From: Candidatus Omnitrophota bacterium | Lineage (GTDB): Bacteria; Omnitrophota; Gorgyraeia; M55B152 | Reading direction: 5' to 3' | NCBI GenBank assembly: GCA_018399975.1 | Contig: JAGYNU010000002.1 | Coordinates: forward strand, 1 to 52,505 | DNA length: 52,505 nucleotides | Shown here: in pieces, positions 1 through 52,505 of the stretch | How the letters are laid out: the number at the start of each line of letters is the position of its first letter | Numbering within the stretch: the stretch's first letter is position 1 | Position numbers and translations under genes: made by a program | The notes under the pieces: model-generated | The model's input: the letters and a program-made list of their open reading frames with translations, nothing else | What the model was told of the DNA's origin: nothing | The model's database searches: none

Positions 1-3
1 TCA

Positions 4-258
4 TTAAATCAAATATTTATAATATAAAACTAAAGTTACAATTAATGTAAAAAATATTACAGCATTAGCAACTATTATAATAATATCATTTAAATGCATC
101 CCATAAATCATCCATAAAAGCACACCTATACTAAACTGAATCAATGTCCCTAAACTAACATCTTTAACAGACTTTGTTTTTACCATCTTAAATATCTGTG
201 GGACAAAACCAAACATAGTAAGTAAAGCCGCACCTGTTCCTACAAAATGCCATATCAT
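4..258 (-). CDS. SemiSWEET / PQ-loop small membrane transporter (84 aa)
   Basis: Three hydrophobic helices in 84 aa with a PQ motif in helix 1 (FGFVPQIFKMVKTK). GGAG lies 8 nt upstream of ATG 258. Confidence 0.55.
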   Translation of the reverse strand: MIWHFVGTGAALLTMFGFVPQIFKMVKTKSVKDVSLGTLIQFSIGVLLWMIYGMHLNDIIIIVANAVIFFTLIVTLVLYYKYLI

Positions 259-288
259 GATATAGCTCCTAACTTATTTAACTCTTAG

Positions 289-1326
289 TTAAAAAATCCC
301 CCGATTTTTTAAAACCCAATTTACAATTTTCTCCACACCTTCATCTACAGTTACCTCAGGCTCCCAATTAAGAATCTTTTTTAACTTATCTATATTGCTG
401 ATATAAACTTTCTGGTCACTTGGACGCCAGTCATCATAAGAAATATCGATTTTTTTACCAGTAATTTTTCCTATCTTATCTAAAAATTCCAATAAAGATG
501 CAGTATTTTCAGGACCTCCACCAATATTAAATACATGAGAACCTTTTAAATCGGATTCTATGAAACTATCAAATGCTTTAACCAAATCAGCAGCATATAA
601 AAGGTCTCTTACCTGCTTACCATCACCATATATGGTAATTGGTTTACCCAAAAGTGCAGCTATAACAAACCAAGCTACCCATCCCTGGTCTTCGAAACCA
701 TATTGATGCGTACCGTAAGTGCAACTCATACGAAAAGCTGCTGTCTTCATACCATATATATGCCCGTATTCCTGGACATAAATGTCTCCGGTAAATTTCG
801 AAGCTCCATAAGGAGTATGTCCCGTTAAATCTATACCTAAATCTTCGGGTATCCCTCTTATATTTTTATAAACATATCTTTTATCTTTTTCCTCCAGTTT
901 TATCTTATCTACATTCTCACCGTACACCTTATTAGTAGAACAGTATACAAACGCAGCATCAGGTGAAACATTTCTTACACATTCCAAAACATTTAATGTC
1001 CCATAAGCATTAATCGAAAAATCCTCTCTGGGGTCTCTTACAGAAGACGGCACTCCCGGCTGTCCTGCAGTATGAATAACCGCATCTACTCCATCCCCTA
1101 AAGCACCTAAAACATCATCTTTGTTTCTTACATCTCCTTTAATAAGCTTTATATTTTTATACTGCTTTAAATAATTCCAGTTAAACTCAACACTTTCTTT
1201 ATTGTAACCAAAAAGTTTAGACCGCATTAAGTTATCTAAAACTATAACCTCATCTCCCTTTTTAGCATAATATTCAGCAGTATGGGAACCTACCATTCCA
1301 GCTCCACCAGTAACCAATATTTTCAT
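289..1326 (-). CDS. NAD-dependent sugar epimerase/dehydratase (extended SDR)
   Basis: Rossmann motif VTGGAGMVGSH and catalytic YGASK. ATG 1326 (MKILVTGG) is preceded by GGGGAG. The track start 1341 is an upstream TTG. Confidence 0.85.
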   Translation of the reverse strand: MKILVTGGAGMVGSHTAEYYAKKGDEVIVLDNLMRSKLFGYNKESVEFNWNYLKQYKNIKLIKGDVRNKDDVLGALGDGVDAVIHTAGQPGVPSSVRDPREDFSINAYGTLNVLECVRNVSPDAAFVYCSTNKVYGENVDKIKLEEKDKRYVYKNIRGIPEDLGIDLTGHTPYGASKFTGDIYVQEYGHIYGMKTAAFRMSCTYGTHQYGFEDQGWVAWFVIAALLGKPITIYGDGKQVRDLLYAADLVKAFDSFIESDLKGSHVFNIGGGPENTASLLEFLDKIGKITGKKIDISYDDWRPSDQKVYISNIDKLKKILNWEPEVTVDEGVEKIVNWVLKNRGIF

Positions 1327-1343
1327 ATTACTCCCCTTCAATT

Positions 1344-1380
1344 AGCTCATAGCTCTTGGCTCATAGTTCTTAGTTCATAG
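1344..1380. repeat. Tandem heptamer array AGCTCAT/AGCTCTT/GGCTCAT/AGTTCTT/AGTTCAT
   Basis: Five in-phase 7-mers read directly from the sequence. The same words recur at 49885-49907. Confidence 0.8.
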
Positions 1381-1432
1381 TAAAAAAGATCTCTATTTAA
1401 TTTTTGATTTTACTTTTGCCATCAGCTACGAA

Positions 1433-2623
1433 CTATAAGCTAAAAGCTAATTTTAACACTCTGACAACATACTCTATTTGTTCTTTTTTTATACCAGGAA
1501 ACATAGGTAATGAAAGTATTTCCAAAGCAATTTTTTCACTCACAGGAAAATCTTTTTCTTTATATTTTAATTCGCTATATGCTTTTTGCAAATGTAACGG
1601 AATAGGATAATGAATAATAGCGCTTATATTATTATCATTTAATTTTTCAATTACTTTACTACGTTTATTATCTTTAATCCTAACCCCATACACATGATAT
1701 ACATGTTTAGCATAATCTTTTTCAATAGGAGTTATTATTTCATCAATATCACATAATAAACTATTGTAATATTCTGCATTATTTCTGCGCAGTTCGTTCC
1801 ATTTATCTAATTTTTTAAGTTTAGCTTTAAGTATCACAGCCTGGACTGTATCTAACCTGGAATTATAACCTATCTCCACATGATGATACTTATCTTTCCT
1901 GCCATAATTTCTTAATCTATATAATCTATCTCTTAACTCTTTATTATTAGTAACTACCATTCCAGCATCACCAAAAGCAGCTAAATTCTTAGTAGGATAA
2001 AAACTAAAACATCCCACATCCCCAAAACTCCCAACCTTACGTCCATCATTTATCGTCTCTCGTCCATCATTTTTCTTATTCGTGTCGATTCGTGATTTTG
2101 AATTAGTGTTGATTCGCGTAGGTCGATAGACCGCCCCATGCGCCTGTGCACAATCTTCGATTATTTTAATATTATATTTATCTGAAATATCTAATATTGG
2201 CTGCATATCAACAGGATTACCGTATAAATGAACCACCATAATAGCTTTAGTCTTATCGGTAATTTTATCCTCAATCAAATCAGGATTAATATTATAAGTA
2301 TCTTCTTCTATATCACAAAAAACAGGCTTAGCTCCTGTATAAGAAATAGCTAACGATGAAGCTATATAGGTAAACGCAGGCACTATTACTTCGTCTCCAG
2401 CTCCTATATTCAACGCTTTTAAAGCCAGAAACAAAGCATCTGTCCCAGAATTAACACCAACTCCATAATCAACACCGCAATATTCTGCAAATTCATTTTC
2501 GAATTCCTCTACTTCTTTACCTAAAATAAAATTACCTTTTTTGAAAACTTTCTGTAAATTGGTATCAATTTCATCTCTTATCTCTTTATATTGAATGCTT
2601 AAATCCAAAAATGGCACTTCCAT
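1433..2623 (-). CDS. DegT/DnrJ/EryC1/StrS-family PLP-dependent sugar aminotransferase, with atypical in-frame insertion
   Basis: Family-typical N-terminus MEVPFLDL, then GVNSGTDAL, AQAHGA and SFYPTKNL. ATG 2623 has an AAGGA upstream. An extra ~27 aa is encoded at 2046-2126. Confidence 0.85.
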   Translation of the reverse strand: MEVPFLDLSIQYKEIRDEIDTNLQKVFKKGNFILGKEVEEFENEFAEYCGVDYGVGVNSGTDALFLALKALNIGAGDEVIVPAFTYIASSLAISYTGAKPVFCDIEEDTYNINPDLIEDKITDKTKAIMVVHLYGNPVDMQPILDISDKYNIKIIEDCAQAHGAVYRPTRINTNSKSRIDTNKKNDGRETINDGRKVGSFGDVGCFSFYPTKNLAAFGDAGMVVTNNKELRDRLYRLRNYGRKDKYHHVEIGYNSRLDTVQAVILKAKLKKLDKWNELRRNNAEYYNSLLCDIDEIITPIEKDYAKHVYHVYGVRIKDNKRSKVIEKLNDNNISAIIHYPIPLHLQKAYSELKYKEKDFPVSEKIALEILSLPMFPGIKKEQIEYVVRVLKLAFSL

Positions 2624-2685
2624 AATTCTGCTTTCCTTTCTATACAATAATATTTTAGATTATAAATAAAACTTTAAGATATGTA

Positions 2686-3762
2686 CTAAACACTAACTAC
2701 ATTCTTTACTACAGTTAAAACTTCTTTAGGCTTTATTTCATTTATGCACCTATTATCATTATTACATTTAGGCATTTTAAATCTATGATAACATGGCCTG
2801 CATGGAAGCGATTTAGAAATTACCACATTATCATTATTAGCAGGATATGGACCATAAACTTTTTCATCTACGGGCCCAAAGATAGATATTGTTTTGATTC
2901 CACACCCGACTCCCACATGTAAAGGATATCCGTCATTACAAATTAACAAATTGCATTTTTCTAAAAGGGCAGCAAAGGTCAAAAGATCGATTCCACCTGC
3001 TAAATTATATACATTTTCTATATTATCTAAATAACTTATTACACCGTCACAAATCTTTTTTTCGTCATCCAAGCCAAATAAAATAATACGAGCATTAAGC
3101 TCTTTAACTAAACTATCTATAATTTCAGCAAAATATCTTGCAGGCCAATATTCATAACCAACATTACTACCGCAACTTACTCCACCTGCAGGAGCAATCC
3201 CTATTAACAATTTATTATCTTCTATACCCTTATCTTTTAAAATATTTTCAGCTTTATTTTTGTTATCTTCCGGAATATGAAGTTTAATTAAACCAACCTT
3301 TACTGTTATCCCAAGATATTTAAGCAACTTTAAATAATATTCAGCTACATGACTATCCCTATATCCATCGATGGCAATCTTAATACTTAAAAAAGTCCCC
3401 TTGTTTTTATAATTATATCCTATCCTCGTTCTAATACCTATTAACATAAGAAGAAAACTGTACCACCTTTCTAAAGACAAATCAAAAACCACATTATACT
3501 TATCTTTCTTTATAGACTTTAATAAATTTACTATTTCTTTAACATATCTAACTTTGGGATGCCTACAGATAGCCTTGAATTTCTCTCTTTCATAAACATA
3601 AATATTATCGATATCTAAATTTGCTTCTAAAAGAGGTTTAGCTTTTTTATTACACAAAAATCCAATTTTAGACTTTGGATAAGCCTCTTTTAAAACCTGA
3701 ATCATAGGGGTAGTCAATAAAACATCCCCAACACCAAAAAAATTAATAATTAGAAAATTCAT
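2686..3762 (-). CDS. Glycosyltransferase family 9 (heptosyltransferase-like)
   Basis: N-terminus MNFLIINFFGVGDVLLTTP and C-terminal DGYPLHVGVGCG resemble the GT9 fold. The start is uncertain: ATG 3762 versus GTG 3804, neither with an SD. Confidence 0.65.
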   Translation of the reverse strand: MNFLIINFFGVGDVLLTTPMIQVLKEAYPKSKIGFLCNKKAKPLLEANLDIDNIYVYEREKFKAICRHPKVRYVKEIVNLLKSIKKDKYNVVFDLSLERWYSFLLMLIGIRTRIGYNYKNKGTFLSIKIAIDGYRDSHVAEYYLKLLKYLGITVKVGLIKLHIPEDNKNKAENILKDKGIEDNKLLIGIAPAGGVSCGSNVGYEYWPARYFAEIIDSLVKELNARIILFGLDDEKKICDGVISYLDNIENVYNLAGGIDLLTFAALLEKCNLLICNDGYPLHVGVGCGIKTISIFGPVDEKVYGPYPANNDNVVISKSLPCRPCYHRFKMPKCNNDNRCINEIKPKEVLTVVKNVVSV

Positions 3763-3866
3763 TTTTAAAAATAGATTTTCTTTAGGATAAGTAGATAAAT
3801 ACACCCAAGAAATTATATCTCAGCCTACTCGAATTGAAATCCATTATATCATTTAACTTAAAATGG

Positions 3867-4089
3867 AACCCCACGGGGCAAGCCCTGTGAAATATACTTT
3901 TGTATTTCACGGGGCAAGCCCGTGGTACCTTTATGTACCCGTCTTCGCCAAACACTTATTGTGTTTGGCTTCGCCGAGGTTATCCGCCAACACATTTAGG
4001 TGGCTCCTTCATTTGGTGACATCTCGCCGAAGCATAACTTTCGCATTCATCCACGGGGAAACCCGTGGTTTTCTGCGAAGGCGGATAAA
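3867..4089. repeat. 223-bp multi-hairpin interspersed element, copy A
   Basis: Near-identical to 16247-16469. Shorter derivatives lie at 45643-45830 and 46160-46202. It is GC-rich relative to its surroundings and ends 5 nt from the stop codon at 4095. Confidence 0.9.
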
Positions 4090-4094
4090 AATAT

Positions 4095-4955
4095 CTAATC
4101 TACAAAAAAATCATAAAACAAAAACCACTGTTCCGGATATTTGTAAATATAATTTTCCATAGTATGGATGTATTTTTGAGTTAAAATACTTATTTTTTTA
4201 CTTTTGTCTTTTTCAGCGATTTGTTCGGGATAAACAGGCCGTTCAAATACCAAATCAAATCCATTGTTTTTACGAATCATATAAGCCGAAACTACAGCAG
4301 AATTTGTTTGTATACTCAATACTGCAGGCCCTCTTGGAACTATAACAGTCTTTCCAAAAAATTTTGCTTTAATTCCTGTACCCCCATAGCGCCTATCTGC
4401 TAACAAAGCTACAATTTGGTTAGATATTAACCTTTTATAACACTGTTTATAAGCTCTCCCTACTGGAATAACATTAATTTTCTTTTGGGTCCTTTGTTTT
4501 AAAAAAAAACTTTCAACAGCCTGCCTAGTATGAGGCATAGCAACTGCATTAAACGGATATCCTAACAAAGGCAATACTACTCCACCTAATTCCCAACAAC
4601 CTACATGTCCAGTCAAAGCTATTACTCCACCTTTTTTTAAAGCTTCATCAATATATTTTAAATTTTTTACTCTTATATACTTATCTACAAACTCTTTATC
4701 TATTTTAGAAAATCTGCAAAAATCGACAAGGCTCTTGGCAAAATTTTCAAATATTTTTACAACTAACAGCCTCTTTTCTCTTTTAATAAATTTTCCTTCG
4801 AATATCCGAGTTAAATTACTAAAAACAATATTACGTGCTCTATAAGCTAACAGATAATAGATATAAGAAACTATTTTGGAAAATCTATAAATAAGCCTTA
4901 AAGGTAAATTTACAGACAGGAATTTGCAAAATTTGTATATAACTAAACCAAACAT
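4095..4955 (-). CDS. Lysophospholipid / lipid A (LpxL-HtrB-like) acyltransferase
   Basis: N-terminal TM segment, an H-x4-E acyltransferase motif (GHVGCWELGG) and family-like length of 286 aa. Confidence 0.65.
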   Translation of the reverse strand: MFGLVIYKFCKFLSVNLPLRLIYRFSKIVSYIYYLLAYRARNIVFSNLTRIFEGKFIKREKRLLVVKIFENFAKSLVDFCRFSKIDKEFVDKYIRVKNLKYIDEALKKGGVIALTGHVGCWELGGVVLPLLGYPFNAVAMPHTRQAVESFFLKQRTQKKINVIPVGRAYKQCYKRLISNQIVALLADRRYGGTGIKAKFFGKTVIVPRGPAVLSIQTNSAVVSAYMIRKNNGFDLVFERPVYPEQIAEKDKSKKISILTQKYIHTMENYIYKYPEQWFLFYDFFVD

Positions 4956-4962
4956 TTATCAA

Positions 4963-6084
4963 TTAATTTTGAGTTAAACTACAAATTAAATCAGTAATTT
5001 TAAGGCTCGAATCAATAATTTTGTTTTTATTAATTGTATCTTTTATATGATTATACTGATCTTTGTTAATTAATAATTCCTTAACTAATACAGCTGTCCC
5101 TTCAGGAGTATCTGCTTTTAAAGCCATGCCTTTTTCCAGTAAAAATTTTGCATTATTTTTTTCCTGTCCAGGAATGGGATTAAAAATAACCATTGGTAAT
5201 CCCTTTGCTATGGCTTCTGAAGTTGTTATACCTCCAGGTTTTGTCACTAAAATACTTGTTATCTGCATTAATTTTTCTATATGATCAAAGTATTCAAAAA
5301 CATTTGTTTGATGCGAAAAAGATTTTCTCTTCTTAATCAAATATTTATAAAGTTTATTATTTATACCAGTTATAACAACTACTTGAAAATCTAAGTCAAG
5401 TTTATCTATATAAAAAACTATTTTTTTGATAGGGCCTAACCCTTGACTTCCTCCCATTATTAGAATTATAGGTTTTTTTTGGTTTAAACCATAAACCGAA
5501 TATAAATTTTCACGATTATCTGCCTTTAAAAATTCAGGAACTATGGGTATGCCGTATATTTTTATTTTTTCTTTAGATATTCCTTCTTTTACCAAGCGTA
5601 ACCTTGCTTTTTCACTAGCAACAATATAAAAATCCACATTGGAATATAACCAAAAAGAATGTGGATAATAATCTGTAAGTACAGCAACTAAAGGTAAATC
5701 TGGTAAATATGAATTCTTATAATTCGAAACCAAACCACATGGAAAAGCCTGCGTACAAACTACTACATCTGGATTGTATTCTTTCATTAATGAATTTAAT
5801 TTAATAGAATTATACTTGTGAATAAGCTCTTTAAATTTTTGAGATTTTTTAACTATATTGGGATTATCATATAAATATTCCCAAACTTCTGGCGTTTTTC
5901 TTATTAACGAAAGATAAGAATTATATATTATTTTACTCGCAACCGGGTTAATATAATTGAAACTATCAAGTGTAAGAACATCTACATTGGGTGAATTTAA
6001 TTTAATAGTTTGTTCAATAGCTTGAGCAGCCCTAAAATGACCTGAATACTGATTAATATAAAAAATAAGAATTTTAGAACTCAT
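4963..6084 (-). CDS. MGDG-synthase-like / GT28 diacylglycerol glycosyltransferase
   Basis: N-terminal MGDG-synthase-type region (ILIFYINQYSGHFRAA) plus a GT28 C-terminal region (IMGGSQGLGP, KPGGITTSEA). Confidence 0.7.
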   Translation of the reverse strand: MSSKILIFYINQYSGHFRAAQAIEQTIKLNSPNVDVLTLDSFNYINPVASKIIYNSYLSLIRKTPEVWEYLYDNPNIVKKSQKFKELIHKYNSIKLNSLMKEYNPDVVVCTQAFPCGLVSNYKNSYLPDLPLVAVLTDYYPHSFWLYSNVDFYIVASEKARLRLVKEGISKEKIKIYGIPIVPEFLKADNRENLYSVYGLNQKKPIILIMGGSQGLGPIKKIVFYIDKLDLDFQVVVITGINNKLYKYLIKKRKSFSHQTNVFEYFDHIEKLMQITSILVTKPGGITTSEAIAKGLPMVIFNPIPGQEKNNAKFLLEKGMALKADTPEGTAVLVKELLINKDQYNHIKDTINKNKIIDSSLKITDLICSLTQN

Positions 6085-6093
6085 TGTATAAGA

Positions 6094-7260
6094 CTAAGAT
6101 ATAGAGGAAAGGAATTTCTGTATTCGATTAGTAGCTTCTTTCAGTTTTTTTAAATTGGATGCATAAGAAACCCTTACAAATTTATCACCTTCAATCCCTC
6201 CAAAAGCAATTCCCGGAATTACAGCTACTTTCTGCTCTTTTACCAAATCTTTAGCAAAATCCACTGAATTATTATAAGACCCACTTATATCAGGATATAA
6301 GTAAAATGACCCATAAGGCTCCTGGCATTTTAAACCCATTTCATTAAACCTTTTTACCAAAAAATTTTTTCGTTTGGTATATTCTTTAACCATATACTCT
6401 ACCGAACTTTTAGAATGTTTTAATGCTTCTACTGCTGCAAGTTGACTCATAATAGGAGCGCACAACATATTATACTGATGTATTTTAGTCATTGCTGAAA
6501 TAACTTTCTCTGGTCCACATGCATAACCTACACGCCATCCAGTCATAGCATAAGCTTTAGAAAAACCATTTAAATACACAGTTCTATCCTTCATATTTTT
6601 AATAAAAGGAAAAGGAACATGTTTAAATTTATAACTAAGGCGGTCATATATCTCATCGCTAATTACAACAATGTTATATTTTTCTACTATTTTAGCAATA
6701 CTTTTAAGTTCTTCTTCATTATATGAAACACCTGTAGGATTTGATGGATAGTTAAAAATAAAAGCCTTTATATTTTTTTCTCTTTTACATATTTTTTCTA
6801 ATTGTGTTGAAGTAAATTTGAATTCCTTATCAGATTTCGTATTTAATAAAACAGGAATACCTCCTGCTAACTCTGTAAGAGGCTGATAAGAAACATATGA
6901 AGGCGTAGGAATTAAAACTTTATCGCCTGGCTCAATCAACGCCCTTATAACTAAATCTAAACCTTGACTTACTCCAGATGTAATTAAGATTTCCTTATCA
7001 GGATTATATTGTAACCCATAAGAATTGTTTAAAAATTCAGAAATTTCAACACGCAATTCCAACAATCCTTTATTAGAAGTATAAGAAGTGTATCCCTTTT
7101 CTAAGGAAAAAATAGAATACTCGCAAATATTCCATGGAGTTGTAAAATCAGGTTCTCCCACTCCTAAAGAAATAACACCTTCCATGCCTATAACAAGATC
7201 AAAAAACTCTCTTATCCCTGATGGTGCTATATTTTCAACTTTCTTATTTATTTTTATCAT
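6094..7260 (-). CDS. Class I/II PLP-dependent aminotransferase
   Basis: Motifs NYPSNPTG and SKAYAMTGWRVGY (PLP lysine); 388 aa. Confidence 0.85.
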   Translation of the reverse strand: MIKINKKVENIAPSGIREFFDLVIGMEGVISLGVGEPDFTTPWNICEYSIFSLEKGYTSYTSNKGLLELRVEISEFLNNSYGLQYNPDKEILITSGVSQGLDLVIRALIEPGDKVLIPTPSYVSYQPLTELAGGIPVLLNTKSDKEFKFTSTQLEKICKREKNIKAFIFNYPSNPTGVSYNEEELKSIAKIVEKYNIVVISDEIYDRLSYKFKHVPFPFIKNMKDRTVYLNGFSKAYAMTGWRVGYACGPEKVISAMTKIHQYNMLCAPIMSQLAAVEALKHSKSSVEYMVKEYTKRKNFLVKRFNEMGLKCQEPYGSFYLYPDISGSYNNSVDFAKDLVKEQKVAVIPGIAFGGIEGDKFVRVSYASNLKKLKEATNRIQKFLSSIS

Positions 7261-7274
7261 AATTCTTATAAAAT

Positions 7275-7760
7275 TTAATATGTTATTGCTATTCGTTTAT
7301 CTCTTTCTACCTGTTCTAAAATATCTCCGTCTTCTTTATATTTCTTTAATAAAATATGAGTAACTGTTCCACTAACACCTTCCATAGGAGCCAACTTTTC
7401 CGCCACAAAATTAGATATAGTATGTATATCTTTTCCACAAACTGTAAGTAACAAATCATAAGTTCCAGAAAGTAAATAACAACTTACAACTTCAGGAAAT
7501 CTATAAATCTTCTCCGCTAAATAATCAAATCCTTTATTTTTTTGCGGAACCACATTAACTTCGATTAAAGCTCTTATTTCTTCTGAATCCGATTTCAATA
7601 AGTCTTTATTTATAACTGTCTTATATCTTACAATGACCCCAGCTTCTTCATATTTTTTAATAGCTTTCTTGATTCTATCTACCTTTTTATCAGTAACTTT
7701 AGCTATATCTTCAGGCGTCATTTTAGCATTCTGTTCTAATAACTCTAATATTTCATCCAT
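7275..7760 (-). CDS. Lrp/AsnC-family transcriptional regulator
   Basis: N-terminal HTH (LELLEQNAKMTPEDIAKVTD) and a C-terminal AsnC-type domain. A strong GGGAGG SD precedes ATG 7760. Confidence 0.75.
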   Translation of the reverse strand: MDEILELLEQNAKMTPEDIAKVTDKKVDRIKKAIKKYEEAGVIVRYKTVINKDLLKSDSEEIRALIEVNVVPQKNKGFDYLAEKIYRFPEVVSCYLLSGTYDLLLTVCGKDIHTISNFVAEKLAPMEGVSGTVTHILLKKYKEDGDILEQVERDKRIAITY

Positions 7761-7800
7761 TATAAAACCTCCCTTAATTTACTCACTTCGTTTGTAAATA

Positions 7801-7922
7801 CGCAGATTGGCACAGATTTTTAAAACACCACACAAGATTAGCACAGATAAATGATCAAGATACAATTATTTAATATTCAAACTAATACTTTTATTTGGTC
7901 ATTGTAATTTGGTTATTCTCAT
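7801..7922. repeat. ~125-bp conserved repeat core, copy I (CACAGAT words ... ATTCTCATG)
   Basis: Aligns with 17089-17229 and 27921-28050 with only a few substitutions or small indels. A partial copy lies at 41840-41890. Confidence 0.9.
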
Positions 7923-8185
7923 GTCCTATGTCCTAGGTCCTATGTCCTAGGTCCTATGTCTTGCTACTTGCTACTTGCTACTTGTTACTTGTTACTTGCT
8001 ACTTGTTACTTGCTACTTGTTACTTGTTACCTGTTACCTGTTACCTGTAACCTGTAGCTTGTAGCTTGTTTTTCGTCATTCGTCATTCGCCTGCCTGCCG
8101 GCAGGCAGGGATTTCGTCATTTGTTTGTTACTTGTTACTTGTTACCTGTTACCTGTAACCTGTAGCTTGCAGCTTGTAGCTTGTA
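7922..8185. repeat. Phase-locked tandem heptamer arrays (TGTCCTA > CTACTTG > TTACCTG > TAGCTTG), split by TCGTCAT words and a palindrome
   Basis: 21 consecutive in-phase 7-mers at 7922-8068. A second array lies at 8123-8185. The region ends 10 nt before the stop codon at 8196. Confidence 0.9.
8090..8109. repeat. 20-bp perfect palindrome CCTGCCTGCCGGCAGGCAGG
   Basis: A second full copy lies at 17124-17143. Left-half copies lie at 17075-17088 and 27907-27920. It is absent from otherwise identical flanks at 28190-28200 and 41955-41965. Confidence 0.9.
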
Positions 8186-8195
8186 TACTCTGTTT

Positions 8196-8438
8196 TTAGT
8201 CAGGTGTATCTATAATTGCCAAATTATTTCCAACAACTACCTTTTCTCCTTCCTCGACACAACGCTCAAGAAGAACTCCTGCAATAGGACTAGTTATGCT
8301 ATAAGTATTCTCCGCAGAACTTATTTCTATTAAATCATCCCCTATTTCTATTTCTTCATCCTCTTCAAAATACCAGTAAGTAACAATGCCCTCTACTATT
8401 TCATCATTTATAGGAGAAAAACGAATTTCTTCCTCCAT
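8196..8438 (-). CDS. Lipoyl/biotinyl-attachment-like domain protein lacking the modifiable lysine (80 aa)
   Basis: The sequence EGIVTYWYF..IGDDLIEISSAENTYSITSPIAGVL..GEKVVVGNNLAIID aligns to the lipoyl-domain pattern, with E in place of the lipoyl-lysine. AAAGGAGA SD is present and the start is coupled to the mdh stop. Confidence 0.6.
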   Translation of the reverse strand: MEEEIRFSPINDEIVEGIVTYWYFEEDEEIEIGDDLIEISSAENTYSITSPIAGVLLERCVEEGEKVVVGNNLAIIDTPD

Positions 8439-8439
8439 A

Positions 8440-9369
8440 TTAATCTCCTTTTAAATTCTTTATTTTTTCTTTATAATCTTGAGCTATATTTAAAAATTTA
8501 TTTTTTTCTTCTAAAGATAAATCCAATTCAATTATCTTCTCAATACCTTTATTGCTTAAAACAACAGGAACCCCTAAACATACATCATCTACTTTATATT
8601 CACCTTTTAATACAACAGAACAAGGTATTACTTGTGAAGTCTCACTTTTAATTAACTCGATTATTTTTGAAACTCCTGCCGAAGGGCCAAAAAAGGCACT
8701 ATTACCTTTATATAACGACACTAACCTTGCTCCTGTAGCAGCAGTATCATTAAAAACCTTTTCTATATTCTCTTCAGGCATTATATCATTTATATTCTTT
8801 GCTTTAAACTTAATGTATTTTGGTAGGCAAATCATAGATTTGCCATGTTCTCCAATAACCATGCTTTCCATAAGTGAAGAAGGTAAATTTGCTCTCTGCT
8901 TAGATACTATGTAAGACAGACGCCCAGAATCCAACACACCCGCCATTCCTATTATTTTAAACCTATCGAATCCACTATATTTATATGCAAAATAGGTCAT
9001 TATATCTACTGGATTAGTTACTACAATTATTATACTATTTATATCATACTTTACTATATTTTTAATTATTTTTTTAATAACATTTTTATTATTATAAGCT
9101 AAATCATCTCTAGTCATGCCTGATTTTCTGGCGCTTCCTGCAGTAATAACTATAATATCAGATTCCTTACATAAACTAAAATCATCTGTGCCTATTATTT
9201 TAGCATCCAATTTATATATGCAAGCTGCATGAGATATATCTTCAGCTTTAGCTTTTGCTAAATCTTTATCGATATCCAATATCACAACATTATCAGACAA
9301 TTTTTGAAATACTAAACGGTCTGCTATTTGTCCCCCAACATGTCCTGCACCAATAATCGACACCTTCAT
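8440..9369 (-). CDS. mdh: Malate dehydrogenase (LDH-like family)
   Basis: GAGHVGG dinucleotide fold. The substrate loop GSARKSGMTRDDL carries Arg (MDH type) rather than Gln (LDH type). Confidence 0.8.
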   Translation of the reverse strand: MKVSIIGAGHVGGQIADRLVFQKLSDNVVILDIDKDLAKAKAEDISHAACIYKLDAKIIGTDDFSLCKESDIIVITAGSARKSGMTRDDLAYNNKNVIKKIIKNIVKYDINSIIIVVTNPVDIMTYFAYKYSGFDRFKIIGMAGVLDSGRLSYIVSKQRANLPSSLMESMVIGEHGKSMICLPKYIKFKAKNINDIMPEENIEKVFNDTAATGARLVSLYKGNSAFFGPSAGVSKIIELIKSETSQVIPCSVVLKGEYKVDDVCLGVPVVLSNKGIEKIIELDLSLEEKNKFLNIAQDYKEKIKNLKGD

Positions 9370-9425
9370 GTTCTCATCCTTTTTATTTATCTTTTGTTCC
9401 TCTCTTTTATTTCAGACATCAGACT

Positions 9426-9453
9426 TCTGTTATCTGTCTTCTGTTATCTGTCT
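9426..9453. repeat. Heptamer array TCTGTTA/TCTGTCT x4 overlapping the 3' end of the dehydrogenase gene
   Basis: Four in-phase 7-mers. The stop codon at 9430-9432 and the last ~7 codons lie inside the array. Confidence 0.8.
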
Positions 9454-10521
9454 TATTATCGCATCTGCCATTTGTGAAGTTCCTACAGCAGAAGGGTCAT
9501 CTCTATTAAGTTTTAAATCATAAGTAACATTTTTACCTTCTTGAATAACTTCTGAAACAGCGTTTTCTAAATTATTAGCTGCTTTATCTTCTCCTATATA
9601 TCTTAACATAAGCATGCTTGATAAAATCATAGCTGAAGGGTTAACTTTATTTTTTCCTGCATACTTAGGCGCACTACCATGCGTAGCTTCAAATACTGCA
9701 ATATCATCCCCTATATTAGCTCCAGGCGTAACCCCAAGGCCTCCGACCAATCCTGCACAAAGATCAGAAATTATATCCCCATAAAGATTAGGAAGAACTA
9801 AAACATCGTAAAGTTCAGGTTTCTGCACAAGTTGCATACTCATATTATCAACAATTCTATCTGTGAATTCTATCTTATCTTTATAATCCTTGGCAATTTT
9901 TCTATAAGTTTCCAAAAACAAACCATCTGAAAACTTCATTATGTTTGCTTTGTGAACTGCTGTAATTTTTTTACGTTTATTTTTTATAGCATATTTAAAT
10001 GCAAAATCTATTATTTTACTAGAACCGTATTCAGATATGGGCTTTATGCTTATCCCAGAATCACTTCTTATTTGTTCACCATTAAGCTTATGAATATAAT
10101 CTATTAAACTTTTAGTTTCGGTGCTATGTACAGGAAATTCAATACCAGCATATAAATCCTCGGTATTCTCTCTAATAACGATTAAATCTACTGCACTATA
10201 ATGTGACTTAACTCCTTTATATAACTTACAGGGCCTAACACAAGCATAAAGATTTAATTCCTTTCTAATCTTTACATTAACAGACCTAAAGCCTTCCCCT
10301 ACAGGGGTAGTAACTGGCCCTTTCAATGCTATCTTATATTTATTAATTAAATCTAAAGTAGAATCGGGTAACGGCGTTTTATACTTTTCCATAGCATCAG
10401 CCCCTGCTTCTGCAATATGCCAATTAATAGTTACCCCTGTAGCTTCGACACATCTTTTAGCAGCTTCTGATACTTCAGGGCCTACGCCATCTCCGGGGAT
10501 AAAAACTATATCATAATTCAT
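9430..10521 (-). CDS. Isocitrate / homoisocitrate / isopropylmalate-family (beta-decarboxylating) dehydrogenase
   Basis: Motifs IPGDGVGPEV, LYACVRPC, IVRENTEDLYAG and NLYGDIISD. There is a 4-nt overlap with the upstream gene. Confidence 0.85.
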   Translation of the reverse strand: MNYDIVFIPGDGVGPEVSEAAKRCVEATGVTINWHIAEAGADAMEKYKTPLPDSTLDLINKYKIALKGPVTTPVGEGFRSVNVKIRKELNLYACVRPCKLYKGVKSHYSAVDLIVIRENTEDLYAGIEFPVHSTETKSLIDYIHKLNGEQIRSDSGISIKPISEYGSSKIIDFAFKYAIKNKRKKITAVHKANIMKFSDGLFLETYRKIAKDYKDKIEFTDRIVDNMSMQLVQKPELYDVLVLPNLYGDIISDLCAGLVGGLGVTPGANIGDDIAVFEATHGSAPKYAGKNKVNPSAMILSSMLMLRYIGEDKAANNLENAVSEVIQEGKNVTYDLKLNRDDPSAVGTSQMADAIIRQITEDR

Positions 10522-11015
10522 AACCTTAATCCTTTGTTTCTCTTATAATACTTTATTACTCCCTCTACAAGTAAAAATTTTTTCACAAGCTCTGGTATAA
10601 AATTAATTGGAATTTCAATATCTTTTGTTTTATTTTTAAGTTTATTGTTATCAATATCCAAGATCAATTTATCACCCTGGCCTATTCTATCAGTATTACA
10701 TTCAATTACGAAAACTCCTAAATTAATACAATTCCTGTAAAATATTCTTGCAAAAGATTTTGCAATCACAGCACTTATTCCTGCAGTTTTTATAACCAAA
10801 GGGGCTTGTTCTCTAGACGAACCACAACCAAAATCTCTTCCTGCTACGATAAAATCACTCTGTTCAATTTCATCGTAAAAACCGGGCCTTATATCCTCCA
10901 TTATATGTTTACTTAATTCTAAAGGATCTGTAATACCAAATTTGTATCTTCCTGATATTATATAATCAGTATTTATATAATCACCAAATTTATGGGCTTT
11001 ACCTTCAAATTCCAT
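10518..11015 (-). CDS. Aconitase-family dehydratase small subunit (LeuD/HacB-like)
   Basis: 165-aa swivel domain with GCGSSREQAP. It sits directly after the large subunit. Confidence 0.85.
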   Translation of the reverse strand: MEFEGKAHKFGDYINTDYIISGRYKFGITDPLELSKHIMEDIRPGFYDEIEQSDFIVAGRDFGCGSSREQAPLVIKTAGISAVIAKSFARIFYRNCINLGVFVIECNTDRIGQGDKLILDIDNNKLKNKTKDIEIPINFIPELVKKFLLVEGVIKYYKRNKGLRL

Positions 11016-11026
11016 ATGTTATCTTT

Positions 11027-12310
11027 CTATTTATAGATTTCTCTTGGGTCTGATATTTTACCTTTTATACTCGAATATGCTGCCGTTGCTGGCGATGCCA
11101 AATAAATATATGAATCAGGATTCCCCATTCTTCCTTTAAAATTTCGATTTGCAGTAGAAAGCACATTTTCCCCTTTTGCAGGAACTCCACTATGCGTTCC
11201 AACACACGGGCCACATCCCGGAGTTATTACACATCCTCCGGCTCTGACTAAAATATTAATAATACCTTCTTTTATGGCCTTTATATAAATATCTTTTGAT
11301 GCAGGTGCTATAATTAAACGAGTTTCTGCATTAACTTTCTGATTTTCTAAAATCTTAGAAGCAATCCTTAAATCTTCTAACCTACCATTAGTACACGTGC
11401 CTATAAATACCTGATCTATTTTAGTTCCTAAAACTTTAGTAACCTCACAAGTATTATCAACTCTGTGAGGCTTGGCAATCTGAGGAACTATTTTTTCTAA
11501 ATCAATATCTATTTCTTTCCAATAAGTTGCATCAGAATCTGGATAACAGTCTTTAAATTCACTTTTAGTAAAATGTTTATTTAACCTTTCGCGTTTATTT
11601 AACCATTCAAAAGTTATATCATCAGGCATAAAAATACCAGCTTTAGCCCCGACTTCAACACTCATATTACTTACAGTAAATCTTGCATCCATACTTAAGG
11701 TATTAACTCCTTTTCCATGATATTCCAAACATTTATAAGTGCATCCATCGGCTTTCAACATACCCGCAATATAAAGCACTAAGTCTTTGGCATAAACTCC
11801 TTTAGGTAACTTATTATGCAAATTAATTTTTATGCTTTCAGGGACTTTAAACCAATTTTTGCCTCCTGAAGATAAAATTAAAGCAATATCTGTAGAACCC
11901 ATACCAGTTGCAAAAGCCCCAAATGCCCCTAAAGTACAAGTATGAGAATCCGCACCGCAAATTAATTGTCCAGGCAATACATCTGCTTGGTTAGCGATAA
12001 CTTCATGACAAACACCTTCTCCAATATCATGACAAACTAAATTATATTGCTTACAAAATTTCCTCATTTTATCATGCACACGGGAAATAGATTGGCTGGG
12101 GCTAGGCGCACTATGATCTATTACCATATGATATTTTGGAAACGGATTCTTATTCTGGCCTTCATTAAAAGCATTAAAACTGTCTATCACTAAAGTACTA
12201 GTGCCATCCTGACTATAACAAAAATCTACATCGCAAACAGCTACATCTAAAGCTTTTAAACTTAAATTTGCATGATTAGATAAGATTTTCTCAGCTATAG
12301 TTTTTCCCAT
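11027..12310 (-). CDS. Aconitase-family dehydratase large subunit (LeuC/HacA-like)
   Basis: Motifs DHSAPS, GADSHT, GTCTNGR and PGCGPCVG (Fe-S cysteines). ATG 12310 (MGKTIAEKIL) overlaps the upstream stop as TAATG. The track start is over-extended. Confidence 0.85.
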   Translation of the reverse strand: MGKTIAEKILSNHANLSLKALDVAVCDVDFCYSQDGTSTLVIDSFNAFNEGQNKNPFPKYHMVIDHSAPSPSQSISRVHDKMRKFCKQYNLVCHDIGEGVCHEVIANQADVLPGQLICGADSHTCTLGAFGAFATGMGSTDIALILSSGGKNWFKVPESIKINLHNKLPKGVYAKDLVLYIAGMLKADGCTYKCLEYHGKGVNTLSMDARFTVSNMSVEVGAKAGIFMPDDITFEWLNKRERLNKHFTKSEFKDCYPDSDATYWKEIDIDLEKIVPQIAKPHRVDNTCEVTKVLGTKIDQVFIGTCTNGRLEDLRIASKILENQKVNAETRLIIAPASKDIYIKAIKEGIINILVRAGGCVITPGCGPCVGTHSGVPAKGENVLSTANRNFKGRMGNPDSYIYLASPATAAYSSIKGKISDPREIYK

Positions 12311-13476
12311 TATTTGCCTCGACTTAACCATTCATTAATTCTATCAACACCTTTATTTATTTGTTCGATAGAAGTCGCAAAACTCATTCTTACAAAACCC
12401 TCACATCCAAAAGCAATACCTGGAATTACAGCAACATTTTTTTCATCAAGTAATTTTTGAGCAAAATCCAAAGAGTCATTGGAATACTTTGATATGTCAC
12501 AAAATATGTAAAAACCACCTTGAGGTTTAAAAACACCCAATTTAGGAATTTTTTTTAATTTTGAATACATTAGTTTACGTCTTTCATCAAATTTCCTCAC
12601 CATTTGTGAAATTTCACTACCAGGTTTACTTAATGCAGCTAAAGCCGCCATTTGACTAATTGAACATGGATTAGAAGTAGAATGACTCTGTAAATTTGCT
12701 ATGCTTTGAACTATTTTTTCTGTAGCAGCAAGATATCCTATTCTCCAACCAGTCATTGCATATGTCTTTGAAACTCCTCCGATTAATATAATCCTATCTT
12801 TTAAATTTTTATCTAAAGATATTATAGAATTCACTTTATCTTTATAATATAACTGATCATAAATCTCATCAGATATAATATAAATATTATTAGATTTAAG
12901 AACCGAAATTAAATCTAATAAATCTTGTTTTGAATATATGCTACCTGTAGGATTTAAAGGAGAATTTAAAATAAACGCTTTTGTATCTTTATCAATAGCT
13001 TTTTTTAATTGAATACTATTTATTTTAAATTCATTTCGGCGTGATGTTTTAACTATAACAGGTTCTGCCTCAGCTAACTTTACCATTTCAGGATAACTAA
13101 CCCAATAAGGAGCTGGTATTATTACTTTATCGCCAGCAGAACATATAACCTGAAGAACATTATATAAACAATGTTTAGCTCCACATCCAATAACAATCTG
13201 ATTAGGAGAATATCTAACGCCCTTCGAATTTAACAAATACTTACAAACAGCTTGCTTTAATTCAAGGATACCAGTGCTGGGAGTATATTTAGTAAAACCG
13301 TTTCTTATAGCTTTTATAGCACTTTGTTTAATATAATCAGGTGTATCAAAATCAGGCTCTCCCGCAGCAAAGTTTACTATATCCTTGCCTTCTTGCTCCA
13401 TTTGTTTTGCTTTAGCTGTAATAGCTAAAGTTGAAGAAGGTTTAATTTTCTTAACCCGAGGAGCTAAATCAAACAT
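12310..13476 (-). CDS. Aspartate/aromatic-type class I aminotransferase
   Basis: Motifs GEPDFDTP, NSPLNPTG and SKTYAMTGWRIGY; 388 aa. Confidence 0.85.
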   Translation of the reverse strand: MFDLAPRVKKIKPSSTLAITAKAKQMEQEGKDIVNFAAGEPDFDTPDYIKQSAIKAIRNGFTKYTPSTGILELKQAVCKYLLNSKGVRYSPNQIVIGCGAKHCLYNVLQVICSAGDKVIIPAPYWVSYPEMVKLAEAEPVIVKTSRRNEFKINSIQLKKAIDKDTKAFILNSPLNPTGSIYSKQDLLDLISVLKSNNIYIISDEIYDQLYYKDKVNSIISLDKNLKDRIILIGGVSKTYAMTGWRIGYLAATEKIVQSIANLQSHSTSNPCSISQMAALAALSKPGSEISQMVRKFDERRKLMYSKLKKIPKLGVFKPQGGFYIFCDISKYSNDSLDFAQKLLDEKNVAVIPGIAFGCEGFVRMSFATSIEQINKGVDRINEWLSRGK

Positions 13477-13590
13477 TATAATATATCTCCCTTTATAAAA
13501 AACGTTTATCTTTTAATCCACGGTTAGATATAAAATTTGGCAAGAATTTATACTGTTCATTAAAAAGAAAAGCCAATAACTTTAATAAAA

Positions 13591-14097
13591 TTACTTTTGT
13601 TTCTTGAAAAAGCCTCTTAAACCGCCTACAAAACCCTTTTTATCTTCTTCTTTTTTTTCTTCTTTTTTTTCCTTGTCTTTTTCTTCTTTTATATCTGGTT
13701 TTGATTTACTTTTTTTATCTTTCGGTTTCACAACTTTTTCTTTTTTTTCTACTAACTCTAAAATAGCCATAGCAGCATTATCACCATTCCGATATCCACT
13801 TTTCACAATTCTAGTATAACCACCACTACGTTTTTTAAATCTAGGAGCTACTTCATCAAATAAAATTTTTAACAAATTCTTATCAGGTATAATCTTAGAT
13901 GCTGTCCTTACTGCACTCAAATTGTTTTTTTTACCTAAAGTGATTAATTTATCGACTATAGGGCGTGTTTTTTTTGCCCTTGATAAGGTAGTAACAATTC
14001 TTTCATTTTCTATAACAGAACTAGCAATGCTAATAAAAGTAGCTTTAGTGTGTGTTCTCGACCTATTAATTTTATTTTTCTTTTTTCTATGTCGCAT
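13591..14097 (-). CDS. rplQ: 50S ribosomal protein L17 with ~48-aa Lys/Glu-rich C-terminal tail
   Basis: The uL17 core runs MRHRKKKNKINRSRTH ... GDNAAMAILELV. The gene follows rpoA. Confidence 0.95.
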   Translation of the reverse strand: MRHRKKKNKINRSRTHTKATFISIASSVIENERIVTTLSRAKKTRPIVDKLITLGKKNNLSAVRTASKIIPDKNLLKILFDEVAPRFKKRSGGYTRIVKSGYRNGDNAAMAILELVEKKEKVVKPKDKKSKSKPDIKEEKDKEKKEEKKEEDKKGFVGGLRGFFKKQK

Positions 14098-14112
14098 AAT
14101 ATCCTCTATCTT

Positions 14113-15105
14113 TTATTCTTCTTCAGCTTCCTCTATTATTAAATTCTCATCAATATCCATTCCCAAAGATAAATTCATATCTTGTAAAATCTTTTTTATC
14201 TCTTCTAATGATTTCTTACCAAAATTCTTGTAACCTAACATTTCTCTTTCTGTCCTCTGAACTAATTCTCCAATTTTTCTAATATTGGACTGTTCTAAGC
14301 AATTTGAACTTCTAACAGATAGTTCTAAATCAGTTATAGGAGTATTCAATTTCTTTTTGAGTTCTTCTAACTCCTCATCTTCTTCTATATCTTCCTCAGG
14401 TAATCTTCCAAAGCCAACGAATATATCCAAATACCGCTGCAAAATATTGGAAGCATAAAGCAAAGCATGCTTAGGAGAAATACTACCATCTGTAAATATC
14501 TGCAACGTAAGCTTATCATATTCCGTAATTTGATGCACTCTGGTATTTTCAACTTTATAATTAACTTTTCTAACAGGGCTAAAAACCGAATCCACAGTAA
14601 TTATCCCAATGGCATCTTCTTCTTTTGCATTATCCTCTGCAGTAACATATCCCCTGCCTTTCCCAACTGTTAATTCTAACTTAAACTTAGTTTTTTTAGA
14701 CAATGTTGCAATATGTTGGTCAGGATTAATTAATTCTACAGTTTCATCTAATTGAATATCCTTACCAGTAACTGGACCTTTTTTATCTACATCTATATAT
14801 ATTATTTTTGGCGTTTGAGAATGGCAACGTAAAACAAGTTGTTTTAAATTCAATAAGATTTCGCTAACTTCTTCAACTACTCCAGGTATAGTAGCAAATT
14901 CATGCACTGCTTTATCAAGCTTAACTGCTGTCACAGCACTTCCCTCTATGCTTGACAATAACACTCGTCTTAAAGAGTTACCTATCGTAGTCCCAAAACC
15001 TCTTTCAAAAGGTTCCGCCGTAAATTCTCCAAAAGTCTCAGTATATGTATCTTCATTACAAACAACCCTTTTGGGCATTTCTAAATCTTTCCATCTAATT
15101 CCCAT
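14113..15105 (-). CDS. rpoA: DNA-directed RNA polymerase subunit alpha
   Basis: Motifs [20 protein letters not shown] and the C-terminal domain [10 protein letters not shown]; alpha-operon position. Confidence 0.95.
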
Positions 15106-15157
15106 TTTACCCTCCTATAAAATTTTACACTCTAATAATAAAATGTCGGGTATATAA

Positions 15158-15784
15158 CTATTTCGAATACAACTCTACAATAAGCTGTTCTTCCACAGAA
15201 AACGGTATATCTTCTCTTTGAGGTAATCTATTTATAATACCAATATTATTTTTTTTATCTACTGTAATCCAATCAGGAACATCTCTATCCTCGAAAACTT
15301 CAAGTTCTTTTTTTAATTTTTTTAATGCTTCTTTATTGTAATTAATTTTGATTTCATCTTCTGCATTTATAGTATAAGAAGAAATATCTACACGATGTCC
15401 ATTCACGGTAACATTACCATGATTTACTATCTGCCTGGCATGTTTCCTTGAAGTGGCAAATCCCATTCGTAAAACAACATTATCTAAACGTCTTTCTAAT
15501 AGCTGCAGTAAAATCTCACCTGTTACTCCTTTAGATCTGTCTGCTTTTTTAAAATAATTCCGAAATTGTTTTTCCATAATACCATATACTGCACGAACTT
15601 TTTGTTTTTCTCTTAGCTGAACAGCATAATCTGATGAACGATGTCTCCTGCGTCCATGTTCTCCAGGGCGAAAATCTCTATTCTCCATAGCACATTTTGC
15701 AGTATAACATCGACTACCTTTAAGAAACAATTTCTCACCTTCACGCCTACATATCTTACAACTTGGTCCAGTATATCTAGCCAT
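15158..15784 (-). CDS. rpsD: 30S ribosomal protein S4
   Basis: N-terminus MARYTGPSCKICRREGEKLFLKG and the S4 domain. Confidence 0.95.
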   Translation of the reverse strand: MARYTGPSCKICRREGEKLFLKGSRCYTAKCAMENRDFRPGEHGRRRHRSSDYAVQLREKQKVRAVYGIMEKQFRNYFKKADRSKGVTGEILLQLLERRLDNVVLRMGFATSRKHARQIVNHGNVTVNGHRVDISSYTINAEDEIKINYNKEALKKLKKELEVFEDRDVPDWITVDKKNNIGIINRLPQREDIPFSVEEQLIVELYSK

Positions 15785-15809
15785 ATTTATTCCTCCAACA
15801 AATTTTTAT

Positions 15810-16208
15810 CTAAACTTTCCTTTTTTTAGGTAACCTGCATCCGTTATGAGGAGAAGGAGTTACATCTTTTATAGACTCTACTTTTAAACCAGATGATTGA
15901 AATGTTCTTATAGCAGTTTCTCTTCCGGAGCCAGGTCCTTTTACTAAAATATCTATCCTTTTTAATCCATAAGGCCTAATCTTCTTAATAACATCTCTGA
16001 CTGCAATTTGAGCAGCAAACGGAGTAGACTTTCTAGAACCTTTAAAACCTACAGAGCCGCTACTACTCCAAACCAAAGTATTTCCTTTATCATCAGTTAA
16101 AGTAACTATCGTATTATTAAAGGTAGTTTGTATATAAGCAAATCCTTTATCTACCTTTTTTATAATTTTCTTTTTTTTGCCTTTCTTTGATTTTTTAGGC
16201 TTAGCCAT
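15810..16208 (-). CDS. rpsK: 30S ribosomal protein S11
   Basis: Motifs [15 protein letters not shown] and [11 protein letters not shown]. Confidence 0.95.
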
Positions 16209-16246
16209 ACGAATTTCCTCCCAATAAAAATTCTAAAAAATAATGA

Positions 16247-16469
16247 AACCCCACGGAGCAAACCCTGTGAAATATACTTTTGTATTTCACGGGGCAAGCC
16301 CGTGATACCTTTATGTACCCGTCTTCGCCAAACACTTATTGCGTTTGGCTTCGCCGAGGTTATCCGCCAACATATTCAGGTGGCTCCTTCATTTGGTGAT
16401 ATCTCGCCGAAGCATAACTTTCGCATTCATCCATGGGTAAACCCGTGGTTTTCTGCGAAGGCGGATAAA
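16247..16469. repeat. 223-bp multi-hairpin interspersed element, copy B (between rpsM and rpsK)
   Basis: Same length and orientation as copy A with scattered substitutions. It ends 6 nt from the rpsM stop at 16476. Confidence 0.9.
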
Positions 16470-16475
16470 TTATAA

Positions 16476-16853
16476 CTACTTCTTTTTACCCTTTTTAGAA
16501 CCAACAGTACGTTTGGGCCCTTTACGTGTTCTAGCATTAGTTTGAGTCTGTTGCCCACGCACAGGAAGCCCTTTTATATGCCTTAGTCCTCTATAAGACC
16601 TTATATCCTTTAATCTACGTATATTCTCTTGTGTTTCTCTTTTTAAATCGCCTTCAATTTTATAATCCTTTTGTATAACCGCAGTAATTCGAGAAACTTC
16701 TTGGTCATCTAATTTATCTGCCAATTTTCGAAAATCTATATTGGCTTTCTTTAATATATCTCTTGCTGCATTCTTACCAAGACCGTAAATATAGGTCAAA
16801 GCAATTTCTATATGCTTATCTTTAGGCACATCAACACCTGCTATTCTAGGCAT
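16476..16853 (-). CDS. rpsM: 30S ribosomal protein S13
   Basis: N-terminus [32 protein letters not shown] 7 nt upstream. Confidence 0.95.
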
Positions 16854-16868
16854 TACTTACTCCTTTTT

Positions 16869-16945
16869 TAATGAGAACATAACTTAGCGAACAAAGTGAA
16901 GCTAAGTTATTTGTTCGAATTAAATCCGCCATTTTTTGTGGCGGA
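16869..16945. repeat. Leader hairpin module (TAATGAG - bulged 12-14-bp hairpin - GAATTAAATCCGCC-loop-GGCGGA), copy at the rpsM 5' region
   Basis: Stem GAACATAACTTAGC / GCTAAGTTAT(TT)GTTC. The same architecture with different stems is found at 22645-22716, 41211-41288, 41299-41381 and 45544-45597. Confidence 0.8.
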
Positions 16946-17088
16946 GGCTATCTACTTCGTTTGTTTTTTAGATCAATTAGGTCAATCAGACTTCAGACAA
17001 CAGAGAACAGACAACAGATATCAAACTTCGTATCACAGAATTATGCATTTGCTTGTTTCGTCATCCATCATTCGCCTGCCTGCCGGCA

Positions 17089-17229
17089 AACACAGATTAT
17101 CACAGATTTTTAAAAGCTACACACCTGCCTGCCGGCAGGCAGGGATTATCACAGATTAATGATCAAGATACAATTATTTAATATTCAAACTAATACTTTT
17201 ATTTGGTTATTGTAATTTGTCATTCTCAT
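17089..17229. repeat. ~125-bp conserved repeat core, copy II (carries the 20-bp palindrome at 17124-17143)
   Basis: Aligns to copies I and III, except that an internal segment is replaced by GCTACACA plus the palindrome. Confidence 0.85.
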
Positions 17230-17420
17230 GTCCTATGTCCTATGTCCTATGTCCTAGGTCCTATGTCCTATGTCCTACTATGTCCTAGGTCCTATGTCTT
17301 GTTACTTGTTACTTGTTACTTGTTACCTGCTACCTGTTACCTGCGACTTGTAGCTTGTAGCCTGTAGCCTGTAGCCTGTAACTTGTAGCCTGCAACTTGC
17401 AGCCTGTAGCTTGTAGCTTG
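17229..17420. repeat. Tandem heptamer array, 27 units with one 3-nt slip
   Basis: Direct reading. It has the same order of word families as 7922-8068 and 28050-28178. It ends 2 nt from the rpmJ stop codon. Confidence 0.9.
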
Positions 17421-17422
17421 TT

Positions 17423-17536
17423 CTATCCTTGTCTCTGTTTATGCTTAGGATTAATACAAATAACTCTAACTACACCTTTACGCTTTATTATTTTACAATT
17501 ATCACACATTTTTTTAACAGAAGCTTTTACTTTCAT
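17423..17536 (-). CDS. rpmJ: 50S ribosomal protein L36 (37 aa, zinc type)
   Basis: Hand translation gives [37 protein letters not shown]. It is too short for the ORF track. It occupies the canonical position between infA and rpsM. Confidence 0.9.
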
Positions 17537-17558
17537 TATAAAAACACCATCTTTTAAA

Positions 17559-17777
17559 TTATTTTTTTCTATATACTATACGCCCTTTAGTTAAATCATA
17601 TGGAGAAAGTTCTAAAGTTACCTTGTCTCCAGGAAGAATCTTAATATAATGCATACGCATTCTGCCTGAAATATGGGCAAGAACTTTATGTCCATTTTCC
17701 AGCTCTACATTGAACATAGTATTAGGTAGAGCTTCTAAAACTGTTCCTTCTACTTTAATAGGTTCTTCTTTAGTCAT
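17559..17777 (-). CDS. infA: Translation initiation factor IF-1
   Basis: Sequence [33 protein letters not shown]. Confidence 0.95.
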
Positions 17778-17806
17778 AAAATTTATTTTTTATATGCATT
17801 TATTCT

Positions 17807-18556
17807 TTAATGAATCTGGCTTAAAATCTCCGGACCTTTATTTGAAAGATAAACTGTATGTTCAAAATGAGCACTTGGTAAATTGTCTTTAGTTACAGTA
17901 GTCCATCCATCCTTTAAAATTTCTACTTCCCAAGTACCCATATTAACCATTACTTCAATAGCAAATATCATCCCTGGTTTTAAAACTAAACCTCTACCAG
18001 GTTTCCCAAAATTAGGTATTTGCGGATCTTCATGAAGCTCTATTCCAACTCCATGTCCTACAAATTGTCTTACTACCGAATATCCATTTGCTTCAGCATG
18101 TTTTTGTATCTGATGTGATATATCAGATATTTTACCCCCAACTTGAAATTTTTCTATGGCTTTAAACAAGCATTCCTTCGTAACAGAAACCAACCTCTTT
18201 TTTTTCTCAGAAGCTTTAGGCATAGAAAAAGTGAAAGCCGAATCAGAAAAAAAACCATTTAAGTTAACTCCCGCATCGATACTTACAATATCTGTATCTT
18301 TAATCTTTGTATCAGAAGGAATACCATGTATTACAACCTCATTTAAAGAAACACAAATGCCAGCTGGATATCCTCTATAATTTTTAAAAGCAGGTTTACC
18401 ACCATTAGACAATATATAATCTTCTGCTATTTTTGAAAGAACGCTTGTTTTTACTCCAACTCTTATATTTTCCTTAATTTCTTTTAATGTCTTTGCTAAC
18501 AAAACTGAAGATTTTCTTATTTGCTCAATTTCTCTATTAGTTTTTATATATATCAT
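17807..18556 (-). CDS. map: Type I methionine aminopeptidase
   Basis: Metal-ligand context VIHGIP, DAGV, GHGVG and EHTV. Confidence 0.9.
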   Translation of the reverse strand: MIYIKTNREIEQIRKSSVLLAKTLKEIKENIRVGVKTSVLSKIAEDYILSNGGKPAFKNYRGYPAGICVSLNEVVIHGIPSDTKIKDTDIVSIDAGVNLNGFFSDSAFTFSMPKASEKKKRLVSVTKECLFKAIEKFQVGGKISDISHQIQKHAEANGYSVVRQFVGHGVGIELHEDPQIPNFGKPGRGLVLKPGMIFAIEVMVNMGTWEVEILKDGWTTVTKDNLPSAHFEHTVYLSNKGPEILSQIH

Positions 18557-18575
18557 ATAATTAAAGTAATTAAAG

Positions 18576-19235
18576 TTATCTGACTAAATTTCTTTTTTCT
18601 AATATTTTTTCTACTTCTAAAAAAACTTTACTCGCTTTTTTATTTCCATCTAATTCTTCTACTATATTTTTATTATTATAATAATCCAATAAAGGTTCTA
18701 TTTGCTTTTTATAAACTTTTAATCGTTGCTTTACTACTTCCGGTTTGTCATCATCACGCTGTATTAAATCTGAGTTGCACTTATCACATTTACCTTCAAT
18801 TCGAGGTTTTCTATTAACTATATGATAATTGGCCCCGCATTTACTACAAATTCTTCTTCCAGATAACCTTTGTATAGCTACCTCATCAGATGTATTAAAA
18901 TATAAAACTAACTCTATAGGTTTACCAAATGATTTCAGTTCTTTATCTAATCCAATAGCCTGATTTTCGGTGCGAGGAAAACCGTCTAATATAAAATTTT
19001 GCCCAATATTATCTTCTTTCAACTTACTAATTAAAATATTTATAACAATTTCATCAGGAACTAATTCTCCTCGCTTCATATAATTTTCGGCTTCTTTTCC
19101 AATCTTCGTACTTTTTCTCACTGCTTCTCTTAGAAGCTGCCCTGTAGAAACATGGAAAACCTTAAAATTTTCCGAAATTATCTCTGCTTGTGTTCCTTTT
19201 CCAGCACCAGGTGGACCTAATAAAATTAAACGCAT
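18576..19235 (-). CDS. adk: Adenylate kinase (zinc-lid type)
   Basis: N-terminus MRLILLGPPGAGKGTQ and lid cysteines CSKCG..CDKCN. ATG 19235; the track start runs into the repeat array. Confidence 0.9.
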   Translation of the reverse strand: MRLILLGPPGAGKGTQAEIISENFKVFHVSTGQLLREAVRKSTKIGKEAENYMKRGELVPDEIVINILISKLKEDNIGQNFILDGFPRTENQAIGLDKELKSFGKPIELVLYFNTSDEVAIQRLSGRRICSKCGANYHIVNRKPRIEGKCDKCNSDLIQRDDDKPEVVKQRLKVYKKQIEPLLDYYNNKNIVEELDGNKKASKVFLEVEKILEKRNLVR

Positions 19236-19241
19236 AATCTT

Positions 19242-19321
19242 AAGTATCAAGTAGCAAGCAACAAGTATCAAGTAAGAAATTGTTTATACCAACTTGTTAC
19301 TTGTTACCTGAAACTTGTTAC
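19242..19321. repeat. Two heptamer-word blocks in opposite orientation (AAGTATC/AAGTAGC... then CTTGTTA/CTTGTTACC...)
   Basis: Read directly from the sequence. The blocks are partially complementary and sit in the secY-adk spacer. Confidence 0.7.
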
Positions 19322-19342
19322 AGTTTTTGTTTATATAATTAT

Positions 19343-20689
19343 CTATCTTCTTCCTCTAATTCTTCCTTTTTTCATAAAACCTTCATAATGCCTCATTAAA
19401 AGCTGAGATTCTATTTGCCTCATTGTATCAAGCAAAACACCAACTACAATAAGTATAGCAGTGCCTCCAAAAAATGAAGCTACCAAATATGGTATCTTTA
19501 ACCAACCACTTATAAGATCCGGCAACAAAGCTATAATAGACAAAAATATTGCCCCTGCTAAAGTAATTCTAGTCATTATAAAATCCAAATGGTTAGCAGT
19601 AGACCTCCCCGACCTAACTCCTGGAATAAAACCACCATATTGTTTCATATTATCAGCTATATCCTGGGGATTAAAAGTAATAGCAGTATAAAAATAACAA
19701 AAGAATATAATTAAACCCGTATATAAAATAGAATATAATACTCCTCTTCCGCTTAACGAAGTAGCTATCGCCTGAATTATAGGATGCGGAATCAAACCAG
19801 CAATAGTGGCTGGAAATAAAATAATAGATTGAGCAAAAATAATAGGGATAACACCCGCTTGATTAACTCTCAACGGTATATATGTGCTTTGCCCTCCATA
19901 TACTTTTCTTCCAATAACTCTTTTAGCATATTGAACTGGAATTTTTCTCTGGCCTTGTGTAATTATAATTACACCAACTATAACACCTATAAGCATAGCA
20001 GCCATAAAAATTAAAGTTAAAGGTTCGATTTGACTACGCTGAGGATCTAAAGGAGACAATAAAGCAAATAACTGATAACCAGCAGCTGGAATTCTGGAAA
20101 TTATTCCAGCTGTAATTATCAAAGAAATACCATTACCAATACCATATTCTGTAATTTGCTCTCCTAACCACATAATAAAAAGTGTACCTGTAGTTAATGT
20201 TATCATAGTCAATAACCTAAACCCTAAACCGGGATGTAAAACAATTTGCAAATTCTCGAATCTTGCAGGATTTTCTAACCACATACTTATAAAAAACGAC
20301 TGTACTAAACATAAAAATAACGTAGCATACCTAGTATATTGCGTAATTTTCCTGCGTCCTTCTTCTCCCTCTTTGGCTAATTTTTCTAATGCAGGAATAA
20401 CTGCTGTTAAAAGCTGCATAATAATTGACGCAGAAATGTAAGGCATAATACCTAAACCAAAAATAGCCGCCCGCTTCATAGCTCCACCAGCAAACATATT
20501 TATAATACCAAACAGTGTTCCGCCTTGAGTTTGAGCTAATCTGTCAAAAAATTGAGCTAATGCCTGCGTATTTATGCCTGGAAGAGGAATATAAGAACCT
20601 ACTCTGTAAACTGCCAGCAAACCCAAAGTAAAAAGTATCTTTTTCTTTAAATCTTGTATTTTAAATGCATTTAAAAGTGCTTGTATCAT
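19343..20689 (-). CDS. secY: Preprotein translocase subunit SecY
   Basis: 448 aa, about ten TM segments, and GIMPYISASII. It follows rplO. Confidence 0.95.
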   Translation of the reverse strand: MIQALLNAFKIQDLKKKILFTLGLLAVYRVGSYIPLPGINTQALAQFFDRLAQTQGGTLFGIINMFAGGAMKRAAIFGLGIMPYISASIIMQLLTAVIPALEKLAKEGEEGRRKITQYTRYATLFLCLVQSFFISMWLENPARFENLQIVLHPGLGFRLLTMITLTTGTLFIMWLGEQITEYGIGNGISLIITAGIISRIPAAGYQLFALLSPLDPQRSQIEPLTLIFMAAMLIGVIVGVIIITQGQRKIPVQYAKRVIGRKVYGGQSTYIPLRVNQAGVIPIIFAQSIILFPATIAGLIPHPIIQAIATSLSGRGVLYSILYTGLIIFFCYFYTAITFNPQDIADNMKQYGGFIPGVRSGRSTANHLDFIMTRITLAGAIFLSIIALLPDLISGWLKIPYLVASFFGGTAILIVVGVLLDTMRQIESQLLMRHYEGFMKKGRIRGRR

Positions 20690-20707
20690 AACTAATTTAA
20701 TTTTTTA

Positions 20708-21160
20708 TCAATTATTACGTAATATTACTACTTCTCCACCGGCTTTTTCTATTTTTTCCTTAGCAGATTTAGAAAATTTATGCGCTTCTATTTTTAACTT
20801 CTTTTCTATTTCACCAGACGCTAATATTTTTACCGGTACAGATTTTTTCTTAATAATACCTTTTTCTTTTAATTTATCTAAGGTAATATGTTCATTATCT
20901 TTAAAATTAGACAATTTACTTAAGTTAACAATCTGATATTCTTTTGAAAGGAAATTATTAAATCCTCTTTTAGGAATTCTTCTTATTAAAGGCATTTGTC
21001 CGCCTTCAAAACCTAATCTTTTTTTTCTTCCGGAACGAGATTTTTCTCCTTTATGCCCTCTCCCTGAAGTTTTTCCCCTTCCAGACCCTATTCCGCGCCC
21101 TAATTTTCTTTTTTTTCTATTTGGATTCGGGCTCTTTTTCAATACGTTTTTTATCTGCAT
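20708..21160 (-). CDS. rplO: 50S ribosomal protein L15
   Basis: Sequence [22 protein letters not shown]. Confidence 0.95.
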
Positions 21161-21686
21161 AATCTTTACCTTTTTTTCTAATTTGAACTACTTCAGGAGA
21201 TTTTAAAGACTTTAATCCTTCTACTGCAGCTTTTAAAATATTAAGAGAATTACTTGAACCAAATGATTTGGTAAGTATATCTTTAATTCCTACAGATTCA
21301 CAAACAGCTCTTACAGGGCCACCTGCAACTACTCCAGTACCTTCAGAAGCAGGTCTTAATAAAACTCTCGCTGAACCAAATTTACCTACTACTTCATGCG
21401 GTATAGTATTTTTACTTATCGAAATAGTAAACATATTCCTGCGTGCACGAATTAAAGCTTTTTTAATAGCTCCAGAAACTTCATTTGCTTTACCATAGCC
21501 ATATCCAACTTTATTAATCTCATCGCCTACTACAACAAGAGAAGTAAAAGAAAACCTCCTTCCTCCTTTTACAACAGTAGAAACTCTATTAACATCTACT
21601 ACTTTTTCTACTAAAGTTTCTTTTTGTTCCTCTTCTTTTTTTTGAATTTCTTCATCAACTTTTCTTTTTTCTTTTTCTCCATTCAT
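21117..21686 (-). CDS. rpsE: 30S ribosomal protein S5 (Lys/Glu-rich N-terminal extension)
   Basis: Motifs [16 protein letters not shown] and [13 protein letters not shown]. It overlaps rplO by 44 nt. Confidence 0.95.
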
Positions 21687-21701
21687 ATTGACCTTTCCTA
21701 T

Positions 21702-22064
21702 TTAAAAATCCAATCCATTTTCCCTGGCAGCATCTGCTAAACTCTTTATTCGACCATGATAACTAAATCTACCTCTATCAAATTTAACTTTTTTAATGCC
21801 CTTTTCTTTACTTTTATCAGCAATCAATTTGCCAAGAAAAACAGCAGCTTTTTTATTCCCGCCATACTTATTATGACTCTTAAATTGTTTTTCTAATGTG
21901 GAAGCAGATAATATTGTTTTACCAGAAACATCATCAATAAGCTGGACATACAAATTATTTAAACTTCTATAAACAGATAATCTGGGTTTATCAGAAACTC
22001 CAAAAATCTTTTTTCTCACTCTACTTTTTCTCTTTTCCCTACGTTCCTTAATTTTTTTCTCCAT
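21702..22064 (-). CDS. rplR: 50S ribosomal protein L18
   Basis: Motifs [19 protein letters not shown] and [27 protein letters not shown] 22064 has a GAGGA SD; ATG 22076 has none. Confidence 0.9.
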
Positions 22065-22082
22065 AATTATCCTCATTACTAA

Positions 22083-22622
22083 CTAAGCAATTGCTTTACC
22101 AACTTTTCTCCTAACTCTTTCGTTTTCATACCTGATACCTTTACCTTTATAAGGTTCAGGTTTATAAAATTCTCTTATTTCAGCCGCAACTTCTCCAACT
22201 TTAGCCTTATCAATACCAGAGATTATCAACTCTTTATTCTCTCCAATCTTAATCTCAATATCTTTAGGAATATTATAATTAATCGGATGAGAAAAACCTA
22301 ATTGCAATTCAAGAATTTTCCCTTTAACCTGAGATCTAAAACCTACTCCTTCAATAATTAACTTTTTCTCATAGCCCTCTTTTACACCTAATATCATATT
22401 TTGTATAAGCGATCGAACTAAACCATGTAAAGACCTTACATTCTTTGATTCACTTTTTCTTTCTACTATAATGCTTTTATCATTTTTATCTACCGATATT
22501 TTAGTATTAGGTATCTTATACTCAAGTTCACCCTTTGGGCCTTTAACGGCAATCATCCTTCCATTTATTTTTACTTCCACACCATCTAAAATTTCAATTG
22601 GTTTTTTTCCTACTCTAGACAT
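22083..22622 (-). CDS. rplF: 50S ribosomal protein L6
   Basis: N-terminus MSRVGKKPIEI. AAGGAG SD upstream of ATG 22622. The track start is over-extended into the leader module. Confidence 0.95.
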   Translation of the reverse strand: MSRVGKKPIEILDGVEVKINGRMIAVKGPKGELEYKIPNTKISVDKNDKSIIVERKSESKNVRSLHGLVRSLIQNMILGVKEGYEKKLIIEGVGFRSQVKGKILELQLGFSHPINYNIPKDIEIKIGENKELIISGIDKAKVGEVAAEIREFYKPEPYKGKGIRYENERVRRKVGKAIA

Positions 22623-22644
22623 CCCTATTTCTCCTTTAATGTTC

Positions 22645-22716
22645 AATGAGGTCATAATTTACGGAATTTTGTCGTAAATTATATGACCAAATTAATCCGC
22701 CAATTTTTATGGCGGA
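22645..22716. repeat. Leader hairpin module, copy at the rplF 5' region
   Basis: AATGAG, then stem GGTCATAATTTACG / CGTAAATTAT(AT)GACC, then AAATTAATCCGCC-loop-GGCGGA. Confidence 0.8.
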
Positions 22717-22881
22717 TGCTATCTACTTCGTTTGTTTTTTAGGTCAATTAGAGCAATTAGAAATTTTTCCCTTTCTATTTTTCCCTTTCGGCTTTCAGCT
22801 ATGAGCTTTTAACTATGAACTAAGAGCTCATTTATTTTTGTGGCGGAAGCTAAAAACCCATTTATCCTTATAACGAATAAT

Positions 22882-23280
22882 TTACCAAATATAACAAACT
22901 ACTTCTCCACCAATACCCATTGACCTTGCCTTTTCTCCGCTCAAAACTCCTTTAGAAGTTGTCAATACACACGTTCCTAATCCATTTAAAACCTTCGGTA
23001 TCTCTGAAGAATTTTTATAAACCCTTAAACCAGGTTTGGAAATTCTTTTTATTCCAGAAATAAAATTATCCCCATTTGAATCATAACGTAAATATACACG
23101 CAACTTTCCACTTTTATTATCTTTTATCTCACGAAAATCTTTTATAAATCCCTCTTGTTTAAATATCTGGATTATTTCTTTAAGCAAATTAGATTTATCT
23201 ATTTCAACTACCTTTTTACCTCTTTGAATGCCATTTCTTATTACAGTTAAACCATCTGCTATAAAATCTGACCTTGCCAT
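22882..23280 (-). CDS. rpsH: 30S ribosomal protein S8
   Basis: Motifs DFIADGLTVIRNG and GGEVVCYIW. Confidence 0.95.
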   Translation of the reverse strand: MARSDFIADGLTVIRNGIQRGKKVVEIDKSNLLKEIIQIFKQEGFIKDFREIKDNKSGKLRVYLRYDSNGDNFISGIKRISKPGLRVYKNSSEIPKVLNGLGTCVLTTSKGVLSGEKARSMGIGGEVVCYIW

Positions 23281-23309
23281 TAAAAGCTCCTTGTCTTTTT
23301 AATACAAAA

Positions 23310-23495
23310 TTACCAACTTGCTTTACGTATGCCAGGAATTAGCCCTTTCGATGCTAATTCTCTAAAACAGATACGGCATAATTTAAATTTTCTCATATAT
23401 CCACGTGACCTTCCACAAATTTGGCATCTATTATACTCTCTGACTTTAAATTTTTGTTCTTTTTGTGATTTTTCTATTAGTGCTTTTTTAGCCAT
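23310..23495 (-). CDS. rpsZ: 30S ribosomal protein S14, zinc-binding type Z (61 aa)
   Basis: N-terminus [33 protein letters not shown] with a second CRIC. ATG 23495; the track ORF is over-extended into rplE. Confidence 0.9.
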
Positions 23496-23499
23496 TAAA

Positions 23500-24051
23500 C
23501 TACACCTTCCTTTTTTTAAAGGGCATACCAAATTCTTTAAGTAATGCAAAAGATTCTTCATCACTATTAGAATCTATTGTAAAAACAATATCCATTCCTT
23601 GTGTCCTTTTAATTTCATCATAATCTAACTCCGGAAATACAGTTTGTTCAGATAAACCCATACTATAATTACCGTATCCATCGAAAGAGGTTGTCTTTAC
23701 TCCTCGGAAATCACGGATACGAGGTAATGTAACATTAACTAAACGATCTAAAAATTCATACATTCGCTCCTTACGTAAAGTAACTTTACAACCAACTGGA
23801 TTTCCTTTACGAATGCCAAAATTAGAAACAGCTTTTTTAGCTTTCGTAACAACAGGCCTCTGCCCTGTTATTTTAGAAAGCTCAGACATCGCTGTTTCTA
23901 AAAAACTTTTATCTTTAGAAGCATCACCTATACGCATATTCACAACTATCTTTTTTAACACAGCAACCTGATGGACATTATTATATTTAAATTCATTCAT
24001 CAAATTACCAACTATTTTTTTATCATATAAATCATGTAATCTGCTTTTCAT
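23500..24051 (-). CDS. rplE: 50S ribosomal protein L5
   Basis: Motifs [23 protein letters not shown] and [10 protein letters not shown]. Confidence 0.95.
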
Positions 24052-24052
24052 T

Positions 24053-24364
24053 TTAAATCACTTCTTTACACTTTTGACAAATTCTTATTTTACTACCATC
24101 TTTTAAAACTTTATAACCTATTCTTGTAGGGCTCTTACATTTTGCGCAATAAGGCATTAAATTAGAAAGATGTATAGGATTTTCTTTTGCAATTATTCCA
24201 CCTGGCCTATCTTGCTTAGTTTGTTTCATATGTTTTTTCACTATATTAATCTTTTCTACAATTGCTTTATTCTGAGCAGGAAAAATTTTTAAAACTTTAC
24301 CTGTCCTCCCTTTATCTTTACCACCAATAACAAAAACCATATCATTTTTCTTAATCCGATTCAT
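24053..24364 (-). CDS. rplX: 50S ribosomal protein L24 (CxxC...CxxC C-terminus)
   Basis: KOW motif [15 protein letters not shown]. Confidence 0.95.
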
Positions 24365-24367
24365 AAC

Positions 24368-24736
24368 TTATATTACCTCCGGGGCTAATGATATTATTTT
24401 CATGAAATTTTTATTTCTAAGTTCACGAGCCACTGGTCCAAAAACCCTGGTTCCCCTTGGATTATTTTGGTTATCTATCATAACTATAGCATTATTATCA
24501 AATCGCACATAAGACCCATCCTCACGTGATATATTTCGACAGGTACGAACTATAACTCCTTTTACAACTTCCCCTTTTTTAATAGTAGAATCTGGAGAGG
24601 TTTCTTTTACGGTTAATTTAATAACCTCGCCTATCTTCGAATATTTACGTGCTGATACTCCTAACGGACTTATACATACAGCCTTTTTAACCCCTGTATT
24701 ATCAGCTACTTCCAGTTTTGTTTCCCGCCTAATCAT
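24368..24736 (-). CDS. rplN: 50S ribosomal protein L14
   Basis: N-terminus [18 protein letters not shown] and [11 protein letters not shown]. Confidence 0.95.
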
Positions 24737-24756
24737 ATTGCTTCTCCATATGTAAT

Positions 24757-25020
24757 CTAAGATTTATTTATTTTTTCTACTAGACGCCACCTTTTTTCTT
24801 TAGAAAGCGGCCTAGTCTCATCTATTATAACTTCATCTCCTTCTTTGAGTTCATTATTCTCATCATGAACTTTAAATTTATTAGCTTTTTTGATAACTCT
24901 CTTATAAAAAGGATGTTGTGTAGTCCTATATACTTGGACCACAGCTGTTTTATCCATCTTAGCACTAACTACTACACCTTTTCTTCTTTTTCTCTTATTC
25001 CTCTTGTTTGATTTTTCCAT
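24757..25020 (-). CDS. rpsQ: 30S ribosomal protein S17
   Basis: Motifs [14 protein letters not shown] and [13 protein letters not shown]. It overlaps rpmC by 26 nt. Confidence 0.9.
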
Positions 25021-25207
25021 TATCTTTCTTTTCCTTTAATATAGTTTTTATACGTGCTATATCTTTTTTTATCTGTTTTATCCTATTAGGATTTTCTATT
25101 CTGGATATTCTATTAGTAACTCTTAAATTATAAAGCTCTTGTTTAAGCTCTAAATATTTATGGTTTACTTCCTGTTTTGATAAGTTTCTAATTTCTAAAG
25201 GTTTCAT
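24995..25207 (-). CDS. rpmC: 50S ribosomal protein L29
   Basis: Sequence [12 protein letters not shown]. It sits between rplP and rpsQ. Confidence 0.9.
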
Positions 25208-25226
25208 TGTCGTTCTCTTTCATTAA

Positions 25227-25640
25227 CTAATGTAATCTACCCACAAACTTAGTTCTAATGGGTAATTTATGTGCAGCCAAACGCATAGATTCCCTAGCAA
25301 ACTGCTTTGGAACTCCTCCTATTTCAAATAAAATACGCCCTTTTTTTACTACAGCAACCCAATGATCCAAAGAACCTTTTCCTTTTCCCATTCTAGTTTC
25401 AGCAGGTTTTTTAGTAACTGGTTTATCAGGAAAAATACGAATCCATACTTTTCCGCCTCTATGTACATGTCTTCGCAAAGCAACTCTAGCTGATTCAATT
25501 TGCGTATTTTTAATCCATCCACTTTCTAAAGCCTGTAAGCCATATTCACCAAAAGATACCCTCGAACCTTCGGTAGCTAATCCTTTTCTACGACCTCGTT
25601 GGGCTTTTCTAAATTTGACTCTTTTCGGCATTAAAGGCAT
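25227..25640 (-). CDS. rplP: 50S ribosomal protein L16
   Basis: Motifs [14 protein letters not shown] and ETRMGKGKG. Confidence 0.95.
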
Positions 25641-25655
25641 TTTTACTCAACTCCC

Positions 25656-26330
25656 TTAATTTATCTTTTCATCTTCATTATTCTTATTTAACACCTCATA
25701 CGGAGATAATACATCCCCATGATAAACCCATACCTTAACTCCAATTGTTCCAGCAGTAGTGTTAGATTCACTAAATCCATAATCAATATCAGCACGAATC
25801 GTCTGTAATGGAATTTTACCTTCCTTATAAACTTCTTTTCTTGACATTTCAGCACCATTTAACCTGCCTGCACATGATATCTTTATACCTTTAACTCCTC
25901 CTTCCATAGCTAGCTGAATACTTTTTTTCATAGCTCTCCTAAAATTAACACGTTTGACGAGCTGAAAAGCTATATTATCAGCTATAAGTTGCGCATCTAC
26001 TGATGGATTTTTAATTTCTTTTATATCTATAAAAATCTGATTGCCTACTTTATCTTGCAATTCATCTCGCAAAGCATCAATACTGGTTCCACGCCTACCA
26101 ATTACTACTCCTGGACGAGAACTATAAATAGTTACTTTTACTCTTTCCCCTGCCCTTTCAATTTCTATATTTGAAATACCTGCATACGATAAACTTTTCT
26201 TTATATGTTTTCTTATAATAAAGTCTTCATATAAAAGATCGGCAAACTTTTCTTTACTTGCATACCAGTTAGACTTCCAATTTTTTATATATCCTAACCT
26301 AAAACTATATGGATGTACTTTTTGTCCCAT
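25656..26330 (-). CDS. rpsC: 30S ribosomal protein S3
   Basis: N-terminus MGQKVHPYSFRLG and the KH domain. Confidence 0.95.
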   Translation of the reverse strand: MGQKVHPYSFRLGYIKNWKSNWYASKEKFADLLYEDFIIRKHIKKSLSYAGISNIEIERAGERVKVTIYSSRPGVVIGRRGTSIDALRDELQDKVGNQIFIDIKEIKNPSVDAQLIADNIAFQLVKRVNFRRAMKKSIQLAMEGGVKGIKISCAGRLNGAEMSRKEVYKEGKIPLQTIRADIDYGFSESNTTAGTIGVKVWVYHGDVLSPYEVLNKNNEDEKIN

Positions 26331-26338
26331 ACCAACTC

Positions 26339-26674
26339 CTATTTTTTTACATCTAATTTTACCGTTATATGAGTAGTTCTTTTTCTAATCATAACTGCTC
26401 TACCCATAGCTGCTGGTCTAAATCTCTTATAAACAGGGCCTTGATCAGCTTTTATTTCTGAAATATACAAACCCTTGATTTCAGATTCACTTCTATTTTG
26501 AGCATTAGCTACTGCAGAATTGAGAATTTTCAATACAATACCAGCTGCTTTTTTATTTAAATTGCTTAAAATAGCTACAGCTTCATCAACATTTTTTCCT
26601 CTTACAATATCAATAACTTCCCTGGTTTTAAAAGGTGAAATCCTTATATATTTTCCTATTGCCTTAGAAATCAT
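26339..26674 (-). CDS. rplV: 50S ribosomal protein L22
   Basis: Motifs RISPFKTREVIDIVRGK and GPVYKRFRPAAMGRA. Confidence 0.95.
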   Translation of the reverse strand: MISKAIGKYIRISPFKTREVIDIVRGKNVDEAVAILSNLNKKAAGIVLKILNSAVANAQNRSESEIKGLYISEIKADQGPVYKRFRPAAMGRAVMIRKRTTHITVKLDVKK

Positions 26675-26703
26675 TTTTTTCCTTTGATTAAAATACTCAA
26701 CAA

Positions 26704-26988
26704 TTATGTTTTTGCAGTAACTCTAGCCGTTGGACCTCCATGCTTTCTAAATGTTCTAGTAGGAGCAAATTCCCCTAACTTATGACCAACCATATTTTCG
26801 GTTACATAAACTGTGATAAATTCTTTACCATTATGTACTGCAAAGGTATGTCCTACAAATTCTGGAATAACAGTAGAACGTCTAGACCAAGTCTTTATAG
26901 GTTTATTTTGACTACCTTTTTTTGTTTTTTCAACTTTCTTTAATAATGTCTCATCTACAAAAGGACCTTTTTTAACTGATCTTCCCAT
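26704..26988 (-). CDS. rpsS: 30S ribosomal protein S19
   Basis: N-terminus [12 protein letters not shown] and [14 protein letters not shown] 26988; the track start 26997 is a TTG. Confidence 0.95.
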
Positions 26989-27003
26989 TATATACAAACT
27001 CCT

Positions 27004-27828
27004 TTATTTTCTTCTCTTCACAATGTATTTATCAGAATATCTCTTCTTTTTACGAGTTTTTAACCCTTTAGTAATTTTGCCCCAAGGAGTAGTTGGATGT
27101 CTTCCTCCAGACGATTTTCCTTCGCCTCCTCCCATAGGATGGTCTATAGGATTTTTAGCAACTCCTCTCGTAGAAGGCCTTCGTCCTTTATACCTGGAAG
27201 CTCCAGCTTTTCCCTTAGATATCATTCTATATTCCGCATTACCTACTTCACCTACAGTAGCATAACAATCTAAACTAACTTTTCTAATTTCCCCCGAAGG
27301 TAATCTTACATGTGCAAAATCACCTTCCTTGGCCATTATCGTAGCATAAGCTCCTGCAGACTTAACAGCTTTACCTCCCTGTTTTTTTAAAAACTCTAAA
27401 TTATGTATAGGAGTCCCTGAAGGTATACGTCTTAAAGGTAAAGAATTCCCAATCTCAAGAGAAACATTTTCTCCGCTAACTACTTTATCCCCAGTTTTTA
27501 AACCTTTAGGCTGAATAATATATCTTTTTTCACCATCCTTATATTTCAACAGTGCAATGTGGCTTGAACGATTAGGATCATATTCAATAGCTATAACTTC
27601 AGCTTCCATATCATACTTATCTCTTTTATAATCTATTATACGGATTTTCCGTTTATGTCCACCACCTCTATGGTGCACTGTAATATGGCCATATCCATCA
27701 CGACCATCTATTCTCTTTTTTGATATTGTCAAAGACTTTTCAGGTTTCTTCTTTGTAATCTCACTAAAATTTGAAGAACTTTTAAATCTGCTACCAGATG
27801 TTGTCGGTTTATATTTTTTAATTCCCAT
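27004..27828 (-). CDS. rplB: 50S ribosomal protein L2
   Basis: Motifs HHRGGGHKR and [12 protein letters not shown]. Confidence 0.95.
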
Positions 27829-27920
27829 TTTATCTCACTTTGTTTGATAGAACACAGATTAAAGTTTACAGATTACAATAAAAGACTTTCTAATATCTGT
27901 CTTCCGCCTGCCTGCCGGCA

Positions 27921-28050
27921 AACACAGATTATCACAGATTTTTAAAACACCACACAAGACTAGCACAGATTAATGATCAAGATACAATTATTTAATATTC
28001 AAACTAATACTTTTGTTTGGTTATTGTAATTTGTTATTTGTCATTCTCAT
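27921..28050. repeat. ~125-bp conserved repeat core, copy III
   Basis: Aligns to copies I and II. It is preceded by the half-palindrome at 27907-27920. Confidence 0.9.
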
Positions 28051-28384
28051 GTTCTAGGTCCTATGTCCTAGGTCCTAGGTCCTATGTCCTATGTCTTGCT
28101 ACTTGTTACTTGTTACCTGTTACCTGCTACTTGCAGCCTGCAGTTTGTAGCTTGCAGCCTGCAGCTTGTAGCTTGCAATTCGTCATTCGTCATTCTGATT
28201 TCGTCATTTGTTTGTAACTTGCAATTTGCAATTTGTTTGTAATTTGTTATTTGTCATTTGTAATTTACTTGTATCTTGTATCTTGTATCTTGTTACTTGT
28301 ATCTTGCCTGCCCCGTAGCACCCGCAGGGTTGGTACGGAGTTTTCTGTTTTCTGTTTTCTGTCTTCTGTTTTCTGTTTTCTGTC
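28050..28384. repeat. Heptamer arrays (TGTCCTA > CTACTTG > TTACCTG > CAGCCTG > TCGTCAT words > TGCAATT/TGTAATT/TGTATCT), one GC hairpin (28311-28340), then a TTCTGTT array abutting the rplW stop
   Basis: The 7-nt period is readable over more than 250 nt. This is the spacer between rplW and rplB. Confidence 0.9.
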
Positions 28385-28669
28385 TTATGTTACATCTATA
28401 GTATGTCCTTTTTCTAAAGTTACTATTGCCTTTTTCCAATCTCGTCTTTTTCCTTCTTTAAAACGCACTCTTCTCTTTTTGCCATACATATTTATAGTAT
28501 TAACATTTTTCACTTTAACAGAATATATTTTTTCGACAGCTTCCTTTACCTGTATTTTATTAGCAAATTTCTGGATAACAAAAAGGTATTGATTGTCCTG
28601 TAGCATTCGAGTCCCCTTCTCAGTTCTCATCATGCTAAATAAAATATCATAACAATCTTCTTTCTTCAT
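28385..28669 (-). CDS. rplW: 50S ribosomal protein L23
   Basis: Motifs TEKGTRMLQDNQYLFVIQKFANK and WKKAIVTL. Confidence 0.95.
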   Translation of the reverse strand: MKKEDCYDILFSMMRTEKGTRMLQDNQYLFVIQKFANKIQVKEAVEKIYSVKVKNVNTINMYGKKRRVRFKEGKRRDWKKAIVTLEKGHTIDVT

Positions 28670-28685
28670 GATTTTCTCACCGATT

Positions 28686-29318
28686 TTAATACTTCAAATA
28701 TTTAGTCAATTCAGATAAAGCCGATTTAGTAATCACTAAATTTTTATTTTTTAATACATCATAGCAATTAATATCAAATACTTGCTTTAAAGTTAAATTT
28801 TCAATATTTCTACAAGCAAGCTTTAAATTTTCGTCTATATCATTTACAACTAACAAAATTGTATTATCTATAACTTTCAATTTGCTTAATATAGAAAAAA
28901 TTAATTTAGTCTTTGGCTTATCTATTTTTAACTCATCAATTATTTTAATTTCATTATCTGCCGATTTAGCATTCAATCCTGATTTCAACGCTATTTTCTT
29001 CATTTTTTTAGGCATTTTGTAAGAAAAATCTCTTGGTTTAGGTCCGAAAGTAATACCTCCTCCTATCCAAAGCGGAGAACGTATGCTACCTGCTCTAGCC
29101 CTACCAGTTCCTTTTTGAGCCCACGGTTTACGGCCTCCTCCACTGGTATCAGAACGTGTTTTAGTGCTTGCATTACCTTGTCTTTTACGCGATTCATACA
29201 TAAGTACAGCCTGGCGTAATAATGGATAATTTATTTCACCATCAAATATCTTTTCATTTAATTCAACTTTGCTTTTAGTTTTTCCACTACCATTATGTAA
29301 ATCTTTCTGTTTACTCAT
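28686..29318 (-). CDS. rplD: 50S ribosomal protein L4
   Basis: Sequence SGGGRKPWAQKGTGRARAGSIRSPLW. Confidence 0.95.
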   Translation of the reverse strand: MSKQKDLHNGSGKTKSKVELNEKIFDGEINYPLLRQAVLMYESRKRQGNASTKTRSDTSGGGRKPWAQKGTGRARAGSIRSPLWIGGGITFGPKPRDFSYKMPKKMKKIALKSGLNAKSADNEIKIIDELKIDKPKTKLIFSILSKLKVIDNTILLVVNDIDENLKLACRNIENLTLKQVFDINCYDVLKNKNLVITKSALSELTKYLKY

Positions 29319-30019
29319 TTTTTATCATTTCTTTTTTTATAAGATTCTCTTATTACCAAATATGATTTATTGCTTCCAGGAACACAACCCTTAACAATCA
29401 TAATATTTTCTTTTTCATTTACTTTAAGTATTCTAATGTTTTTTACAGTCGTTATTTTTCCACCCATTCTACCAGCCATATTCTTACCTTTAACAACTCT
29501 TGAAGGATCGGCGCTCGCTCCAATAGAACCAGGAGCTCTATAAGAACGCGAGCCGTGGCTTTTAGGCCCTATACTCCATCCCCATTTTTTTACTCCTCCC
29601 TGGAAGCCCTTGCCTTTAGAGATTCCTGTTATATCAACAAAATCCCCGTTATCAAATATATTTACTTTTACTTCATCCCCTACTTTTAATGATTTGTTTT
29701 GCTCTACTTTTTTCTTATTATCCTTTTCTTTCTTGCCATCACTTTCTTTTTCCTTTATAAACATATTCCCACGAATCTCTTTTAAAAACCTCTTTGGTTC
29801 TATCTTATTATTTTTAAATTCTTTTCTTTGAGGCTTATTTACATTTTTTTCTGAAACATTATCAAAGCCCAACTGCAAAGCTGAATATCCATTTCTATCT
29901 TCAGTTTGTATAGCCGTCACCTTGCAAGGACCGGCTTCAATAACCGTTATAGGAACTATATTCCCGTTGTTATCAAAAATGCGAGTCATACCTAATTTTT
30001 TACCTAAAATACTTTTCAT
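29315..30019 (-). CDS. rplC: 50S ribosomal protein L3 (with Lys/Glu-rich internal insertion)
   Basis: Motifs LGKKLGMTRIF and GKGFQGGVKKWGW. Confidence 0.95.
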   Translation of the reverse strand: MKSILGKKLGMTRIFDNNGNIVPITVIEAGPCKVTAIQTEDRNGYSALQLGFDNVSEKNVNKPQRKEFKNNKIEPKRFLKEIRGNMFIKEKESDGKKEKDNKKKVEQNKSLKVGDEVKVNIFDNGDFVDITGISKGKGFQGGVKKWGWSIGPKSHGSRSYRAPGSIGASADPSRVVKGKNMAGRMGGKITTVKNIRILKVNEKENIMIVKGCVPGSNKSYLVIRESYKKRNDKK

Positions 30020-30056
30020 ACTAATTTTCCTATTATAATATTACCAAACTAAAAAT

Positions 30057-30359
30057 TTATTTTATTTCTACTTCCACTCCTGCAGGCAAATCCAATTTCT
30101 TCAATGAATCTACAGTTTTTGCAGTAGGATTAATTATATCAATTAATCTTTTATGAGTGCGTATTTCGAATTGCTCTCTAGATTTTTTATTAACTACTGG
30201 AGACTTTAATACAGTAAATATTTCATTTTTCGTAGGTAAAGGTATAGGTCCAGCTATTTTTGCACCAGTCCTTCTTACAGTATTAGAAATCTCTTCTGCC
30301 GATTGATCTAACAATCTATGGTCAAAAGCTTTTAAACTTATTCGAATTTTATCTTTCAT
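30057..30359 (-). CDS. rpsJ: 30S ribosomal protein S10
   Basis: N-terminus [20 protein letters not shown] and [12 protein letters not shown] 30359; the track start overlaps fusA. Confidence 0.95.
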
Positions 30360-30399
30360 TTCAAAATACCATCCTCTTAATATATACAAATATAAACTT

Positions 30400-32466
30400 T
30401 TAATCCAGCAACTTCTTAGCAATATTATCTGGAACTTCTCTATAATAAGCAGGCTCCATCATATAAGTAGCACGGCCCTGAGTTAACGACCTTAATGCAT
30501 TAGTATACCCAAACATTTCAGCTAAAGGAACAACCGCTCTAATATACTTGACATCTTTTTTTTGTTCAATCGAACTTACATGTGCCCTACGTGAACTTAA
30601 ATCATTTATTATGTCCCCCATATATTTATCCGGAGTAACTACTTCTAAATCCATGATAGGTTCTAAAATTATTGATTTTGTTTTTCGCAATCCATCAGTA
30701 AAAGCTTTACTGGCTGCAGTCTTAAAAGCAATATCAGAAGAATCAACAGGATGATGTGAACCATCTATTAACTCAGCACGGATATCGGTTACTGGATAAC
30801 CTAATAAAACACCATTATTTGCAGCAGACATTACTCCAGATTTTATGCTCTTAATAAATTCCTTAGGTATAACACCTCCTTTGGTATTATCTTTAAATTC
30901 AATACCGCTACCATGTTTTAAAGGAACTAATCTAAATACTACATGCCCATATTGGCCTCTACCCCCACTTTGTTGAACAAATTTACATTCTGCATCAACT
31001 TCTTTTTTAATAGTCTCTTTATATGCTACTCTCGGATTACCAACATTAGCATCAACATTAAATTCTCTAAGCATTCTATCAATTAATATTTCTAAATGTA
31101 ATTCTCCCATGCCAGATATCAAAGTCTGACCTATTTCTTCGTCATAAAAAACTTTAAAAGATGGATCTTCTTCAGAAAATTTATGTAAAGCTTCCGAAAG
31201 TTTTTCTCTATCTTTTTTTGAATTCGGTTCGATTGCCATAGAAACAACTGGTTCTGGAAAATGTATGCTTTCTAAAATTATTGGACTGCCTTCACTGCAA
31301 ATCGTATCCCCTGTATTAGTTTTTTTTAAGCCTACTGCTGCTGCTATATCTCCAGCAAAAACACTATCTCTAATTTCCTGTTTATCTGCATGCATTTGGA
31401 CAATTTTCCCTATACGTTCCTTGATATGTTTATTACTATTGTATACATAACTTCCTGATTTTAATATACCTGAATACACTCTAAAAAAAGTTAATTTACC
31501 AACATATGGATCAGTCATTATTTTAAATGCCAAACTACAAAATTTACCTTCATCTTCCGGATGACGTTCTTCTTTATCTTCAGTATTTGGATTAATACCA
31601 AAAACTGCAGGAACATCCAAAGGAGAAGGCAAATAATCAGTAACAGCATCTATAAGCAGCTGTACCCCTATATTTTTTAAACTTGAACCACATAGCACAG
31701 GAACTATATCATTTTTAAGAGTAGCTTTTCTTATACCTTTTTTTATCTCTTGTATACTAATTTTCTCACCATGTACATATTTTTCCATGAGAGTATCATC
31801 ATTTTCGCTTATTTTTTCAATCATATAGTTTCTATAATTTTCAGCTTTTTTTAATAAATCTCCTGGAATATTTTCTTCTCGATAATTTTTCTGTTTTAAT
31901 TCTGTATCGAAAATAAAAGCTTTCATATTTAATAAATCTACTACCCCTTTAAATTTATCTTCACTACCTATAGGAATCTGTAATGGTACAGGTTGAACAA
32001 ATAGCTTTTCTTCTATTTCTTTAACCACATTATAAAAATCACTTCCTATCCTATCTAATTTGTTTACAAAAACTATCCTTGGAACATGATACTCATCAGC
32101 CTGTCTCCAAACTGTTTCACTTTGAGGTTCCACTCCCCCTACCCCACATAATACTACTATAGCACCATCTAAAACCTTTAGGGACCTTTCAACCTCAACA
32201 GTAAAATCAATATGTCCTGGTGTATCGATTATATTAATTCTGTTATCTTTCCAAAAACAGGTTGTGCTAGCAGCTGTAATAGTTATACCCCTCTCTTGCT
32301 CTTGCTTCATCCAATCCATGGTAGCTGTTCCTTCATCAACTTCGCCCATTTTATATACACGGCCTGTATAATATAAAATTCTTTCGGTAGTAGTAGTCTT
32401 ACCTGCATCGATGTGTGCAACTATCCCTATATTACGTATCTTATCCAAAGCTATTTTTCTTTCCAT
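30400..32466 (-). CDS. fusA: Elongation factor G (canonical, str-operon copy)
   Basis: Motifs [23 protein letters not shown] and NKLD. Preferred start is ATG 32466 ([14 protein letters not shown]). An alternative in-frame ATG lies at 32517. Neither has a clear SD. Confidence 0.93.
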
Positions 32467-32554
32467 TTTTTTTAGTATCTTTTTTTTTGGTTTATTTATT
32501 CCTGCAGCTAATTGCATAATATCAATCTATCTATTCTTCTATAATTATTTTCTT

Positions 32555-33025
32555 TTACCAATTATAATGAGCAAAAGCTTTATTTGCTTCTGCCATTTTA
32601 TGAGTTATCTGTTTCTTTTTAACAGCATCGCCTTCCATATTATAAGCTGCTAAAATTTCATTTACTAACTTGGAAGTTATTGACTTCCCTTTTTTCTGTC
32701 TAGCAAATTCTTTTATCCACCTTAAAGCAAGAGTAGTCCCACGAATATCATTAACTTCTACAGGAACTTGATAATTCGCCCCACCTATTCTCCGAGATTT
32801 TACTTCAACCTTAGGTTTTATATTATCTATAGCTATCTGAAAAACTTCCAATTCATTCTTTTGGGTTTGCTTTTTTATAATACCGAAAACATCATAAACA
32901 ATATCCTGTGCCAAAGACTTCTTACCATTAGACATTATCATATTGATAAATTTAGATACCAATTTATTGTTATATTTAACATCTGGCTTTATTTTCCCTT
33001 TAACAGCTGAATTTTTATTCTTCAT
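32555..33025 (-). CDS. rpsG: 30S ribosomal protein S7
   Basis: Motifs VEVKSRRIGGANYQVPVEV and MAEANKAFAHY. Confidence 0.95.
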   Translation of the reverse strand: MKNKNSAVKGKIKPDVKYNNKLVSKFINMIMSNGKKSLAQDIVYDVFGIIKKQTQKNELEVFQIAIDNIKPKVEVKSRRIGGANYQVPVEVNDIRGTTLALRWIKEFARQKKGKSITSKLVNEILAAYNMEGDAVKKKQITHKMAEANKAFAHYNW

Positions 33026-33049
33026 TTTTAAATCATCCTTTTATATATA

Positions 33050-33421
33050 TTAAGATGCTCTCTTTGTTCCGTATTTCGAACGTCCCTGCTTTCTATCAGT
33101 TACACCTGCAGTATCTAAAGTACCCCTCACAACATGATATCTTACCCCAGGCAAATCTTTAACACGCCCTCCTCTTACCATAACAATAGAATGTTCTTGT
33201 AAGTTATGTCCCTCTCCCGGGATATAACCAGTTACTTCATATCCCGTGGTTAACCTAATTCTGGCTACTTTTCTTAAAGCAGAGTTAGGTTTTTTAGGCG
33301 TCTGAGTTTTAACCTGTAGGCAAACTCCTCTACGTTGAGGACAAGATTGCAATGCAGGAGATTTTGTTTTTTTTCTAAATTTTTTTCTTCCTTGCCGAAT
33401 TAACTGATTAATAGTTGGCAT
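33050..33421 (-). CDS. rpsL: 30S ribosomal protein S12
   Basis: N-terminus [13 protein letters not shown] and [15 protein letters not shown]. Confidence 0.95.
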
Positions 33422-33436
33422 ATTTCTTTACTCCTA

Positions 33437-36400
33437 TTATTTATCATTTACTGTTTCTTTTTCTTGCTCATTATTAGAATCTTTCTGTTTTTCAATTTCT
33501 CCTATTAACGAAGAAACATCTTTCTTTACCTTAATTTCACGATTTTGCCTAAATCCTGTCCCTGCAGGAATTAAATGTCCCATTATAACATTTTCTTTAA
33601 GTCCATACAAGTTATCAGTTTTACCACTTGCAGCTGCATCCGTTAAAACTCTTGTTGTTTCCTGAAAACTAGCTGCAGATATAAAACTTTCTGTAGTCAA
33701 AGACGCTTTGGTAATTCCTAATAATAAAGGAGACGCGCTAGCCGGTTTCCCCTTATTTTCTCTAACTTTTTGATTTTCTTCTTTAAAACAAAATTTATCG
33801 ATATGTTGTCCAGGTAAAAAATCAGTATCTCCAGGGTCTTCTATCTTAACCTTTCTAAGCATTTGTTTTATAATTAACTCAATATGTTTATCATTTATTT
33901 TAACACCTTGTAATCTATAAACTTCTTGAACTTGATCTAATAAATATTTCTGCAATTCTTTTTCACCGCGTATGTTAAGGATATCATCAGGAACTATTGG
34001 ACCATCGGTTAAACGGTCCCCACTTGAAACCTTATCGCCTTTATATACATTTAAATGTTTTCCATGTGGAACCAAATACTCCTTTTTCATTCCAGAAGGC
34101 GATTGAATTATAACCCTTCTTTGCCCACGTTTAGCACTACCAAATTCCACTACACCATCGATTTCACTAATTACTGCGGGGTTTTTTGGCTTTCGGGCTT
34201 CAAACAGTTCTGCAACCCTTGGTAATCCTCCTGTAATATCTCTAGTTTTGGTAACTTTTCTAGGAGTTTTTGCCAAGATAGTCCCAGCTTTAACTTTTTG
34301 ATTTTCCTTTACTGCGATATGAGCTCCAGCTGGTAATGGATAAATAGCCACAACATTATTCTTTTTATCCAAAATTAATATCTGCGGATGGAAATCCACA
34401 GAATGTTCTATAATAACTTGTCCAGTTATACCTGTAGCCTCATCAATTTCTCTATGAGAGGTCTTACCATCAACAATATCCTCAAATTCTATCTTACCTT
34501 CTACTTCTGTTAGTATAGGAGACGAATAAGGATCCCATTCTACAAACTTATCACCTTTTTGAACTTTATCTGACTCTTTTACATTTAAAAATGCACCTTG
34601 TGGAATAACATGTCGTTCTAATTCAATGCCTTCTTCATCATTTATACTAATTTGAGAATTTCGATTAAGAACTATAAACTTTTTCTTTGAAACAGAAACT
34701 ATTCTTAATCCATGAAATACTATTTTCCCATCATGCTTAGATTCTATAAAAGATTGCTCCACAATTCTACTAGCAGTTCCTCCAATATGAAAAGTTCTCA
34801 TAGTTAACTGAGTACCAGGCTCTCCAATTGACTGAGCAGCAATTACACCTACAGCCTCTCCTGCTTCTACAAGACGACCATTTGATAAACTAGTACCATA
34901 ACATTTCGAACAAACGCCCCTTGAAGCTTCACAGGTTAGAACACTTCTAATTTTTATTTTTTCGATACCTAATTCCTGAATCCTATTTGCTTTCTTCTCT
35001 GTTATAACTTCACCCGATTTTACTATTACTTCATCTGAAACAACATCAACTATGTTATCAGCAGCAACTCTACCTACAATTCTTTCCTTTAAACTTACTA
35101 CTATTTCATCACCTTCCACGATGGCTTCTACATAAATGCCATTTAAAGTGCCGCAATCTTCCTCAGTAACAATAACATCTTGTGCAACATCGACTAAACG
35201 TCTTGTTAAATAACCTGAGTCAGCTGTTTTTAAAGCCGTATCAGCTAATCCTTTTCTACCCCCATGAGATGAAATAAAATATTCTAATGAAGTTAATCCC
35301 TCTCTAAAACTCGAAATAACAGGACTTTCTATAATTTCTCCTGAAGGTTTAGCCATTAAACCTCTCATACCTACTAATTGTCGAATTTGTTGTTTAGAAC
35401 CCCTTGCTCCTGAATCAGCCATCATAAATAAAGGATTAAATTTATCTAAATGTTTAAAAACTGAATCGGAAACCTGTTCTGTAACATGAGTCCATATATC
35501 TACTATTTTATTATAACGCTCCCCTGCCGTTATTATCCCTTGCTCGTAAGATTTCTCAACTTCGCCAACTTTTTTATAAGCTTCCGTTACAAGTTCTTCT
35601 TTATCTTCTGGAATAACTAAATCACTAATAGACAAAGAAGCTCCTGAATAAGTAGCTTCTTTAAAACCTTTTTCTTTAACTTTATCCAATAATTTAACAA
35701 CCGCATCATATCCAAATTCTTCATAACAGTTTTTTATTACATCAGATAAAGCTGATTTATTTAACAATTTGTTAACAAAATTCATTTCTTTAGGCAAAAT
35801 ATCATTAAAAAGTACTTTACCAACAGTTGTTTCAATTAATTCAGAATTTATTCTTACTTTTATACTTGCATGCATATGTACTGCTCCATCTTCATATGCA
35901 GAAATGACTTCAGCAGTGTTAGAAAACATTTTACCTTCGCCTTTAACACCTTTTCTCATCTTCGTAAGATAATACAAACCAAGCACTATATCCTGCGTTG
36001 GAGAAACAATCGGACCTCCATGAGCAGGAGAAAATATGTTGTTACTGGATAACATCATTAATCTGGCTTCCATTTTAGCTTCAGCAGATAAAGGAACATG
36101 TACAGCCATTTGGTCACCATCAAAATCTGCATTAAAAGGCGTGCAAACCAATGGATGCACTTTTATAGCTTTACCTTCTACTAAAATAGGCTGAAATGCT
36201 TGTATTCCTAATCTATGTAAAGTAGGTGCACGATTCAATAATACTGGATGCCCCTTAATAACCTCATCTAATATATCCCATACTTCTACTTCTGTACGTT
36301 CTACCATTTTCCGAGCGCTTTTAATAGTATGGACATGCCCTCTCTTCTTTAATTCCTTTATAATAAAAGGCTCAAATAATTCTAAAGCAATTCTTTTTGG

Positions 36401-39400
36401 CAAACCACATTGATGCAATTGCAATTCCGGCCCAATGACTATAACGCTCCTACCAGAATAATCTACTCTTTTACCTAATAGATTTTGTCTAAATCTACCT
36501 TGTTTACCTTTAAGCATTTCACTTAAAGATTTTAGAGGCCTATTACCTGCCCCCATAACGGGACGGCCATGTCTTCCATTATCAAACAAAGCATCAACAG
36601 CTTCCTGTAACATCCTTTTTTCATTTCTAATTATTATCTCAGGAGCATTAAGTTCCATTAATTTCTTTAGGCGGTTATTTCTATTAATCACTCTTCTATA
36701 CAAATCATTTAAATCACTAGTAGCAAATCTCCCTCCATCTAAAGGAACTAAAGGCCTTAAATCCGGAGGGATAACAGGAATAACGTCCATAACCATCCAA
36801 GATGGTTCATTCCCTGACTTTTTAAAAGATTCTACAATTCTTAATCTTTTCAATACTTTTTTTCTAACTTGTTTACCACGTTTTCTCTTAGCTTTACTAT
36901 GCAAATCAGTTGCTAATTCATTTAAATCTAAATTCCCCAACAATTCTCTTATAGCTTCTGCTCCCATTTTAGCAGTAAAGCTTTTACTATATTTAGCCTT
37001 TGCCTCTCTATATTTGTTTTCTGATAATAAATCTCCTGTTTTAAAAGGACTATCTCCCGGGTCTATTACACAATACTCCTCGTAATAAATAACCCGTTCT
37101 AATTGTCTCATACTCATGCCTAATAAAGCTCCCATTCTAGAAGGCATAGTCTTAAAAAACCATATATGAGAAACAGGAGAAGCAAGTTCTATATGCCCCA
37201 TCCTTTTCCTTCTGACATCAGATGTGGTAACTTCAACCCCGCATCTGTCGCATATTATCCCTTTATTTTTTATTCTCTTATATTTTCCACAATAACATTC
37301 CCAGTCTTTGGTAGGACCAAAAATCCTTTCGCAAAATAAGCCTCCTTTTTCTGTTTTTAATGTTCTATAATTAATAGTTTCTGGTTTTGTTACTTCACCA
37401 TGAGACCAAGATCGAATCACATCAGAAGAAGCTATATTTATACGTATAGAATTAAAATCACCATCTTTTGATATAGAATCTTTGTCAAAATCTTGCTCTG
37501 TACGAATATCTAAAGCCAAACCCATAAGTTCTTTAATCAATACATTAAAAGATTCAGGTGTCCCTGTTTGCAAAGAACAATCGCCTTTTACAATATTCTC
37601 GTATATACGAGTGCGTCCTTTAACATCATCACTCTTAACTGTCAATAACTCCTGTAACATATAAGCAGCACCATAAGCTTCAAGTGCCCATACCTCCATT
37701 TCCCCGAATCTCTGCCCTCCGTATTGAGCTCTACCTCCTAAAGGCTGCTGTGTAACCAAAGAATAAGGGCCAATAGAACGAGCATGAATCTTTTCATCAG
37801 CTAAATGTATTAACTTCAATACATACATATAACCAACGGTTATTTTCTGGTCAAAAGGCTGTCCTGTTAAACCATCATAAAGTATAATTCTTCCATCTTC
37901 TGGCAACCCAGCCTTTCTTAACAATTCTTTTATTTCTTCTTCATTAATACCTCCAAAAACAGGCGTAGCTACATATTTATTTAATATCTCAGCTGCCCAT
38001 CCTAAATGAGTTTCTAAAACCTGTCCTATATTCATACGCGAAGGAACCCCTAACGGATTTAAAACCATATCAACTGGAGTTCCATCTGGTAAAAATGGCA
38101 TATCTTCTTCAGGCAATATTCTGGCAACAACCCCCTTATTGCCATGTCTACCAGCCATTTTATCTCCCACAGACAGCTTTCGTTTACTTGCTATATAAAC
38201 AACCACCCGTTTTATAACCCCTGGTGGTAATTCATCTGCTTTTTTCACCTTATCTATTTGTCTTTCTTGTTCATAAGTCAAATCATCTATTTGATCATTA
38301 AATAATCTTAAAACTTTCTCGATTTCTTCATTTATATCATCATTTTTTAATTCAATTTCATCTACATCACAATTGACTAATTTTTTAATATCAGTTTTAG
38401 TTATTTTCTTTCCCTTTTCAATAATAGGCTTACCTGTATTAATATCAAGTAAATCAGCAGCTAATGTATGGCCTTCTATTATTTCCCCTACTCTACTAAT
38501 TTTCCCCTTTAAAATATCATCAATTTTACCTTGATATTCTTCTTCAATTTCTTTTATACGAGCTCTTTCTTTAGACCTTTGAGATTTAGTGCGAGCAGGC
38601 TCCTTTCTGGAAAAAACTTTTGTATCTATAACGATACCTTCTACACCAGAAGGAACTTTTAAAGAAGCATCGCGTATATCTCCAGCTTTTTCGCCAAAAA
38701 TAGCTCTTAACAATTTTTCTTCTGGAGTAAGTTCTGTCTCCACCTTAGGAGTAATTTTCCCTACCAAAACATCTCCTGACTCTACTTTAGCTCCTACCCT
38801 AATAATCCCATCTTCATGTAAATCTTTTAAAGCTTCTTCTCCTACATTAGGAATATCTCTAGTAATCTCCTCTGCCCCTAATCTAGTATCTCTAGCTTCA
38901 ATCTCAAATTCTTCAATATGAACAGAAGTATAAACATCATCTTTAACTAACCGTGAACTAACTAAAATAGCATCTTCAAAATTATGTCCATGCCAAGACA
39001 TAAAAGCTACTAAAACATTTTTACCTAAAGCAATTTCTCCTTCTTTTGTAGCAGGTCCATCTGCTAATATATCTCCTTTTTTTACCTTAGCCCCAATAGA
39101 TGTCACTGACCTTTGATTAATACAAGTATTGGCATTAGAACGTTTAAATTTTTTTAGTTTATAATCTGTAGAACCAACTGTTATAGTACTACCATCTATA
39201 TAATTTACATTACCAGAATTTTTAGCTATAATTAAAGCTCCTGAATCTCTTCCAACTTTTTCCTCCATGCCGGTTCCAACCAATGGTGGTTCAGGAAATA
39301 ATAACGGAACAGCTTGACGTTGCATATTAGCTCCCATAAGAGCACGGTTTGTATCATCATGTTCTAAAAAAGGAATCAAACTGGCATCAACGCTAACAAT

Positions 39401-41194
39401 CTGTCTGGGAGAAACATCTATATAATCTATTTCTTTAGGAGATACACTAATAACATCCTGTTTATACCTACATTTTACTTGTTTATCCAAAAATTTTCCC
39501 TTATTATCTAACCTTGCATTGGCTTGAGCTATAATTTTGTTATCTTCTATATCAGCAGTTAAATACTCAACCTTTTTTGTAACTATACCTTTTTCAACCT
39601 TTCTATAAGGAGATTCCAAAAAACCCAATCTGTTAACTTTAGAAAATGTAGTTAAAGTTGTAATTAAACCAATATTAGGGCCTTCTGGAGTTTCAATAGG
39701 ACAAATCCTTCCATAATGCGAATGGTGAACATCACGGACTTCAAAACCAGCTCTTTCTCGGCTTAACCCCCCTGGGCCTAATGCACTAAGTCTACGTTTA
39801 TGTGTAGTCTCAGCTAAAGGATTAGTCTGATCCATAAATTGTGACAATCTACCTCTACCAAAAAAATCTCTAATTACCGATGATACTAACTTTGTATTAA
39901 CCAAGTTTTGAGGCATCATAGTCTCAGTATCATATATATTCATTCTCTCCCTAGCAGAACGAGCTACTCTCGCTAAACCTACCTGTATTTGATTAGCTAA
40001 AAGTTCGCCAACTGTCCTTATTCTCCTATTACCTAAATGGTCAATATCATCTACTTCTCCCTCTCCTCTTCTTAAATTCAAAAGATATTTTACAGCTTCA
40101 ATTATTACTTTTTTATCTAATTCTCTTTTATCATCAGAAAAATTTGTATTAAATTTTCGATTAATAATAAACCATCCAACTTTGCTCATATCATACCTTT
40201 TGGAGTCAAAAAACATTCTATTTAACAAAGATTTGGCATTTTCTTCAGTAGGAGGGTCTCCTGGGCGAAGCTTTCTATACAATGCCAACAAGGCTTCTGT
40301 TTGATTTTTGGTATTATCTTTCTCAAAGGAATTTCTAATTTCAACAAAATCATTACTAACTAATTTTATTTGCTTAACTTTTACATTTTTTAACTTGTTT
40401 CTAATCAACTTATTGGTAATTTTAGTTAATGCCGGAACAACTATCTTCTCCTTCTTTTCACCATTTTTATCCTCTAATATTGTTTCTTTAATAGGTTCTG
40501 CAAGCACTTTATCTAAATATTTTTTCCATTGTGAACTCCTCTTTATACTTACATTTTCTATTCCGCATATCTCTTTTAAAATATCTTGATCAGTCGAATA
40601 CCCAAGAGCACGCAAAAATGTAGTAAAAACAAATTTACGCCTTCTATCAATATAAACATTTAATCTATTTGATTTATCAAATTCAAATTCTATCCATCCG
40701 CCTCTATAAGGTATAATACGAGCAGAAAATATACTTTTCCCTCTAATTCTAGTTGTTTCACCAAATGACACTCCAGGAGATCTATGTAATTGATTAACAA
40801 CGACTCTATCATCGCCATTTATAATAAAATTACCTTCTTCGGTCATTAATGGCAAATCTCCAAAATAAACTTCTTGTTCTTTAATTTCTTTATCAGAACG
40901 TAATCTTATTTTTGCTTTTAAAGCACCTGCATAAGAAAAACTTCTTTCCCTAGCTTCTTCTTCACTATATTTAGACCTATCTATAGTGTAACTAATAAAT
41001 TCTAAAATATATTTACCATCAAAACTCTCTATGGGAAAAATATATTCAAAAATAGCCTGTAAACTTTTATTTTCCCTTTTCGTTTTAGGAACATCAAACT
41101 GTAAAAAATCCTCATATGACTCCACCTGAGTTGCAACTAAATTTGGCAAGCTAAAAACTTCTTTTGTTTTACCAAAATTTAGTCTTGTAATCAT
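33437..41194 (-). CDS. rpoBC: Fused DNA-directed RNA polymerase beta-beta' subunit (2585 aa)
   Basis: One uninterrupted 7758-nt ORF. Residues 1 to ~1234 carry beta motifs ([27 protein letters not shown]). Residues from ~1247 carry beta' motifs (zinc [14 protein letters not shown], catalytic [12 protein letters not shown]). The linker [12 protein letters not shown] is encoded at ~37455-37495. AAGGAGAGG SD precedes ATG 41194. Confidence 0.9.
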
Positions 41195-41210
41195 AATTAA
41201 TCCTCTCCTT

Positions 41211-41511
41211 TAATGAGACCATGATTTACACGACTATAAGGAGTGTAAATCATATGGTCGAATTAAATCCGCCAATGTTTGTGGCGGATATAGCCCACTA
41301 ATGAACACATGATTTAGAGAGTTCAAGCGAATCTAAATCATATGTGTGAATTGAATCCGCCGTAGCTTTAGCGTAGGCGGAAGTTCATAATTTACGGAAA
41401 TCCTGTCCGCCAATGTTTGTGACGAAAGCATATAACTTAGCGAATCCTTCGATTTTACTCAGGATAAACAAAGTGAAGCTAAGTTATATGACCGAATTTT
41501 ACCCGCCAAAG
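41211..41511. repeat. Four tandem leader hairpin modules (two full, one truncated, one long-loop) in the rplL-rpoBC spacer
   Basis: Module positions are 41211-41288, 41299-41381, 41385-41428 and 41429-41511. Each has a bulged hairpin with its own stem sequence plus a CCGCC-loop-GGCGG hairpin. Confidence 0.8.
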
Positions 41512-41712
41512 CTAAGCACGAAAAAAAGTAGATTAGCGTAGGCGAAAAACACTGAACCCTTTTAGGGTGAAGTGTCAAAAGATATATAAAACCAAAGATA
41601 CTTCGCTTTCCAAGCTCAGTATCCCTACCCGCCAATGTTTATGGCTGGAATCCCCACGTTTAGATTTCAAAAAAAAACTGTGTTTCTATGTTCTATGTCT
41701 GTTTTCTGTTTA

Positions 41713-41812
41713 CCCCATAGCATCCGAAGGATTGGTATAGGGTTATCTGCCATGAACCAGAGCAAAGCACGGTTCATGGTAACCCTAAACCGTACTACGT
41801 TCTGGTTTAGGG
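41713..41812. repeat. Cluster of three GC-rich hairpin modules
   Basis: 41713-41742 is a two-level hairpin, paralog 28311-28340. 41750-41779 is CCATGAACC/GGTTCATGG, paralog ~50192-50229. 41783-41812 is CCCTAAACC-GTACTACGTTCT-GGTTTAGGG, paralog 50229-50264. Confidence 0.8.
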
Positions 41813-41839
41813 CTGTTTTCTGTCTTCTGTTTACTTCGT

Positions 41840-42056
41840 AAACCACAGATTATCACAGATTTCTAAAACCACACAAGATTAGCACAGAAATTGAAACCTG
41901 CAGCCTGAAGTTTGCAGCATGTAGCTTGAAGCTTGCAGCTTGTTTCTTTTCGTCATTCGGATTTCGTCATTTGTCATTTGTTTTCTTTCTGTTTTCTGCC
42001 TGCCCCGTGAAATCTTATTTCTACGGGGTTATCTGTCTTCTGTCTTCTGAATAAAC
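41840..42056. repeat. Partial core, TGCAGC-type heptamers, TCGTCAT words, hairpin CCCCGT-N14-ACGGGG (42003-42028) and TCTGTCT units abutting the rplL stop
   Basis: Direct reading. The hairpin recurs as its exact reverse complement at 49998-50023. Confidence 0.85.
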
Positions 42057-42728
42057 TTACTTTAATTCTACTTTAGCACCTACGCTTTCAAGTTTAGATT
42101 TAACTTCTTCTGCTTCTTCTTTAGAAACTTGTTCTTTAATTGGTTTTGGTACAGATTCTACTAAATCTTTAGCTTCTTTAAGTCCTAAAGTAGTTATAGT
42201 TCTTATTTCTTTTATGACCTGAATCTTTTGCGAGCCCACCTCAGATAAAATTACATCAAAAATATCTTTTTCTTCTTCTTTTTCTGATTCAGCAACTCCT
42301 GTAGCACTTCCAGCGGCTGCCGGAGCTACTGCTGGGATAGCACTAACACCAAACTTTTTTTCTAATACTTTAACTAAATTGGAAAGTTCTATAACATTCA
42401 TTTTTTCAATAGAATTAACAATTTTTTCCATGTTTTCAGACATATCTATGTTTTCTTCTTCTACTTCTTGTTGAGTGTCATCTTTTTTCTCTTTTTCTGT
42501 GGTTTCAGCTTTTTTATCTTTTTTGGTATCAGATTCTTTTTTATCTGATTCTTTAATATTCTTATCCTCTTCTTTCTTACCTTTATCATCGATAGAGGAA
42601 TCTTTATCTTGTTTTTCGGTAGATTTCTTTGTTTTATCTGACACTTTTTCCTCTTTTTTCTTTTTTAGTTCTTTATCTTCGTTTTCTTTTGCTTTTTGCA
42701 CTTGTTTTGTTTCTTTTTCTTCAGCCAT
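42057..42728 (-). CDS. rplL: 50S ribosomal protein L7/L12 with ~95-aa Lys/Glu/Asp-rich N-terminal extension (223 aa)
   Basis: A canonical L12 sequence occupies the last ~128 aa ([29 protein letters not shown] ... [10 protein letters not shown] ... GAKVELK). A perfect AAAGGAGG SD precedes ATG 42728. No SD precedes the internal ATG 42443. Confidence 0.9.
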
Positions 42729-42752
42729 AGTTTCCTCCTTTAATAGCGAAAA

Positions 42753-43292
42753 TTATTTCTTTTCTTCTTTTATTTTTTTTATTTGAGACAAAATATAGAC
42801 TATTTTTCTTAATTGAATATCCAAAACATATACGAATTTTACAATAGGAGAATTAAGTGTCCCAACTATTTTAGACAATAAGATTTCTTTAGAAGGCAAT
42901 TTTGATAATTCTTCTATTTTTTTAACAGAATATATTTCTGCATCCAACCTCCCACCTTTTATTTCAAAAGAAGGATATTCATCGATAAAATTAACCAATA
43001 ACTTTGCTACTCTTATAGAATCACCTTCTCCAAAAATTAAAGCAATTGGGCCATCTACAAAAGAAAGCAACGGTTGATATTTTTCACTTGAAAAAGCTCT
43101 TTTGCAAATAGAGTTTTTAACAACCATTAATGTGCTTTTATTATGACGCAATCTATTTCTTAACTCTTCTTGTTCTACCACTCCTAAGTTGCTAAAACTA
43201 ACTATAAACAAATCTTTTACATCTTGACATGTATCTATTAACTCTTCGGTCATCCATTGTTTGCTTTTTCTTCCAATATTCTCTACTGGCAT
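42753..43292 (-). CDS. rplJ: 50S ribosomal protein L10
   Basis: L10-like sequence; position between rplA and rplL. Confidence 0.9.
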   Translation of the reverse strand: MPVENIGRKSKQWMTEELIDTCQDVKDLFIVSFSNLGVVEQEELRNRLRHNKSTLMVVKNSICKRAFSSEKYQPLLSFVDGPIALIFGEGDSIRVAKLLVNFIDEYPSFEIKGGRLDAEIYSVKKIEELSKLPSKEILLSKIVGTLNSPIVKFVYVLDIQLRKIVYILSQIKKIKEEKK

Positions 43293-43303
43293 AAATCTTC
43301 CTT

Positions 43304-43987
43304 TTAGCTAAGTTTAATTCTTATTCCAGGGCCCATAGAACTTGTTAAAACTATCTTTTTAATAAAACCTGCTTTAATCGAAGCAGGTTTATTTAATTGT
43401 ACTGCAGAAATCATAGCTTTAGCATTTTCAACAATCTGATTTTTATCGAATGAAAGTTTTCCTATGGTCACATGTATATTCCCCCCCGAATCCATTTTAA
43501 ACTCAATTTTACCTTTTTTAAGCTGCTGGATAGCATCAGATAAATTATCAGTAAGTGTACCTGCTTTAGGATTTGGCATCATTCCTCGAGGTCCTAAAAT
43601 TTTTCCCAAGCTACTTATATCTTTCATCATAGAAGGAACAGATACTGCAATATCAAAATCTAACCAACCTTCCTGAATCTTTTTAATTAATTCTTCGCCA
43701 CCTGCATCTATTGCCCCGGCTTTTTTAGATTCTTCCACCAAGTTATCCTTACAAAACGCTATAATTCTTAGTTCTTTTCCAGTTCCATGCGGTAAAACTA
43801 CTGTGCCTCTTACAATCTGGTCAGACTTTTTGGGGTCGGCATTCAAATTAAAACTCAATTCCAAAGTCTCATCAAATTTACAAGAAGGGAATTGTTTTAA
43901 AATATTAACTGCTTCCTCTATGTCATATGCCTTTTCAAAATCTATATCTTTAATACCCTCTATATATCGTCTACTATGTTTTGTCAT
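43304..43987 (-). CDS. rplA: 50S ribosomal protein L1
   Basis: Sequence DPKKSDQIVRGTVVLPHGTGK. ATG 43987 is preceded directly by heptamer repeats with no SD. Confidence 0.95.
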   Translation of the reverse strand: MTKHSRRYIEGIKDIDFEKAYDIEEAVNILKQFPSCKFDETLELSFNLNADPKKSDQIVRGTVVLPHGTGKELRIIAFCKDNLVEESKKAGAIDAGGEELIKKIQEGWLDFDIAVSVPSMMKDISSLGKILGPRGMMPNPKAGTLTDNLSDAIQQLKKGKIEFKMDSGGNIHVTIGKLSFDKNQIVENAKAMISAVQLNKPASIKAGFIKKIVLTSSMGPGIRIKLS

Positions 43988-43990
43988 ATT

Positions 43991-44153
43991 ACTGGTTTCT
44001 GGTTACTGGTTTCTGGTTTCTGGTTACTGGTTTCTGGTTACTGGTTACTGGTTTCTGGTTACTGGTTACTGGTTACTGGTTTCTGATTTCTGGTTTCTGG
44101 TTACTGGTTACTGGTTTCTGGTTTCTGGTTTCTGATTTCTGGTTTCTGGTTTC
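43991..44153. repeat. Tandem heptamer array ACTGGTT/TCTGGTT/TCTGATT (~23 units)
   Basis: Direct reading. It fills the whole rplK-rplA spacer and encodes the last 26 codons and the stop codon of the rplK ORF. Confidence 0.95.
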
Positions 44154-44585
44154 TATTATTTCTACCCCCATACTTCTAGCAGTTCCTTTAACTGTTTTAA
44201 TAGCAGATTCTAAATCTACCGCGTTTAAATCTTCCATTTTTTCCTTTGCTATCTTTTCTACCTGATTTTTAGTTAAACTGGCAACTTTTTCTTTATTAGG
44301 AACTCCAGAAGCTTTTGCTATACCACATTCTTTTTTTATCAAAACAGGGGTAGGAGGATTCTTAACTACAAAAGAAAAACTCCTATCTGCATAAATTTCT
44401 AATACAACAGGTAAAGTTAAACCCGGCCTATCTTTAGTTTGTTCATTGAATTGTTTGCAAAAATCCATTATTTTTACACCATATTGGCCTAAAGCAGGAC
44501 CAACAGGCGGCGCAGGATTCGCTTGCCCCCCTGGACAATAGAGCTTAAGTTTAGCCATTATTTTCTTTTTTTTCTTTTTAGCCAT
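44073..44585 (-). CDS. rplK: 50S ribosomal protein L11 with 26-aa repeat-encoded C-terminal tail
   Basis: Motifs [14 protein letters not shown] and [12 protein letters not shown], then [25 protein letters not shown] read from the heptamer array. Confidence 0.93.
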
Positions 44586-44692
44586 TTTATCTCACTCCGT
44601 TCGATAGAGTACAGATTACAGTTTACAGAAAACAGAATTCTATATTACACTAAATCCCAGGATTTTTTTATTTTTCTGTTATCTGTTATCTG

Positions 44693-45223
44693 TTAAATTT
44701 TTTCTACCTGCCAATATTCTAATTCCACAGGAGTAGACCTACCAAAAATCGATACAGAAACTCTTAATTTACCCTTTTCAGGTTCAATTTCTTCGATAGA
44801 ACCTGTAAAATTAGTAAATGGCCCATCTTTTATCCTAACTCCTTCTCCTGTTTCAAATTCTACTTTTGGGGTAGGTTTTTCTTTTTTCTCTTCTGTCTTT
44901 TTTAATATACCCTTAACTTCCTCTTCCTTTATTGAAACAGGACCTGCTCCATAGCCAACAAAACCTGTAACCCCAGGAATTCCTTTTATCAAATACCAAG
45001 TTTTCTCATCCATTTCTATGTTAACTAAAATATACCCTGGGAAAAATCTTCTTTCTGAAATTTTTTTCTCTCCATTTTTAACTTCAGATATTTTTTCTTT
45101 AGGAATAAAAACTTCCGAAATCTTATCTTCTATTTTATTTTGCTTAAATTTCTTTTCAATATGTGCTTTAACTTTTTCTTCTTGTCCTGTTAAAACATGT
45201 ATAATATACCATTTTTTTTCCAT
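44693..45223 (-). CDS. nusG: Transcription termination/antitermination factor NusG
   Basis: NGN domain WYIIHVLTGQEEKV and KOW GEGVRIKDGPFTNFTG. Its stop codon lies inside a TCTGTTA x3 array (44675-44695). Confidence 0.95.
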   Translation of the reverse strand: MEKKWYIIHVLTGQEEKVKAHIEKKFKQNKIEDKISEVFIPKEKISEVKNGEKKISERRFFPGYILVNIEMDEKTWYLIKGIPGVTGFVGYGAGPVSIKEEEVKGILKKTEEKKEKPTPKVEFETGEGVRIKDGPFTNFTGSIEEIEPEKGKLRVSVSIFGRSTPVELEYWQVEKI

Positions 45224-45261
45224 TAAAAAAGCCCCGTTATTTCACCTAAATTAAAGTGGAA

Positions 45262-45447
45262 TTATTTCAGCAAAAGGCCTATAAGCCTTGAAAAAAACAA
45301 ATCCACTAACCCTATATATACCGCCATTACAACTACAGTTACAATCACAACGATAGTTGAACCTACTAACTCATTTTTATTAGGCCAAGAAACTTTTTTA
45401 AGTTCTGCCTTAGTTTGCACCAAAAAAGTTTTAATTTTTGAAATCAT
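45262..45447 (-). CDS. secE: Preprotein translocase subunit SecE
   Basis: 61 aa. Contains ELKKVSWPNKNEL followed by a single TM. It sits upstream of nusG. Confidence 0.9.
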   Translation of the reverse strand: MISKIKTFLVQTKAELKKVSWPNKNELVGSTIVVIVTVVVMAVYIGLVDLFFSRLIGLLLK

Positions 45448-45466
45448 GACTATTTATATCTGACAG

Positions 45467-45541
45467 CAGGTGAGGCAGGACTTGAACCCGCAACCGTCGG
45501 ATTTGGAATCCGATGCTCTAGCCAAATTGAGCTACTCACCT
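45467..45541 (-). tRNA. trnW: tRNA-Trp (anticodon CCA)
   Basis: The reverse complement folds as a cloverleaf: acceptor AGGTGAG/CTCACCT, anticodon arm TCGGA-TTCCAAA-TCCGA, T-loop GGTTCAAGTCC. No encoded 3' CCA. Canonical position before secE. Confidence 0.9.
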
Positions 45542-45543
45542 TT

Positions 45544-45597
45544 TAATGAGTACATCATTTAGCAAATCTAAATAAAGCTAAATGATATGCACGAATT
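45544..45597. repeat. Leader hairpin module abutting the 5' end of tRNA-Trp
   Basis: TAATGAG, then stem GTACATCATTTAGC / GCTAAATGAT(AT)GCAC, then GAATT. It lacks the CCGCC hairpin. Confidence 0.75.
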
Positions 45598-45642
45598 TTA
45601 CTCACTACCTAATTTTCTTGATTTTTAGACAATTAAAAATAA

Positions 45643-45830
45643 AACCCCACGGGGCAAGCCCTGTGGTACCTTTATGTACCCGTCTTCGCCAAACACTTAT
45701 TGTGTTTGGCTTCGCCGAGGTTATCCGCCAACACATTTAGGTAGCTCTTTCATTTGGTAACATCTCGCCGAAGCATAACTTTCGCATTCATCCATGGGTA
45801 AACCCGTGGTTTTCTGCGAAGGCAGATAAA
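45643..45830. repeat. Multi-hairpin interspersed element, copy C (188 bp, internal 35-bp deletion)
   Basis: Collinear with copies A and B, but lacks the segment between the two CACGGGGCAAGCCC direct repeats. Confidence 0.9.
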
Positions 45831-45894
45831 ATTAGGTGCTAAGTTAATTAAACTAAAGACTTAAGTTTCTCACCATACTACCTAAATATAAGTT

Positions 45895-46050
45895 TTATTT
45901 AACTTTATCTTCCTTGTGTAATGTATGGCGTTTACAAAATTTACAATATTTCTTCAATTCAAGTTTACCTTTAGAAGTTGTTTTGTTTTTAGAAGAAAAA
46001 TAATTTCTGTTTTTACATTCTGTACATCTAAAACTGATTGCTATTCTCAT
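45895..46050 (-). CDS. rpmG: 50S ribosomal protein L33 (51 aa, zinc type)
   Basis: Hand translation gives [51 protein letters not shown]. It is too short for the ORF track. Canonical position between tuf and secE. Confidence 0.9.
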
Positions 46051-46074
46051 TTTATTAATATAAAACACTTTGAA

Positions 46075-46105
46075 AATGACCCGCTATTTAACTTAGCGGG
46101 TCATT
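46075..46105 (-). terminator. Candidate attenuator/terminator hairpin between tuf and rpmG
   Basis: Perfect 11-bp stem AATGACCCGCT / AGCGGGTCATT with a 9-nt loop. On the minus strand it is followed by TTCAAAGTGTTTTATATT. It lies 24 nt upstream of the rpmG start. Confidence 0.35.
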
Positions 46106-46159
46106 CTTAATCTACTATTACTAAATTAAAATTAAATTTTTTTAAATTATGTGGAATAG

Positions 46160-46202
46160 AACCCCACGGGTAAACCCGTGGTTTTCTGCGAAGGCGGATA
46201 AA
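46160..46202. repeat. Multi-hairpin interspersed element, mini copy D (43 bp)
   Basis: The left end AACCCCACGGG is joined directly to the right end TAAACCCGTGGTTTTCTGCGAAGGCGGATAAA. It abuts the tuf stop codon (46203) with zero spacing. Confidence 0.85.
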
Positions 46203-47405
46203 TTATTCTATTATCTCAGATATTACGCCAGCACCTACTGTTTTTCCACCTTCTCTTATAGCAAATCTGAGTTCTTTTTCCATAGCTATAGGTTCAATTA
46301 ATTCAGCATCTACATCAACATTATCCCCTGGCATAACCATCTCAACTGATTCAGGCAATTTCACTACACCAGTAACATCCGTAGTTCTAAAATAAAACTG
46401 AGGCCTATATCCATTAAAAAAAGGAGTATGCCTACCTCCTTCTTCTTTGCTTAATACATAAACTTTTGCTTTAAATTTAGTATGAGGGGTAATACTTCCA
46501 GGAGCTGCGATAACTTGACCTCTTTGTAATTCATCTTTTTCTACTCCTCTTAAAAGAATTCCTACATTATCTCCCGCTTGTCCATAATCTAAAGTTTTCT
46601 TAAACATTTCTACTCCGGTAACAACAGTTTTTCTAGGTTTATCCATTAATCCAACAACTTCAATTTCCTCTCCAACTTTCACTTTACCTCTTTCGACACG
46701 ACCGGTTCCAACTGTTCCCCTCCCGGTAATAGAAAAAACATCTTCTACTGCCATTAAAAATGGTTCATCAACACTACGTTTAGGTTCTGGAACATAATCG
46801 TCAATAGCTTTTACAAGTTCAACTATAGGACCGCATTTATCACAATCCTCTTTTCCACAACCACATTCCATAGCCTGAAGAGCACTCCCTTTTATAACTG
46901 GAGCATTGTCGCCATCAAATTCATATTTACTTAAAAGTTCTCTAACTTCTAATTCAACCAATTCCAATAATTCCTCATCATCTACTTGGTCAATTTTATT
47001 TAAAAATACTAATATAGCAGGAACTCCAACTTGGCGTGCCAATAATATATGTTCTCTCGTCTGAGGCATTGGCCCATCTGCAGCACTTACCACTAAAATA
47101 GCTCCATCCATCTGTGCGGCTCCAGTAATCATATTCTTAATATAATCAGCATGACCCGGACAATCTACATGAGCATAATGTCTTTTTTCAGTTTCATATT
47201 CTACATGGGCTATGGCTATGGTAATACCTCTTTCTCTTTCTTCAGGAGCTTTGTCAATCGAATCAAATGATCTTACCTCTGCAAAACCCTGCTTAGATAA
47301 AACCTCTGTCATAGCAGAAGTTAAAGTAGTTTTCCCATGGTCTACATGTCCAATCGTTCCGATATTTAAATGAGGTTTAGTCCTTTCATATCTTTCCTTT
47401 GCCAT
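46203..47405 (-). CDS. tuf: Elongation factor Tu
   Basis: Motifs [17 protein letters not shown] and NKID. AAGGGAGG SD upstream. Confidence 0.97.
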
Positions 47406-47484
47406 TTTGTCCTCCCTTATTTTTATTCAAACTATCATTACTACTTTGTTTTAAAAAATTAAAAAATCACAATATACCCTTTCT

Positions 47485-47557
47485 AGCTGCTGATGGGAAT
47501 TGAACCCATGGACCTCTTCCTTACCAAGGAAGCGCTCTACCCCTGAGCTACAGCAGC
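47485..47557 (-). tRNA. trnT: tRNA-Thr (anticodon GGU)
   Basis: The reverse complement is GCTGCTGTAGCTCAGGGGTAGAGCGCTTCCTTGGTAAGGAAG...TTCAATTCCCATCAGCAGCT. The anticodon loop is TTGGTAA. Canonical position upstream of tuf. Confidence 0.88.
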
Positions 47558-47620
47558 ATATAAGCTGATATAGTCAAAATCTCACAACTTTTTGTATTTA
47601 TTATGTATATAAGTTTTATT

Positions 47621-47648
47621 ATTATAAAATAAAAAATATATTTGTCAA
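47621..47648 (-). promoter_or_regulatory. Consensus sigma70-type promoter for tRNA-Thr-tuf
   Basis: On the minus strand, TTGACA (47648-47643) is followed by a 16-nt spacer and TATAAT (47626-47621). An A-rich tract lies upstream. The site is ~60 nt upstream of the tRNA-Thr 5' end. Confidence 0.6.
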
Positions 47649-47676
47649 GTATTTTTTTGTCTTTTTTTTAAAAAAA

Positions 47677-49719
47677 TCATTTTTCCTTTTGTTTTTTTGA
47701 CTCCATTATAACTTTTTCAGCCAAATTAGATGGTATTTGCTCATAATGTGAAAATTTCATTGAAAAAGTTCCCCTACCACCGGTTATCGACTTTAACTCA
47801 GAAGCATATTTAAGCATTTCACTTAAAGGCACTTTTGCATTTATAACCTGCGTTAAACCTTTAGCTTCCATACCCATTATGCGCCCACGCCTAGAATTCA
47901 AATCTTTATTTATTTGTCCCATAAAATCTTCCGCAACCATAATATTAACATCCATAATAGGCTCCAATAAAACTGGCTTTGCCTTTTTTACTCCATCTTT
48001 TAATGCCATGGCACCTGCAATCTGAAATGCCATATCAGAAGAATCTACACTATGATATGAACCATCATACAAAACAGCTTTAAAATCTACCAATGGATAA
48101 CCAGCAACAACTCCCTCTTGCATAGCATTTCTTACACCTTTTTCTACTGAAGGAATATATTGCCTTGGGATAGCTCCTCCAGTAATACTATCTTCAAACT
48201 CAAAACCTTTTCCTCTTTCTAAAGGAACTAATCTTAAGCACACATCACCATACTGTCCATGGCCACCTGATTGTTTTTTATATTTATGTTGAATTTCCAC
48301 TGTAGACATTATAGTCTCTTTATAAGGAACTTTGGGAGTTCCTAATTTTACATTTACTTTAAATCTTTGTTTTAATTTACTTGCAGTTATTTCAAGATGC
48401 AAATTCCCCATACCTGAAATCAATAATTCTTTAGTTTGTGAATCTCTTGAAACTTTAAAAGTCTTATCTTCTTTTGTTATCTTTTTTAAGGACTGTGAAA
48501 TCTTCTTTTCATCTTCGCGAGACTCTGGAGTAATAGAATAAGATAATACAGGTTCAGGAAATTTTATCTCTGGAAAAACTATTTCTTTTGAACCATCACA
48601 AAAAGTATCAGATACATCGGTATCCTTTAACTTTGCAACCGCTACAATACTTCCAGCAATAGCAGTCTCTAAAGGTTTTTGCTCTTTACCCTGTAGCAAA
48701 TACAACTGGCCTAATTTTTCCACTGAAGATTTATTGATATTTTTAACTTGAGAATTAGAATTTACCTTACCAGACAAAACTCTAAATATTGAAAGTTGGC
48801 CTATATAAGGATCTATCTGTGTTTTAAAAACCCTTGCATAAAAATCAAAATCTTCTTTATGCTCGATATCAACTTTTTCTAATTCCTCACTATCTGTATC
48901 TTTTTTAACAAAAGCTTGGCTTGCCTTAACTTCACTTGGAGATGGTAAAAATTGAATCATATACTCGGTAAACTTATTTATACAACTTTTATTACCTGCA
49001 GAACCAGAAAATATTGGAATTATCTTGTTTTCTGAAACTGCTTTTTTCAATCCTATAGTCAATTGTTGTGTTGTTAATTCTCCCTTTTCTAAATATTCTT
49101 CTAATAAATCATCTTGAGTTTCAGCAATCGCCTCTATTAACTCTTCTCGTGCAGAAGATATATCTATATCTAAATTAGTTTTAATTTCATTATCAAATAG
49201 AGGTTGAGAATTATGATAATCCTTACCAACTCCATCTGGAATATTAAAAAGTATACAATTTTTACCAAAGTTCTTTTTGATTTCATCAACAATAACTGAA
49301 AAATTTATATTATCTAAATCAAGCTTATTAATAAAAATAAACCTGGGTAAATTCCTTTCCTTTAAAAAAGACCACATTTTCTCGGTACCTATTTCTACTC
49401 CGCTAGTAGCATCTACCAGAAGTATTGCAGAATCAACTGCTTCTAAGCTTGCGATAACTTCACCTATAAACTCTAAATATCCAGGCGTATCAATCAAATT
49501 AATAGTATAGTCATTTTGCGTAAAAGAAAAAATAGAAGAGTTAATAGATATTGCCCTTTCTTGCTCTTCTTGGGTATAATCGCTTACCGAAGTTCCTTCC
49601 TCGGCTTTCCCTAATCTGTCAACAATTCCAAAATTATAAGCCAACATATCAGTTAGCAAAGTTTTACCAGCTCCTGTATGAGAAACCAAAGCAATATTTT
49701 TAATTTTATCAACCATCAT
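47677..49719 (-). CDS. EF-G paralog (EF-G II-like translational GTPase, 680 aa)
   Basis: Five-domain EF-G architecture with divergent G motifs: VSHTGAGKT, DTPGYLEF (Tyr in place of the catalytic His) and NKLD. GGAGG SD upstream. Confidence 0.85.
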   Translation of the reverse strand: MMVDKIKNIALVSHTGAGKTLLTDMLAYNFGIVDRLGKAEEGTSVSDYTQEEQERAISINSSIFSFTQNDYTINLIDTPGYLEFIGEVIASLEAVDSAILLVDATSGVEIGTEKMWSFLKERNLPRFIFINKLDLDNINFSVIVDEIKKNFGKNCILFNIPDGVGKDYHNSQPLFDNEIKTNLDIDISSAREELIEAIAETQDDLLEEYLEKGELTTQQLTIGLKKAVSENKIIPIFSGSAGNKSCINKFTEYMIQFLPSPSEVKASQAFVKKDTDSEELEKVDIEHKEDFDFYARVFKTQIDPYIGQLSIFRVLSGKVNSNSQVKNINKSSVEKLGQLYLLQGKEQKPLETAIAGSIVAVAKLKDTDVSDTFCDGSKEIVFPEIKFPEPVLSYSITPESREDEKKISQSLKKITKEDKTFKVSRDSQTKELLISGMGNLHLEITASKLKQRFKVNVKLGTPKVPYKETIMSTVEIQHKYKKQSGGHGQYGDVCLRLVPLERGKGFEFEDSITGGAIPRQYIPSVEKGVRNAMQEGVVAGYPLVDFKAVLYDGSYHSVDSSDMAFQIAGAMALKDGVKKAKPVLLEPIMDVNIMVAEDFMGQINKDLNSRRGRIMGMEAKGLTQVINAKVPLSEMLKYASELKSITGGRGTFSMKFSHYEQIPSNLAEKVIMESKKQKEK

Positions 49720-49860
49720 TTCAGTATAACCTCCTTCTTTAGCGTAAAGTATCTAATTAACTTTTTTTTACAATAGATATACATAACTTTAACTCCAATA
49801 AAATAACATAAATTAATACCAAAATCAAATATAATGTATTGTATATTAATTTCTAATTAC

Positions 49861-50300
49861 TAATTGACCTAATTGACCTAAATTAGCTCATAGCTCTTAG
49901 CTCATAGTAAAGAAAGAAACAAGAAAGATACAAGATACAAGAAAGATACAAGTAACAAGTCGCAGGTAACAGGTAGCAGGTAACAAGTAATAAGTTACCC
50001 CGTAGAAATAAGATTTCACGGGGCAAGCAAGATACAAGATGCAAGATACAAGAAAGATACAATAACCAAGATACAAGATACAAACAAATTACAATATACA
50101 ATAAACAAATTACAAATGACAAATTGACCTAATTACTTTAAAACAAGTAGAGAGTAGAAAGTAGGAAGTAGAGAGACAAGGACATAGCCCGTGAACCAGA
50201 GATTTATTTTATAAATCACGGTTCAGGGCTAGGGTGAACCGTACTTCGTTCTGGTTCCCCCTAGGACATAGGACATGAGAATTACAAATGACAAATCAAG
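49861..50300. repeat. Repeat island in the divergent spacer
   Basis: Contains AATTGACC words and AGCTCAT heptamers. The CTTGTTA/CCTGTTA families and TGTCCTA-ATTCTCATG appear here as reverse complements. Also contains hairpin 49998-50023, AGTAGAG heptamers (50146-50187) and two GC hairpins (50192-50264). Confidence 0.85.
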
Positions 50301-50399
50301 TTGCAAATTTTAAACTGGAATACGAAATTTAGAACTTGTAGCGTTAAGTAAATTTGTGTCAATTAGTTGTAATTAGTGTTAATTAGTGTGTTATGAATT

Positions 50400-51590
50400 A
50401 TGAATGATATGATATGTATTTTAGATATTGGGAGTTGGAACATAAAAGCAGTAGTGGTTCGATTATTTAATGGAGTCCAAGTACAGAAAGTGTATTTTAG
50501 CACTGCTAAGTCTATGGGTTTAGATCGTGGTAAAGTTACAAATTTGGATTATCTTTCTGATTCTGTAGAACAAGTTGTTTCAAATATTGAGATGCAGATG
50601 AAAATACGCATTTCAAAAGTTAATGTGTGTATAAGCGGAGATCACATAAAGGGTTATGATTCAAAAGGTATAATTACTATTTCTGAATTTGGTTCTGAGA
50701 TTAAACAAGTAGATGTAAAGAAAGCCATGGATTCGGCTAAATTACTTTCAGTTCCTATGGATAGAAGGATTTTGCATATTTATGAACAGGGTTTTGTAGT
50801 TGACGGGCAAACAGATGTTACTATGCCTGTAGGTATGTTTGGTAAAAAGTTGGAAGCTAATTTACATATAATTACTGCTTTGGAAAATAAAGTGCAGAGT
50901 ATTATTAAAGCTGTTAATAATGTTGGAATTCAAGTTGACAAAGTTTTATTTTCAGGATTTATGAATGTCTATGGGGTTTTATCAGAAAAGCAAAGGATAG
51001 AAGGTGCGGTTATTTTAGATATAGGAGCAGGGTCCAGTAGTATTACAGGGATTAAAGAAAATAATTTTTTTAAAACAAAAATTTTTGATTTTAGTAGCAT
51101 AAAATTAACAGAAAAAATAAAACAGGAGTTAAAAATTCCTTTTAAAGAAGCTGAATTAAAGAAAAAAGAACTTGTATCCTTTTATCCTAAGTCTAAGTTG
51201 GAAAAATCTATTTCTTTAAATAGAAATGACAGAGACATGATAGAAATTGTTTATAATTTTTTAAGCAAAGAGTTAAAACAGTTAAAAAATGAATTAGATA
51301 ACAAACTTTTGAATTTAGCCTCAGAAAATTTCATAGTTACTGGAGAAACAGCTTTGATGGGAGGCTTAATAGAGTTAATAGAAGATATTTTTAAAGTTAA
51401 AGCGAAAACAGCTAACCCTAAAATTGTGGATTTTGATAAGGATTTATTTTTAAATTTATGCCAATATTCAGCATGTGTGGGAGGAATAAATTTATCGCTT
51501 AAGCAAAGAAACATTAAGTATAATAAATCGTTTAGTAAAATTCACTTAACTTTTAATAAGATAAAAAATTTTTTAACAGAATATTTTTGA
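50400..51590 (+). CDS. ftsA: Cell division protein FtsA (actin-like ATPase)
   Basis: Motifs ILDIGSWNIKAVVV, RILHIYEQGFVVDGQ and VILDIGAGSSSITG. Short amphipathic C-terminus. Confidence 0.8.
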   Translation: MNDMICILDIGSWNIKAVVVRLFNGVQVQKVYFSTAKSMGLDRGKVTNLDYLSDSVEQVVSNIEMQMKIRISKVNVCISGDHIKGYDSKGIITISEFGSEIKQVDVKKAMDSAKLLSVPMDRRILHIYEQGFVVDGQTDVTMPVGMFGKKLEANLHIITALENKVQSIIKAVNNVGIQVDKVLFSGFMNVYGVLSEKQRIEGAVILDIGAGSSSITGIKENNFFKTKIFDFSSIKLTEKIKQELKIPFKEAELKKKELVSFYPKSKLEKSISLNRNDRDMIEIVYNFLSKELKQLKNELDNKLLNLASENFIVTGETALMGGLIELIEDIFKVKAKTANPKIVDFDKDLFLNLCQYSACVGGINLSLKQRNIKYNKSFSKIHLTFNKIKNFLTEYF

Positions 51591-51757
51591 AATACAGAAT
51601 ATAAAAAGAACGTTGAAAATAGAAGGGTTGCGTAGCTGGAAACGTTTAACGTAAGTCGTTGAACGGAAAATAATTGAAGATTTCTTACGCAACCGAAAGA
51701 CGAACTACGATTCAAGCTACGTAACCGAATAACGTTTTACGAAAGTTGCAGGGTAAA

Positions 51758-52505
51758 GTGATTAAGGTATTGCATATTATTACAGAGTTAGAATTGGGTG
51801 GTGCTCAAAAATTAACTTTGGATATATTAGAAAATTTAGATAGCAGTAGATTCAAATCTTACCTTTTAAGCTCGCCTAAAGGATGGTTAGTTGATGATGT
51901 AAGAAATTTAAAAAAAACAACAATTTTTTTAACTTCTTTTCTTAAAAGACAAATAAATCCGTTTTATGATTTAATAGCTTTTTTTGTTATTTATCTATAT
52001 ATATTAAAAAATAAAATAAGAATTGTCCATACTAATTCTTCAAAAGCAGGTATCTTAGGAAGATGGGCTGCTAAGTTGGCTGGAGTTACTGTTATAATAC
52101 ATACCTATCATGGCTTTGGTTTTAATCCTAAGCAGAAATGGATAGTTAGATATTTTTTTGTATTACTTGAAAAACTAACAGCAAAAGTTACTGATAAACT
52201 GATATTTGTATCAAAAAACAATAAAATAAAAGCAGAAAAATTAAAAATAGGAAATAAAAATAAGAATGTTTTAATTTATGGAGCTATAGAAAAAGAAAAG
52301 TTTTTACATAGGGTAATTGATTATAAAAGTGTAAAGAATGAATTAGGTATTGCAGAAAATAATAAAATAGTGGGTATGGTGGGGCCTTTAAAACCGCAGA
52401 AAGGGCCGTTAACTTTTATAAATATAGCAGCTAAGCTTCATTGTCAGTTTGCAAATGTAAAATTTGTTTTAATTGGCGAAGGTTATTTAAGATCAAAGGT
52501 TGAAA
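51758..52505 (+). CDS. Glycosyltransferase family 4 (5' partial, runs off the window)
   Basis: The frame is open from GTG 51758 to the window end with no stop, so it is absent from the ORF track. N-terminus (V)IKVLHIITELELGGAQK and HTNSSKAGILGRWAAK. Confidence 0.7.
   Translation, partial: MIKVLHIITELELGGAQKLTLDILENLDSSRFKSYLLSSPKGWLVDDVRNLKKTTIFLTSFLKRQINPFYDLIAFFVIYLYILKNKIRIVHTNSSKAGILGRWAAKLAGVTVIIHTYHGFGFNPKQKWIVRYFFVLLEKLTAKVTDKLIFVSKNNKIKAEKLKIGNKNKNVLIYGAIEKEKFLHRVIDYKSVKNELGIAENNKIVGMVGPLKPQKGPLTFINIAAKLHCQFANVKFVLIGEGYLRSKVE

Follow-up and report, generated by a model that had tools for sequence, protein, structure and literature searches.

IS608 and ISDra2, the models for "peel and paste" transposition, carry subterminal hairpins on one strand, lack inverted repeats, and generate no target duplication. 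IS200/IS605 elements are excised from, and inserted into, the lagging-strand template (PMC5027513), and in IS608 the cleavage sites are recognized by pairing with 4-nt guides located 5′ of the hairpin feet (PMC3201880). The target of these models, a tetra- or pentanucleotide (TTAC or TTGAT), lies 5′ of the left end, and their end distances measure 19 nt on the left and 10 nt on the right. Transposase-less IS200/IS605 derivatives, known as PATEs, are found in haloarchaea and Geobacillus and often encode omega RNAs (Meers et al.); they are short, contain no protein gene, have ends resembling those of resident insertion sequences, and are presumed to be mobilized in trans. REP and REPIN sequences are a further case of hairpin DNA mobilized by Y1 HUH enzymes, the RAYTs. 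They are intergenic, lie near gene ends, measure 20–40 nt, form inverted pairs with a GTAG-type motif, and depend on a single-copy domesticated gene.

We analyzed a 52,505-nt stretch of a Candidatus Omnitrophota genome (hereafter, the window), which holds four copies of a GC-rich repeat. These repeats are very probably non-autonomous IS200/IS605 elements (PATEs or MITEs) whose movement would depend on a Y1 HUH transposase (TnpA) acting in trans, from the 142-aa "ISSod23 family" clade. The IS200-group insertion sequences that encode this enzyme, found on Vibrio pVA1-type plasmids, in Geovibrio, and in metagenomes, share with the window element the left core CAGAAnA-CCACGGGTTTACCCGTGG-ATGAATG, the (T)TTAT at the left end, a right end made of a guide, a hairpin, and an 8-nt tail, the rule that pairs guides with cleavage sites, and a preference for terminator T-runs. 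Unlike them, the window element has no tnpA, an unrelated interior, a different 16-nt left tip (CCGCCTTCGCAG...), and a right end in CCAT or TCAT in place of CTAT or CTAC.

The resemblance to IS608 and ISDra2 extends to the hairpins on one strand, the lack of inverted repeats and target duplication, a pentanucleotide 5′ of the left end, the 4-nt guides 5′ of the hairpin feet, and a lagging-strand template bias, here deduced from GC skew and gene orientation. In contrast to those models, the putative target is TTTAT, left and right distances measure 16 and 8 nt, neither tnpA nor tnpB is present, and the element is known from sequence alone. Like the PATEs, the element is short, lacks a protein gene, has ends similar to those of insertion sequences, and is presumed to be mobilized in trans, but this lineage occurs in bins of at least four phyla (Nitrospirota, Deltaproteobacteria, two candidate-phyla-radiation groups, and an Actinomycetota-labelled bin), has a 45-nt end that is almost invariant across phyla, combines a modular interior with other small palindromes nested in hairpin loops, and contains an internal complement of its own target and left tip. 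With REPs and REPINs, it has in common the proposed mobilization of hairpin DNA by a Y1 HUH enzyme, an intergenic position near gene ends, and single-hairpin derivatives, whereas the short length, inverted pairing, and GTAG-type motif are not seen in the window element, whose relatives are multi-copy insertion sequences.

A literature search on this transposase-less lineage returned nothing specific. The analysis documents a widespread, apparently uncatalogued group of IS200-type elements with its putative target TTTAT, guide rule, and ends. This should be useful for annotating metagenome-assembled genomes, where these repeats break assemblies, and provides natural guide and cleavage-site variants for studying target choice by single-strand transposases. 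On this reading, the odd-looking 220-nt GC-rich structures found within essential ribosomal operons, in a genome that is otherwise AT-rich, would be ordinary selfish DNA, and such regions need no annotation as RNA genes or regulators.

Four copies of a GC-rich hairpin element

Direct reading of three regions of the window placed all four copies (A–D) on the plus strand, in the single orientation claimed by an earlier note on this DNA, and the 23-mer of the 3′ core occurs four times in the window versus zero expected in shuffles. The copies have a GC content of 47–51%, compared with 32% for the whole window, in line with the first description of a GC-rich element in AT-rich surroundings. Over 227 nt, copies A and B share 96% identity, and their flanks are unrelated. 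The conserved unit originally delimited holds, but its start lies 4 nt further to the left, at the ATGG of positions 3863, 16243, 45639, and 46156. Conservation ends at GGATAAA; by analogy with known elements, its final five nucleotides (ATAAA, or TTTAT in the minus-strand reading) most likely form the insertion target and do not belong to the element.

Copy A (3863–4084, minus strand) is 222 nt long, has its top strand on the window minus strand, and looks the most intact of the four by its sequence. Its right-end tail (3863–3870, minus strand) contains the putative cleavage site CCAT, which reads ATGG on the plus strand at 3863–3866. The right hairpin foot (3871–3877 paired with 3919–3925, minus strand) encloses a 41-nt loop, ~35 nt longer than that of copy C, and has next to it the right guide GGTA (3926–3929, minus strand; TACC on the plus strand). 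An internal GGCGGATAA (3980–3988, minus strand) is complementary to the putative target TTAT together with the five nucleotides that open the left end. The left-end hairpin CCACGGGTTTCCCCGTGG (4051–4068, minus strand), a core common to tnpA-bearing IS200-type elements, is flanked by ATGAATG (4044–4050, minus strand) and by the left guide AAAA (4069–4072, minus strand). The putative insertion target TTTAT (4085–4089, minus strand) adjoins the left cleavage site, 5 nt past the acyltransferase stop codon.

The other three copies are also described on the minus strand. Copy B (16243–16464, 222 nt), located between rpsM (S13) and rpsK (S11), has its left hairpin at 16431–16448 and a putative target TTTAT at 16465–16469. 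Copy C (45639–45825, 187 nt), between rpmG and tRNA-Trp, consists of a right hairpin (45647–45666), a guide (45667–45670), and a left hairpin (45792–45809) next to a putative target TTTAT (45826–45830), and is missing a 35-nt insertion that the 5′ hairpin of copies A and B carries in its loop. The right cleavage sites of copies B (TCAT) and C (TTAT) mismatch their own GGTA guide, and in copy B pairing is achieved only via a T-G wobble. Since its right end finishes in TTAT and its left tip is mutated (CTGCC), copy C has probably decayed. Copy D (46156–46197) is reduced to 42 nt with one hairpin only (46164–46181), set between the left tip and the right tail, and its putative target TTTAT (46198–46202) lies immediately after the tuf stop codon.

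Pfam searches confirmed the neighboring genes named in the earlier note (the acyltransferase, rpsM, and tuf), with a heptosyltransferase and a lipid A acyltransferase around copy A, S13 and S11 around copy B, and EF-Tu beside copy D. Every gene between 1 and 49.7 kb is on the minus strand. The gaps between stop codon and repeat are 5 nt for the acyltransferase (ORF end 4095), 6 nt for S13 (16476), and 0 nt for EF-Tu (46203), so that three copies do end 0–6 nt from minus-strand stop codons, as had been stated. On the minus strand, the TAA of tuf is directly followed by TTTAT and then by the element. These short distances would arise because TTTAT is common right after stop codons in AT-rich spacers.

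Ends shared with Y1 transposase insertion sequences

A blastn search of plasmids with copy A matched 18 Vibrio plasmids at 94–97% identity over 33–36 nt, with the core GCATTCATCCACGGGtAAACCCGTGGTTTTCTG. The matching core at the plus-strand 3′ end, CATTCAT-CCACGGGtAAACCCGTGG-TTTTCTG, shows 94–97% identity with the left ends of IS200-type insertion sequences that encode a 142-aa Y1 (HUH) transposase, among them the Vibrio plasmid, metagenomic, and Geovibrio copies. In V. owensii pVOWZ4, 25 nt separate the core match from an annotated IS200/IS605 tnpA that lies downstream of it on the opposite strand, and the encoded TnpA matches Pfam Y1_Tnp (1.5e-31). A V. campbellii plasmid carries a ~150-nt derivative with the same ends and no tnpA. 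More than 1,700 TnpA homologues were found; among the 120 matches listed, most are ~70–75% identical to the query, and they include proteins of Pirellulales, Thiotrichales, and Geovibrio, some labelled "ISSod23 family". Judged by these matches, the Vibrio TnpA is in a very conserved 142-aa IS200-group clade that bears the NCBI label "ISSod23 family".

We retrieved the insertion sequences of five TnpA homologues from multiple genomic contexts. Their left ends consist of the flank with (T)TTAT, a 16–26-nt spacer, CCACGGGTTTACCCGTGG (CCACGCTTTTAAGCGTGG in Geovibrio), and ATGAATGAGCC (ATGAATG...), followed by tnpA; their right ends consist of a 4-nt guide, a hairpin, and an 8-nt tail ending in CTAT or CTAC at the flank. 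The window element read on the minus strand presents TTTAT, CCGCCTTCGCAGAAAA (the 16-nt spacer), CCACGGGTTTCCCCGTGG, ATGAATGCGAA ... GGTA, a hairpin, and GGTTCCAT (the 8-nt tail with its CCAT end). Aligned left ends of the window copies and the tnpA-bearing elements have 30 invariant columns, and the right ends are alike in architecture. Similarity to the autonomous elements is limited to this left-end core and to the architecture of the right hairpin; the 16-nt left tip and the interior differ. Because the core adjoins tnpA in the relatives, the plus-strand 3′ end of the window element corresponds to an IS200-type left end read backwards, and its top strand is therefore the window minus strand.

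The related insertion sequences are tnpA-only, ~0.6 kb long, and devoid of tnpB, and one Geovibrio genome carries at least five identical copies of the autonomous element. A tblastn search with TnpA detected no tnpA in the 52-kb window, and none of the ~110 related loci contains a tnpA with matching ends, the only one found there (in L027) having different ends. With no tnpA in the window, the element would be mobilized in trans by a TnpA whose gene is located in another part of the genome, and it may still be active. The L027 gene (624–1046) is an unrelated IS200-type tnpA with different end hairpins and 29% identity to its Vibrio counterpart; ~600 nt separate it from the left end of a contig-edge family member.

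Dispersal and modular structure of the family

Six metagenome-assembled genomes contain an exact match to the 23-mer among species-representative genomes; they are binned as Nitrospirota bacterium, Nitrospirales, Deltaproteobacteria, Levyibacteriota, Parcubacteria, and one labelled Actinomycetota. A 20-mer search of metagenomes yielded 110 stretches, and searches of viral contigs, phages, and E. coli genomes gave no match. An exact-protein look-up of the window S13 and EF-Tu, aimed at sister genomes with empty sites, found neither protein on record.

Including the flanking ATAAA, the elements measure 47–303 nt (128–303 nt for full units), with conserved ends and variable, modular interiors. 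Copies that are 93–98% identical occur in unrelated flanks, and such near-identical copies, in hosts with a GC content of 32–62% (45–63% for the element), point to past mobility. For about 23 matches, a contig end is no more than 150 nt away, and the family includes several truncated copies. Blocks of the interior recur across hosts of very different GC (GCTTCGGCG in 38/56, GATGTC in 33/56, and GCGGA in 46/56), and interior blocks are absent from 20–40% of members. All-against-all clustering of 707 neighboring ORFs revealed no recurrent neighbor protein.

Single-hairpin forms of 42–49 nt, made of the left tip, one hairpin, and the right tail, recur in several subfamilies (L030 929–975, L047 on the minus strand, L045, L061, L069, L001 5270–5312, and window 46156–46197). 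L030 and L047 have private variants in common (GCAYCACGG) in unrelated flanks, in hosts of 54% and 37% GC, and for this reason the short form may itself have moved. One possibility is that mobile forms of this kind represent a step from insertion-sequence ends towards REP-like repeats. In a separate pair of loci, L055 and L114, the left flank is the same and the element is 99% identical, whereas the right flanks differ, owing either to rearrangement at the element itself or to a chimeric assembly across the repeat.

Putative target, guides, and cleavage sites

Of 59 unique loci, 51 have TTTAT next to the left end, T is enriched at positions −1 to −3, and (T)TTAT is found at the left end of every tnpA-bearing relative fetched. 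By analogy, and with this conservation taken into account, TTTAT is the putative insertion target rather than an element end. Target duplication is absent in 58 of the 59 unique loci, where the junctions show no direct repeat of 4 nt or more. The CCACGG...CCGTGG hairpins at the two ends are directly oriented; the termini show no complementarity to each other, and there are no terminal inverted repeats.

At the left end, TTAT pairs with an AAAA, AATA, or AACA guide. At the right end, 32 of 38 elements combine CCAT with a GGNA guide and nine of nine combine TCAT with GATA, while the autonomous relatives pair CTAT or CTAC with AGNA. In a 30-sequence alignment of hairpin and guide pairs, 95% of cells can pair, versus 27–52% with the partners slid, and both guide pairs change on both sides (GC 23, AU 5 each). 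Because the TCAT/GATA cases form one subfamily, these changes represent few independent covariation events, not many. The rule linking guides to cleavage sites matches the IS608 recognition scheme, and the exact cleavage positions given here are predictions from that pairing.

Flanks folding at −10 kcal/mol or better were more frequent on the right (11/57) than on the left (4/59), and consist mostly of terminator-like hairpins abutting the TTTAT end. In Geovibrio (BAAFZG010000002.1; L130–L135), five of six autonomous copies lie directly in the T-run of a terminator hairpin, e.g., ...GCCGCCCTTTTTTAT, so that TTTAT targeting amounts to terminator targeting.

Secondary structure and the acting strand

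Folded as RNA, copy A reaches −102.3 kcal/mol on the plus strand (z −9.0 against shuffles) and −96.6 kcal/mol on the minus strand (z −6.7); as top-strand (minus) DNA, it reaches −53.5 kcal/mol (z −6.6). The minimum-energy fold contains the hairpins predicted in the earlier note together with its 9-bp long-range closure, TTATCCGCC/GGCGGATAA. This closure consists of the target TTAT and the left tip paired with the internal GGCGGATAA, is specific to the transposase-less lineage, and is absent from the autonomous relatives. The block complementary to the left end is present in its full 9 nt in 28 of 56 elements, and at least as GCGGA in 46 of 56. Its pairing could compete with guide recognition.

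The terminal hairpins are retained through pair changes on both sides (e.g., L050, L058, and L082). In ~60 family members, the non-Watson-Crick pairs of these hairpins divide into 17 of the G-T type and 19 of the A-C type, and the G-U ambiguity between strands first seen in the window copies is thus real, with no strand bias. The acting strand had been considered undecidable by eye; it is indeed not readable from G-U pairs, but the location of tnpA in related elements identifies the window minus strand as the acting one. Whole-element folds are weakly better on the minus strand (37 members versus 25, mean difference 2 kcal/mol).

Read on the plus strand, the left-end hairpin followed by TTTTCTG resembles an intrinsic terminator. 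We found no promoter-like site for a plus-strand RNA near copy A, and the similarity between copies stops exactly at the ATG; an element with its own promoter was rejected on both counts. A small ORF was also discarded: the ATG and TAA are out of frame (length minus 1 not a multiple of 3), and in many members the TAA falls in the first hairpin loop. An Rfam search, which the earlier note had suggested, matched no described RNA family: at gathering thresholds only two tRNAs in the whole window reach score, and at permissive E-values copy A, L016, and L085 all stay well short of threshold.

Replication strand and gene orientation

Between 1 and 49.7 kb, the window minus strand is G-rich and gene-rich (skew of −0.1 to −0.4 on the plus strand) and carries the ribosomal-protein, rpoBC, and tuf operons, and is therefore the expected lagging-strand template. 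The top strands of all four copies lie on this strand, the replication direction being deduced from skew and gene orientation. In the related loci, the top strand is co-directional with tandem neighbor genes in 21 cases versus 6 after duplicates were removed by hand (23 versus 11 in the raw listing). Both lagging-strand insertion combined with gene-strand bias and selection against the opposite, terminator-like orientation fit this bias.

Gene orientation and GC skew both switch at 49720–50400, where minus-strand genes extend to fusA and plus-strand genes start with ftsA from 50400. This 680-nt gap is full of repeats and could be a replication origin or merely a divergent promoter region.

Proposed mechanism and alternative explanations

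Of the explanations considered in the earlier note (an IS200/IS605-type non-autonomous element, a REP/BIME-like repeat, or a structured 3′-UTR RNA), the first is favored by the ends shared with Y1-bearing elements, the adjoining TTTAT, the absence of target duplication, the guide covariation, and the dispersal of the family. In the mechanism that we propose, a single strand, the window minus strand, would be active. TnpA would bind both subterminal hairpins of the form CCACGG...CCGTGG and would cleave after the flanking TTTAT on the left and after ...CCAT on the right, with both sites located by the 4-nt guides just 5′ of each hairpin foot (AAAA on the left, GGNA on the right). The strand would then be excised as a circle and joined to the 3′ side of a new TTTAT in DNA that is single-stranded, as the lagging-strand template typically is. 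Such a single-strand mechanism would produce the common orientation of the four copies and their co-orientation with the leading-strand ribosomal and rpoBC operons. The copies would be located after stop codons or in terminator T-runs because TTTAT is common and insertions are tolerated there.

The transposon could in addition carry a functional RNA, a reading that adds to IS200-type mobility rather than replacing it and that we regard as improbable. A conserved interior transcribed from the top strand would then serve in trans as a guide-RNA scaffold for TnpB or IscB, or would form an mRNA-stabilizing or insulating structure. PATEs often encode omega RNAs (Meers et al.), the top strand is the transcribed strand of the flanking operons in the window, one subfamily has GUAA loops on the top strand, and interior blocks recur across hosts of very different GC. 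Yet these blocks are missing in 20–40% of members and many copies are truncated, three divergent members have no match in Rfam, omega-RNA families included, and the wobble pairs carry no strand bias; no neighbor protein recurs, and the related insertion sequences of ~0.6 kb have tnpA and no tnpB. That the lineage-specific interior, including the block that pairs with the target TTAT and the left tip, is more than filler is unlikely; in that case it might be a selected structure that hides the left cleavage site to control excision, or an RNA cargo, such as a trans guide scaffold or an mRNA insulator. If true, this might explain the near-invariant 45-nt end and the recurrence of blocks across phyla and across 32–62% GC.

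Explanations that dispense with an insertion-sequence transposase fare less well. A REP/BIME-like repeat kept by a domesticated single-copy RAYT (TnpA-REP), itself a Y1 enzyme, is very improbable: the end hairpins are direct and differ in their flanks instead of forming inverted REP pairs, full units of 128–303 nt have two different ends, there is no GTAG-type 5′ tetranucleotide, and the insertion sequences that share the left hairpin are multi-copy, a single Geovibrio genome carrying five or more identical copies and metagenomes supplying many further contexts. What recalls REPs is that the repeat is hairpin-based, intergenic, and multi-copy, and that the 42–49-nt single-hairpin forms (copy D, L001, L030, L045, L047, L061, and L069) resemble solitary REPs. 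Hardly any weight attaches, either, to an immobile cis-acting RNA (a 3′-UTR, intercistronic, or terminator structure) selected for the expression of flanking genes. The strong fold on both strands, the terminator-like plus-strand hairpin with its TTTTCTG, and the biased orientation relative to tandem neighbors (21 versus 6, or 23 versus 11 before de-duplication) would suit such an RNA, but lagging-strand insertion or selection against the terminator-like orientation in operons explains the bias equally well. The flanking genes have no common function and no particular gene is associated with the element, identical copies stand at unrelated loci, truncated copies exist, Rfam is blank, and the wobble pairs show no strand bias. 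A riboswitch or leader of a particular gene was likewise rejected, as no family recurs among the 707 clustered ORFs. A group II intron remnant, an integron attC site, a Helitron or IS91-like element, and a retron were dismissed by eye because the ends of the repeat fit none of them.

Additional repeats and genes

Long 7-nt tandem-repeat arrays occur in or beside at least six intergenic regions of the window (7921–8070, 17228–17421, 28049–28391, 41902–41943, 43992–44154, and 49914–50123), with units (ATGTCCT, CTTGTTA, CTTGTAG, GTTTTCT, CTGGTTT, and CAAGATA) that are similar at distant sites. A further intergenic repeat family of ~70–130 nt contains AAGCTAAGTTAT.TG..CGAATT.AATCCGCCA-TTTTTGTGGCGGA, which forms a hairpin; its members lie at 16890–16990, 22674–22761, 41233–41288, 41321–41380, and 41467–41508, with three in a row after rpoBC. 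The hairpin CCCCGTGAAATCTTATTTCTACGGGG is found twice, in opposite orientations, at 42002–42027 and 49998–50023. A hairpin similar to CCCCGTGAAATCTTATTTCTACGGGG, namely GTGAAATA...TATTTCAC, makes up the 35 nt that copies A and B carry inserted in the loop of the right hairpin.

The GC-rich palindrome CCTGCCTGCCGGCAGGCAGG stands alone in the window at 17124–17143 and also near 8090–8110, 17073–17088, and 27907–27922, and the same module is nested in hairpin loops of related metagenome elements (L001 4135–4160, L049, L105, L065, L067, and L025). Its presence both alone and in the loops of relatives suggests that hairpin loops are landing sites for a second small palindromic repeat. Among the genes of the window, rpoB and rpoC form a single ORF of 2585 aa (33437–41194) with all beta and beta-prime Pfam domains. 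The window also encodes a lipid A acyltransferase and a heptosyltransferase, and its host therefore has an outer membrane.

Follow-up and report, generated by a model that had tools for sequence, protein, structure and literature searches.

Cyanobacteria have been known since 1990 to contain arrays of seven-nucleotide repeats, and giant sulfur bacteria since 2015. STRR, the short tandemly repeated repetitive sequences of heterocystous cyanobacteria, were reportedly described by Mazel et al. in 1990. We know of no description of STRR arrays as ordered composites with a unique core that are repeated inside essential operons. BIMEs in Escherichia coli and NIMEs in Neisseria are intergenic mosaic elements. 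In BIMEs the modules are REP palindromes some 35 bp long that alternate in orientation, and the elements have a link to RAYT transposases. The BOX element of Streptococcus pneumoniae is built as boxA-boxB(n)-boxC; its modules measure 45-59 bp, and it is MITE-like, with complementary ends.

Heptanucleotides are the commonest long simple-sequence repeats in prokaryotes (PMC4679880). Direct repeats of the unit TAACTGA occur in marine Beggiatoaceae, and also in some Cyanobacteria and Bacteroidetes (PMC4679880). In the Beggiatoaceae these arrays precede start codons, some of them at sites within ribosomal-protein operons (MacGregor 2015, PMC4679880). In Nostoc, contiguous heptamers near promoters affect the expression of a reporter (bioRxiv 10.1101/2022.06.06.494920).

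Here we describe heptamer repeats in 52,505 nucleotides of an uncultured Candidatus Omnitrophota bacterium, which is the whole stretch of DNA that was analysed and is called the window below. An earlier note on this stretch had described three repeat islands as copies of one composite element.

The islands resemble the TAACTGA repeats in having 7-nt units in tandem, in being intergenic and in lying, for the most part, shortly before start codons. Both are also found at internal sites of ribosomal-protein operons, and both have units that contain stop codons on the sense strand. The TAACTGA repeats of the Beggiatoaceae however have one unit type, usually in 2-6 copies, and no shared unique core. 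The islands have at least eight families in fixed order, a core of 120 nt and hairpin modules, and the block has been copied. The unit sequences of the two are unrelated. More generally, the island units stand head to tail in at least three copies, are intergenic and are often near start codons, as in the heptamer class, and they match none of its named families (TAACTGA, CCCCAGT, TTGGTCA, CAACAGT). The islands are a variation on heptamer repeats. They differ from the known kinds in the stacking of these families (at least eight), the unique core, the copying of whole blocks, and the lack of REP-type palindrome pairs and terminal inverted repeats.

STRR and the Nostoc heptamers are similar in being dispersed intergenic arrays near promoters or start codons, with several unit families per genome. 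STRR belong to another phylum, however, and have other unit sequences.

With BIMEs and NIMEs the islands have in common that they are extragenic mosaics of short conserved modules, palindromes among them, in stereotyped order and variable number, situated between genes of one operon and transcribed with it. They differ from BIMEs in other respects. The islands are mostly 7-nt arrays in a single orientation, and instead of imperfect REP palindromes of some 35 bp that alternate in orientation there is a perfect palindromic 20-mer, CCTGCCTGCCGGCAGGCAGG. In the islands it stands alone or next to a half copy, but never in alternating pairs. No RAYT (TnpA-REP) transposase was found within the 52-kb window, nor does this window encode any other transposase gene. 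BOX shares the fixed module order, the variable internal copy number, the intergenic location and the potential to fold as RNA; it differs from the islands in that these have 7-nt units, and no terminal inverted repeats at their ends. Inverted pairs of at least 11 nt are absent from the ends of island I, while islands II and III have only short internal ones, and no flanking direct repeats (target duplications) were found around the islands. Without terminal inverted repeats or target-site duplications, the islands are therefore not MITEs.

The window

The window holds the ribosomal clusters secE-nusG-rplKAJL-rpoBC, str, S10, spc and alpha, as well as housekeeping genes. All genes between positions 1 and 49719 are on the minus strand, and ftsA is on the plus strand. 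Near 50 kb, where the gene strand switches, GC skew changes sign. An origin of replication near island V, at this switch, was considered and rejected, as there is no DnaA-box cluster: TTATCCACA with at most one mismatch is found 23 times, with 17 expected, and clusters in none of the islands.

rpoBC is a fused gene, here and in the loci of relatives. An Rfam scan of the window found two tRNAs. In a protein search, the best named homologues of the L2 protein come from Omnitrophota; no L2 identical to that of the window is on record, and the best homologue is 80% identical. The collections searched contain no sequence of the same species. The gene downstream of island I is called lrp-like below; its match to the Lrp/AsnC family is below the NCBIfam cut-offs.

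Layout of the islands

Islands I, II and III extend through their spacers, all the way between the upstream stop codon and the leader of the downstream gene (Table 1). In island III, (ACAGAAA)n abuts the rplW stop codon itself. As the earlier note had it, and as gene annotation bears out, the islands lie upstream, in the direction of transcription, of an lrp-like gene, rpsM and rplB. On the sense strand, the upstream stop codon is followed by CARGCTR, CAGGTAA, CAAGTAR, CAAGACA and TAGGACM units. Then come TGAGAAT, degenerate ACAAAT units, the core AAAAGTATTAGTTTGAATATTAAATAATTGTATCTTGATCATT, ATCTGTG words, the leader and the start codon.

Table 1 Repeat islands, their modules and other heptamer arrays in the window.
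Feature	Position	Strand	Description
Island I	7761-8195	-	Entire spacer from lipoyl-domain ORF (8196-8438) to Lrp/AsnC-like gene (7275-7760)
Core copy I	7801-7921	-	On the sense strand: TGAGAAT, degenerate ACAAAT-type units, AAAAGTATTAGTTTGAATATTAAATAATTGTATCTTGATCATT, ATCTGTG words
Proximal arrays, island I	7922-8070	-	(CAAGCTA)2, CAGGTTA, (CAGGTAA)3, (CAAGTAR)9, CAAGACA, (TAGGACM)5
TGACGAA words, island I	8071-8124	-	Either side of the 20-bp palindrome CCTGCCTGCCGGCAGGCAGG (8090-8109)
Distal partial second copy of array order, island I	8125-8185	-	CAAGCTR, CAGGTTA, CAGGTAA, CAAGTAA
Island II	16854-17422	-	Spacer from rpmJ (17423-17536) to rpsM (16476-16853)
Leader-like hairpin, island II	16854-16950	-	
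Half palindrome, island II	17075-17088	-	
Core copy II	17092-17228	-	Broken by full palindrome copy at 17124-17143
Arrays, island II	17229-17421	-	10 CARGYTR, CAAGTCG, 3 CAGGTAR, 3 CAAGTAA, CAAGACA, 9 TAGGACM, one 3-nt partial unit
Island III	27829-28384	-	Spacer from rplW (28385-28669) to rplB (27004-27828), within S10 operon
Core copy III	27923-28049	-	Half palindrome adjoining at 27907-27920
Arrays in shared order, island III	28050-28177	-	6 CARRCTG/A, CAAGTAG, 2 CAGGTAA, 2 CAAGTAR, CAAGACA, 6 TAGGACM
Extra distal modules, island III	28178-28384	-	TGACGAA words, ACAAAT-type units, (CAAGATA)n, GC-rich hairpin, (ACAGAAA)n
Island IV	41816-42056	-	Spacer from rplL to rpoBC; partial island
Island V	49880-50300	+	Partial, inverted; upstream of ftsA (50400-51590, +)
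23-unit AAACCAG/TAACCAG array	43992-44154	-	Fills rplK-rplA spacer
nusG-rplK mini-island	44586-44692	-	5' arm (ACAGATA)n, complementary 3' arm of TCTGT words
Smaller arrays	1343, 9426, 19242-19321, 44606-44695		Found by TRF

Read on the plus strand, the order given earlier was CACAGAT words, a core ending in ATTCTCATG, and then (T/G)GTCCTA, TGTCTTG, YTACTTG, YTACCTG and YAGCYTG units. Alignment finds exactly this order in all three islands. The unit counts that had been given for the five array families also prove exact when the arrays are parsed in 7-nt register: 5/1/9/3/2 for island I (plus one CAGGTTA), 9/1/3/3/10 for island II and 6/1/2/3/6 for island III. The families themselves were recovered independently by TRF and by a separate repeat search.

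The core, of about 120 nt, had been called near-identical in the three islands, and on alignment its copies are 92-95% identical over ungapped columns. The longest run that is invariant across the three cores measures 43 nt (permutation p about 0.018), and hints at constraint or at very recent conversion. Parsing in 7-nt register further indicates that the islands differ almost entirely by whole units. This agrees with the proposal that they expanded and contracted by heptamers and fits replication slippage, a process that we infer from these differences. Length steps of 7 nt do not preserve a reading frame, so the islands are non-coding; a reading as coding sequence was rejected since copies vary by multiples of 7 nt.

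Copying is also seen at the level of blocks. Island I contains a re-duplication of part of itself, in which 8125-8184 and 8010-8069 are 92% identical over 60 nt. Islands II and V share the idiosyncratic string CAAGTCGCAGGTAACAGGTAGCAGGTAACAAGTAA, again at 92%, over 52 nt. Judged from the sequence, paralogy of the islands, as proposed earlier, is demonstrated by the 92-95% identical core, the kept module order and the idiosyncratic variant strings that they have in common.

Purines make up 64-67% of the arrays on the sense strand. No general purine-on-sense rule is claimed for the arrays of other organisms, where a small sample was mixed.

The core corresponds to no known gene, insertion sequence or RNA family. 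Rfam, at the gathering threshold and at E <= 1, gave no family match to core or arrays, and the sole sub-threshold match in an island is Alpha_RBS (E = 0.12), in the rpsM leader of island II. A blastn search against plasmids and phages gave no match to the islands.

The wider repeat system

Islands I-III belong to a larger repeat system. The window has unit families CAAGTAA, CAGGTAA, CAAGCTA, TAGGACA, AAACCAG, ACAGAAA and TGACGAA, in arrays that range from 2 to 23 units (TRF and register parsing). One of the GC-rich hairpin modules scattered among the arrays is the perfect palindrome CCTGCCTGCCGGCAGGCAGG, with full copies at 8090 and 17124 and half copies at 17075 and 27907.

In island IV, the distal half of the core (TTTCTGTGCTAATCTTGTGTGG...ATCTGTGATAATCTGTG) has a CAAGCTR array immediately next to it; further modules are TGACGAA words, a hairpin and ACAGAAG units. 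Island V lacks the unique core. It consists of TAGCTCA, CAAGATA, CAAGTAA and CAGGTAA units, a hairpin, ACAAAT units, (TAGGACA)2 and TGAGAAT, and has TAGGACATAGGACATGAGAAT in common with the other islands.

The composite element with three copies thus stands as far as paralogy goes, but it is not a discrete element. Islands I-III are rather the fullest form of a modular mosaic, to judge by the partial copies IV and V, the internal re-duplication in island I and the many solitary arrays.

All large arrays are intergenic, and one of them runs into the rplK reading frame. Here the AAACCAG/TAACCAG array took the place of the normal rplK stop codon, and L11 therefore has a tail of 27 extra residues encoded by the array.

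The polarity of islands I-V relative to the downstream gene is uniform. Island V is inverted along with the gene strand, and its polarity toward ftsA is therefore the same as that of islands I-IV toward their own genes. The word AATCTGTG occurs 10 times, with 1.3 expected. All ten occurrences are on the minus (sense) strand, and all are inside islands I-IV.

Comparison with relatives

Three loci from relatives, L001, L003 and L004, were picked through their L2 proteins, the closest to that of the window (80, 78 and 76% identity). Gene order in these loci is the same as in the window. The spacers are not: between rplW and rplB there are 556 nt here versus 153, 10 and 112 nt in L001, L003 and L004 respectively, and between rpmJ and rpsM there are 569 nt versus 50 nt in L003. 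The arrays that relatives do have are short, and are made of other units (AAATTAC, CAGACAN, and some that resemble TAGCTTG). One relative has the same palindrome CCTGCCTGCCGGCAGGCAGG in its S8-L6 spacer.

The core was not found elsewhere. A 27-mer from it has no match in GTDB genomes or JGI metagenomes, a 21-mer across the core junction has none in viral contigs, and an nhmmer profile of the core has none in about 280 fetched loci. Between two pairs of relatives' contigs (L001/L002 and L004/L005) there was no polymorphism in array length. Since the spacers are short in relatives, the islands are, as far as this sequence comparison goes, recent and lineage-specific accretions in ancestrally short spacers, and not conserved regulatory regions.

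Promoter-like sites

The earlier note had suggested that the core might carry a promoter. Consensus scans find promoter-like sites in the islands at the same frequency as in shuffled sequence, and together with a weight-matrix ranking they lend this idea no support beyond chance. The organism uses canonical sigma-70 promoters. By weight matrix the top sigma-70 site of the window, with 13.1 bits, lies upstream of tRNA-Thr and is a perfect TTGACA-16-TATAAT. The best site in any core is TTGTAT-17-TGtGATAAT in island II, at 8.6 bits and rank 104 in the window, and its equivalents in islands I and III are weaker.

The word pair ATCTGTGATAATCTGTG holds an extended -10-like word, TGTGATAAT, in islands II, III and IV. 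It is not there in island I, which has GCCAAT in its place. In another Omnitrophota genome, L150, similar words (ATCTGTGTAATC) flank the same palindrome CCTGCCTGCCGGCAGGCAGG, immediately before a gene. The ATCTGTGATAATCTGTG and ATCTGTGTAATC words could act as promoter or operator, though with no support beyond chance. Likewise, a weak internal promoter in the islands is possible, if unproven.

RNA folds

Islands I and III have no terminator-like sites. Two features of island II do score as terminator-like, namely a CCGCCA hairpin and the palindrome with the T run behind it. The RNA folds that follow are predictions on single sequences, without covariation, and are treated as inference. Their z-scores are -3.5 for island I, -4.1 for island II and -4.6 for island III. 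In the predicted fold of island III, the upstream (ACAGAAA)n pairs with gene-proximal UCUGU words. The nusG-rplK spacer has a predicted stem (z = -3.5) between a 5' arm of (ACAGAUA)n and a 3' arm UUCUGUUUUCUGUAAACUGUAAUCUG. The rplW-rplB spacers of two relatives are also predicted to fold end to end, with z = -3.4 in L004 and z = -5.4 in L001. The end-to-end design is clearer in such shorter spacers than in the islands, and by these predictions RNA would close some spacers end to end.

The palindrome in other phyla

At least 120 metagenome contigs contain the palindrome CCTGCCTGCCGGCAGGCAGG letter for letter, and so do at least 120 species-representative genomes. The genomes listed include Patescibacteria, Bacteroidota, Omnitrophota, Planctomycetota and Pseudomonadota, and also Gamma- and Deltaproteobacteria, Bdellovibrionales, Thermodesulfovibrionales and Chloroflexota. 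Cultured Bacteroidota that have it are Winogradskyella echinorum, Longitalea luteola, Flavivirga and Flagellimonas. It is furthermore found in 35 viral contigs, where control palindromes (two matched in composition, one half-swapped) gave 0 matches. The plain microsatellite (CCTG)5 is very common in viral contigs. By our own arithmetic, about 0.5 matches to a uniform 20-mer are expected by chance in 596 Gb.

The boundaries of the element are sharp at 20 bp, and no target-site duplication was found across 242 sites. Its flanks are enriched for period-7 sequence. About 9% of copies have flanking inverted repeats of at least 8 bp, versus 1.2% of controls, and in several unrelated contigs (L010, L120, L246) the palindrome sits between complementary heptamer arms. 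Exact tandem arrays of period 7 were found 19 times at these loci, versus 0-4 times for other periods, and their unit sequences differ from organism to organism.

The 2160 ORFs near 250 sites were clustered, and no gene family was seen beside the palindrome at more than 7 loci. Insertion into intact tRNA genes was considered and rejected. Deleting the palindrome in silico restores no tRNA, so the adjoining tRNA-like sequences are fragments only. When the literature was searched in full text for the central 12-mer, no microbial paper turned up.

That the palindrome is shared verbatim across phyla and phages points to a common origin or mechanism, of which no description was found in the literature searched. 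It is conceivable, if doubtful, that the islands are a local and unusually large form of a system that spans phyla, with heptamer arrays seeded around or capped by CCTGCCTGCCGGCAGGCAGG. Should this be true, the sharp boundaries, the period-7 flanks and the complementary arms would imply a dedicated, horizontally transmitted mechanism that builds hairpin-forming operon spacers. Such a mechanism would be an enzyme or a mobile element.

Discussion

The islands are probably mosaic repeats that are non-coding, lineage-specific and transcribed within operons, and amount to a bacterial satellite. In each, heptanucleotide arrays, small GC-rich hairpin modules and a unique core of about 120 nt would be stacked with one polarity. 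Replication slippage would add and remove whole 7-nt units in the arrays. Blocks of several modules would be copied among intergenic spacers, possibly through recombination, gene conversion or some form of transposition, and it is this copying that would have made islands I-III, and partly IV and V, paralogues.

Given their location inside essential ribosomal-protein operons, the islands must be transcribed through. Transcription would run through them, as long untranslated spacers that are purine-rich on the sense strand, and would do so without terminating, which would be why operons tolerate them. The uniform polarity may be due to a constraint that acts on the transcript or on the strand. 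Words of CAGA type upstream and of TCTG type close to the gene are predicted to pair, and this would loop the island out, which could allow processing, or simply tolerance within operons. Strict polarity and a kept module order are more than a purely neutral satellite needs.

Other explanations have to be weighed. One is that a single repeat was collapsed, or copied to three places, by the assembler. Arrays beyond short-read length and a 120-nt repeat are hard to assemble, so the exact unit counts could be wrong. Yet the flanks of each island are unique and its unit pattern is its own, and the canonical gene order, rplW-rplB, rpmJ-rpsM and rplL-rpoB, continues over every island as it does in relatives. 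Relatives from other samples moreover have the same kinds of module at the same spacers. The unit patterns and the gene order therefore make the misassembly that the earlier note had raised hardly credible. It is easier to see the islands as a promoter or regulatory cassette, in which the core and the ATCTGTG words would drive lrp, the alpha operon and the distal S10 operon, and the upstream arrays would be spacers or insulators. Every island is directly upstream of a start codon, in one polarity, and islands II, IV and V have positions that we take to be operon boundaries in E. coli. The -10-like word in three of the islands, with the 8.6-bit site in island II, and the words around the palindrome upstream of a gene in L150 would fit as well, and in Nostoc the deletion of heptamer repeats alters promoter activity (bioRxiv 10.1101/2022.06.06.494920). 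On the other hand, promoter-like sites in the islands are not above shuffles, the best of them ranks below 100 others when the tRNA-Thr promoter is so clearly found, and island I is without the -10-like word. The cassette is also absent from the orthologous spacers of relatives, and island III is inside an operon that is contiguous in one of these (the 10-nt spacer). A regulatory cassette is thus unlikely.

Somewhat less likely still is a functional RNA platform. The arrays would then be multivalent sites for an RNA-binding protein (of the S1, CsrA or Csp type), or else the end-to-end stem would be a site that RNase III processes to uncouple cistrons. (UAGGACA)n would offer repeated GGA, the sense-strand polarity is strict, end-to-end stems are predicted in several spacers here and in two relatives, and a translational role has been proposed for the TAACTGA repeats in ribosomal-protein operons (PMC4679880). 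But unit sequences differ completely among relatives, and therefore there is no conserved binding motif. From one island to another, array lengths differ 2- to 5-fold, each fold is predicted from one sequence and lacks covariation support, and the binding protein is only hypothetical.

As mosaic repeats transcribed within operons, the islands make this window an unusually informative case of heptamer repeats, in which several unit families are stacked in a set sequence and the block as a whole has been copied. Their orientation strictly follows that of the gene downstream, and the essential ribosomal-protein operons into which they are inserted are contiguous in relatives. This means that transcription through arrays, operon polarity, RNA processing and the mechanism of copying become directly testable.

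The 20-bp palindrome

The palindrome CCTGCCTGCCGGCAGGCAGG occurs in the islands of heptamer repeats both in full and as half copies (see table). It also occurs verbatim in metagenome contigs (at least 120) and in species genomes (at least 120), the latter spread over many phyla and including cultured Bacteroidota. A further 35 viral contigs carry it, while three control palindromes (two composition-matched, and one made from the same halves joined the other way round) had no viral matches at all. In loci L006-L280 and in the window, the edges of the palindrome are sharp at 20 bp, and the flanks contain period-7 sequence. No target duplication was found at the copies, and no description of CCTGCCTGCCGGCAGGCAGG was found in the literature searched.

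Viral contigs very commonly carry the plain microsatellite (CCTG)5 (at least 120 contigs in IMG/VR; loci L281-L360), frequently as long runs and frequently at contig ends.

Coordinates of the features discussed (L numbers denote loci from other genomes)
Feature	Position	Strand or orientation	Remarks
Palindrome CCTGCCTGCCGGCAGGCAGG, full copies	8090-8109; 17124-17143		perfect palindrome
Palindrome CCTGCCTGCCGGCAGGCAGG, half copies	17075-17088; 27907-27920		
260-nt repeat	3830-4089; 16210-16469; 45571-45830	all sense	three copies
Leader-like motif, window	16854-16950; 41195-41520; 22656-22725; 45545-45612		41195-41520: three tandem copies
Leader-like motif, other loci	L001 20431-20500 and 20766-20831; L145, L068, L028		
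Double-hairpin modules	41740-41815; 50190-50262		two, related; CCCTAAACCAGAAC...GGTTTAGGG, then inverted copy
Hairpin module CCCCGTGAAATCTTATTTCTACGGGG	41990-42029 (island IV); 49997-50036 (island V)	opposite	
rplK (L11) ORF	44073-44585	minus	array-encoded tail
rpoB-rpoC fusion	33437-41194	minus	single ORF, 2585 residues
rplL ORF, N-terminal extension	42444-42728	minus	95 residues, Lys/Glu-rich
Sigma-70 site TTGACA-16-TATAAT	47590-47630	minus	perfect consensus

Hairpin elements

Islands IV and V, in the spacer between rplL and rpoBC and upstream of ftsA respectively, share CCCCGTGAAATCTTATTTCTACGGGG at 90% over 40 nt. A similar CCCCGTGG...CCACAGGG hairpin is present in the rplW-rplB spacer of the close relative L001 (9886-9914). 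The double-hairpin modules look similar to REP doublets, and one of them breaks the TAGGACA array of island V.

The leader-like motif has a fixed order: a CCGCCA...TGGCGG hairpin, ATTTAATTCG, a long bulged hairpin and then CTCATTAAAGGAG. The arms of the long hairpin vary among copies, yet remain complementary. Downstream lie rpsM, rpoBC, rplF and tRNA-Trp, and the motif is present in other Omnitrophota too. Its rpsM copy is overlapped by a weak match to Rfam Alpha_RBS (E = 0.12).

The 260-nt repeat, of which one copy sits between rpsM and rpsK, matched neither Rfam nor, using nhmmer, the fetched loci. Identity to the reference copy is 90% and 71%, and hairpins abound within it (CCACGGG...CCCGTGG and GGCGGATAA).

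Island spacing and GC skew

The five islands, at 7.9, 17.2, 28.0, 41.9 and 50.1 kb, are fairly evenly spaced with gaps of 8-14 kb; five points are few, and the regularity may be accidental. The sign of the GC skew changes (49000-51000) exactly where the genes switch strand, between the fusA-like EF-G gene and ftsA. This means that transcription-linked and replication-linked island polarity are inseparable within this window. No DnaA-box cluster was found at this switch (49000-51000).

Genes and promoter

The highest-scoring sigma-70 site in the window, TTGACA-16-TATAAT, lies upstream of tRNA-Thr and tuf, and its perfect match demonstrates that the organism uses canonical promoters.

The fusion of rpoB and rpoC is shared with the two closest relatives, L001 and L003 (2580 and 2579 residues). 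In the listed rplL ORF, the extension precedes the usual MSENMEKIV start; the gene either encodes an extended L7/L12, or rplJ and rplL are separated here by a purine-rich low-complexity spacer of 285 nt. The rplK frame has no stop at its usual end, and continues for 27 codons inside the AAACCAG array of the rplK-rplA spacer. Slippage of this array would therefore alter the length of the C-terminus of L11.

Follow-up and report, generated by a model that had tools for sequence, protein, structure and literature searches.

Heptanucleotide arrays in the intergenic spacers of a Candidatus Omnitrophota bacterium as putative modules of a dispersed mosaic repeat family

What kind of element is the heptanucleotide array at 17229–17420 of contig JAGYNU010000002.1, and does it belong to an independent or undescribed repeat system, as the initial annotation proposed? 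We analysed the whole 52,505-nt stretch that contains it (hereafter the window). Re-parsing showed that 17229–17420 divides exactly into 27 heptamer units with a lone 3-nt slip (CTA at 17278–17280), just as it had been read before. The lag-7 identity was 0.81 in this focal stretch vs 0.29 window-wide, and 0.8% of 185-nt windows had a lag-7 identity of at least 0.7. TRF and lag analysis revealed about 30 period-7 arrays in the window, 1.0–1.4 kb in total, and almost no other tandem periods. One detector run over the window assigned 1039 nt to lag 7, 50 nt to lag 11, and 0 nt to the other lags from 4 to 10 and to lag 12; as a baseline, the identical detector found 95 nt in 644 kb of the orthologous rplKAJL loci of other bacteria. 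At every coordinate listed in the initial annotation TRF gave a period-7 array (7921–8070, 28049–28306, 43992–44154, 9424–9454, 28340–28391, 42032–42049, 44675–44695, 1343–1380, 49884–49907, and 50145–50172).

Neighbouring units had been described as walking through sequence space by single substitutions, and this walk is statistically real (about 1.1 differing positions vs about 2.7 in shuffled arrays). Adjacent units differed at 1.12 positions in the focal array and at 0.90 positions in that at 7922–8068, vs 2.68 and 2.55 with the unit order shuffled, and 0/5000 shuffles gave a difference as low as that observed. The variants in the array between rplK and rplA showed no ordering (p=0.46). 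The invariant phase is formed by a C at position 4 and a T at position 6, rather than by the TG every 7 nt that had been suggested. At 28050–28305 the period-7 behaviour was confirmed but the regular phase was not, as several 2–3-nt phase slips occur.

All arrays of the window sit in spacers, as claimed, but they are not strictly intergenic, since three of them overlap the 3′ ends of icd, nusG, and rplK, where they take in no more than the stop codon or the final codons of the gene. The focal array (copy B; 17229..17423, minus strand) starts 2 nt past the rpmJ stop codon (17423–17425) and reads in the sense direction as a succession of blocks, (CAAGCTA/CAGGCTA/CAAGTTR)n, (CAGGTAR)n, (CAAGTAA)n, CAAGACA, and (TAGGACM)n. 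On the same strand, the array (AACCAGT/AACCAGA)23 (43992..44154) occupies the entire rplK–rplA spacer; the L11 ORF continues about 26 codons into it, and it stops 3 nt short of the rplA ATG. The first triplet of (TAACAGA)3 (44675..44695, minus strand) is the nusG stop codon, and (GACAGATAACAGAA)2.2 (9424..9454, minus strand) supplies the final four codons of icd together with its TAA stop. In the secY–adk spacer (19235..19321, minus strand), a short array of CAAGTAA/CAGGTAA units comes first, and after it an inverted counterpart of this array (TACTTGA...). A TGAGCTA-family array (1343..1380, minus strand) lies between two sugar-modification genes, and the arrays therefore extend beyond the ribosomal operons. 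Arrays begin 0–14 nt past five stop codons, and the one exception to this positional bias is in the divergent ftsA spacer. Arrays other than AACCAGW begin at stop codons and end 60–370 nt ahead of the next start. The sense strand of the arrays contains 45% A and 16% T, compared with 37% and 31% in the whole strand, and stops in all three frames were found in 12/30 arrays in sense vs 4/30 in antisense.

Comparison of the large arrays revealed a feature of which the initial annotation took no account, namely that three of them are paralogues of one composite element. Beyond its array, copy B has a unique tail, TGAGAATGACAAATTACAATAACC...GTATTAGTTTGAATATTAAATAATTGTATCTTGATCATT...AATCTGTGATAATCTGTG (17040..17228, minus strand), whose first 35 nt or so are still legible as decayed heptamers and which recurs almost unchanged as the tail of copy A (7761..7920, minus strand, extending to the start codon of an Lrp/AsnC-family gene) and of copy C (27880..28044, minus strand). 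The main array of copy A (7921..8072, minus strand) consists of 22 in-phase units with the block order and end units of the focal array. Its distal part (8073..8196, minus strand) contains (AATGACG)n on either side of a 21-nt palindrome (8090–8109) and then a second CAAGCTA, CAGGTAA, and CAAGTAA succession, which starts 14 nt past the stop codon of an 80-aa lipoyl-domain gene. The copy C mosaic (28045..28391, minus strand) lies between rplW (28385..28669) and rplB. In it, (RACAGAA)7 overlaps the rplW stop codon and is followed by a GC hairpin, by CAAGATA, AAATTAC, and AATGACG arrays, and finally by the succession CAAGCTR, CAGGTAA, CAAGTAR, and TAGGACM. The three copies have one block order and the end units TGTCCTA to TAGCTTG in common, with the number of units per block varying among them; their tails align over about 130 nt and share an exact 39-mer, whose chance expectation is 0. 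Because the block order and the near-identical tail are common to them, copies A, B, and C are dispersed duplicates of one mosaic element, and three or four intergenic mosaics are such duplicated copies. The walk between neighbouring units is therefore largely inherited and does not arise anew in every array. Tails that agree so closely (39/39) point to constraint or to a recent spread, and the tail may have a function, for example as a promoter. A small ORF in the tail was rejected because the reading frames disagree among copies (14, 7, and 9 codons by eye). Neither the arrays nor the tail matched an Rfam family at the gathering threshold or at E≤1, and the Rfam matches in the searched DNA were two tRNAs and a sub-threshold Alpha_RBS upstream of rpsM.

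Two further mosaics share parts of this element. Copy D (41842..42056, minus strand), between rplL and rpoBC, contains (GAAGACA)2, a 27-nt hairpin, AATGACR units, and a short CAAGCTN array; of the tail it has the distal half, and it has neither the TAGGACM block nor the 39-mer. Copy E (49884..50300, plus strand), in the divergent spacer upstream of ftsA, is composed of CAAGATA, CAAGTAA/CAGGTAA, the 27-nt hairpin, AAATTAC, AAGTAGA, a second hairpin, (TAGGACA)2, and TGAGAAT. It is reversed in the window and therefore, like the other copies, sense to the gene downstream of it, ftsA. Array orientation thus tracks the downstream gene in five mosaics, this flipped copy included.

Short hairpins recur in these mosaics. 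The 21-nt palindrome of copy A, CCTGCCTGCCGGCAGGCAGG, is found again at 17124..17143, inserted in the tail of copy B, while the tail alignment showed the corresponding site of copies A and C without it. The 27-nt hairpin, ACCCCGTAGAAATAAGATTTCACGGGG, is found at 42003–42029 within copy D and at 49997–50023 within copy E, in two unit contexts, an ACAGAAG array at one site and a CAAGTAA array at the other. The palindrome core is also present in relatives L202 and L204 of the host, in the latter within a TAGCTCA array. This comparison shows that GC-rich hairpins of 21 and 27 nt lie inside the arrays as insertions that are present at some sites and absent at others. Preservation of the 7-nt phase by these insertions was considered and rejected, as 19–20 nt are inserted in the tail of copy B and the arrays tolerate 2–3-nt slips.

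The host is an AT-rich member of the Omnitrophota, not a cyanobacterium; its rpoB and rpoC are indeed fused, which had already been taken to indicate this, and all named relatives by SecY and RpoC are Candidatus Omnitrophota. Close relatives were recovered by SecY search alone, an L1-based metagenome search giving a best identity of at most 54%. The period-7 signal extends beyond the window to these relatives, which have arrays in matching spacers at about 85–94% SecY identity, with other units and lengths. The rpmJ–rpsM spacer, which holds a 195-nt array and a tail in the window, has (AAATTAC)3 in L202 (88% SecY identity) and no array in the more distant L206 (76%), whose spacers are compact and free of arrays. 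The array in the secY–adk spacer measures 30 nt in the window; in L205 it has at least 8 units and continues up to the contig end, and in L202 and L203 it has about 2 units. Indels at the gene–array junction occur already at 94% SecY identity, and no arrays were found in distant relatives with a fused rpoBC. Our literature search yielded no account of repeats of this kind in Omnitrophota.

One unit of the window, TAGGAC[AC], is found far outside this phylum. Tandem arrays of it occur in at least 118 stretches from at least about 12 phyla, spanning 33–71% GC among the matches listed, and single genomes carry many loci. Comparable arrays are present in finished genomes of cultured bacteria. Among the matches listed, 43 of the TAGGACM spacers were convergent, 46 co-directional, and 3 divergent, and the arrays often lay 0–40 nt past a stop codon. 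In the co-directional spacers of these matches, 28 arrays were sense and 18 antisense, a bias that is not significant. Pure TAGGACC, which has a palindromic CCTAGG core, made up 67/129 of the TAGGACM arrays among the matches listed. Secondary units common across phyla were not supported, the window sharing TAGGACA and TAGGACC alone with the listed genomes, which were chosen by that unit. Mobile hairpins lie inside such arrays, as does, in Gemmatimonadales, an element of about 310 nt, which matched no Rfam family.

Judging from their sequences, the arrays are probably heptanucleotide microsatellites of the STRR or long simple-sequence-repeat (LSSR) type, forming modules of a dispersed mosaic family in the spacers downstream of stop codons. 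They show the features of the LSSR class, being head-to-tail 7-nt units, mainly non-coding, with whole-unit changes of copy number between paralogues and relatives. The best reading, which we hold somewhat more readily than its opposite, is that of slippage-driven, co-transcribed repeat DNA with fast turnover, filtered by selection and with no demonstrated function. Slipped-strand mispairing would lengthen and shorten the arrays by 7-nt steps, as the paralogues and relatives suggest, and the quasi-palindromic cores of some units (GTNAC, CCTAGG, and AGCT) could favour it by keeping slipped hairpins in register. Blocks of sister units may arise by point mutation followed by local amplification, and entire mosaics may spread via duplication or recombination. 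Selection would act mainly as a filter that tolerates arrays in places where they do no harm, away from promoter regions and coding sequence, and for the most part with the strand that is rich in A and stops and poor in T as the mRNA sense. From their position the arrays are presumably co-transcribed with their operons, since the rplK–rplA array leaves no space for other elements. Any effects, such as 3′ hairpins, stops in all frames, unstructured leaders, and short C-terminal extensions, are probably incidental.

An alternative that we consider possible but unlikely is that the arrays act in the RNA, as multivalent cis-acting platforms for a single-stranded-RNA-binding protein with a footprint of about 7 nt. 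Candidates would be cold-shock-domain proteins, S1, CsrA (recognising the AGGA of UAGGACM), or a HutP-like ring on UAG-N4 repeats, and the role would be to tune translation re-initiation, coupling, or mRNA stability within operons. Such a reading accords with the location of arrays inside obligatorily co-transcribed operons, with their biased sense-strand composition, and with the AACCAGW array, which is fully unstructured as RNA and forms the whole rplA leader with no Shine-Dalgarno sequence. It also accords with the TAGGACM unit occurring across phyla irrespective of GC. The orientation of the five mosaics to the downstream gene, even at the divergent ftsA spacer, is as compatible with a transcript-level role as with a filter. 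The RNA site of HutP has UAG triplets every 7 nt, a spacing which the (UAGGACM)n block reproduces, though the window has no HutP gene and the arrays are not in a leader–terminator arrangement. Binding of S1, Csp, or CsrA has been proposed for the TAACTGA repeats in ribosomal-protein operons (MacGregor 2015, PMC4679880). However, orthologous spacers of close relatives vary in unit family, copy number, and orientation, and some have no array where the window has one, which is not how a conserved regulatory site behaves. No single sequence-specific binder would suit the 10 or more unrelated unit families that coexist; moreover, the sense bias across phyla is not significant among the matches listed, and no candidate protein was identified.

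It is also conceivable, though doubtful, that the arrays are traces of a mechanism that is conserved, moves horizontally, and works in a 7-nt register, either a heptamer-seeding generator or transposition system or a trans-acting single-strand nucleic-acid binder. This mechanism would account for TAGGAC[AC] in at least 12 phyla, the many loci per genome, the inserted elements, and the lone period. Random seeding would not predict the recurrence of a heptamer at many loci in about 12 phyla, which could instead reflect a trans-acting factor or generator, and slippage alone does not account for why 7 should be so strictly preferred to 6 or 8. If such a mechanism exists, the block grammar of the Omnitrophota arrays and their 7-nt rods would be functional parts of it.

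We think it rather improbable that array and tail form a mobile or recombining DNA cassette, in which the tail carries an outward promoter or operator and the array works through the DNA itself, by its curvature or phasing (three units equal two helical turns) or as a spacer, avoiding polarity. The three near-identical tails do in every case separate the array from the gene that follows (rpsM, rplB, or Lrp), lying 150–370 nt upstream of the start of that gene, and read by eye they carry the motif AATCTGTGMTAATCTGTG in duplicate, with TGTGATAAT resembling an extended −10 sequence; in the ftsA copy the comparable duplicated motif is TAATTAGTG. The 570-nt insertion between rplW and rplB would otherwise be a polarity risk. 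Against this, sigma-70-type sites in the three regions were no commoner than in shuffled sequence, by a consensus that may not be that of Omnitrophota, and on the sense strand none of them coincided with the conserved motif; no promoter is therefore claimed in the tail. The tail was not found in the relatives' loci, a 26-mer from it had no match in the JGI metagenomes, and the rplK–rplA, nusG, icd, and secY–adk arrays have no tail at all. Among the three mosaics scanned, terminator-like sites exceeded the shuffled level in copy B only.

Arrays with dyad symmetry might fold into rods with a 7-nt period and serve as structured, REP-like 3′ stabilisers, terminators, or RNase III sites, and we judge this very unlikely. 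As RNA, the main array of copy A folds into such a rod (z=−6.85), the focal array gave z=−3.0 in sense and −3.8 in antisense, and copy C gave z=−2.5, so that periodic rods are significant in these three. The start of arrays directly past stop codons, the enrichment of arrays between convergent genes in other phyla, and the palindromic core of the pure TAGGACC arrays (both among the matches listed) would suit this function. However, other arrays showed no structure, or none beyond that of shuffled sequence (z=+0.4, +0.1, and −0.6), and with values from +0.4 to −6.9, both uniformly structured and uniformly unstructured arrays were ruled out. The arms of the focal copy are unbalanced and not mirrored, and the rods are not followed by a U-tract. 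Inverted pairing as a general property was likewise rejected, an inverted partner being present in just 9/129 TAGGACM arrays of other phyla among the matches listed. Rod structure need not be selected, because quasi-palindromic cores yield it automatically.

Mis-assembled or collapsed low-complexity sequence is a highly improbable source of the arrays, since, although the L204 and L205 contigs end in or beside the array downstream of secY, matching unit families occur at orthologous sites in independent JGI and Logan assemblies, intact genes in conserved order flank the arrays, and finished genomes of cultured bacteria have comparable ones. Such contig ends indicate that the repeats break short-read assemblies, and copy numbers may therefore be under- or over-estimated.

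These arrays add Omnitrophota as a new host phylum, and the operons in which they lie there are among the cell's most conserved. Long, seemingly evolving arrays can, as here, be paralogues of one mosaic element with a fixed block order, and quasi-palindromic cores, which would form hairpins in a 7-nt register, offer a structural rationale for some units. The TAGGACM unit is shared with the easily cultured Shewanella, Grimontia, Vibrio, and Vreelandella, which makes function and dynamics experimentally accessible. In practice, the arrays disrupt short-read assemblies, produce spurious antisense ORFs, and alter the annotated ends of L11, icd, nusG, and secY.

Knowledge of heptamer repeats in intergenic DNA goes back to 1990. 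The STRR heptamers of heterocystous cyanobacteria, reportedly described by Mazel et al. in that year, comprise STRR1–3 with the units CCCCAGT, TTGGTCA, and CAACAGT. The STRR-like character noted in the initial annotation is borne out, both being tandem 7-nt units in several families per genome, intergenic and dispersed over many loci. No STRR1–3 unit, as the consensus is commonly given, occurs in the window catalogue, the nearest units matching at 5–6 of 7 positions; AAATGAC, the nearest of them (reverse complement GTCATTT, a rotation of TTTGTCA), matches STRR2 at 6/7. Unlike STRR, the window arrays have a conserved block succession and a common unique tail, and their host belongs to the Omnitrophota. 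Nostoc heptamer arrays are said to contain nested SDRs of 21–27 nt (Elhai et al., 2008). The window contains SDR-like and REP/BIME-like features, with 21- and 27-nt hairpins in arrays, varied contexts, presence/absence, and mosaic spacers, the likeness to SDRs as so described being one of size and arrangement.

Long simple sequence repeats with units of 5–11 nt show a sporadic phylogeny and have been proposed to originate by replication slippage (Mrazek, Guo and Shah 2007, in the account given in PMC4679880), and in many bacteria the most frequent among them are heptanucleotides (Mrazek 2007, again from the summary in PMC4679880). The window arrays share this heptanucleotide dominance and sporadic distribution. 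As represented in that summary, the work is a statistical census without ordered block successions, shared tails, or nested hairpins, all of which the window has.

TAACTGA repeats occur in marine Beggiatoaceae, some Cyanobacteria, and Bacteroidetes, including in ribosomal-protein operons (MacGregor 2015, PMC4679880). They resemble the window arrays in their forward stop codons, intergenic position, occurrence in ribosomal-protein operons, and scattered phylogeny, and in some genomes they are mixed with other heptamers in long arrays, as in the window (PMC4679880). TAACTGA itself is absent from the window, the closest being (TAACAGA)3 at the nusG stop codon (6/7). The BOGUAY sets have 2–6 copies of one unit a few nt upstream of start codons (PMC4679880), whereas the window arrays reach 23–27 units, belong to many families, and mostly start at stop codons, the rplA array alone abutting a start codon.

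The GGGAATC/GGGGAYT repeats of Xanthomonas and Nostoc are in excess in non-coding DNA, depleted between divergent ORFs, and located within about 50 bp of stops (Rehm et al. 2015, PMC4692102); they vary in copy number and are mostly transcribed (PMC4692102). Both the window arrays and the TAGGACM arrays of other phyla among the matches listed follow this positional rule. The Rehm repeats are G-rich and G-quadruplex-forming, with four units preferred, whereas the window units are A-rich and cannot form G4, and some make duplex rods. Intergenic heptamers were thus already documented in Cyanobacteria, Xanthomonas, Beggiatoaceae, and Bacteroidetes, while their occurrence in Omnitrophota is new; the description as an undescribed system holds only in part, and the Omnitrophota arrays extend an already known kind of repeat.

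Parsing of 17229–17420, in the rpmJ-rpsM spacer, reproduced exactly the 27 heptamers with a single 3-nt slip described in the initial annotation, and Tandem Repeats Finder (TRF) made a period-7 call at every further array named there. Lag-7 identity was 0.81 in this focal stretch versus 0.29 window-wide, and values of at least 0.7 occurred in fewer than 1% of the window's 185-nt windows. A sliding detector assigned 1039 nt of the window to period-7 arrays, 50 nt to lag 11 and none to the other lags from 4 to 10 or to lag 12; run on 644 kb of rplKAJL orthologous loci in other bacteria, the same detector gave a baseline of 95 nt. The walk by single substitutions was borne out: the difference between neighbouring units was 1.12 positions for the focal array and 0.90 for 7922–8068, versus 2.68 and 2.55 after shuffling of unit order, and in neither array did any of 5000 shuffles fall as low. 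The in-phase invariants were C4 and T6 and not a TG of fixed phase. The array at 28050–28305 has period 7 by TRF and contains several 2–3-nt slips, and the two unit variants of the rplK-rplA array show no ordering. The heptamer feature is real and striking.

Nearly all genes of the window lie on the minus strand. They comprise tuf, secE-nusG-rplKAJL, fused rpoBC, rpsL-rpsG-fusA and the S10, spc and alpha operons, followed by metabolic genes, with a second EF-G and a divergent ftsA at the far end. The fused rpoBC product (2585 aa; rpoB residues 3–1231, rpoC 1249–2552) and the named best matches of SecY and of the RpoB/C junction, all Candidatus Omnitrophota, agree with the earlier view that the host is not cyanobacterial. 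It is AT-rich (GC 32%), and its closest SecY relatives have 94% identity. The rpoB-rpoC fusion (33437–41194 in the window) was also seen in more distant relatives (L119, L120, L121) of 45–59% GC and is thus a clade trait of this Omnitrophota group, not a peculiarity of this genome; one fusion-bearing match is annotated as Lupinus albus, probably through contamination.

Copies of a single composite element account for the three large arrays, at 7761–8196 (A, after a lipoyl-domain ORF), 17040–17423 (B, after rpmJ, including the focal array) and 27880–28391 (C, after rplW). In gene sense, their block order is (CAAGCTA/CAGGCTA)n, (CAGGTAA)n, (CAAGTAA/CAAGTAG)n, CAAGACA, (TAGGACA/TAGGACC)n and TGAGAAT, followed by a unique tail of ~130 nt that is near-identical across the copies; all three tails contain one identical 39-mer, for which the chance expectation is 0. 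The end units TGTCCTA and TAGCTTG (plus strand) are common to both parsed arrays, and unit counts per block vary from copy to copy. A fourth, partial copy lies upstream of rpoBC. The fifth, upstream of the plus-strand ftsA, is flipped in the window and therefore again sense to its downstream gene. Since the large arrays are element copies, the walk through sequence space is mostly inherited and locally resized, not generated afresh at each site.

Hairpins are nested in these mosaics. The 21-nt palindrome CCCTGCCTGCCGGCAGGCAGG breaks copy A between two runs of the same unit succession, and the copy B tail carries it as a clean ~20-nt insertion compared with the tails of A and C; its core recurs in other spacers of relatives, in L204 (86% SecY identity) within a TAGCTCA array. 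The 27-nt hairpin ACCCCGTAGAAATAAGATTTCACGGGG was found in an ACAGAAG array at one site and in a CAAGTAA array at another, and the rplW-rplB spacer of L202 (88%) contains a related hairpin. The small dispersed repeats of Nostoc, 21–27 nt long, are reportedly arranged as these nested hairpins are (Elhai 2008).

The initial annotation suspected a repeat system, and period-7 signal does occur outside the window, in the spacers of AT-rich-clade relatives and at TAGGACM loci of other phyla. In the AT-rich clade (85–94% SecY identity) the same spacers hold arrays, yet the arrays are not conserved. The rpmJ-rpsM spacer has a 195-nt array plus tail in the window, (AAATTAC)3 AAAATCC AAATGAC in L202, and 30 nt without an array in L206 (76%, 50% GC). 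Between secY and adk, the window has 30 nt of CAAGTAA/CAGGTAA, L202 about two units, and L205 (86%) a TAGCTCA-family array plus at least eight CAAGTAA/CAGGTAA units up to the contig end, while in L206 the genes abut without an array. The rplW-rplB spacer is a 570-nt mosaic in the window, 153 nt with a hairpin only in L202, 112 nt in L204 and 45 nt in L206. In L207 (94%), one spacer-array arm is about one unit shorter than the window's. In the distant fused-rpoBC relatives (45–59% GC), spacers are compact and arrays absent. The history of these spacers is one of rapid turnover, not of site-specific element conservation. Short-read contigs of relatives stop at or in the array downstream of secY (L204 3 nt past secY; L205 inside it, at 3001–3068); heptamer repeats thus fragment assemblies, and copy numbers from MAGs may be unreliable.

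The arrays also reshape gene ends. RACAGAA/TAACAGA units lie on stop codons or immediately after them (rplW, nusG, icd, rplL): at the icd 3′ end (9430–9444) the stop and the four codons before it consist of array units, and the nusG stop TAA (44693–44695) is the opening triplet of (TAACAGA)3. AACCAGW fills the rplK-rplA spacer completely, and the L11 ORF runs ~26 codons into it (44073–44154), gaining ~26 array-encoded residues. In L207 the secY stop is the array's own TAA (~1890–1894). AATGACR units adjoin GC-rich hairpins on both sides. On the sense strand, the arrays contain 45% A and 16% T (whole coding strand, 37% and 31%). Of 30 arrays, 12 have stops in all three frames when read in sense and 4 when read in antisense; 5 and 14, respectively, have no stop at all. 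Two small arrays are exceptions to the orientation rule. Since the antisense strand of most arrays is free of stop codons, mechanical ORF lists contain spurious plus-strand ORFs (17203–17367, 28017–28217, 28233–28592, 43803–44135 and others), one of which masks the real rplW (28385–28669, minus).

Other repeats and structures were observed in the window. A second dispersed element of ~230–260 nt (minus strand; 3830–4089, 16210–16469, 45571–45830 and, partial, 46164–46206) starts directly after stop codons, such as those of rpsM and tuf, opens with TTTATCCGCCTTCGCAGAAAACCACGGGTTTACCCGTGG and has several hairpins; its copies are 71–90% identical and had no Rfam match. Two-hairpin modules, TCCGCCA...TGGCGGA and then AACTTAGC...GCTAAGTT, are repeated on the minus strand just upstream of rpsM (16890–16990), in the 22656–22881 spacer (22674–22761) and as 3–4 tandem copies upstream of rpoBC (41233–41508); possible roles are as leader or regulatory structures, or they may represent a further mobile repeat. 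Upstream of rpsM, exactly where the Alpha-operon ribosome-binding-site RNA should lie, Rfam gave a sub-threshold match to it (16821–16915, minus; 24.6 bits, E=0.12), which suggests an intact native leader downstream of the inserted mosaic. The L7/L12 ORF (42057–42728, minus) has 223 aa, of which the L12 profile covers only residues 96–223; its upstream 95 codons overlap T/C-rich repeats of periods 9 and 15 and are either an N-terminal extension or the result of a mis-called start in a repeat-filled rplJ-rplL spacer of ~285 nt. In the secY-adk spacer (19235–19321, minus), a CAAGTAA-type array is followed by its inverted counterpart TACTTGA..., giving a potential ~30-bp hairpin that explains a spurious sub-threshold miRNA-precursor match in Rfam.

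A (TAGGACM)3 scan with each species represented by a single genome gave at least 118 stretches. Hosts among the matches listed included Gemmatimonadota, Acidobacteriota, Bacteroidota, Planctomycetota, Chloroflexota, Vibrionaceae, Shewanella, Halomonadaceae, Caulobacteraceae, Spirochaetota, Myxococcota, Actinomycetota and an Oscillatoriales cyanobacterium, spanning 33%–71% GC, and certain genomes had matches on 10–17 contigs. These arrays likewise drift into neighbouring units, and the listed loci hold 13.1 kb of period 7 and at most 0.4 kb at each other lag. By crude ORF calls, the listed arrays lay between convergent genes in 43 cases, co-directional genes in 46 (28 sense, 18 antisense) and divergent genes in 3, and they often start 0–40 nt past a stop codon. 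In two Gemmatimonadales MAGs, a structured ~310-nt element lies within TAGGACA arrays, with heptamers flanking both sides (L041 6163–6485; L055 3176–3440 and, minus, 1044–1364; L116 414–734, minus; also L001, L104 and L090). It has conserved ends (5′ TAGTCCCTTACGGACAAGATTGAACAC... and ...GGTTCCGGCTCTGCCGGCT 3′) around a long internal hairpin; neither an Rfam family match nor inverted terminal repeats were found.

Probably the best explanation of the arrays is repeat DNA that is driven by slippage, co-transcribed, carried in mosaic dispersed elements, filtered by selection and rapidly turned over. Some unit cores are quasi-palindromic or complementary (GUUAC pairs with GUAAC, GCUAC with GUAGC, GUAAC with itself around a central A.A mismatch, and CCUAGG with itself), so arrays of such units fold into rods on either strand, predicted as 5-bp helices, one per unit, separated by 2x2 loops. 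The fold z-score of copy A was −6.85, the focal array gave −3.0 and −3.8, and copy C gave −2.5. In our reading, the rods would favour slipped intermediates that stay in register. That the arrays serve as an RNA-binding platform is unlikely. We hold it rather doubtful that they are the footprint of a conserved mobile mechanism working in a 7-nt register, a generator or a trans-acting factor, which would account for the strict period and the cross-phylum recurrence of one unit. A promoter or insulator cassette is quite improbable. Evidence for selection on the rod structure itself is weak, and a selected hairpin element is very improbable, since the arms are unbalanced, an inverted partner occurs in only 9 of 129 arrays elsewhere (among the matches listed), and several arrays are not structured (AACCAGW, z = +0.4 and −1 kcal/mol over 173 nt; two others, z = −0.6 and +0.1). 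An assembly artefact is scarcely credible.

Intergenic heptamers were described earlier as the STRR repeats of cyanobacteria. Because their units depart from the unit consensus of STRR and of TAACTGA repeats, the window arrays are not strictly either. According to the summary of Mrazek 2007 in PMC4679880, the long simple-sequence repeats of many bacteria are dominated by heptanucleotides, for which slippage was hypothesised. TAACTGA repeats are known from Beggiatoaceae, Cyanobacteria and Bacteroidetes, also within ribosomal-protein operons; they carry stop codons on the forward strand, and S1, Csp or CsrA were proposed as binders (PMC4679880). For G-rich heptamers of Xanthomonas and Nostoc, depletion between divergent ORFs, stop-codon proximity and evidence of transcription were reported (PMC4692102), and the two positional rules are the same here. 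Among the heptamer-repeat papers searched, none names TAGGACA or TGTCCTA as the unit of a repeat or describes such repeats in Omnitrophota. The proposal of an independent or undescribed system is borne out only partly; the general phenomenon is covered by four bodies of work. New at the descriptive level are the inheritance of the block order, the tail common to the copies, rods of 7-nt period, the nesting of hairpins outside cyanobacteria, and a TAGGACM unit common to several phyla; the window shares every tested feature of the broader bacterial heptamer-repeat class.

Follow-up and report, generated by a model that had tools for sequence, protein, structure and literature searches.

Non-coding repeats probably account for the enlarged rplW-rplB spacer and other long gene junctions of an Omnitrophota bacterium

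The long spacers that split the ribosomal-protein operons of this Omnitrophota bacterium are best explained, with a probability of about 0.6, as recent and lineage-specific accumulations of non-coding repeats in junctions that were formerly tight or overlapping, the repeats being selfish or neutral and tolerated. In support of this reading we draw on the anatomy of the spacers, the identity of repeat copies between spacers, the absence of the repeats in relatives, their occurrence in non-ribosomal contexts, their orientation bias, and their TAA flanks, all of which are observed directly. Throughout, the window is the whole 52,505-nt stretch of DNA that was analysed.

In the window rplW and rplB are separated by 556 bp, whereas in 80 other bacterial genomes the same distance is at most 141 nt, with a median of 17. 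(Gene identities in the window were checked with NCBIfam for rplB, rplW, rplD, the fused rpoBC, rplL, rplK, rpsM, rpsK, rplF, and rpsH.) Consistent with what the initial annotation had claimed, no sense-strand ORF of at least 60 aa was found in this gap, the three frames of the coding (minus) strand being packed with stop codons. ORFs of that size occur on the plus strand only (28017-28217 and 28233-28592); both are repeat-encoded and neither had a Pfam match. With the sense frames closed, the antisense ORFs repeat-encoded, and Pfam blank, a hidden protein gene in the spacer was ruled out, as was a known RNA family, Rfam being blank both at the gathering threshold and at E<=5. The spacer is made up as follows.

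27829..28384, minus strand: the whole rplW-rplB non-coding spacer, 556 bp, between rplB (27004-27828, minus strand) and rplW (28385-28669, minus strand).
28340..28391, minus strand: heptamer array AGAAAAC (ACAGAAA in the CA phase), 7.4 copies, beginning on the rplW stop codon (TRF and unit parse).
28307..28339, minus strand: GC-rich hairpin CCGUACCAACCCUGCGGGUGCUACGG nested between arrays, -14.4 kcal/mol, z -0.95.
28178..28306, minus strand: three arrays (TRF), AAGATAC x5.6 (28268-28306), ACAAATN/GCAAATT (28206-28266), and GACGAAT x4.4 (28178-28208).
28049..28177, minus strand: ordered compound array, in the sense direction 5' to 3' GCAAGCT/GCAGGCT, GCAGGTA/ACAGGTA, ACAAGTA, GCAAGAC, and (AGGACMT)x6.7.
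27949..28048, minus strand: conserved non-repetitive tail of the compound element, common to 7836-7969 and 17144-17277 (repeat search).
27895..27947, minus strand: module of AATCTGTG boxes, the extended -10-like motif TGTGATAAT, and a GCCGGC palindrome (repeat search).
27829..27877, minus strand: start-proximal leader ending CTATCAAACAAAGTGAGATAAA-ATG, found also as the rplK leader (44586-44634, 78% identity).

When compared to the focal tail by blastn, its copies showed 93% identity over 118 nt and 84% identity over 152 nt; tail copies within the window are 82-93% identical. The fold of the tail in the focal spacer is not significant (z +0.27), and the start-proximal leader of rplB (27829..27877) is predicted to be unstructured (z +0.89). 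Hairpins related to the nested one, near 42020 and 50000, gave a fold z of about -4.3. The motif AATCTGTR occurs 18 times against 4.1 expected, with 13 of the 18 occurrences in spacers, and the ACAGAAA array at the 5' side of the spacer is predicted to form a duplex with the AUCUGUG boxes at its 3' side (z -2.55; 3 of 200 shuffles).

Heptamer units read on the sense strand fit the pattern NCARRNN and are concatenated head-to-tail into arrays of 4-23 copies of the 7-nt unit (TRF, in the window). Self-identity of at least 80% at lag 7 was found at 436 window positions, compared to 0-2 positions for each other lag from 2 to 12, and CA-phased heptamer runs make up 31% of the six largest spacers versus 0.65% of shuffled sequences and 0% of the rpoBC coding sequence. 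Period-7 bases lie outside genes in 955 of 1098 cases, the remainder being mostly in a 3' extension of rplK. At least ten unit types share a CA(R) core at fixed phase, and adjacent units change by 1-nt steps. The order of unit types recurs, together with a tail of ~135 nt, in three to four spacers (also at 7921-8185 and 17228-17421) with varying unit counts, which is what copying followed by slippage is expected to produce; the conserved order could, instead of shared descent, reflect a functional syntax. One sediment-metagenome contig skips exactly 49 nt (7 units) within the focal array. Because the window is presumably a metagenome contig, the presence of the arrays is better established than their exact lengths. 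The metagenome collection contained no match to a 24-mer taken from the tail. Neither the ~41 kb sampled from the compact relative L083/L207 nor other Omnitrophota loci yielded an array. (Note that a generic ACARRNN x4 pattern scan was dropped for metagenomes as unspecific, at least 118 viral contigs having matched.)

Heptanucleotide units are, according to Mrazek 2007 as cited in PMC4679880, the commonest class of long simple-sequence repeats (LSSRs) in bacteria and are ascribed to polymerase slippage; TAACTGA intergenic repeats are described from marine Beggiatoaceae, Cyanobacteria, and Bacteroidetes (MacGregor 2015, PMC4679880). Like LSSRs, TAACTGA repeats, and cyanobacterial STRR heptamers, the window arrays consist of intergenic tandem direct 7-nt units, often lie just 5' of start codons and within ribosomal-protein operons, and are phylogenetically sporadic, with replication slippage as the proposed origin. 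A TAACAGA unit between nusG and rplK is 1 nt away from TAACTGA; tandem TAACTGA itself was not found in the window, where the nearest array is TAACAGA x3 at 44675-44695. The BOGUAY TAACTGA sets comprise a single unit in 2-6 copies in a host of another phylum, whereas the window has at least ten unit types in recurring order, in blocks of 180-350 nt that act as a dispersed compound element, with nested hairpins and a tail that is both unique and conserved.

Two further repeat families consist of structured elements.

16210..16469, minus strand: Family B, a GC-richer structured element of ~260 nt between rpsM and rpsK (repeat search), with further copies at 3830-4089 and 45571-45830 and a 43-nt stub at 46164-46206.
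22635..22701, minus strand: Family C hairpin 5' of rplF (covariance model, 66.2 bits).
45535-45605: Family C hairpin copy ending at the 5' end of tRNA-Trp (covariance model, 72.5 bits).
TAAGTGAGGACATAAGTTATGG: end sequence of the three-hairpin element to which Family C belongs.

The Family B copies are 94-98% identical, have a predicted RNA fold z of -4.85, and had no match in Rfam. Family C hairpins terminate in CTCATTAAA immediately 5' of the SD or ATG, and the strong folds predicted for them (z -5.6 and -3.5) do not occupy the SD. They form the right half of a palindromic, MITE/BIME-like element of ~130-245 nt, whose measured copies span 131-243 nt, with three hairpins and terminal inverted repeats of ~26 nt. 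Reverse-complemented, the right end CTCCRTAAGTTATGTGCTCATTAAA matches the left end TAAGTGAGGACATAAGTTATGGAG, and the covariance model of Family C finds both orientations as adjacent pairs. The hairpins are preceded by a conserved (G/A)TGAG, the element is bounded on both sides by TAA (sometimes TAG), and each end is a local hairpin of ~22 bp with a conserved 2x2 internal loop. We found 72 distinct copies in metagenome contigs, widespread among those from Omnitrophota, and further copies in the window and in L008, L012, L072, L081, L086, and L206-L208; the element has no conserved ORF. Among the metagenome copies, element orientation agrees with the flanking coding strand 46:6 downstream and 36:9 upstream, and for ~56 of 78 the 3' end comes within -1 to +25 nt of a start codon. 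Compensatory changes affect 10 of 19 hairpin pairs in one alignment and 23 of 35 in another, which suggests selection on RNA or single-stranded DNA structure and counts against a purely neutral DDE-type MITE. Small ORFs running from TAA-ATG in the element were considered as a coupling relay and rejected, the stop positions being inconsistent among copies.

This three-hairpin family is undescribed, abundant in Omnitrophota, and absent from Rfam. Rfam 15 identified only two tRNAs over the window at the gathering threshold, the best sub-threshold match being Alpha_RBS at 16821-16915, with 24.6 of the 38 bits required. In L285, a distant relative, assembled metatranscriptome contigs tile over a reversed element copy together with the genes on either side, which indicates co-transcription but does not show transcript ends. 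No transposase-sized insert lies between paired element ends in any fetched locus, no transposase appeared when ten window ORFs from beyond the translation cluster were scanned against Pfam, and an autonomous IS partner with the same ends was not found in the window or the fetched loci. The absence of a transposase or autonomous partner from the window and the fetched loci counts against a mobile-element reading.

The element resembles known repeats only in part. REP/BIME sequences of E. coli and its relatives are mobilised by RAYT transposases, which recognise a conserved tetranucleotide 5' of the hairpin; they raise the stability of the mRNA upstream of them and influence expression inside operons. 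They are, like the element described here, imperfect palindromic hairpins with conserved bulges that form inverted pairs around a central motif in intercistronic and 3' operon regions; the window hairpins, however, are longer (about 22 bp) and unlike REP in sequence, the element's 3' end abuts a start codon instead of being placed after the last gene, and a RAYT gene was not seen among the sequences examined. Bacterial MITEs, which are typically intergenic and co-transcribed, include Correia/NEMIS of Neisseria, ERIC/IRU of enterobacteria, and RUP and BOX of pneumococcus; they are non-coding, ~100-250 nt long, with inverted ends and short TA-containing target duplications, and have many intergenic copies that are co-transcribed with their neighbours and can fold into long hairpins (PMC2229807). 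With MITEs the three-hairpin element shares inverted ends of ~26 nt; its TAA flanks and its filled and empty sites may be further points of resemblance. Unlike MITEs, it has ends that are local hairpins with a 2x2 internal loop and pairing kept by compensatory changes, its insertions nearly all fall in the stretch from a stop codon to the following SD or start, with gene co-orientation of about 8:1, and it is not known to have a partner transposase.

The same repeats recur at other junctions of the window.

16854..17422, minus strand: rpmJ-rpsM spacer, with a compound heptamer array, the tail, a short inverted array (16994-17018), and a Family C hairpin (16860-16929) directly 5' of the rpsM SD.
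7761..8195, minus strand: spacer between a lipoyl-domain gene and an AsnC-type regulator, with two tandem compound arrays and the tail in a non-ribosomal context.
41195..42056, minus strand: rplL-rpoBC spacer, with short arrays, nested hairpins, and a tail fragment (41841-41888).
41411-41506, 41290-41360, and 41202-41272, minus strand: three Family C hairpins in tandem within the rplL-rpoBC spacer.
43992..44154, minus strand: (AAACCAG/TAACCAG)x23 array of 163 nt at the rplK/rplA junction (TRF), into which the rplK ORF runs for 26 codons.
44586..44692, minus strand: nusG-rplK spacer, a TAACAGA heptamer array and its inverted copy forming one long predicted hairpin with the SD free (z -3.07).
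49884..50300, plus strand: divergent region between EF-G2 and an ftsA-like gene, with nested hairpins and heptamer arrays whose orientation is flipped to the plus strand.

Near 50,000 the strand of the arrays, the strand of the genes, and the GC skew all flip together, so the window cannot separate array orientation set by replication from orientation set by transcription; one suggestive case of orientation set by replication lies at 3631-3871 of L206. The spacer lengths in the initial annotation were all reproduced exactly (rplL-rpoBC 862; rpmJ-rpsM 569; rpmG-tRNA-Trp 353; rpsM-rpsK 267; rpsH-rplF 259, which holds with the true rplF start at 22622; tuf-rpmG 152; rplK-rplA 85), as were the tight junctions that it had set beside them (rplC/rplD with a 4-nt overlap, rpmC/rpsQ with a 26-nt overlap, and rplE-rpsZ 4 nt apart). 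Arrays do begin 0-10 nt past the upstream stop codon at rplW, rpmJ, nusG, rplL, and the lipoyl-domain gene, as had been stated.

The idea that all spacers are built from one repeat vocabulary is too broad, the spacers being a mosaic of at least three families: the rpsM-rpsK, rpmG-tRNA-Trp, and tuf-rpmG spacers carry the ~260-nt Family B element, and rpsH-rplF and most of rplL-rpoBC have hairpin elements instead of heptamer arrays. Moreover, the proposed tie to the most highly expressed loci was not supported, given that repeats also occur between metabolic genes, in the lipoyl-domain-AsnC spacer (7761-8195) and between a glycosyltransferase gene and its neighbour (3805-4094). Intergenic load in the window is 11.9% in the translation cluster versus 8.1% in the metabolic part, spacers of at least 50 nt make up 13 of 44 junctions in the former versus 5 of 14 in the latter, and only 3 of 59 genes called just downstream of a hairpin element in metagenomes match the window's translation-cluster proteins. 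Between the two options originally offered, selfish DNA tolerated in the most highly expressed loci or signals supplied there, the selfish or tolerated option fits the evidence best, without its qualifier about expression.

We compared the junctions with those of the four closest lineages (rplB identity to the window 80-70%). The rplW-rplB distance is 556 nt here and 153, 10, 112, and 102 nt there; rplL-rpoBC is 862 nt versus 169 and 92, and rpmJ-rpsM 569 nt versus about 216 and 50. In relatives rplK and rplA overlap by 8-14 nt, whereas in the window the 163-nt array splits the pair. Enlarged junctions vary among the five closest genomes, each relative having its own set and its own filling elements, and L083/L207 is compact at almost all junctions. 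Since close relatives lack these repeats, the comparison argues for repeat invasion rather than for a conserved hidden gene or RNA. Filled and empty states were found in different lineages at rplB-rpsS, rplF-rplR, and infA-rpmJ, where divergence is too great for proving precise duplication; at rplB-rpsS, L086 has TAA[136-nt element]TAAAT-ATG and L084 has ataaTTatg. For short spacers in relatives, the predicted fold is one long hairpin in which an array pairs with its inverted copy (z -3.8 to -6.6). At rpmG-tRNA-Trp, the three-hairpin element is present in all four lineages examined, the compact one included, and ends exactly at the 5' end of the tRNA; it looks conserved rather than accidental there, and so counts against the explanation that we favour.

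According to the repeat-accumulation reading, small, palindromic, non-autonomous elements of mobile type would insert at TAA, a site that is frequently supplied by the stop codon ending the preceding gene. Two such families may be involved, the MITE/BIME-like three-hairpin family found Omnitrophota-wide (with Family C as its right half) and the ~260-nt Family B. Heptanucleotide arrays would lengthen and shorten by slipped-strand mispairing and would spread between loci as a compound unit of ordered unit types plus the ~135-nt tail. The inserts probably ride passively within polycistronic transcripts with read-through, given that the long arrays run in the same sense as the genes beside them and that no convincing terminator was found. 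Stop/start translational coupling would be lost at filled junctions, and the downstream gene would initiate independently from a leader brought or preserved by the repeat unit; candidates are the unstructured ~70-nt leader of rplB, which also precedes rplK, and the CTCATTAAA-GGAG-ATG leader of Family C. If only insertions compatible with this arrangement survived, that would account for the strand bias and for the exact abutment on stop and start codons.

We also considered whether the hairpin elements, and the hairpins formed by arrays and inverted arrays, are functional intercistronic RNA modules that punctuate the operons, a possibility that we regard as unlikely though the most serious of the alternatives. 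Enzymes of the RNase III, E, or P type might cleave such modules, or the modules might serve as protective stem-loops at 5' or 3' ends, so that long operon transcripts would yield units that are separately stabilised and translated. Intercistronic RNase III hairpins are known from the early region of phage T7 and from the E. coli rplL-rpoB intergenic region (an attenuator plus an RNase III site), and an enlarged rplL-rpoB spacer is normal in many bacteria. The window hairpins resemble these in being predicted long irregular stem-loops with internal loops that lie between cistrons just 5' of the next RBS; unlike the E. coli leader, however, the window's rplL-rpoBC spacer (862 nt) is 5-9 times as long as those of relatives and is built of dispersed repeats, not of a single conserved leader unique to the site. 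Among MITEs, Correia/NEMIS serve as RNase III substrates, and the effect of ERIC on mRNA stability depends on its orientation (PMC2229807). Structure kept by compensatory changes, the strong Family C folds with a free SD, the 46:6 orientation bias, the proximity of 3' ends to start codons and, in four lineages, to the tRNA-Trp 5' end, the array/inverse hairpins that form the short spacers of relatives, and the pairing of the focal ACAGAAA array with the AUCUGUG boxes all speak for punctuation. Against it, presence varies at orthologous junctions of close relatives, one of which is nearly all compact; the elements have hallmarks of mobile DNA (inverted ends, TAA flanks, and many near-identical copies); and end-to-end pairing of the spacer is marginal for rplW-rplB and nusG-rplK and not significant for the window's other long spacers. 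Moreover, the ~350 nt of one-orientation heptamer arrays that form the bulk of the focal spacer would be left unexplained. Hairpin covariation, co-orientation, and exact abutment on the SD or start are nevertheless compatible with a possible exapted role in processing or stabilisation.

A bolder version, to which we give only about half as much credence, holds that three-hairpin elements and array hairpins make up a phylum-specific punctuation system of self-propagating RNA modules that land on stop codons. Each module would fold the upstream stop close to the downstream start, and a dedicated nuclease or RNA-binding protein would recognise the fold. If true, every cistron would have its own processed, hairpin-protected mRNA, and Omnitrophota would, the S10, spc, alpha, and rpoBC operons included, have swapped translational coupling for mobile, structure-encoded signals.

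It is improbable that the spacers instead supply internal promoters, with the tail behind each compound array driving rplB, rpsM, and other downstream genes from start sites of their own. The motif TGTGATAAT is preceded 16-18 nt upstream by TTGTGT or TTGTAT in 3 of 4 tail copies, three junctions of L086 have (GGTGTCA)n arrays with TTGACA ... TATAAT-like boxes behind them, and the organism uses canonical sigma-70 promoters (a 12/12 match upstream of tRNA-Thr). But in the scan against shuffles, consensus promoters and terminators in the spacers were not above chance: the focal region has one weak consensus promoter site versus 2.6 expected, and the other spacers show no excess. The -35 elements are poor (3/6), the tail copy at lipoyl-AsnC has lost the motif (GCCAAT), and the variable spacing of the L086 boxes makes them a poor fit to promoters.

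Still less probable is that the heptad arrays are platforms for an oligomeric DNA- or RNA-binding protein that regulates or insulates operons. Such platforms would have parallels in the heptad operators that the omega repressor of pSM19035 binds on DNA and in the NAG-N4 repeats that HutP binds on RNA. The strict 7-nt period, the phase-fixed CA(R) core across at least ten unit types, the unit-type order kept between copies, and the single orientation of the long arrays would suit such a protein, and a post-transcriptional binding role was proposed by MacGregor for TAACTGA heptamers, some of which lie inside ribosomal-protein operons (PMC4679880). However, many units drift by gradual 1-nt steps, a signature of slippage or drift rather than of a fixed site; copy numbers vary freely among copies, one array enters the rplK coding sequence, L083/L207 (~41 kb sampled) and other Omnitrophota loci gave no array, and no candidate binding protein was identified.

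Least probable of all is that short-read misassembly across repeats made or inflated the long spacers: arrays that exceed read length and dispersed copies of 82-96% identity are classic causes of collapse, expansion, and chimeras, and the sediment-metagenome contig is 49 nt (7 units) shorter in the focal array, but canonical gene order flanks every spacer on both sides, independent assemblies (JGI, Logan, NCBI MAG) of related lineages carry like elements at like junctions, and array sequences occur at high depth in independent metagenomes, so that the presence of the spacers is real and only their exact lengths are uncertain.

Few gene arrays of bacteria are as conserved and as densely packed as the ribosomal-protein operons, whose stoichiometry is believed to rest on translational coupling. 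In the S10, spc, alpha, L11, and rplL-rpoBC units of this lineage, 0.25-0.86 kb of rapidly evolving repeats is tolerated, and the presence of an insert in a normally overlapping junction implies that coupling at such junctions is dispensable or replaceable. The repeats break assemblies and bins of candidate-phylum genomes and yield spurious ORF calls (66, 79, and 119 aa in the window and 45 aa in L206). The three-hairpin family follows a striking rule of target and orientation, namely stop codon, element, SD/ATG, and the repeats as a whole offer natural material for studying how operons withstand invasion by mobile elements.

Almost all genes in the window (52.5 kb; GC 32%) lie on the minus strand, in the following runs. 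The identities of key genes were verified with NCBIfam.

tRNA-Thr, tuf, rpmG, tRNA-Trp, secE, nusG, rplKAJL
fused rpoBC
rpsLG, fusA
S10, spc and alpha operons

At the focal junction, 556 bp separate the end of rplW (28385) from the start of rplB (27828). All sense-strand frames of this spacer are closed, and two antisense ORFs were rejected as genes, being translated repeats without a match in Pfam. Over the whole window, Rfam returned two tRNAs and nothing else, and at relaxed thresholds noise and a weak Alpha_RBS match ahead of rpsM. The spacer lengths and tight junctions listed in the initial annotation were all reproduced exactly; the enlarged, repeat-filled spacers are real and striking. 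Note that rpoB and rpoC form a single fused ORF of 2585 aa (33437-41194, minus strand), as in the two closest lineages, L081/L206 and L083/L207 (2580 and 2579 aa). In addition, rplL (42057-42728, minus strand) encodes 223 aa, of which the L7/L12 model covers residues 96-223 only; the Lys/Glu-rich N-terminal extension of ~95 aa had no match in Pfam, but seems to be real and typical of the clade because rplL in relatives is 195-201 aa long.

Across 80 genomes of many phyla, rplW and rplB lie a median of 17 nt apart and never more than 141 nt. No genome in the species collection is close, with the window's rplB reaching no more than 64% identity there, and its best named protein matches are from Candidatus Omnitrophota. 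A protein search yielded four nearer lineages (rplB 80, 78, 76 and 70% identical), whose loci (L081/L206, L083/L207, L084/L208 and L086) we compared with the window.

Spacer lengths (nt) in the window and in relatives; negative values are overlaps
rplW-rplB: window 556; relatives 153, 10, 112, 102
rplL-rpoBC: window 862; relatives 169, 92
rpmJ-rpsM: window 569; relatives about 216, 50
rpsM-rpsK: window 267; relative 38
rpsH-rplF: window 259; relatives 45, 35, 170, 158
rplK-rplA: window +85; relatives -8, -14, -14

The set of enlarged junctions differs from lineage to lineage, L083/L207 being compact at almost all of them and L086 being enlarged by 70-170 nt at nearly all. These comparisons argue that the enlarged spacers are recent and lineage-specific, and rule out conserved genes or leaders. 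The repeats had also been tied to the most highly expressed operons. We found no sign of such a preference within the window: the intergenic share is 11.9% in the translation cluster versus 8.1% in the metabolic part, and spacers of at least 50 nt occupy 13 of 44 junctions versus 5 of 14.

In the sense direction, from rplW to rplB, the focal spacer (27829-28384, minus strand) is built as follows.

(ACAGAAA)x7, beginning on the stop codon
GC-rich hairpin
(ACAAGAT)x5-6
units ACAAATN and GCAAATT
(GACGAAT)x4
ordered series: GCAAGCT/GCAGGCT, ACAGGTA, ACAAGTA, GCAAGAC, then (AGGACMT)x7
non-repetitive tail, ~100 nt
module of five AATCTGTG boxes, TGTGATAAT and a GCCGGC palindrome
leader of ~50 nt, ending AAAGTGAGATAAA-ATG

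Seven nucleotides is the only period enriched in the window. The units hold CA at a constant phase and adjacent units are one base step apart, a signature that would be expected from slippage and point mutation. The ordered series and tail recur in rpmJ-rpsM and, as two tandem copies, at 7761-8195 between a lipoyl-domain gene and an AsnC regulator; tail copies are 82-93% identical with unequal unit counts, and rplL-rpoBC holds a tail fragment. The rplB leader is 78% identical to that of rplK. At the rplK-rplA junction, where the genes normally overlap, there is an (AAACCAG)x23 array, part of which encodes a 26-aa C-terminal tail of L11 (44073-44154, minus strand); L11 of L208 (1724-2209) ends in DRNQKSENRNQKDGNS, a shorter form of this tail, and the overlap is retained there. 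Outside the window, period-7 arrays were found in the nearest relatives only, and neither in the other 80 genome loci nor in other Omnitrophota. Word depth in two sediment metagenomes is 96-234 over the array part of the focal spacer versus 0-15 over its flanks, and thus the same array types are present in many copies in that sediment community. (Further array-like sequences were seen in relatives. At three S10/spc junctions of L086, 1901-1968, 2251-2352 and 7473-7560, (GGTGTCA)n is followed by the inverted unit and then by TTGACA...TATAAT-like boxes. In L206, a degenerate array-like sequence at 3631-3871, A-rich on the plus strand, lies between minus-strand ligT and cinA; in this one case the orientation matches the neighbouring r-protein cluster or replichore, not the flanking genes.)

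The idea that all spacers share one repeat vocabulary did not hold: three of the listed spacers (rpsM-rpsK, rpmG-tRNA-Trp and tuf-rpmG) carry a structured element, Family B, and four junctions carry a hairpin element, Family C. Family B is ~260 nt long and GC-richer (RNA fold z -4.85), with copies 94-98% identical.

3830-4089, Family B, between two non-ribosomal genes
16210-16469, Family B
45571-45830, Family B
46164-46206, Family B

It combines a long-range pairing, UUAUCCGCC...GGCGGAUAA, with several GC hairpins and, at its 3' end, a hairpin resembling a terminator; read on the opposite strand, its 5' hairpin also looks like a terminator, CCACGGGTAAACCCGTGG-TTTTCT. It had no match in Rfam, and no similar sequence was found in the relatives' loci. 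Family C lies upstream of rpsM, rplF, tRNA-Trp and rpoBC (three tandem copies) and runs from a small GC hairpin through ATTTAATTCG, a hairpin of ~16 bp with a conserved 2-nt bulge and CTCATTAAA directly into GGAG-ATG; compensatory changes affect 10 of the 19 pairs in its alignment. The Alpha_RBS match (16821-16915, minus strand; 24.6 bits versus a threshold of 38) overlaps this hairpin and the rpsM start, and is probably due to chance, since rpoBC, rplF and tRNA-Trp have the same hairpin in front of them.

A covariance model of Family C matches six copies in the window, and also L081, L086 and the more distant Omnitrophota loci L008, L012 and L072, often as adjacent reverse and forward pairs. 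Such pairs are the two ends of one palindromic element of 131-243 nt, with three hairpins: TAA, GTGAGGACATAAGTTATGGAG...(H1)...GTCCGAACTTACCC-(H2)-GGGTTAATTCGCAC...(H3)...CTCCRTAAGTTATGTGCTCAT, TAAA. The left TAA serves the upstream gene as its stop codon, and the 3' end, CTCATTAAA, is fused to ATG or AGGAGG-N6-ATG. Compensatory changes are seen at 23 of the 35 pairs in the consensus fold, and the element has no Rfam entry. A metagenome scan with its right-half pattern gave 78 loci (72 distinct). In ~56 of the 78, an ORF begins at -1 to +25 nt from the 3' end, as CTCATTAAATG or CTCATTAAAAGGAGG-N6-ATG, and in several of the remainder a terminator or promoter comes next. Only 3 of 59 ORFs called just downstream match a translation-cluster protein of the window. 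Flanking coding strands are co-oriented with the element by 46:6 on its downstream side and by 36:9 on its upstream side. The element is common in Omnitrophota-like contigs (metagenome loci L210-L287; L008 19836-20023; L012 6654-6852), its copies sometimes lying in twos, 1.5-2.7 kb apart. Relatives show filled and empty forms of one junction, for example rplB-rpsS, which is filled in L086 (TAA-element-TAAAT-ATG) and empty in L084 (ataaTTatg). The element bears the hallmarks of a MITE/BIME-like element, with TAA as its putative target, but differs from the usual ones in its unusually strong hairpin conservation and its orientation bias; no transposase-sized version was found in the fetched loci. 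(Some copies open with TAA-ATG and ORFs of 27-45 codons, at L086 3178-3260 and 9043-9140 and L206 12038-12190, one of which, in L206, had been predicted to be a gene of 45 aa; these are probably spurious because their stop positions vary between copies.)

All four lineages examined carry the element at rpmG-tRNA-Trp, even the one that is otherwise compact.

Window 45535-45894, three-hairpin element with Family B inserted into it
L206 8550-8660, three-hairpin element
L207 8580-8715, three-hairpin element
L208 563-765, three-hairpin element

Its 3' boundary coincides precisely with the tRNA 5' end, hinting that the element has a conserved function at this site, such as processing of tRNA or mRNA.

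The focal spacer as a whole folds better than shuffled sequences (z -4.6), its 5' ACAGAAA array pairing with 3' AUCUGUG boxes; the end-to-end duplex test was marginal for it (z -2.55), not significant for most long spacers and strong for the relatives' short array/inverted-array spacers. The fold of the tail is not significant (z +0.27), and no structure is predicted for the rplB leader (z +0.89), which should leave its ribosome-binding site accessible. In L285, a distant relative, metatranscriptome contigs tile a reversed three-hairpin copy and both flanking genes, consistent with co-transcription. The only perfect promoter in a consensus scan (TTGACA-16-TATAAT, 47621-47648, minus strand) lies upstream of tRNA-Thr/tuf and indicates use of canonical sigma-70 signals by this organism. 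(Directly upstream of tRNA-Thr-tuf, at 47677-49719 on the minus strand, is the gene for a second EF-G paralogue of 680 aa, syntenic at L206 4802-6841 and L207 4776-6833. Beyond it, in a divergent, repeat-rich region of 680 bp, ~49720-50400, gene orientation, heptamer-array strand and GC skew, from -0.22 to +0.31, flip together; the region may mark an origin or terminus of replication, or just contain divergent promoters.)

The most economical explanation of the spacers is repeat invasion, which favours the earlier suggestion of selfish DNA, without the link to high expression. Stop-codon-targeting palindromic elements and slippage-prone heptamer arrays would have filled ancestrally compact junctions, giving up translational coupling there. 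The inserts appear to ride inside operon transcripts, and selection may retain only insertions that leave or supply a usable ribosome-binding region, which would account both for the bias in orientation and for inserts abutting stop and start codons exactly. That the hairpin elements are functional punctuation is a serious minority hypothesis, in view of their structural conservation and positional precision. In the consensus scan, promoter-like and terminator-like sites were not enriched in the spacers, and internal promoters are a less likely explanation, as are heptad-binding proteins and an assembly artefact. Repeat invasion has direct analogues in heptanucleotide long simple-sequence repeats (LSSRs) and in the TAACTGA repeats within Beggiatoaceae ribosomal operons (PMC4679880), and also in co-transcribed MITEs, Correia and ERIC among them, of which some have gained effects that depend on RNase III/E (PMC2229807). 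The spacer repeats are a variant of known bacterial repeats, LSSR arrays and MITE/BIME-like elements, and the most interesting by-product is the three-hairpin element, which is undescribed, occurs Omnitrophota-wide and follows a placement rule between stop codon and start codon.

Follow-up and report, generated by a model that had tools for sequence, protein, structure and literature searches.

A fused rpoB-rpoC gene in an Omnitrophota genome, shared with two related species

The rpoBC gene and its neighbourhood

The genes for the two large subunits of RNA polymerase, beta and beta', form a single reading frame in the DNA studied here, a 52,505-nt stretch from a Candidatus Omnitrophota bacterium that we call the window (Table 1). 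It is contig 22 of a metagenome-assembled genome (MAG) of 1.18 Mb, in 109 contigs and 89% complete. The genes stand in the order tuf, nusG, rplK, rplA, rplJ, rplL, rpoBC, rpsL, rpsG, fusA, rpsJ, which is the usual context.

Table 1. Features of the fused gene; positions are those of the window and residues those of the rpoBC chain
Feature	Position	Strand	Basis or remark
Fused rpoBC gene	33437..41194	-	Single 2585-codon ORF plus stop, ATG start
Beta (RpoB) module, residues 1-1234	37493..41194	-	Pfam Rpb2 domains
Beta active-site motifs, intact	Residues 611-630 and 1010-1021	-	Motif location
Acidic polar linker, 12 residues, residues 1235-1246	37457..37492	-	In-frame junction DNA
Out-of-frame ATG (37462-37464) and four-T run (37454-37457)	37454..37465	-	Junction DNA
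Beta' (RpoC) module, residues 1247-2585, plus stop codon	33437..37456	-	Pfam Rpb1 domains 1-5
Beta' N-terminal zinc-site cysteine cluster, intact	37238-37297	-	Motif location
Catalytic NADFDGD box, intact	Residues 1688-1694; 36113-36133	-	Motif location
Second beta' zinc-site cysteine cluster, intact	35138-35155 and 34901-34933	-	Motif location

No internal stop codon was found anywhere in the 2585-residue translation, which contains both subunits whole. The Pfam set for beta is complete (Rpb2_1, 2, 3, 45, 6 and 7, residues 18-1233), and the set for beta', complete as well (Rpb1_1 to 5, residues 1246-2500), follows it in the same chain. Each half also gives a full-length match to its own TIGR family: TIGR02013 (rpoB) scores 1745 bits against a cut-off of 801 over residues 3-1231, and TIGR02386 (rpoC) 1840 bits against 963.5 over residues 1249-2552. 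A preliminary description of the locus had reported that neither a stop nor a frame change separates the two modules, on which ORF, translation and junction DNA agree, and that catalytic and zinc motifs are intact in both halves, all of which were located in the translation. Its description of the ORF proved accurate throughout.

Several features of the neighbourhood are recorded here in their own right. The rplL ORF (42057-42728, reverse strand) encodes 223 residues, with L7/L12 domains only from residue 101; about 95 lysine- and glutamate-rich residues of low complexity precede these domains, and 24 nt separate the rplJ stop from the start of the long ORF. It could have a real charged N-terminal extension, or the upstream part could be an open frame with the true start at an internal methionine. 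The gap between rplL and rpoBC (41195-42056) is 860 bp of non-coding DNA, unusually long for this operon, and holds a 21-bp tandem repeat at 41902-41943. The gap between nusG and tuf (45224-46202, about 980 bp) contains no ORF of 80 aa or more; secE, rpmG and tRNA genes usually lie between these two genes.

The junction and its product

Beta ends at residue 1234 (window position 37493), and the conserved N-terminal strand of beta' runs from residue 1247. The linker between them had been placed, correctly, at about 37455-37495, with beta ending near residue 1234. In relatives, the place of the linker is taken by the beta stop, a spacer and the beta' start. The 12 linker codons include no in-frame ATG, GTG or TTG and no stop, which leaves beta' without a separate start. 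The locus has the architecture of a natural beta-beta' fusion: a single ORF that runs from one module into the other without a stop or a frameshift and has only one start.

In solved polymerases the C-terminus of beta and the N-terminus of beta' already adjoin. When the window protein is mapped to PDB structures, about 8 of its residues are without a counterpart in the separate subunits. These have about 13 residues in total at this place, namely the final 2 residues of beta in 7ye1 together with residues 1-11 of E. coli beta'. The linker is not longer than the native termini that it replaces. A sequence search found no naturally fused beta-beta' chain among the best 60 PDB matches. AlphaFold2 gave a poor model of an excised 501-residue junction fragment (mean pLDDT 56.5, pTM 0.40), with the linker at low confidence.

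Translation would yield, in one ribosome pass from one start codon, a beta-beta' chain of about 290 kDa, predicted to fold into the normal two-lobed RNA polymerase core with the 12-residue linker as a flexible polar bridge between the C-terminus of beta and the N-terminus of beta'. That this single chain would also be the functional form in the cell we infer from what has been published on E. coli and H. pylori. A synthetic E. coli rpoB-rpoC fusion is described as functional (Severinov et al., as cited in 10.1101/2021.11.05.467461); going by that citation, the C-terminus of beta is tethered to the N-terminus of beta' as in the window protein and the tether is compatible with an active enzyme, although the E. 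coli fusion was engineered and that of the window is natural. The most likely consequence for the organism would be obligatory 1:1 synthesis of beta and beta' and their tethered, intramolecular assembly.

A fused gene could still supply separate subunits, either by proteolysis in the linker or by internal initiation at an in-frame GTG that lies 13 codons after it. Cleavage would suit a linker that is exposed, polar and little conserved and that was modelled at low confidence, but nothing points to a cleavage site; initiation at the GTG would delete the conserved N-terminal strand of beta', and no ribosome-binding motif precedes that codon. The fused chain is moreover functional in H. pylori, according to the statements of PMC7483510 and PMC1557499 that cite Zakharova et al. 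We consider separate subunits in the cell very improbable.

The change to a single chain is probably near neutral rather than a source of new function. Raudonikiene et al. are said to have obtained, in 1999, viable H. pylori with artificially separated subunits, and this suggests that tethering is close to neutral.

Conservation in relatives and origin of the fusion

The junction region was searched against 5.8 billion proteins, which returned two metagenome proteins, P0002 (2579 aa) and P0003 (2580 aa), whose full-length identities to the window protein are 80% and 79%, respectively. Conservation was read from the protein sequences: both are fused at the window's junction site, and the fusion is common to diverged relatives. 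Their linkers have 14 residues, two more than the window's, and most positions differ; the three linkers can nonetheless be aligned, and the last few residues before beta' are common to all. The P0002 linker contains a methionine where the beta' start would be. The exact sequences of P0002 and P0003 occur on 5 and 11 contigs, respectively, in JGI data, the longest being 192 kb and 104 kb.

Judged from sequence, it is these relatives that settle the junction question, since the window assembly alone would be compatible with a one-base error. One extra T in the four-T run of Table 1 would end rpoB at a TAA three codons on, and would also put the out-of-frame ATG in frame with beta'; the result would be two ordinary genes that overlap. 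Two real genes might thus have been joined in the assembly, by a one-base deletion in the T run or by a miscalled stop, in a MAG that is fragmented into more than a hundred pieces. We rate such an artefact as very improbable. No Shine-Dalgarno-like sequence precedes the out-of-frame ATG. The 20 other conserved window genes that were examined all have their full length; indel errors are therefore infrequent in this assembly. Two further species have the same fused frame, each on several contigs, and the artefact is rejected because three species with a difference at one residue in five could not credibly have come to show the same frame error. The ATG and the T run are judged to be a coincidence or a relic, as the frame of P0002 and P0003 stays fused across this stretch.

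The preliminary description had proposed a survey of related genomes for the same junction and a phylogeny of the two halves against Helicobacter-type fusions. A 301-residue junction-spanning query was run against 40 close relatives and 400 genomes sampled across the phylum. Among the 40 close relatives and about 400 sampled Omnitrophota genomes no other true fusion was found; only the window genome is free of stops at the junction. Fusions had seemed to be present in G001, G012 and some 15 further genomes, but 19 such loci, once translated, held one to six stops each between the two genes, and this lead was dropped. An automated open-frame length (about 2600 aa) reads through stops and is, alone, no basis for calling a fusion. 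Of these unfused relatives, G001 alone shares the order of the window genome, and its rpoB-rpoC spacer holds six in-frame stops.

Trees were built from the 300 residues that flank the junction on either side, with FastTree (253 rows) and with IQ-TREE under LG+C20 (71 rows). In the IQ-TREE tree the window protein, P0002 and P0003 form a clade with support 99, and unfused G001 is sister to this clade with support 98; FastTree agrees on both points. It follows that the fusion is younger than the separation from the lineage of G001. NCBI-labelled Candidatus Omnitrophica proteins fall in the window's class-level group in the trees, in agreement with an Omnitrophota origin of the window. In both trees, which were confined to the junction flanks, Helicobacter lies with the outgroup rows and not in the Omnitrophota group.

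By this reading, the fusion would have arisen in the common ancestor of the window genome and of the two related uncultured Omnitrophota species to which P0002 and P0003 belong. The simplest route would be loss of the rpoB stop and of the short spacer, followed by decay of an rpoC start codon that had become useless. Since then the fusion has persisted, and identity over the remaining protein has fallen to about 80%.

Natural rpoBC fusions have been reported in Helicobacteraceae and Wolbachia (PMC7483510, PMC6403173, PMC1557499). The literature searched names fusions only for these two groups, and no fused rpoBC in Omnitrophota or Patescibacteria was found in it. Both known types have curated equivalogs, and the window protein reaches roughly half to three-fifths of their cut-offs: 2823.6 bits against 5372 for NF007172 (PRK09603, Helicobacter-type) and 2763.7 bits against 4632 for NF011417 (PRK14844, Wolbachia-type). 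It therefore belongs to neither curated fused family. Like the RpoBC of Helicobacter and Wolinella, it is encoded by one ORF, beta then beta', is joined between the C-terminal clamp segment of beta and the N-terminal strand of beta', and lies in the context rplKAJL-rpoBC-rpsL-rpsG-fusA. Unlike them, it belongs to another phylum and another position in the tree, and its chain is about 300 residues shorter (2585 versus 2890); its 12-residue linker is also unrelated in sequence to that of Helicobacter muridarum, which has about 27 residues. With the fused RpoBC of Wolbachia it shares a single beta-beta' chain in a small genome, but no phylogenetic affinity.

Common ancestry with the fused genes of Helicobacter/Wolinella or Wolbachia, or transfer from them, would account for the same domain order and the same place of the junction, but has next to no chance of being right, given that the window protein nests inside unfused Omnitrophota with an unfused sister, scores far below both cut-offs and differs in linker length and sequence. 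The earlier proposal of a fusion independent of the epsilonproteobacterial one holds on the same three counts.

What was observed of the ORF, its conservation and its phylogenetic position we explain, with high confidence in the explanation as a whole, by a genuine, heritable single-chain fusion that would be ancestral to its clade and independent in origin, would assemble as a tethered polymerase and would probably be near neutral; in this explanation the route of origin is inferred.

Recurrence of the fusion and its meaning

Fused proteins are more widespread than the two known families. Nearly all of the best 120 database matches carry both the beta and the beta' domain sets. The fused matches are labelled Omnitrophica, Ratteibacteria, NPL-UPA2, Caldiserica, Puniceicoccales and Paceibacterota, and some JGI names read 'subunit beta-beta''. 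The preliminary description had called natural fusions well known in a few lineages and otherwise rare; the first part stands, and the second is weakened by the fused proteins of many uncultured lineages among these matches. These proteins have the same architecture as the window's, and some fall in its class, but their origins are separate and their linkers range from 13 to over 60 residues.

Two other true rpoBC fusions were seen on a metagenome contig (L088, Ga0209542_10015374) and in a Ca. Paceibacterota MAG (L163, DATJQA010000074.1). Their linkers, of about 19 residues, are alike and are unrelated to the window's.

Within the Omnitrophota class, the fused proteins sampled make up at least six separate groups, every one of them embedded in unfused genomes (IQ-TREE). 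On the 71-row tree the fusion trait requires 8 changes, and on the 253-row tree 24. When the 11 fused Omnitrophota rows are constrained to be a single group, the log-likelihood falls by 487 units and the constraint is rejected (AU p 7.6e-96); the constrained group was defined by the fusion trait and named after the tree was seen. The fusion had also been suggested as a possible lineage marker. It serves as one for a narrow clade, being present in the window genome, P0002 and P0003 and absent from G001; as a deep marker it is useless, because the trait arose repeatedly within the class.

In at least 38 of about 400 sampled Omnitrophota genomes (loci L002-L010 and L178-L206 among them), rpoB and rpoC share a frame and are separated by a single stop codon. 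Such counts are lower bounds: the top-ranked loci were inspected, and junction-spanning queries rank in-frame loci first. With the same frame and one stop, a single substitution, in the stop codon, can fuse the two genes, and about one relative in ten of those sampled stands at this distance from fusion.

These results point to a broader possibility, for and against which we see about equal weight: that the fusion is recurrent, one mutation away, and has been fixed repeatedly in small-genome uncultured bacteria (Omnitrophota, Patescibacteria, NPL-UPA2 and others). If this were true, a systematic census would give dozens of independent natural experiments, from which one could ask whether tethering is neutral or favoured as genomes and cells shrink, and each fusion would be a clean family-level marker.

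The type of fusion is already known from Helicobacter and Wolbachia, and the window provides a genuine but modest repeat of it, with no new mechanism. It adds a documented independent beta-beta' fusion, conserved across a clade, in the phylum Omnitrophota. For annotators, the rpoBC ORF is one that should not be split or flagged as a frameshift, and phylogenomic pipelines in which RpoB and RpoC serve as two separate markers must handle the fused gene. The most useful by-product is the evidence for recurrent fusion reachable by one mutation in Omnitrophota: the one-substitution distance found in so many of the sampled relatives shows why the fusion recurs.

Follow-up and report, generated by a model that had tools for sequence, protein, structure and literature searches.

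The window, i.e., the whole 52,505-nt stretch of Candidatus Omnitrophota DNA analyzed here, covers a ribosomal-protein/rpoBC region in which every gene lies on the minus strand, as judged from the ORF list and from tRNA and Pfam scans. In the fused rpoB-rpoC ORF (33437-41194, minus strand), Pfam detects Rpb2 domains and, after them in the same frame, Rpb1 domains. The best L6 homologues that carried a source name were mostly labelled Candidatus Omnitrophica/Omnitrophota, with one labelled Acidimicrobiia, and the closest of them was 66% identical.

An earlier note had described a family of hairpin modules in this region, and all five copies that it listed were recovered, in position as well as in geometry. 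It had read them on the plus strand. Because the genes are all on the minus strand, the module is the reverse complement of that reading, and the 2-nt bulge, which had been correctly seen at one fixed place, therefore lies in the 5' arm and not in the 3' arm. Read in gene direction, the module spans about 80 nt and consists of a short GC hairpin (P1: TCCGCC, a 9-14-nt loop, GGCGGA) followed by a long hairpin (P2). A covariance model built from 25 copies and run over the window with filters off returned four full modules (two before rpoBC, one before rpsM, one before rplF) and one P2-only copy before tRNA-Trp. These copies and the pieces associated with them are as follows.

33437-41194, minus strand: fused rpoB-rpoC ORF of 2585 aa, the gene downstream of the tandem array
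41207-41288, minus strand: intact module 1, before rpoBC (91.9 bits, E = 4e-19)
41295-41381, minus strand: module 2 of the rpoBC tandem (66.4 bits, E = 3e-13)
41383-41426, minus strand: truncated module, P1-like TTCGTCACAAACATTGGCGGA and only the 3' arm of P2 (CCGTAAATTATGAAC) (16 bits, E = 0.14; sequence reading)
about 41429-41549, minus strand: decayed module, P2 arms GGTCATATAACTTAGC/GCTAAGTTATATGC, 36-nt loop insertion, broken base (weak partial model match at 41432-41489)
41624-41648, minus strand: lone P1-like remnant, CCAGCCATAAACATTGGCGGG (pattern and model scans)
16865-16945, minus strand: intact module before rpsM (S13), P1 at 16925-16945 (93.2 bits, E = 2e-19)
16946-16990, minus strand: extension of ~45 nt upstream of the rpsM P1, TTGA[CT]C-N16-TAGATAGC, common to the rplF copy (sequence comparison)
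22640-22716, minus strand: module before rplF (L6), within the S8-L6 spacer (76 bits, E = 2e-15)
22717-22761, minus strand: matching conserved extension upstream of the rplF module (sequence comparison)
45545-45597, minus strand: P2-only copy, without the GC hairpin P1, before tRNA-Trp (41.5 bits, E = 2e-7, model positions 25-77)

In the module closest to rpoBC, P1 occupies 41268-41288 and P2 with its basal helix 41209-41267; the module ends 12 nt from the start codon (41194), with a Shine-Dalgarno (SD) sequence, GGAGAGG, at 41202-41208. The second module has a 14-nt P1 loop (P1 at 41356-41381) and an intact P2 stem, and its basal helix is broken (TTCAAT vs ATTAGT). What had been reported as four modules in tandem before rpoBC is thus two intact modules (41207-41288 and 41295-41381) plus decayed pieces, of which the one at 41429-41549 retains P1-like TTCGCCTACGCTAA...TTTGGCGGG with an insertion and lacks the TCATTNAA tail. 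Across the array, intactness drops with distance from the gene. The other full modules end 11 nt from the rpsM start (16853) and 17 nt from the rplF start (22622), the latter having one base deleted from its basal helix, so that full modules before rpsM, rplF and rpoBC lie 11-17 nt from the start codon with the SD between. In the P2-only copy the basal helix is cut to 3 bp; tRNA-Trp (45466-45541) begins 3 nt from the copy and 9 nt from the stem proper. The extension at 16946-16990 is promoter-like by eye, and a sigma-70 scan makes no call there. The P1 pattern CCGCC-N9-GGCGG, allowing up to 2 mismatches, occurs 6 times in the window against 0.87 expected.

Extent, architecture and covariation of the family

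To extend the family, the seed pattern GAATTNAATCCGCC-N7-16-GGCGG was scanned over GTDB species genomes, which gave 119 loci; L-numbers below are labels of retrieved genomic or metagenomic loci. The whole module was present in about 33 of the loci, from Candidatus Omnitrophota MAGs, and in a few from MAGs labelled Planctomycetia or PVC, and the remaining loci were chance matches within GC-rich genes. Since full modules occur in MAGs labelled Planctomycetia/'PVC group' (L054, L071, L102, L119 and L066), either the family extends past Omnitrophota or these bins are mislabelled. The collection of further copies by covariance model, which the earlier note had proposed, yielded 50 copies at E <= 1e-5 from the window together with 288 kb of Omnitrophota-type loci and, after three more loci were added (328 kb), 67 copies at E <= 1e-3, all intergenic and of one geometry. 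No copy was found at E < 0.01 in a 632-kb control of 86 loci from other phyla, each containing the seed pattern. P1 conservation and copy density are biased upward because most loci were fetched with a P1-containing pattern, and P2-only copies are under-counted because the model misses the L120 copy at E < 0.01.

Searches for known relatives returned little. At the gathering threshold, Rfam reported only two tRNAs in the window, and at E <= 10 nothing meaningful between 41150 and 42100, so the Rfam search suggested earlier matched no family to the module. An exact-sequence search with the window's S13 protein found no record. BLAST of one module against 72,556 plasmids gave no match, and no description of the element was found in the literature on Omnitrophota/Omnitrophica/Velamenicoccus repeats and hairpins. 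A known MITE or IS end, which the earlier note had considered as another identity for the module, was likewise not matched, in searches whose scope included no IS database. A metagenome scan with the RpoBC N-terminus recovered 54 loci of 39-56% identity, with a single model match (L122) and a P2-only hairpin recognized by eye in L120; most of these RpoBC relatives are without the family near rpoB. In one MAG, identical tandem modules occur at the start of one contig (L003, 1-130) and the end of another (L037, 3031-3165), and the module repeat appears to break short-read assemblies.

P2 is an interrupted hairpin of 19-21 bp that runs, from its 5' end, through TTNAAT, TC, a 4-bp helix, the 2-nt bulge and a 9-11-bp helix with its loop, and returns through TC to ATTN'AA. 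TTNAAT and ATTN'AA form a 6-bp basal helix, which is closed off by an essentially invariant TC/TC internal loop; the flanks previously recorded as TAATGAG and GAATT(A/G)AAT are the sequences that pair with each other to make it. The 4-bp helix is hypervariable. The first base of the bulge is A in about three-quarters of the copies, and in L030, L042 and L063 the bulge is expanded into a small extra hairpin. The 9-11-bp helix has an invariant TTA/TAA core and the stem consensus ATAACTTAC, and because the stems share this core, the P2 stem sequence is not free. The loops, which had been called unrelated, do differ within the window, but family-wide most of them start with T-Y-S and end with YTC (by eye). 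P1 is usually TCCGCC...GGCGGA and can be replaced by other palindromes, and the extra copies found by the model carry other hairpins there. The P2 loop tolerates insertions, and other palindromes are nested in P2 loops (L100, L050, L079) or in bulges.

Two further repeats were observed. A GC-rich palindrome of the CCTGCCTGCCGGCAGGCAGG type, a second dispersed element, has 7 occurrences against 0.02 expected; it lies in the window at 8093-8106, 17078-17091, 17127-17140 and 27910-27923, in Omnitrophota contigs L096 (5255) and L180 (9081), and nested in the P2 loops of L100, L079 and L050. The element ATC(C/T)GCCTTCGCAGAAAACCACGGGTTTACCC(G/A)TGG is repeated after tuf and rpmG (46160-46200 and 45800-45835, minus strand), and its CCGCCTTCGC start resembles the TTCG-type P1 variants of L019 and L057.

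Thermodynamic folding of single modules from the window reproduced this structure, with z-scores of -4 to -7 and the SD and start region unpaired. The earlier note had allowed that additional copies might carry stems that do not pair; in an alignment of the 50 best copies, from more than 25 genomes, 95.9% of cells paired and double changes were found in 22 of 26 pairs, with the caveats that the alignment was fitted to the model and that the copies are not independent events. None of 500 shuffles reached any of the covariation measures, sliding the partner by 1-3 columns lowered pairing to 31-42%, and RNAalifold, run unguided, recovered the identical fold. At the basal N:N' pair, A:U and U:A each occur in 17 copies and C:G in 10; genome-specific homogenisation of this pair was ruled out, as single genomes hold mixed states. 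The 4-bp helix has more than 25 different sequences, which are nearly always complementary. The earlier view that structure rather than sequence is selected therefore stands as far as one geometry with covarying stems (22/26 pairs) is concerned, but the stem sequence is also constrained, and nothing observed ties the pairing to RNA.

The strand on which the pairing might be selected was examined through its mismatches. In P2, 95% of cells are Watson-Crick, and G·U is as rare as A·C mismatch (a comparison over only 36 mismatched cells). The mRNA strand has 13 G·U pairs and the antisense strand 23, or 18 and 18 when counted in module orientation; the wobble signature of mRNA selection is absent in P2. 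Furthermore, in reversed copies TC/TC and the A-first bulge of the 5' arm still follow the module's orientation, so that the mRNA of these copies shows GA/GA and a 3'-arm bulge; the constraint on these features is independent of the direction of transcription.

Placement at gene boundaries and mosaic distribution

About 41 of 65 copies are followed by a long same-strand ORF whose start lies -8 to +35 nt from the end of P2; in nine of the ~41 the ATG stands directly against the helix without an SD. Forward copies end -3 to +17 nt from the start codon, and in many copies the upstream stop codon is only 3-19 nt before P1, so that the module fills the intercistronic spacer. Throughout, the P2 end of the module is turned toward the coding sequence and the P1 end away from it. 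In ten copies the orientation is opposite to that of the neighbouring gene, whose stop codon falls, in eight of the ten, at a constant register (-6 or -7) within the basal helix. Forward copies within operons must be co-transcribed, since there is no room for a promoter downstream of them, and by estimate from whole-module folds they would place a hairpin of about -20 kcal/mol or stronger just 5' of a free SD. Core genes with adjoining modules include rpoBC, ribosomal proteins, EF-Tu and dnaJ; within the window, 4 of ~60 spacers carry the module.

Units are found singly, in tandem (window 41207-41549; L003/L037; L078) or as inverted doublets. A three-hairpin unit, consisting of a reversed P2 with the stop codon inside, P1, a forward P2 and a start codon, occurs in L064 between S10 and L3, EF-G and EF-Tu, and S7 and EF-G, between L18 and S5 in L182, between IF1 and L36 in L178, after rplL in L122 and L120, and in L075, L030 and L088. 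In L088 a near-consensus extended -10 promoter, recognized by eye, is found ahead of the unit, which therefore forms a 5' UTR. In L120 (5752-5808) and L122 (907-965), which are related metagenome contigs, the reversed P2 right after the rplL stop is orthologous, with identical stems and differing loops, a pattern that fits purifying selection in place.

The modules are patchy among relatives. In the closest relative (L6 66% identical), which has the same gene order, the S8-L6 spacer (35 nt) and the L36-S13 spacer (50 nt) are both without the module, and only a decayed P2-like hairpin is present, at another place. For one and the same set of operons, L064, L178, L182 and the window differ in which junctions hold a module, and other relatives carry modules at other junctions of those operons or have none. 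Two L064 spacers are near-identical, with a handful of differences, over ~178 columns spanning the reversed P2 and P1, and their forward P2 types differ. The P2 type GACCATATGATTTA... that precedes rpoBC in the window is found again upstream of an unrelated L019 gene and of rpsM in L178, and the window's own rpsM P2 is of a different type from its rpoBC P2. A non-tandem repeat of 130-190 nt (…AAAAGTATTAGTTTGAATATTAAATAATTGTATCTTGATCATTAATCTGTG…ATCTGTGATAATCTGTG…) is present in three window spacers on the minus strand (16946-17240, 27829-28060 and 7761-7925), upstream of rpsM, rplB (L2) and an Lrp/AsnC-type regulator gene (ORF 7275..7760). This leader is 'filled' with P1-P2 before S13 and 'empty' before ORF 7275..7760 and L2; the L6 spacer, which shares only its ~45-nt promoter-like extension, is 'filled' too. 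The module thus behaves as a mosaic dispersed repeat and not as a vertically conserved leader.

The window spacers are also packed with heptanucleotide tandem arrays (plus-strand units ATGTCCT, CTTGTTA, CTTGTAG, GTTTTCT and CTGGTTT x23) at 1342-1381, 7921-8185, 16994-17018, 17228-17421, 28049-28391, 41891-41942, 43992-44154 and 49860-50172, with the same succession of units in three spacers. They look similar to the heptamer STRR arrays of filamentous cyanobacteria.

Interpretation and relation to known systems

We consider that the modules of Omnitrophota-type genomes probably form a new family of palindromic intergenic elements akin to REP/BIME/REPIN. Copies would be gained, lost and recombined at the DNA level, and a putative structure-specific enzyme would read the folded hairpin, which would explain why geometry is conserved and Watson-Crick pairs are strict on both strands. 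Once within operons, copies would be co-transcribed into stable hairpins at cistron boundaries that leave the SD free, most likely serving as mRNA-end protectors, processing punctuation or translation-initiation insulators. At rpoBC, successive additions or duplications may account for a single intact module nearest the gene and increasing decay in those farther away. Against this reading, the loci examined yielded no transposase, no target-site duplication and no empty/filled site at strain level (tblastn with an approximate IS200 TnpA query, a weak test, returned nothing over the retrieved loci), and copies within a genome are diverse rather than near-identical, as they would be in an active REPIN or MITE burst. 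The tight, oriented placement at start codons is unusual for REP-type elements and points to a role in expression over selfish spread.

That placement raises the possibility, which we hold to be a minority one, that P1-P2 is a cis-acting RNA leader, kept where it evolved as a 5'-UTR or intercistronic structure whose pairing is selected in mRNA; its possible roles would be those of a 5' stabiliser, an RNase III/RNase E processing site or a site bound by a global translation factor. It would account for the position and orientation toward start codons with a free SD, the very strong covariation, the invariant internal loop and bulge, which suggest specific recognition, and the survival of the gene-proximal copy alone as intact in the rpoBC array; P2 would amount to about two helical turns of dsRNA with an internal loop, and the GGA|UUNAAUUC junction of the two hairpins resembles an RNase E-type site by eye. 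However, G·U pairs are not enriched on the mRNA strand, reversed copies present the exact complement of the forward features in mRNA, orthologous spacers are patchy and the nearest relative lacks the module, one copy precedes a tRNA, only 4 of ~60 window spacers are occupied, and Rfam has no matching family. Still less probable is a portable promoter, or alternatively a palindromic operator bound by a dimeric regulator, that acts on DNA and starts or controls the transcription of the adjacent gene. The 3' half of P1 and the 5' arm of P2 would supply sigma-70-like hexamers (TTGGCG/TTGTCA, 17 nt, TAACTT/TATAAC/TACAAT), and on reading the sequences several copies show such matches at a constant spacing; classical transcription-unit starts (rpsM, rpoB, tRNA-Trp/secE-nusG) account for three of the four window sites, and the upstream extension is conserved. 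Yet the candidate -11 A falls in a covarying pair (AU 30, GC 11, CG 3), so that what is conserved is the pairing rather than the identity of a -10 box, no site was called above shuffles by the sigma-70 scan, transcription from reversed copies would run antisense into the gene upstream, and the extended -10 of L088, seen by eye and not by the scan tool, precedes the whole unit. Half-sites of a protein-bound operator, for their part, need not covary.

It is about as improbable that the modules are folded single-stranded DNA sites for recombination or transposition by a tyrosine recombinase or HUH enzyme, forming cassette-like gene boundaries. The attC-like basal box, unpaired TC/TC spacer, extrahelical bases and insertion-tolerant variable loop are in keeping with this, as are the location between co-directional ORFs, the strict Watson-Crick pairing and a polarity independent of transcription; against it, RYYYAAC/GTTRRRY core sites are absent, the modules flank essential genes of ribosomal operons whose order is conserved, the retrieved loci showed neither an integrase nor a HUH gene (a weak test), G·T is favoured on neither strand, and the variable 4-mer has no guide-like match in the flanks. 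An IS200/IS605-like guide was rejected on the last ground, comparison of the P2 4-mer with flanking DNA having shown no enrichment over permutations. Consensus scans for sigma-70 promoters and terminators made no consistent call on P1/P2. As an intrinsic terminator, the rpsM P1 alone passed the scan and P2 has no U-tract, and termination 0-17 nt ahead of the start codon would shut the gene off; this candidate was rejected. Sigma-54, K-turn, dif/Xer and SD/anti-SD mimic candidates were dropped by eye, for misfits of spacing or consensus.

A bolder proposal, which we regard as unlikely though worth stating, is that P2 is the recognition site of a putative structure-specific enzyme in a system of Omnitrophota cistron punctuation, whether an endonuclease or a folded-ssDNA system. 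In the former case, cleavage of operon transcripts would yield monocistronic mRNAs capped by hairpins, a bacterial parallel to the punctuation of organellar transcripts; in the latter, attC/REP-like but sequence-unrelated recombination or transposition would operate around housekeeping genes. A dedicated enzyme that reads geometry would in either event be a new RNA-processing or DNA-mobility system. Omnitrophota are an uncultivated lineage, and a repeat within a few nucleotides of core-gene starts and stops must shape its mRNAs. The covariance model can be used for genome annotation and the family as a marker of lineage dynamics, and the repeat offers an explanation of expanded spacers and assembly breaks. 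The family also offers a clean natural test of whether hairpin covariation arises from RNA function or from DNA-level propagation.

The preferred reading, of a dispersed palindromic family, can be set beside several known systems. Hairpins such as the RNase III sites of phage T7 early transcripts and the E. coli rplL-rpoB spacer, or the ompA-type 5' stabilisers, are comparable in form: modelled as RNA, P2 would likewise give ~20 bp of interrupted dsRNA between cistrons, including the L7/L12-rpoB spacer, and a hairpin directly 5' of an accessible SD. Those hairpins are single-locus, whereas the module is a dispersed family without an RNA-strand signature. In integron attC sites, structure is conserved over sequence, and P2 shares with them the basal box, the unpaired central spacer (TC/TC), the extrahelical bases of the bulge, the variable loop at the tip and the location between co-directional ORFs. 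In contrast to attC, the basal helix (TTNAAT/ATTN'AA) lacks the core-site consensus, no integron platform is present, and the modules lie within S10/spc/alpha/rpoBC operons of conserved order.

The Correia/NEMIS, ERIC, RUP/BOX and SMAG elements are small palindromic non-coding MITE-like repeats whose transcribed hairpins affect RNA stability and processing, in the case of Correia by RNase III. Like them, the modules lie near genes, would be transcribed into hairpins, can carry promoter-like hexamers and are patchy between relatives. They differ in that no target-site duplication or parent IS was seen, in their strict polarity to coding sequences, and in an architecture conserved phylum-wide while sequence varies; the TTNAAT and ATTN'AA flanks are inverted complements (N/N' as A:T, C:G or T:A) and not the direct repeats that mark a MITE.

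The REP/BIME/REPIN elements of Proteobacteria, which are associated with RAYT, are high-copy bulged extragenic palindromes that are co-transcribed into mRNA hairpins. The present family resembles them in its many copies of a short, imperfect, bulged palindrome that is extragenic only (67 model matches), in its occurrence singly, in tandem clusters and as inverted doublets about a linker, and in its mosaic motif combinations. REP elements have been located near stop codons (PMC12306157). The modules, too, often lie a few nucleotides from stop codons, would be co-transcribed and show hairpin-preserving substitutions. Unlike REP, P2 is longer (50-60 nt or more) and AT-rich, the GTAG-type 5' tetranucleotide is absent and the flanks are TTNAAT-TC and TC-ATTN'AA, copies are diverse within a genome, and no RAYT was found in the retrieved loci (a weak test); most copies adjoin start codons, always with P2 toward the coding sequence, whereas REP adjoins gene 3' ends. 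Because GTAG, target duplication and attC core sites are all absent, we place the family outside REP, MITE and attC. Altogether, the module most likely represents a previously undescribed family of the dispersed palindromic kind, whose closest counterpart in behaviour is REP/BIME/REPIN.
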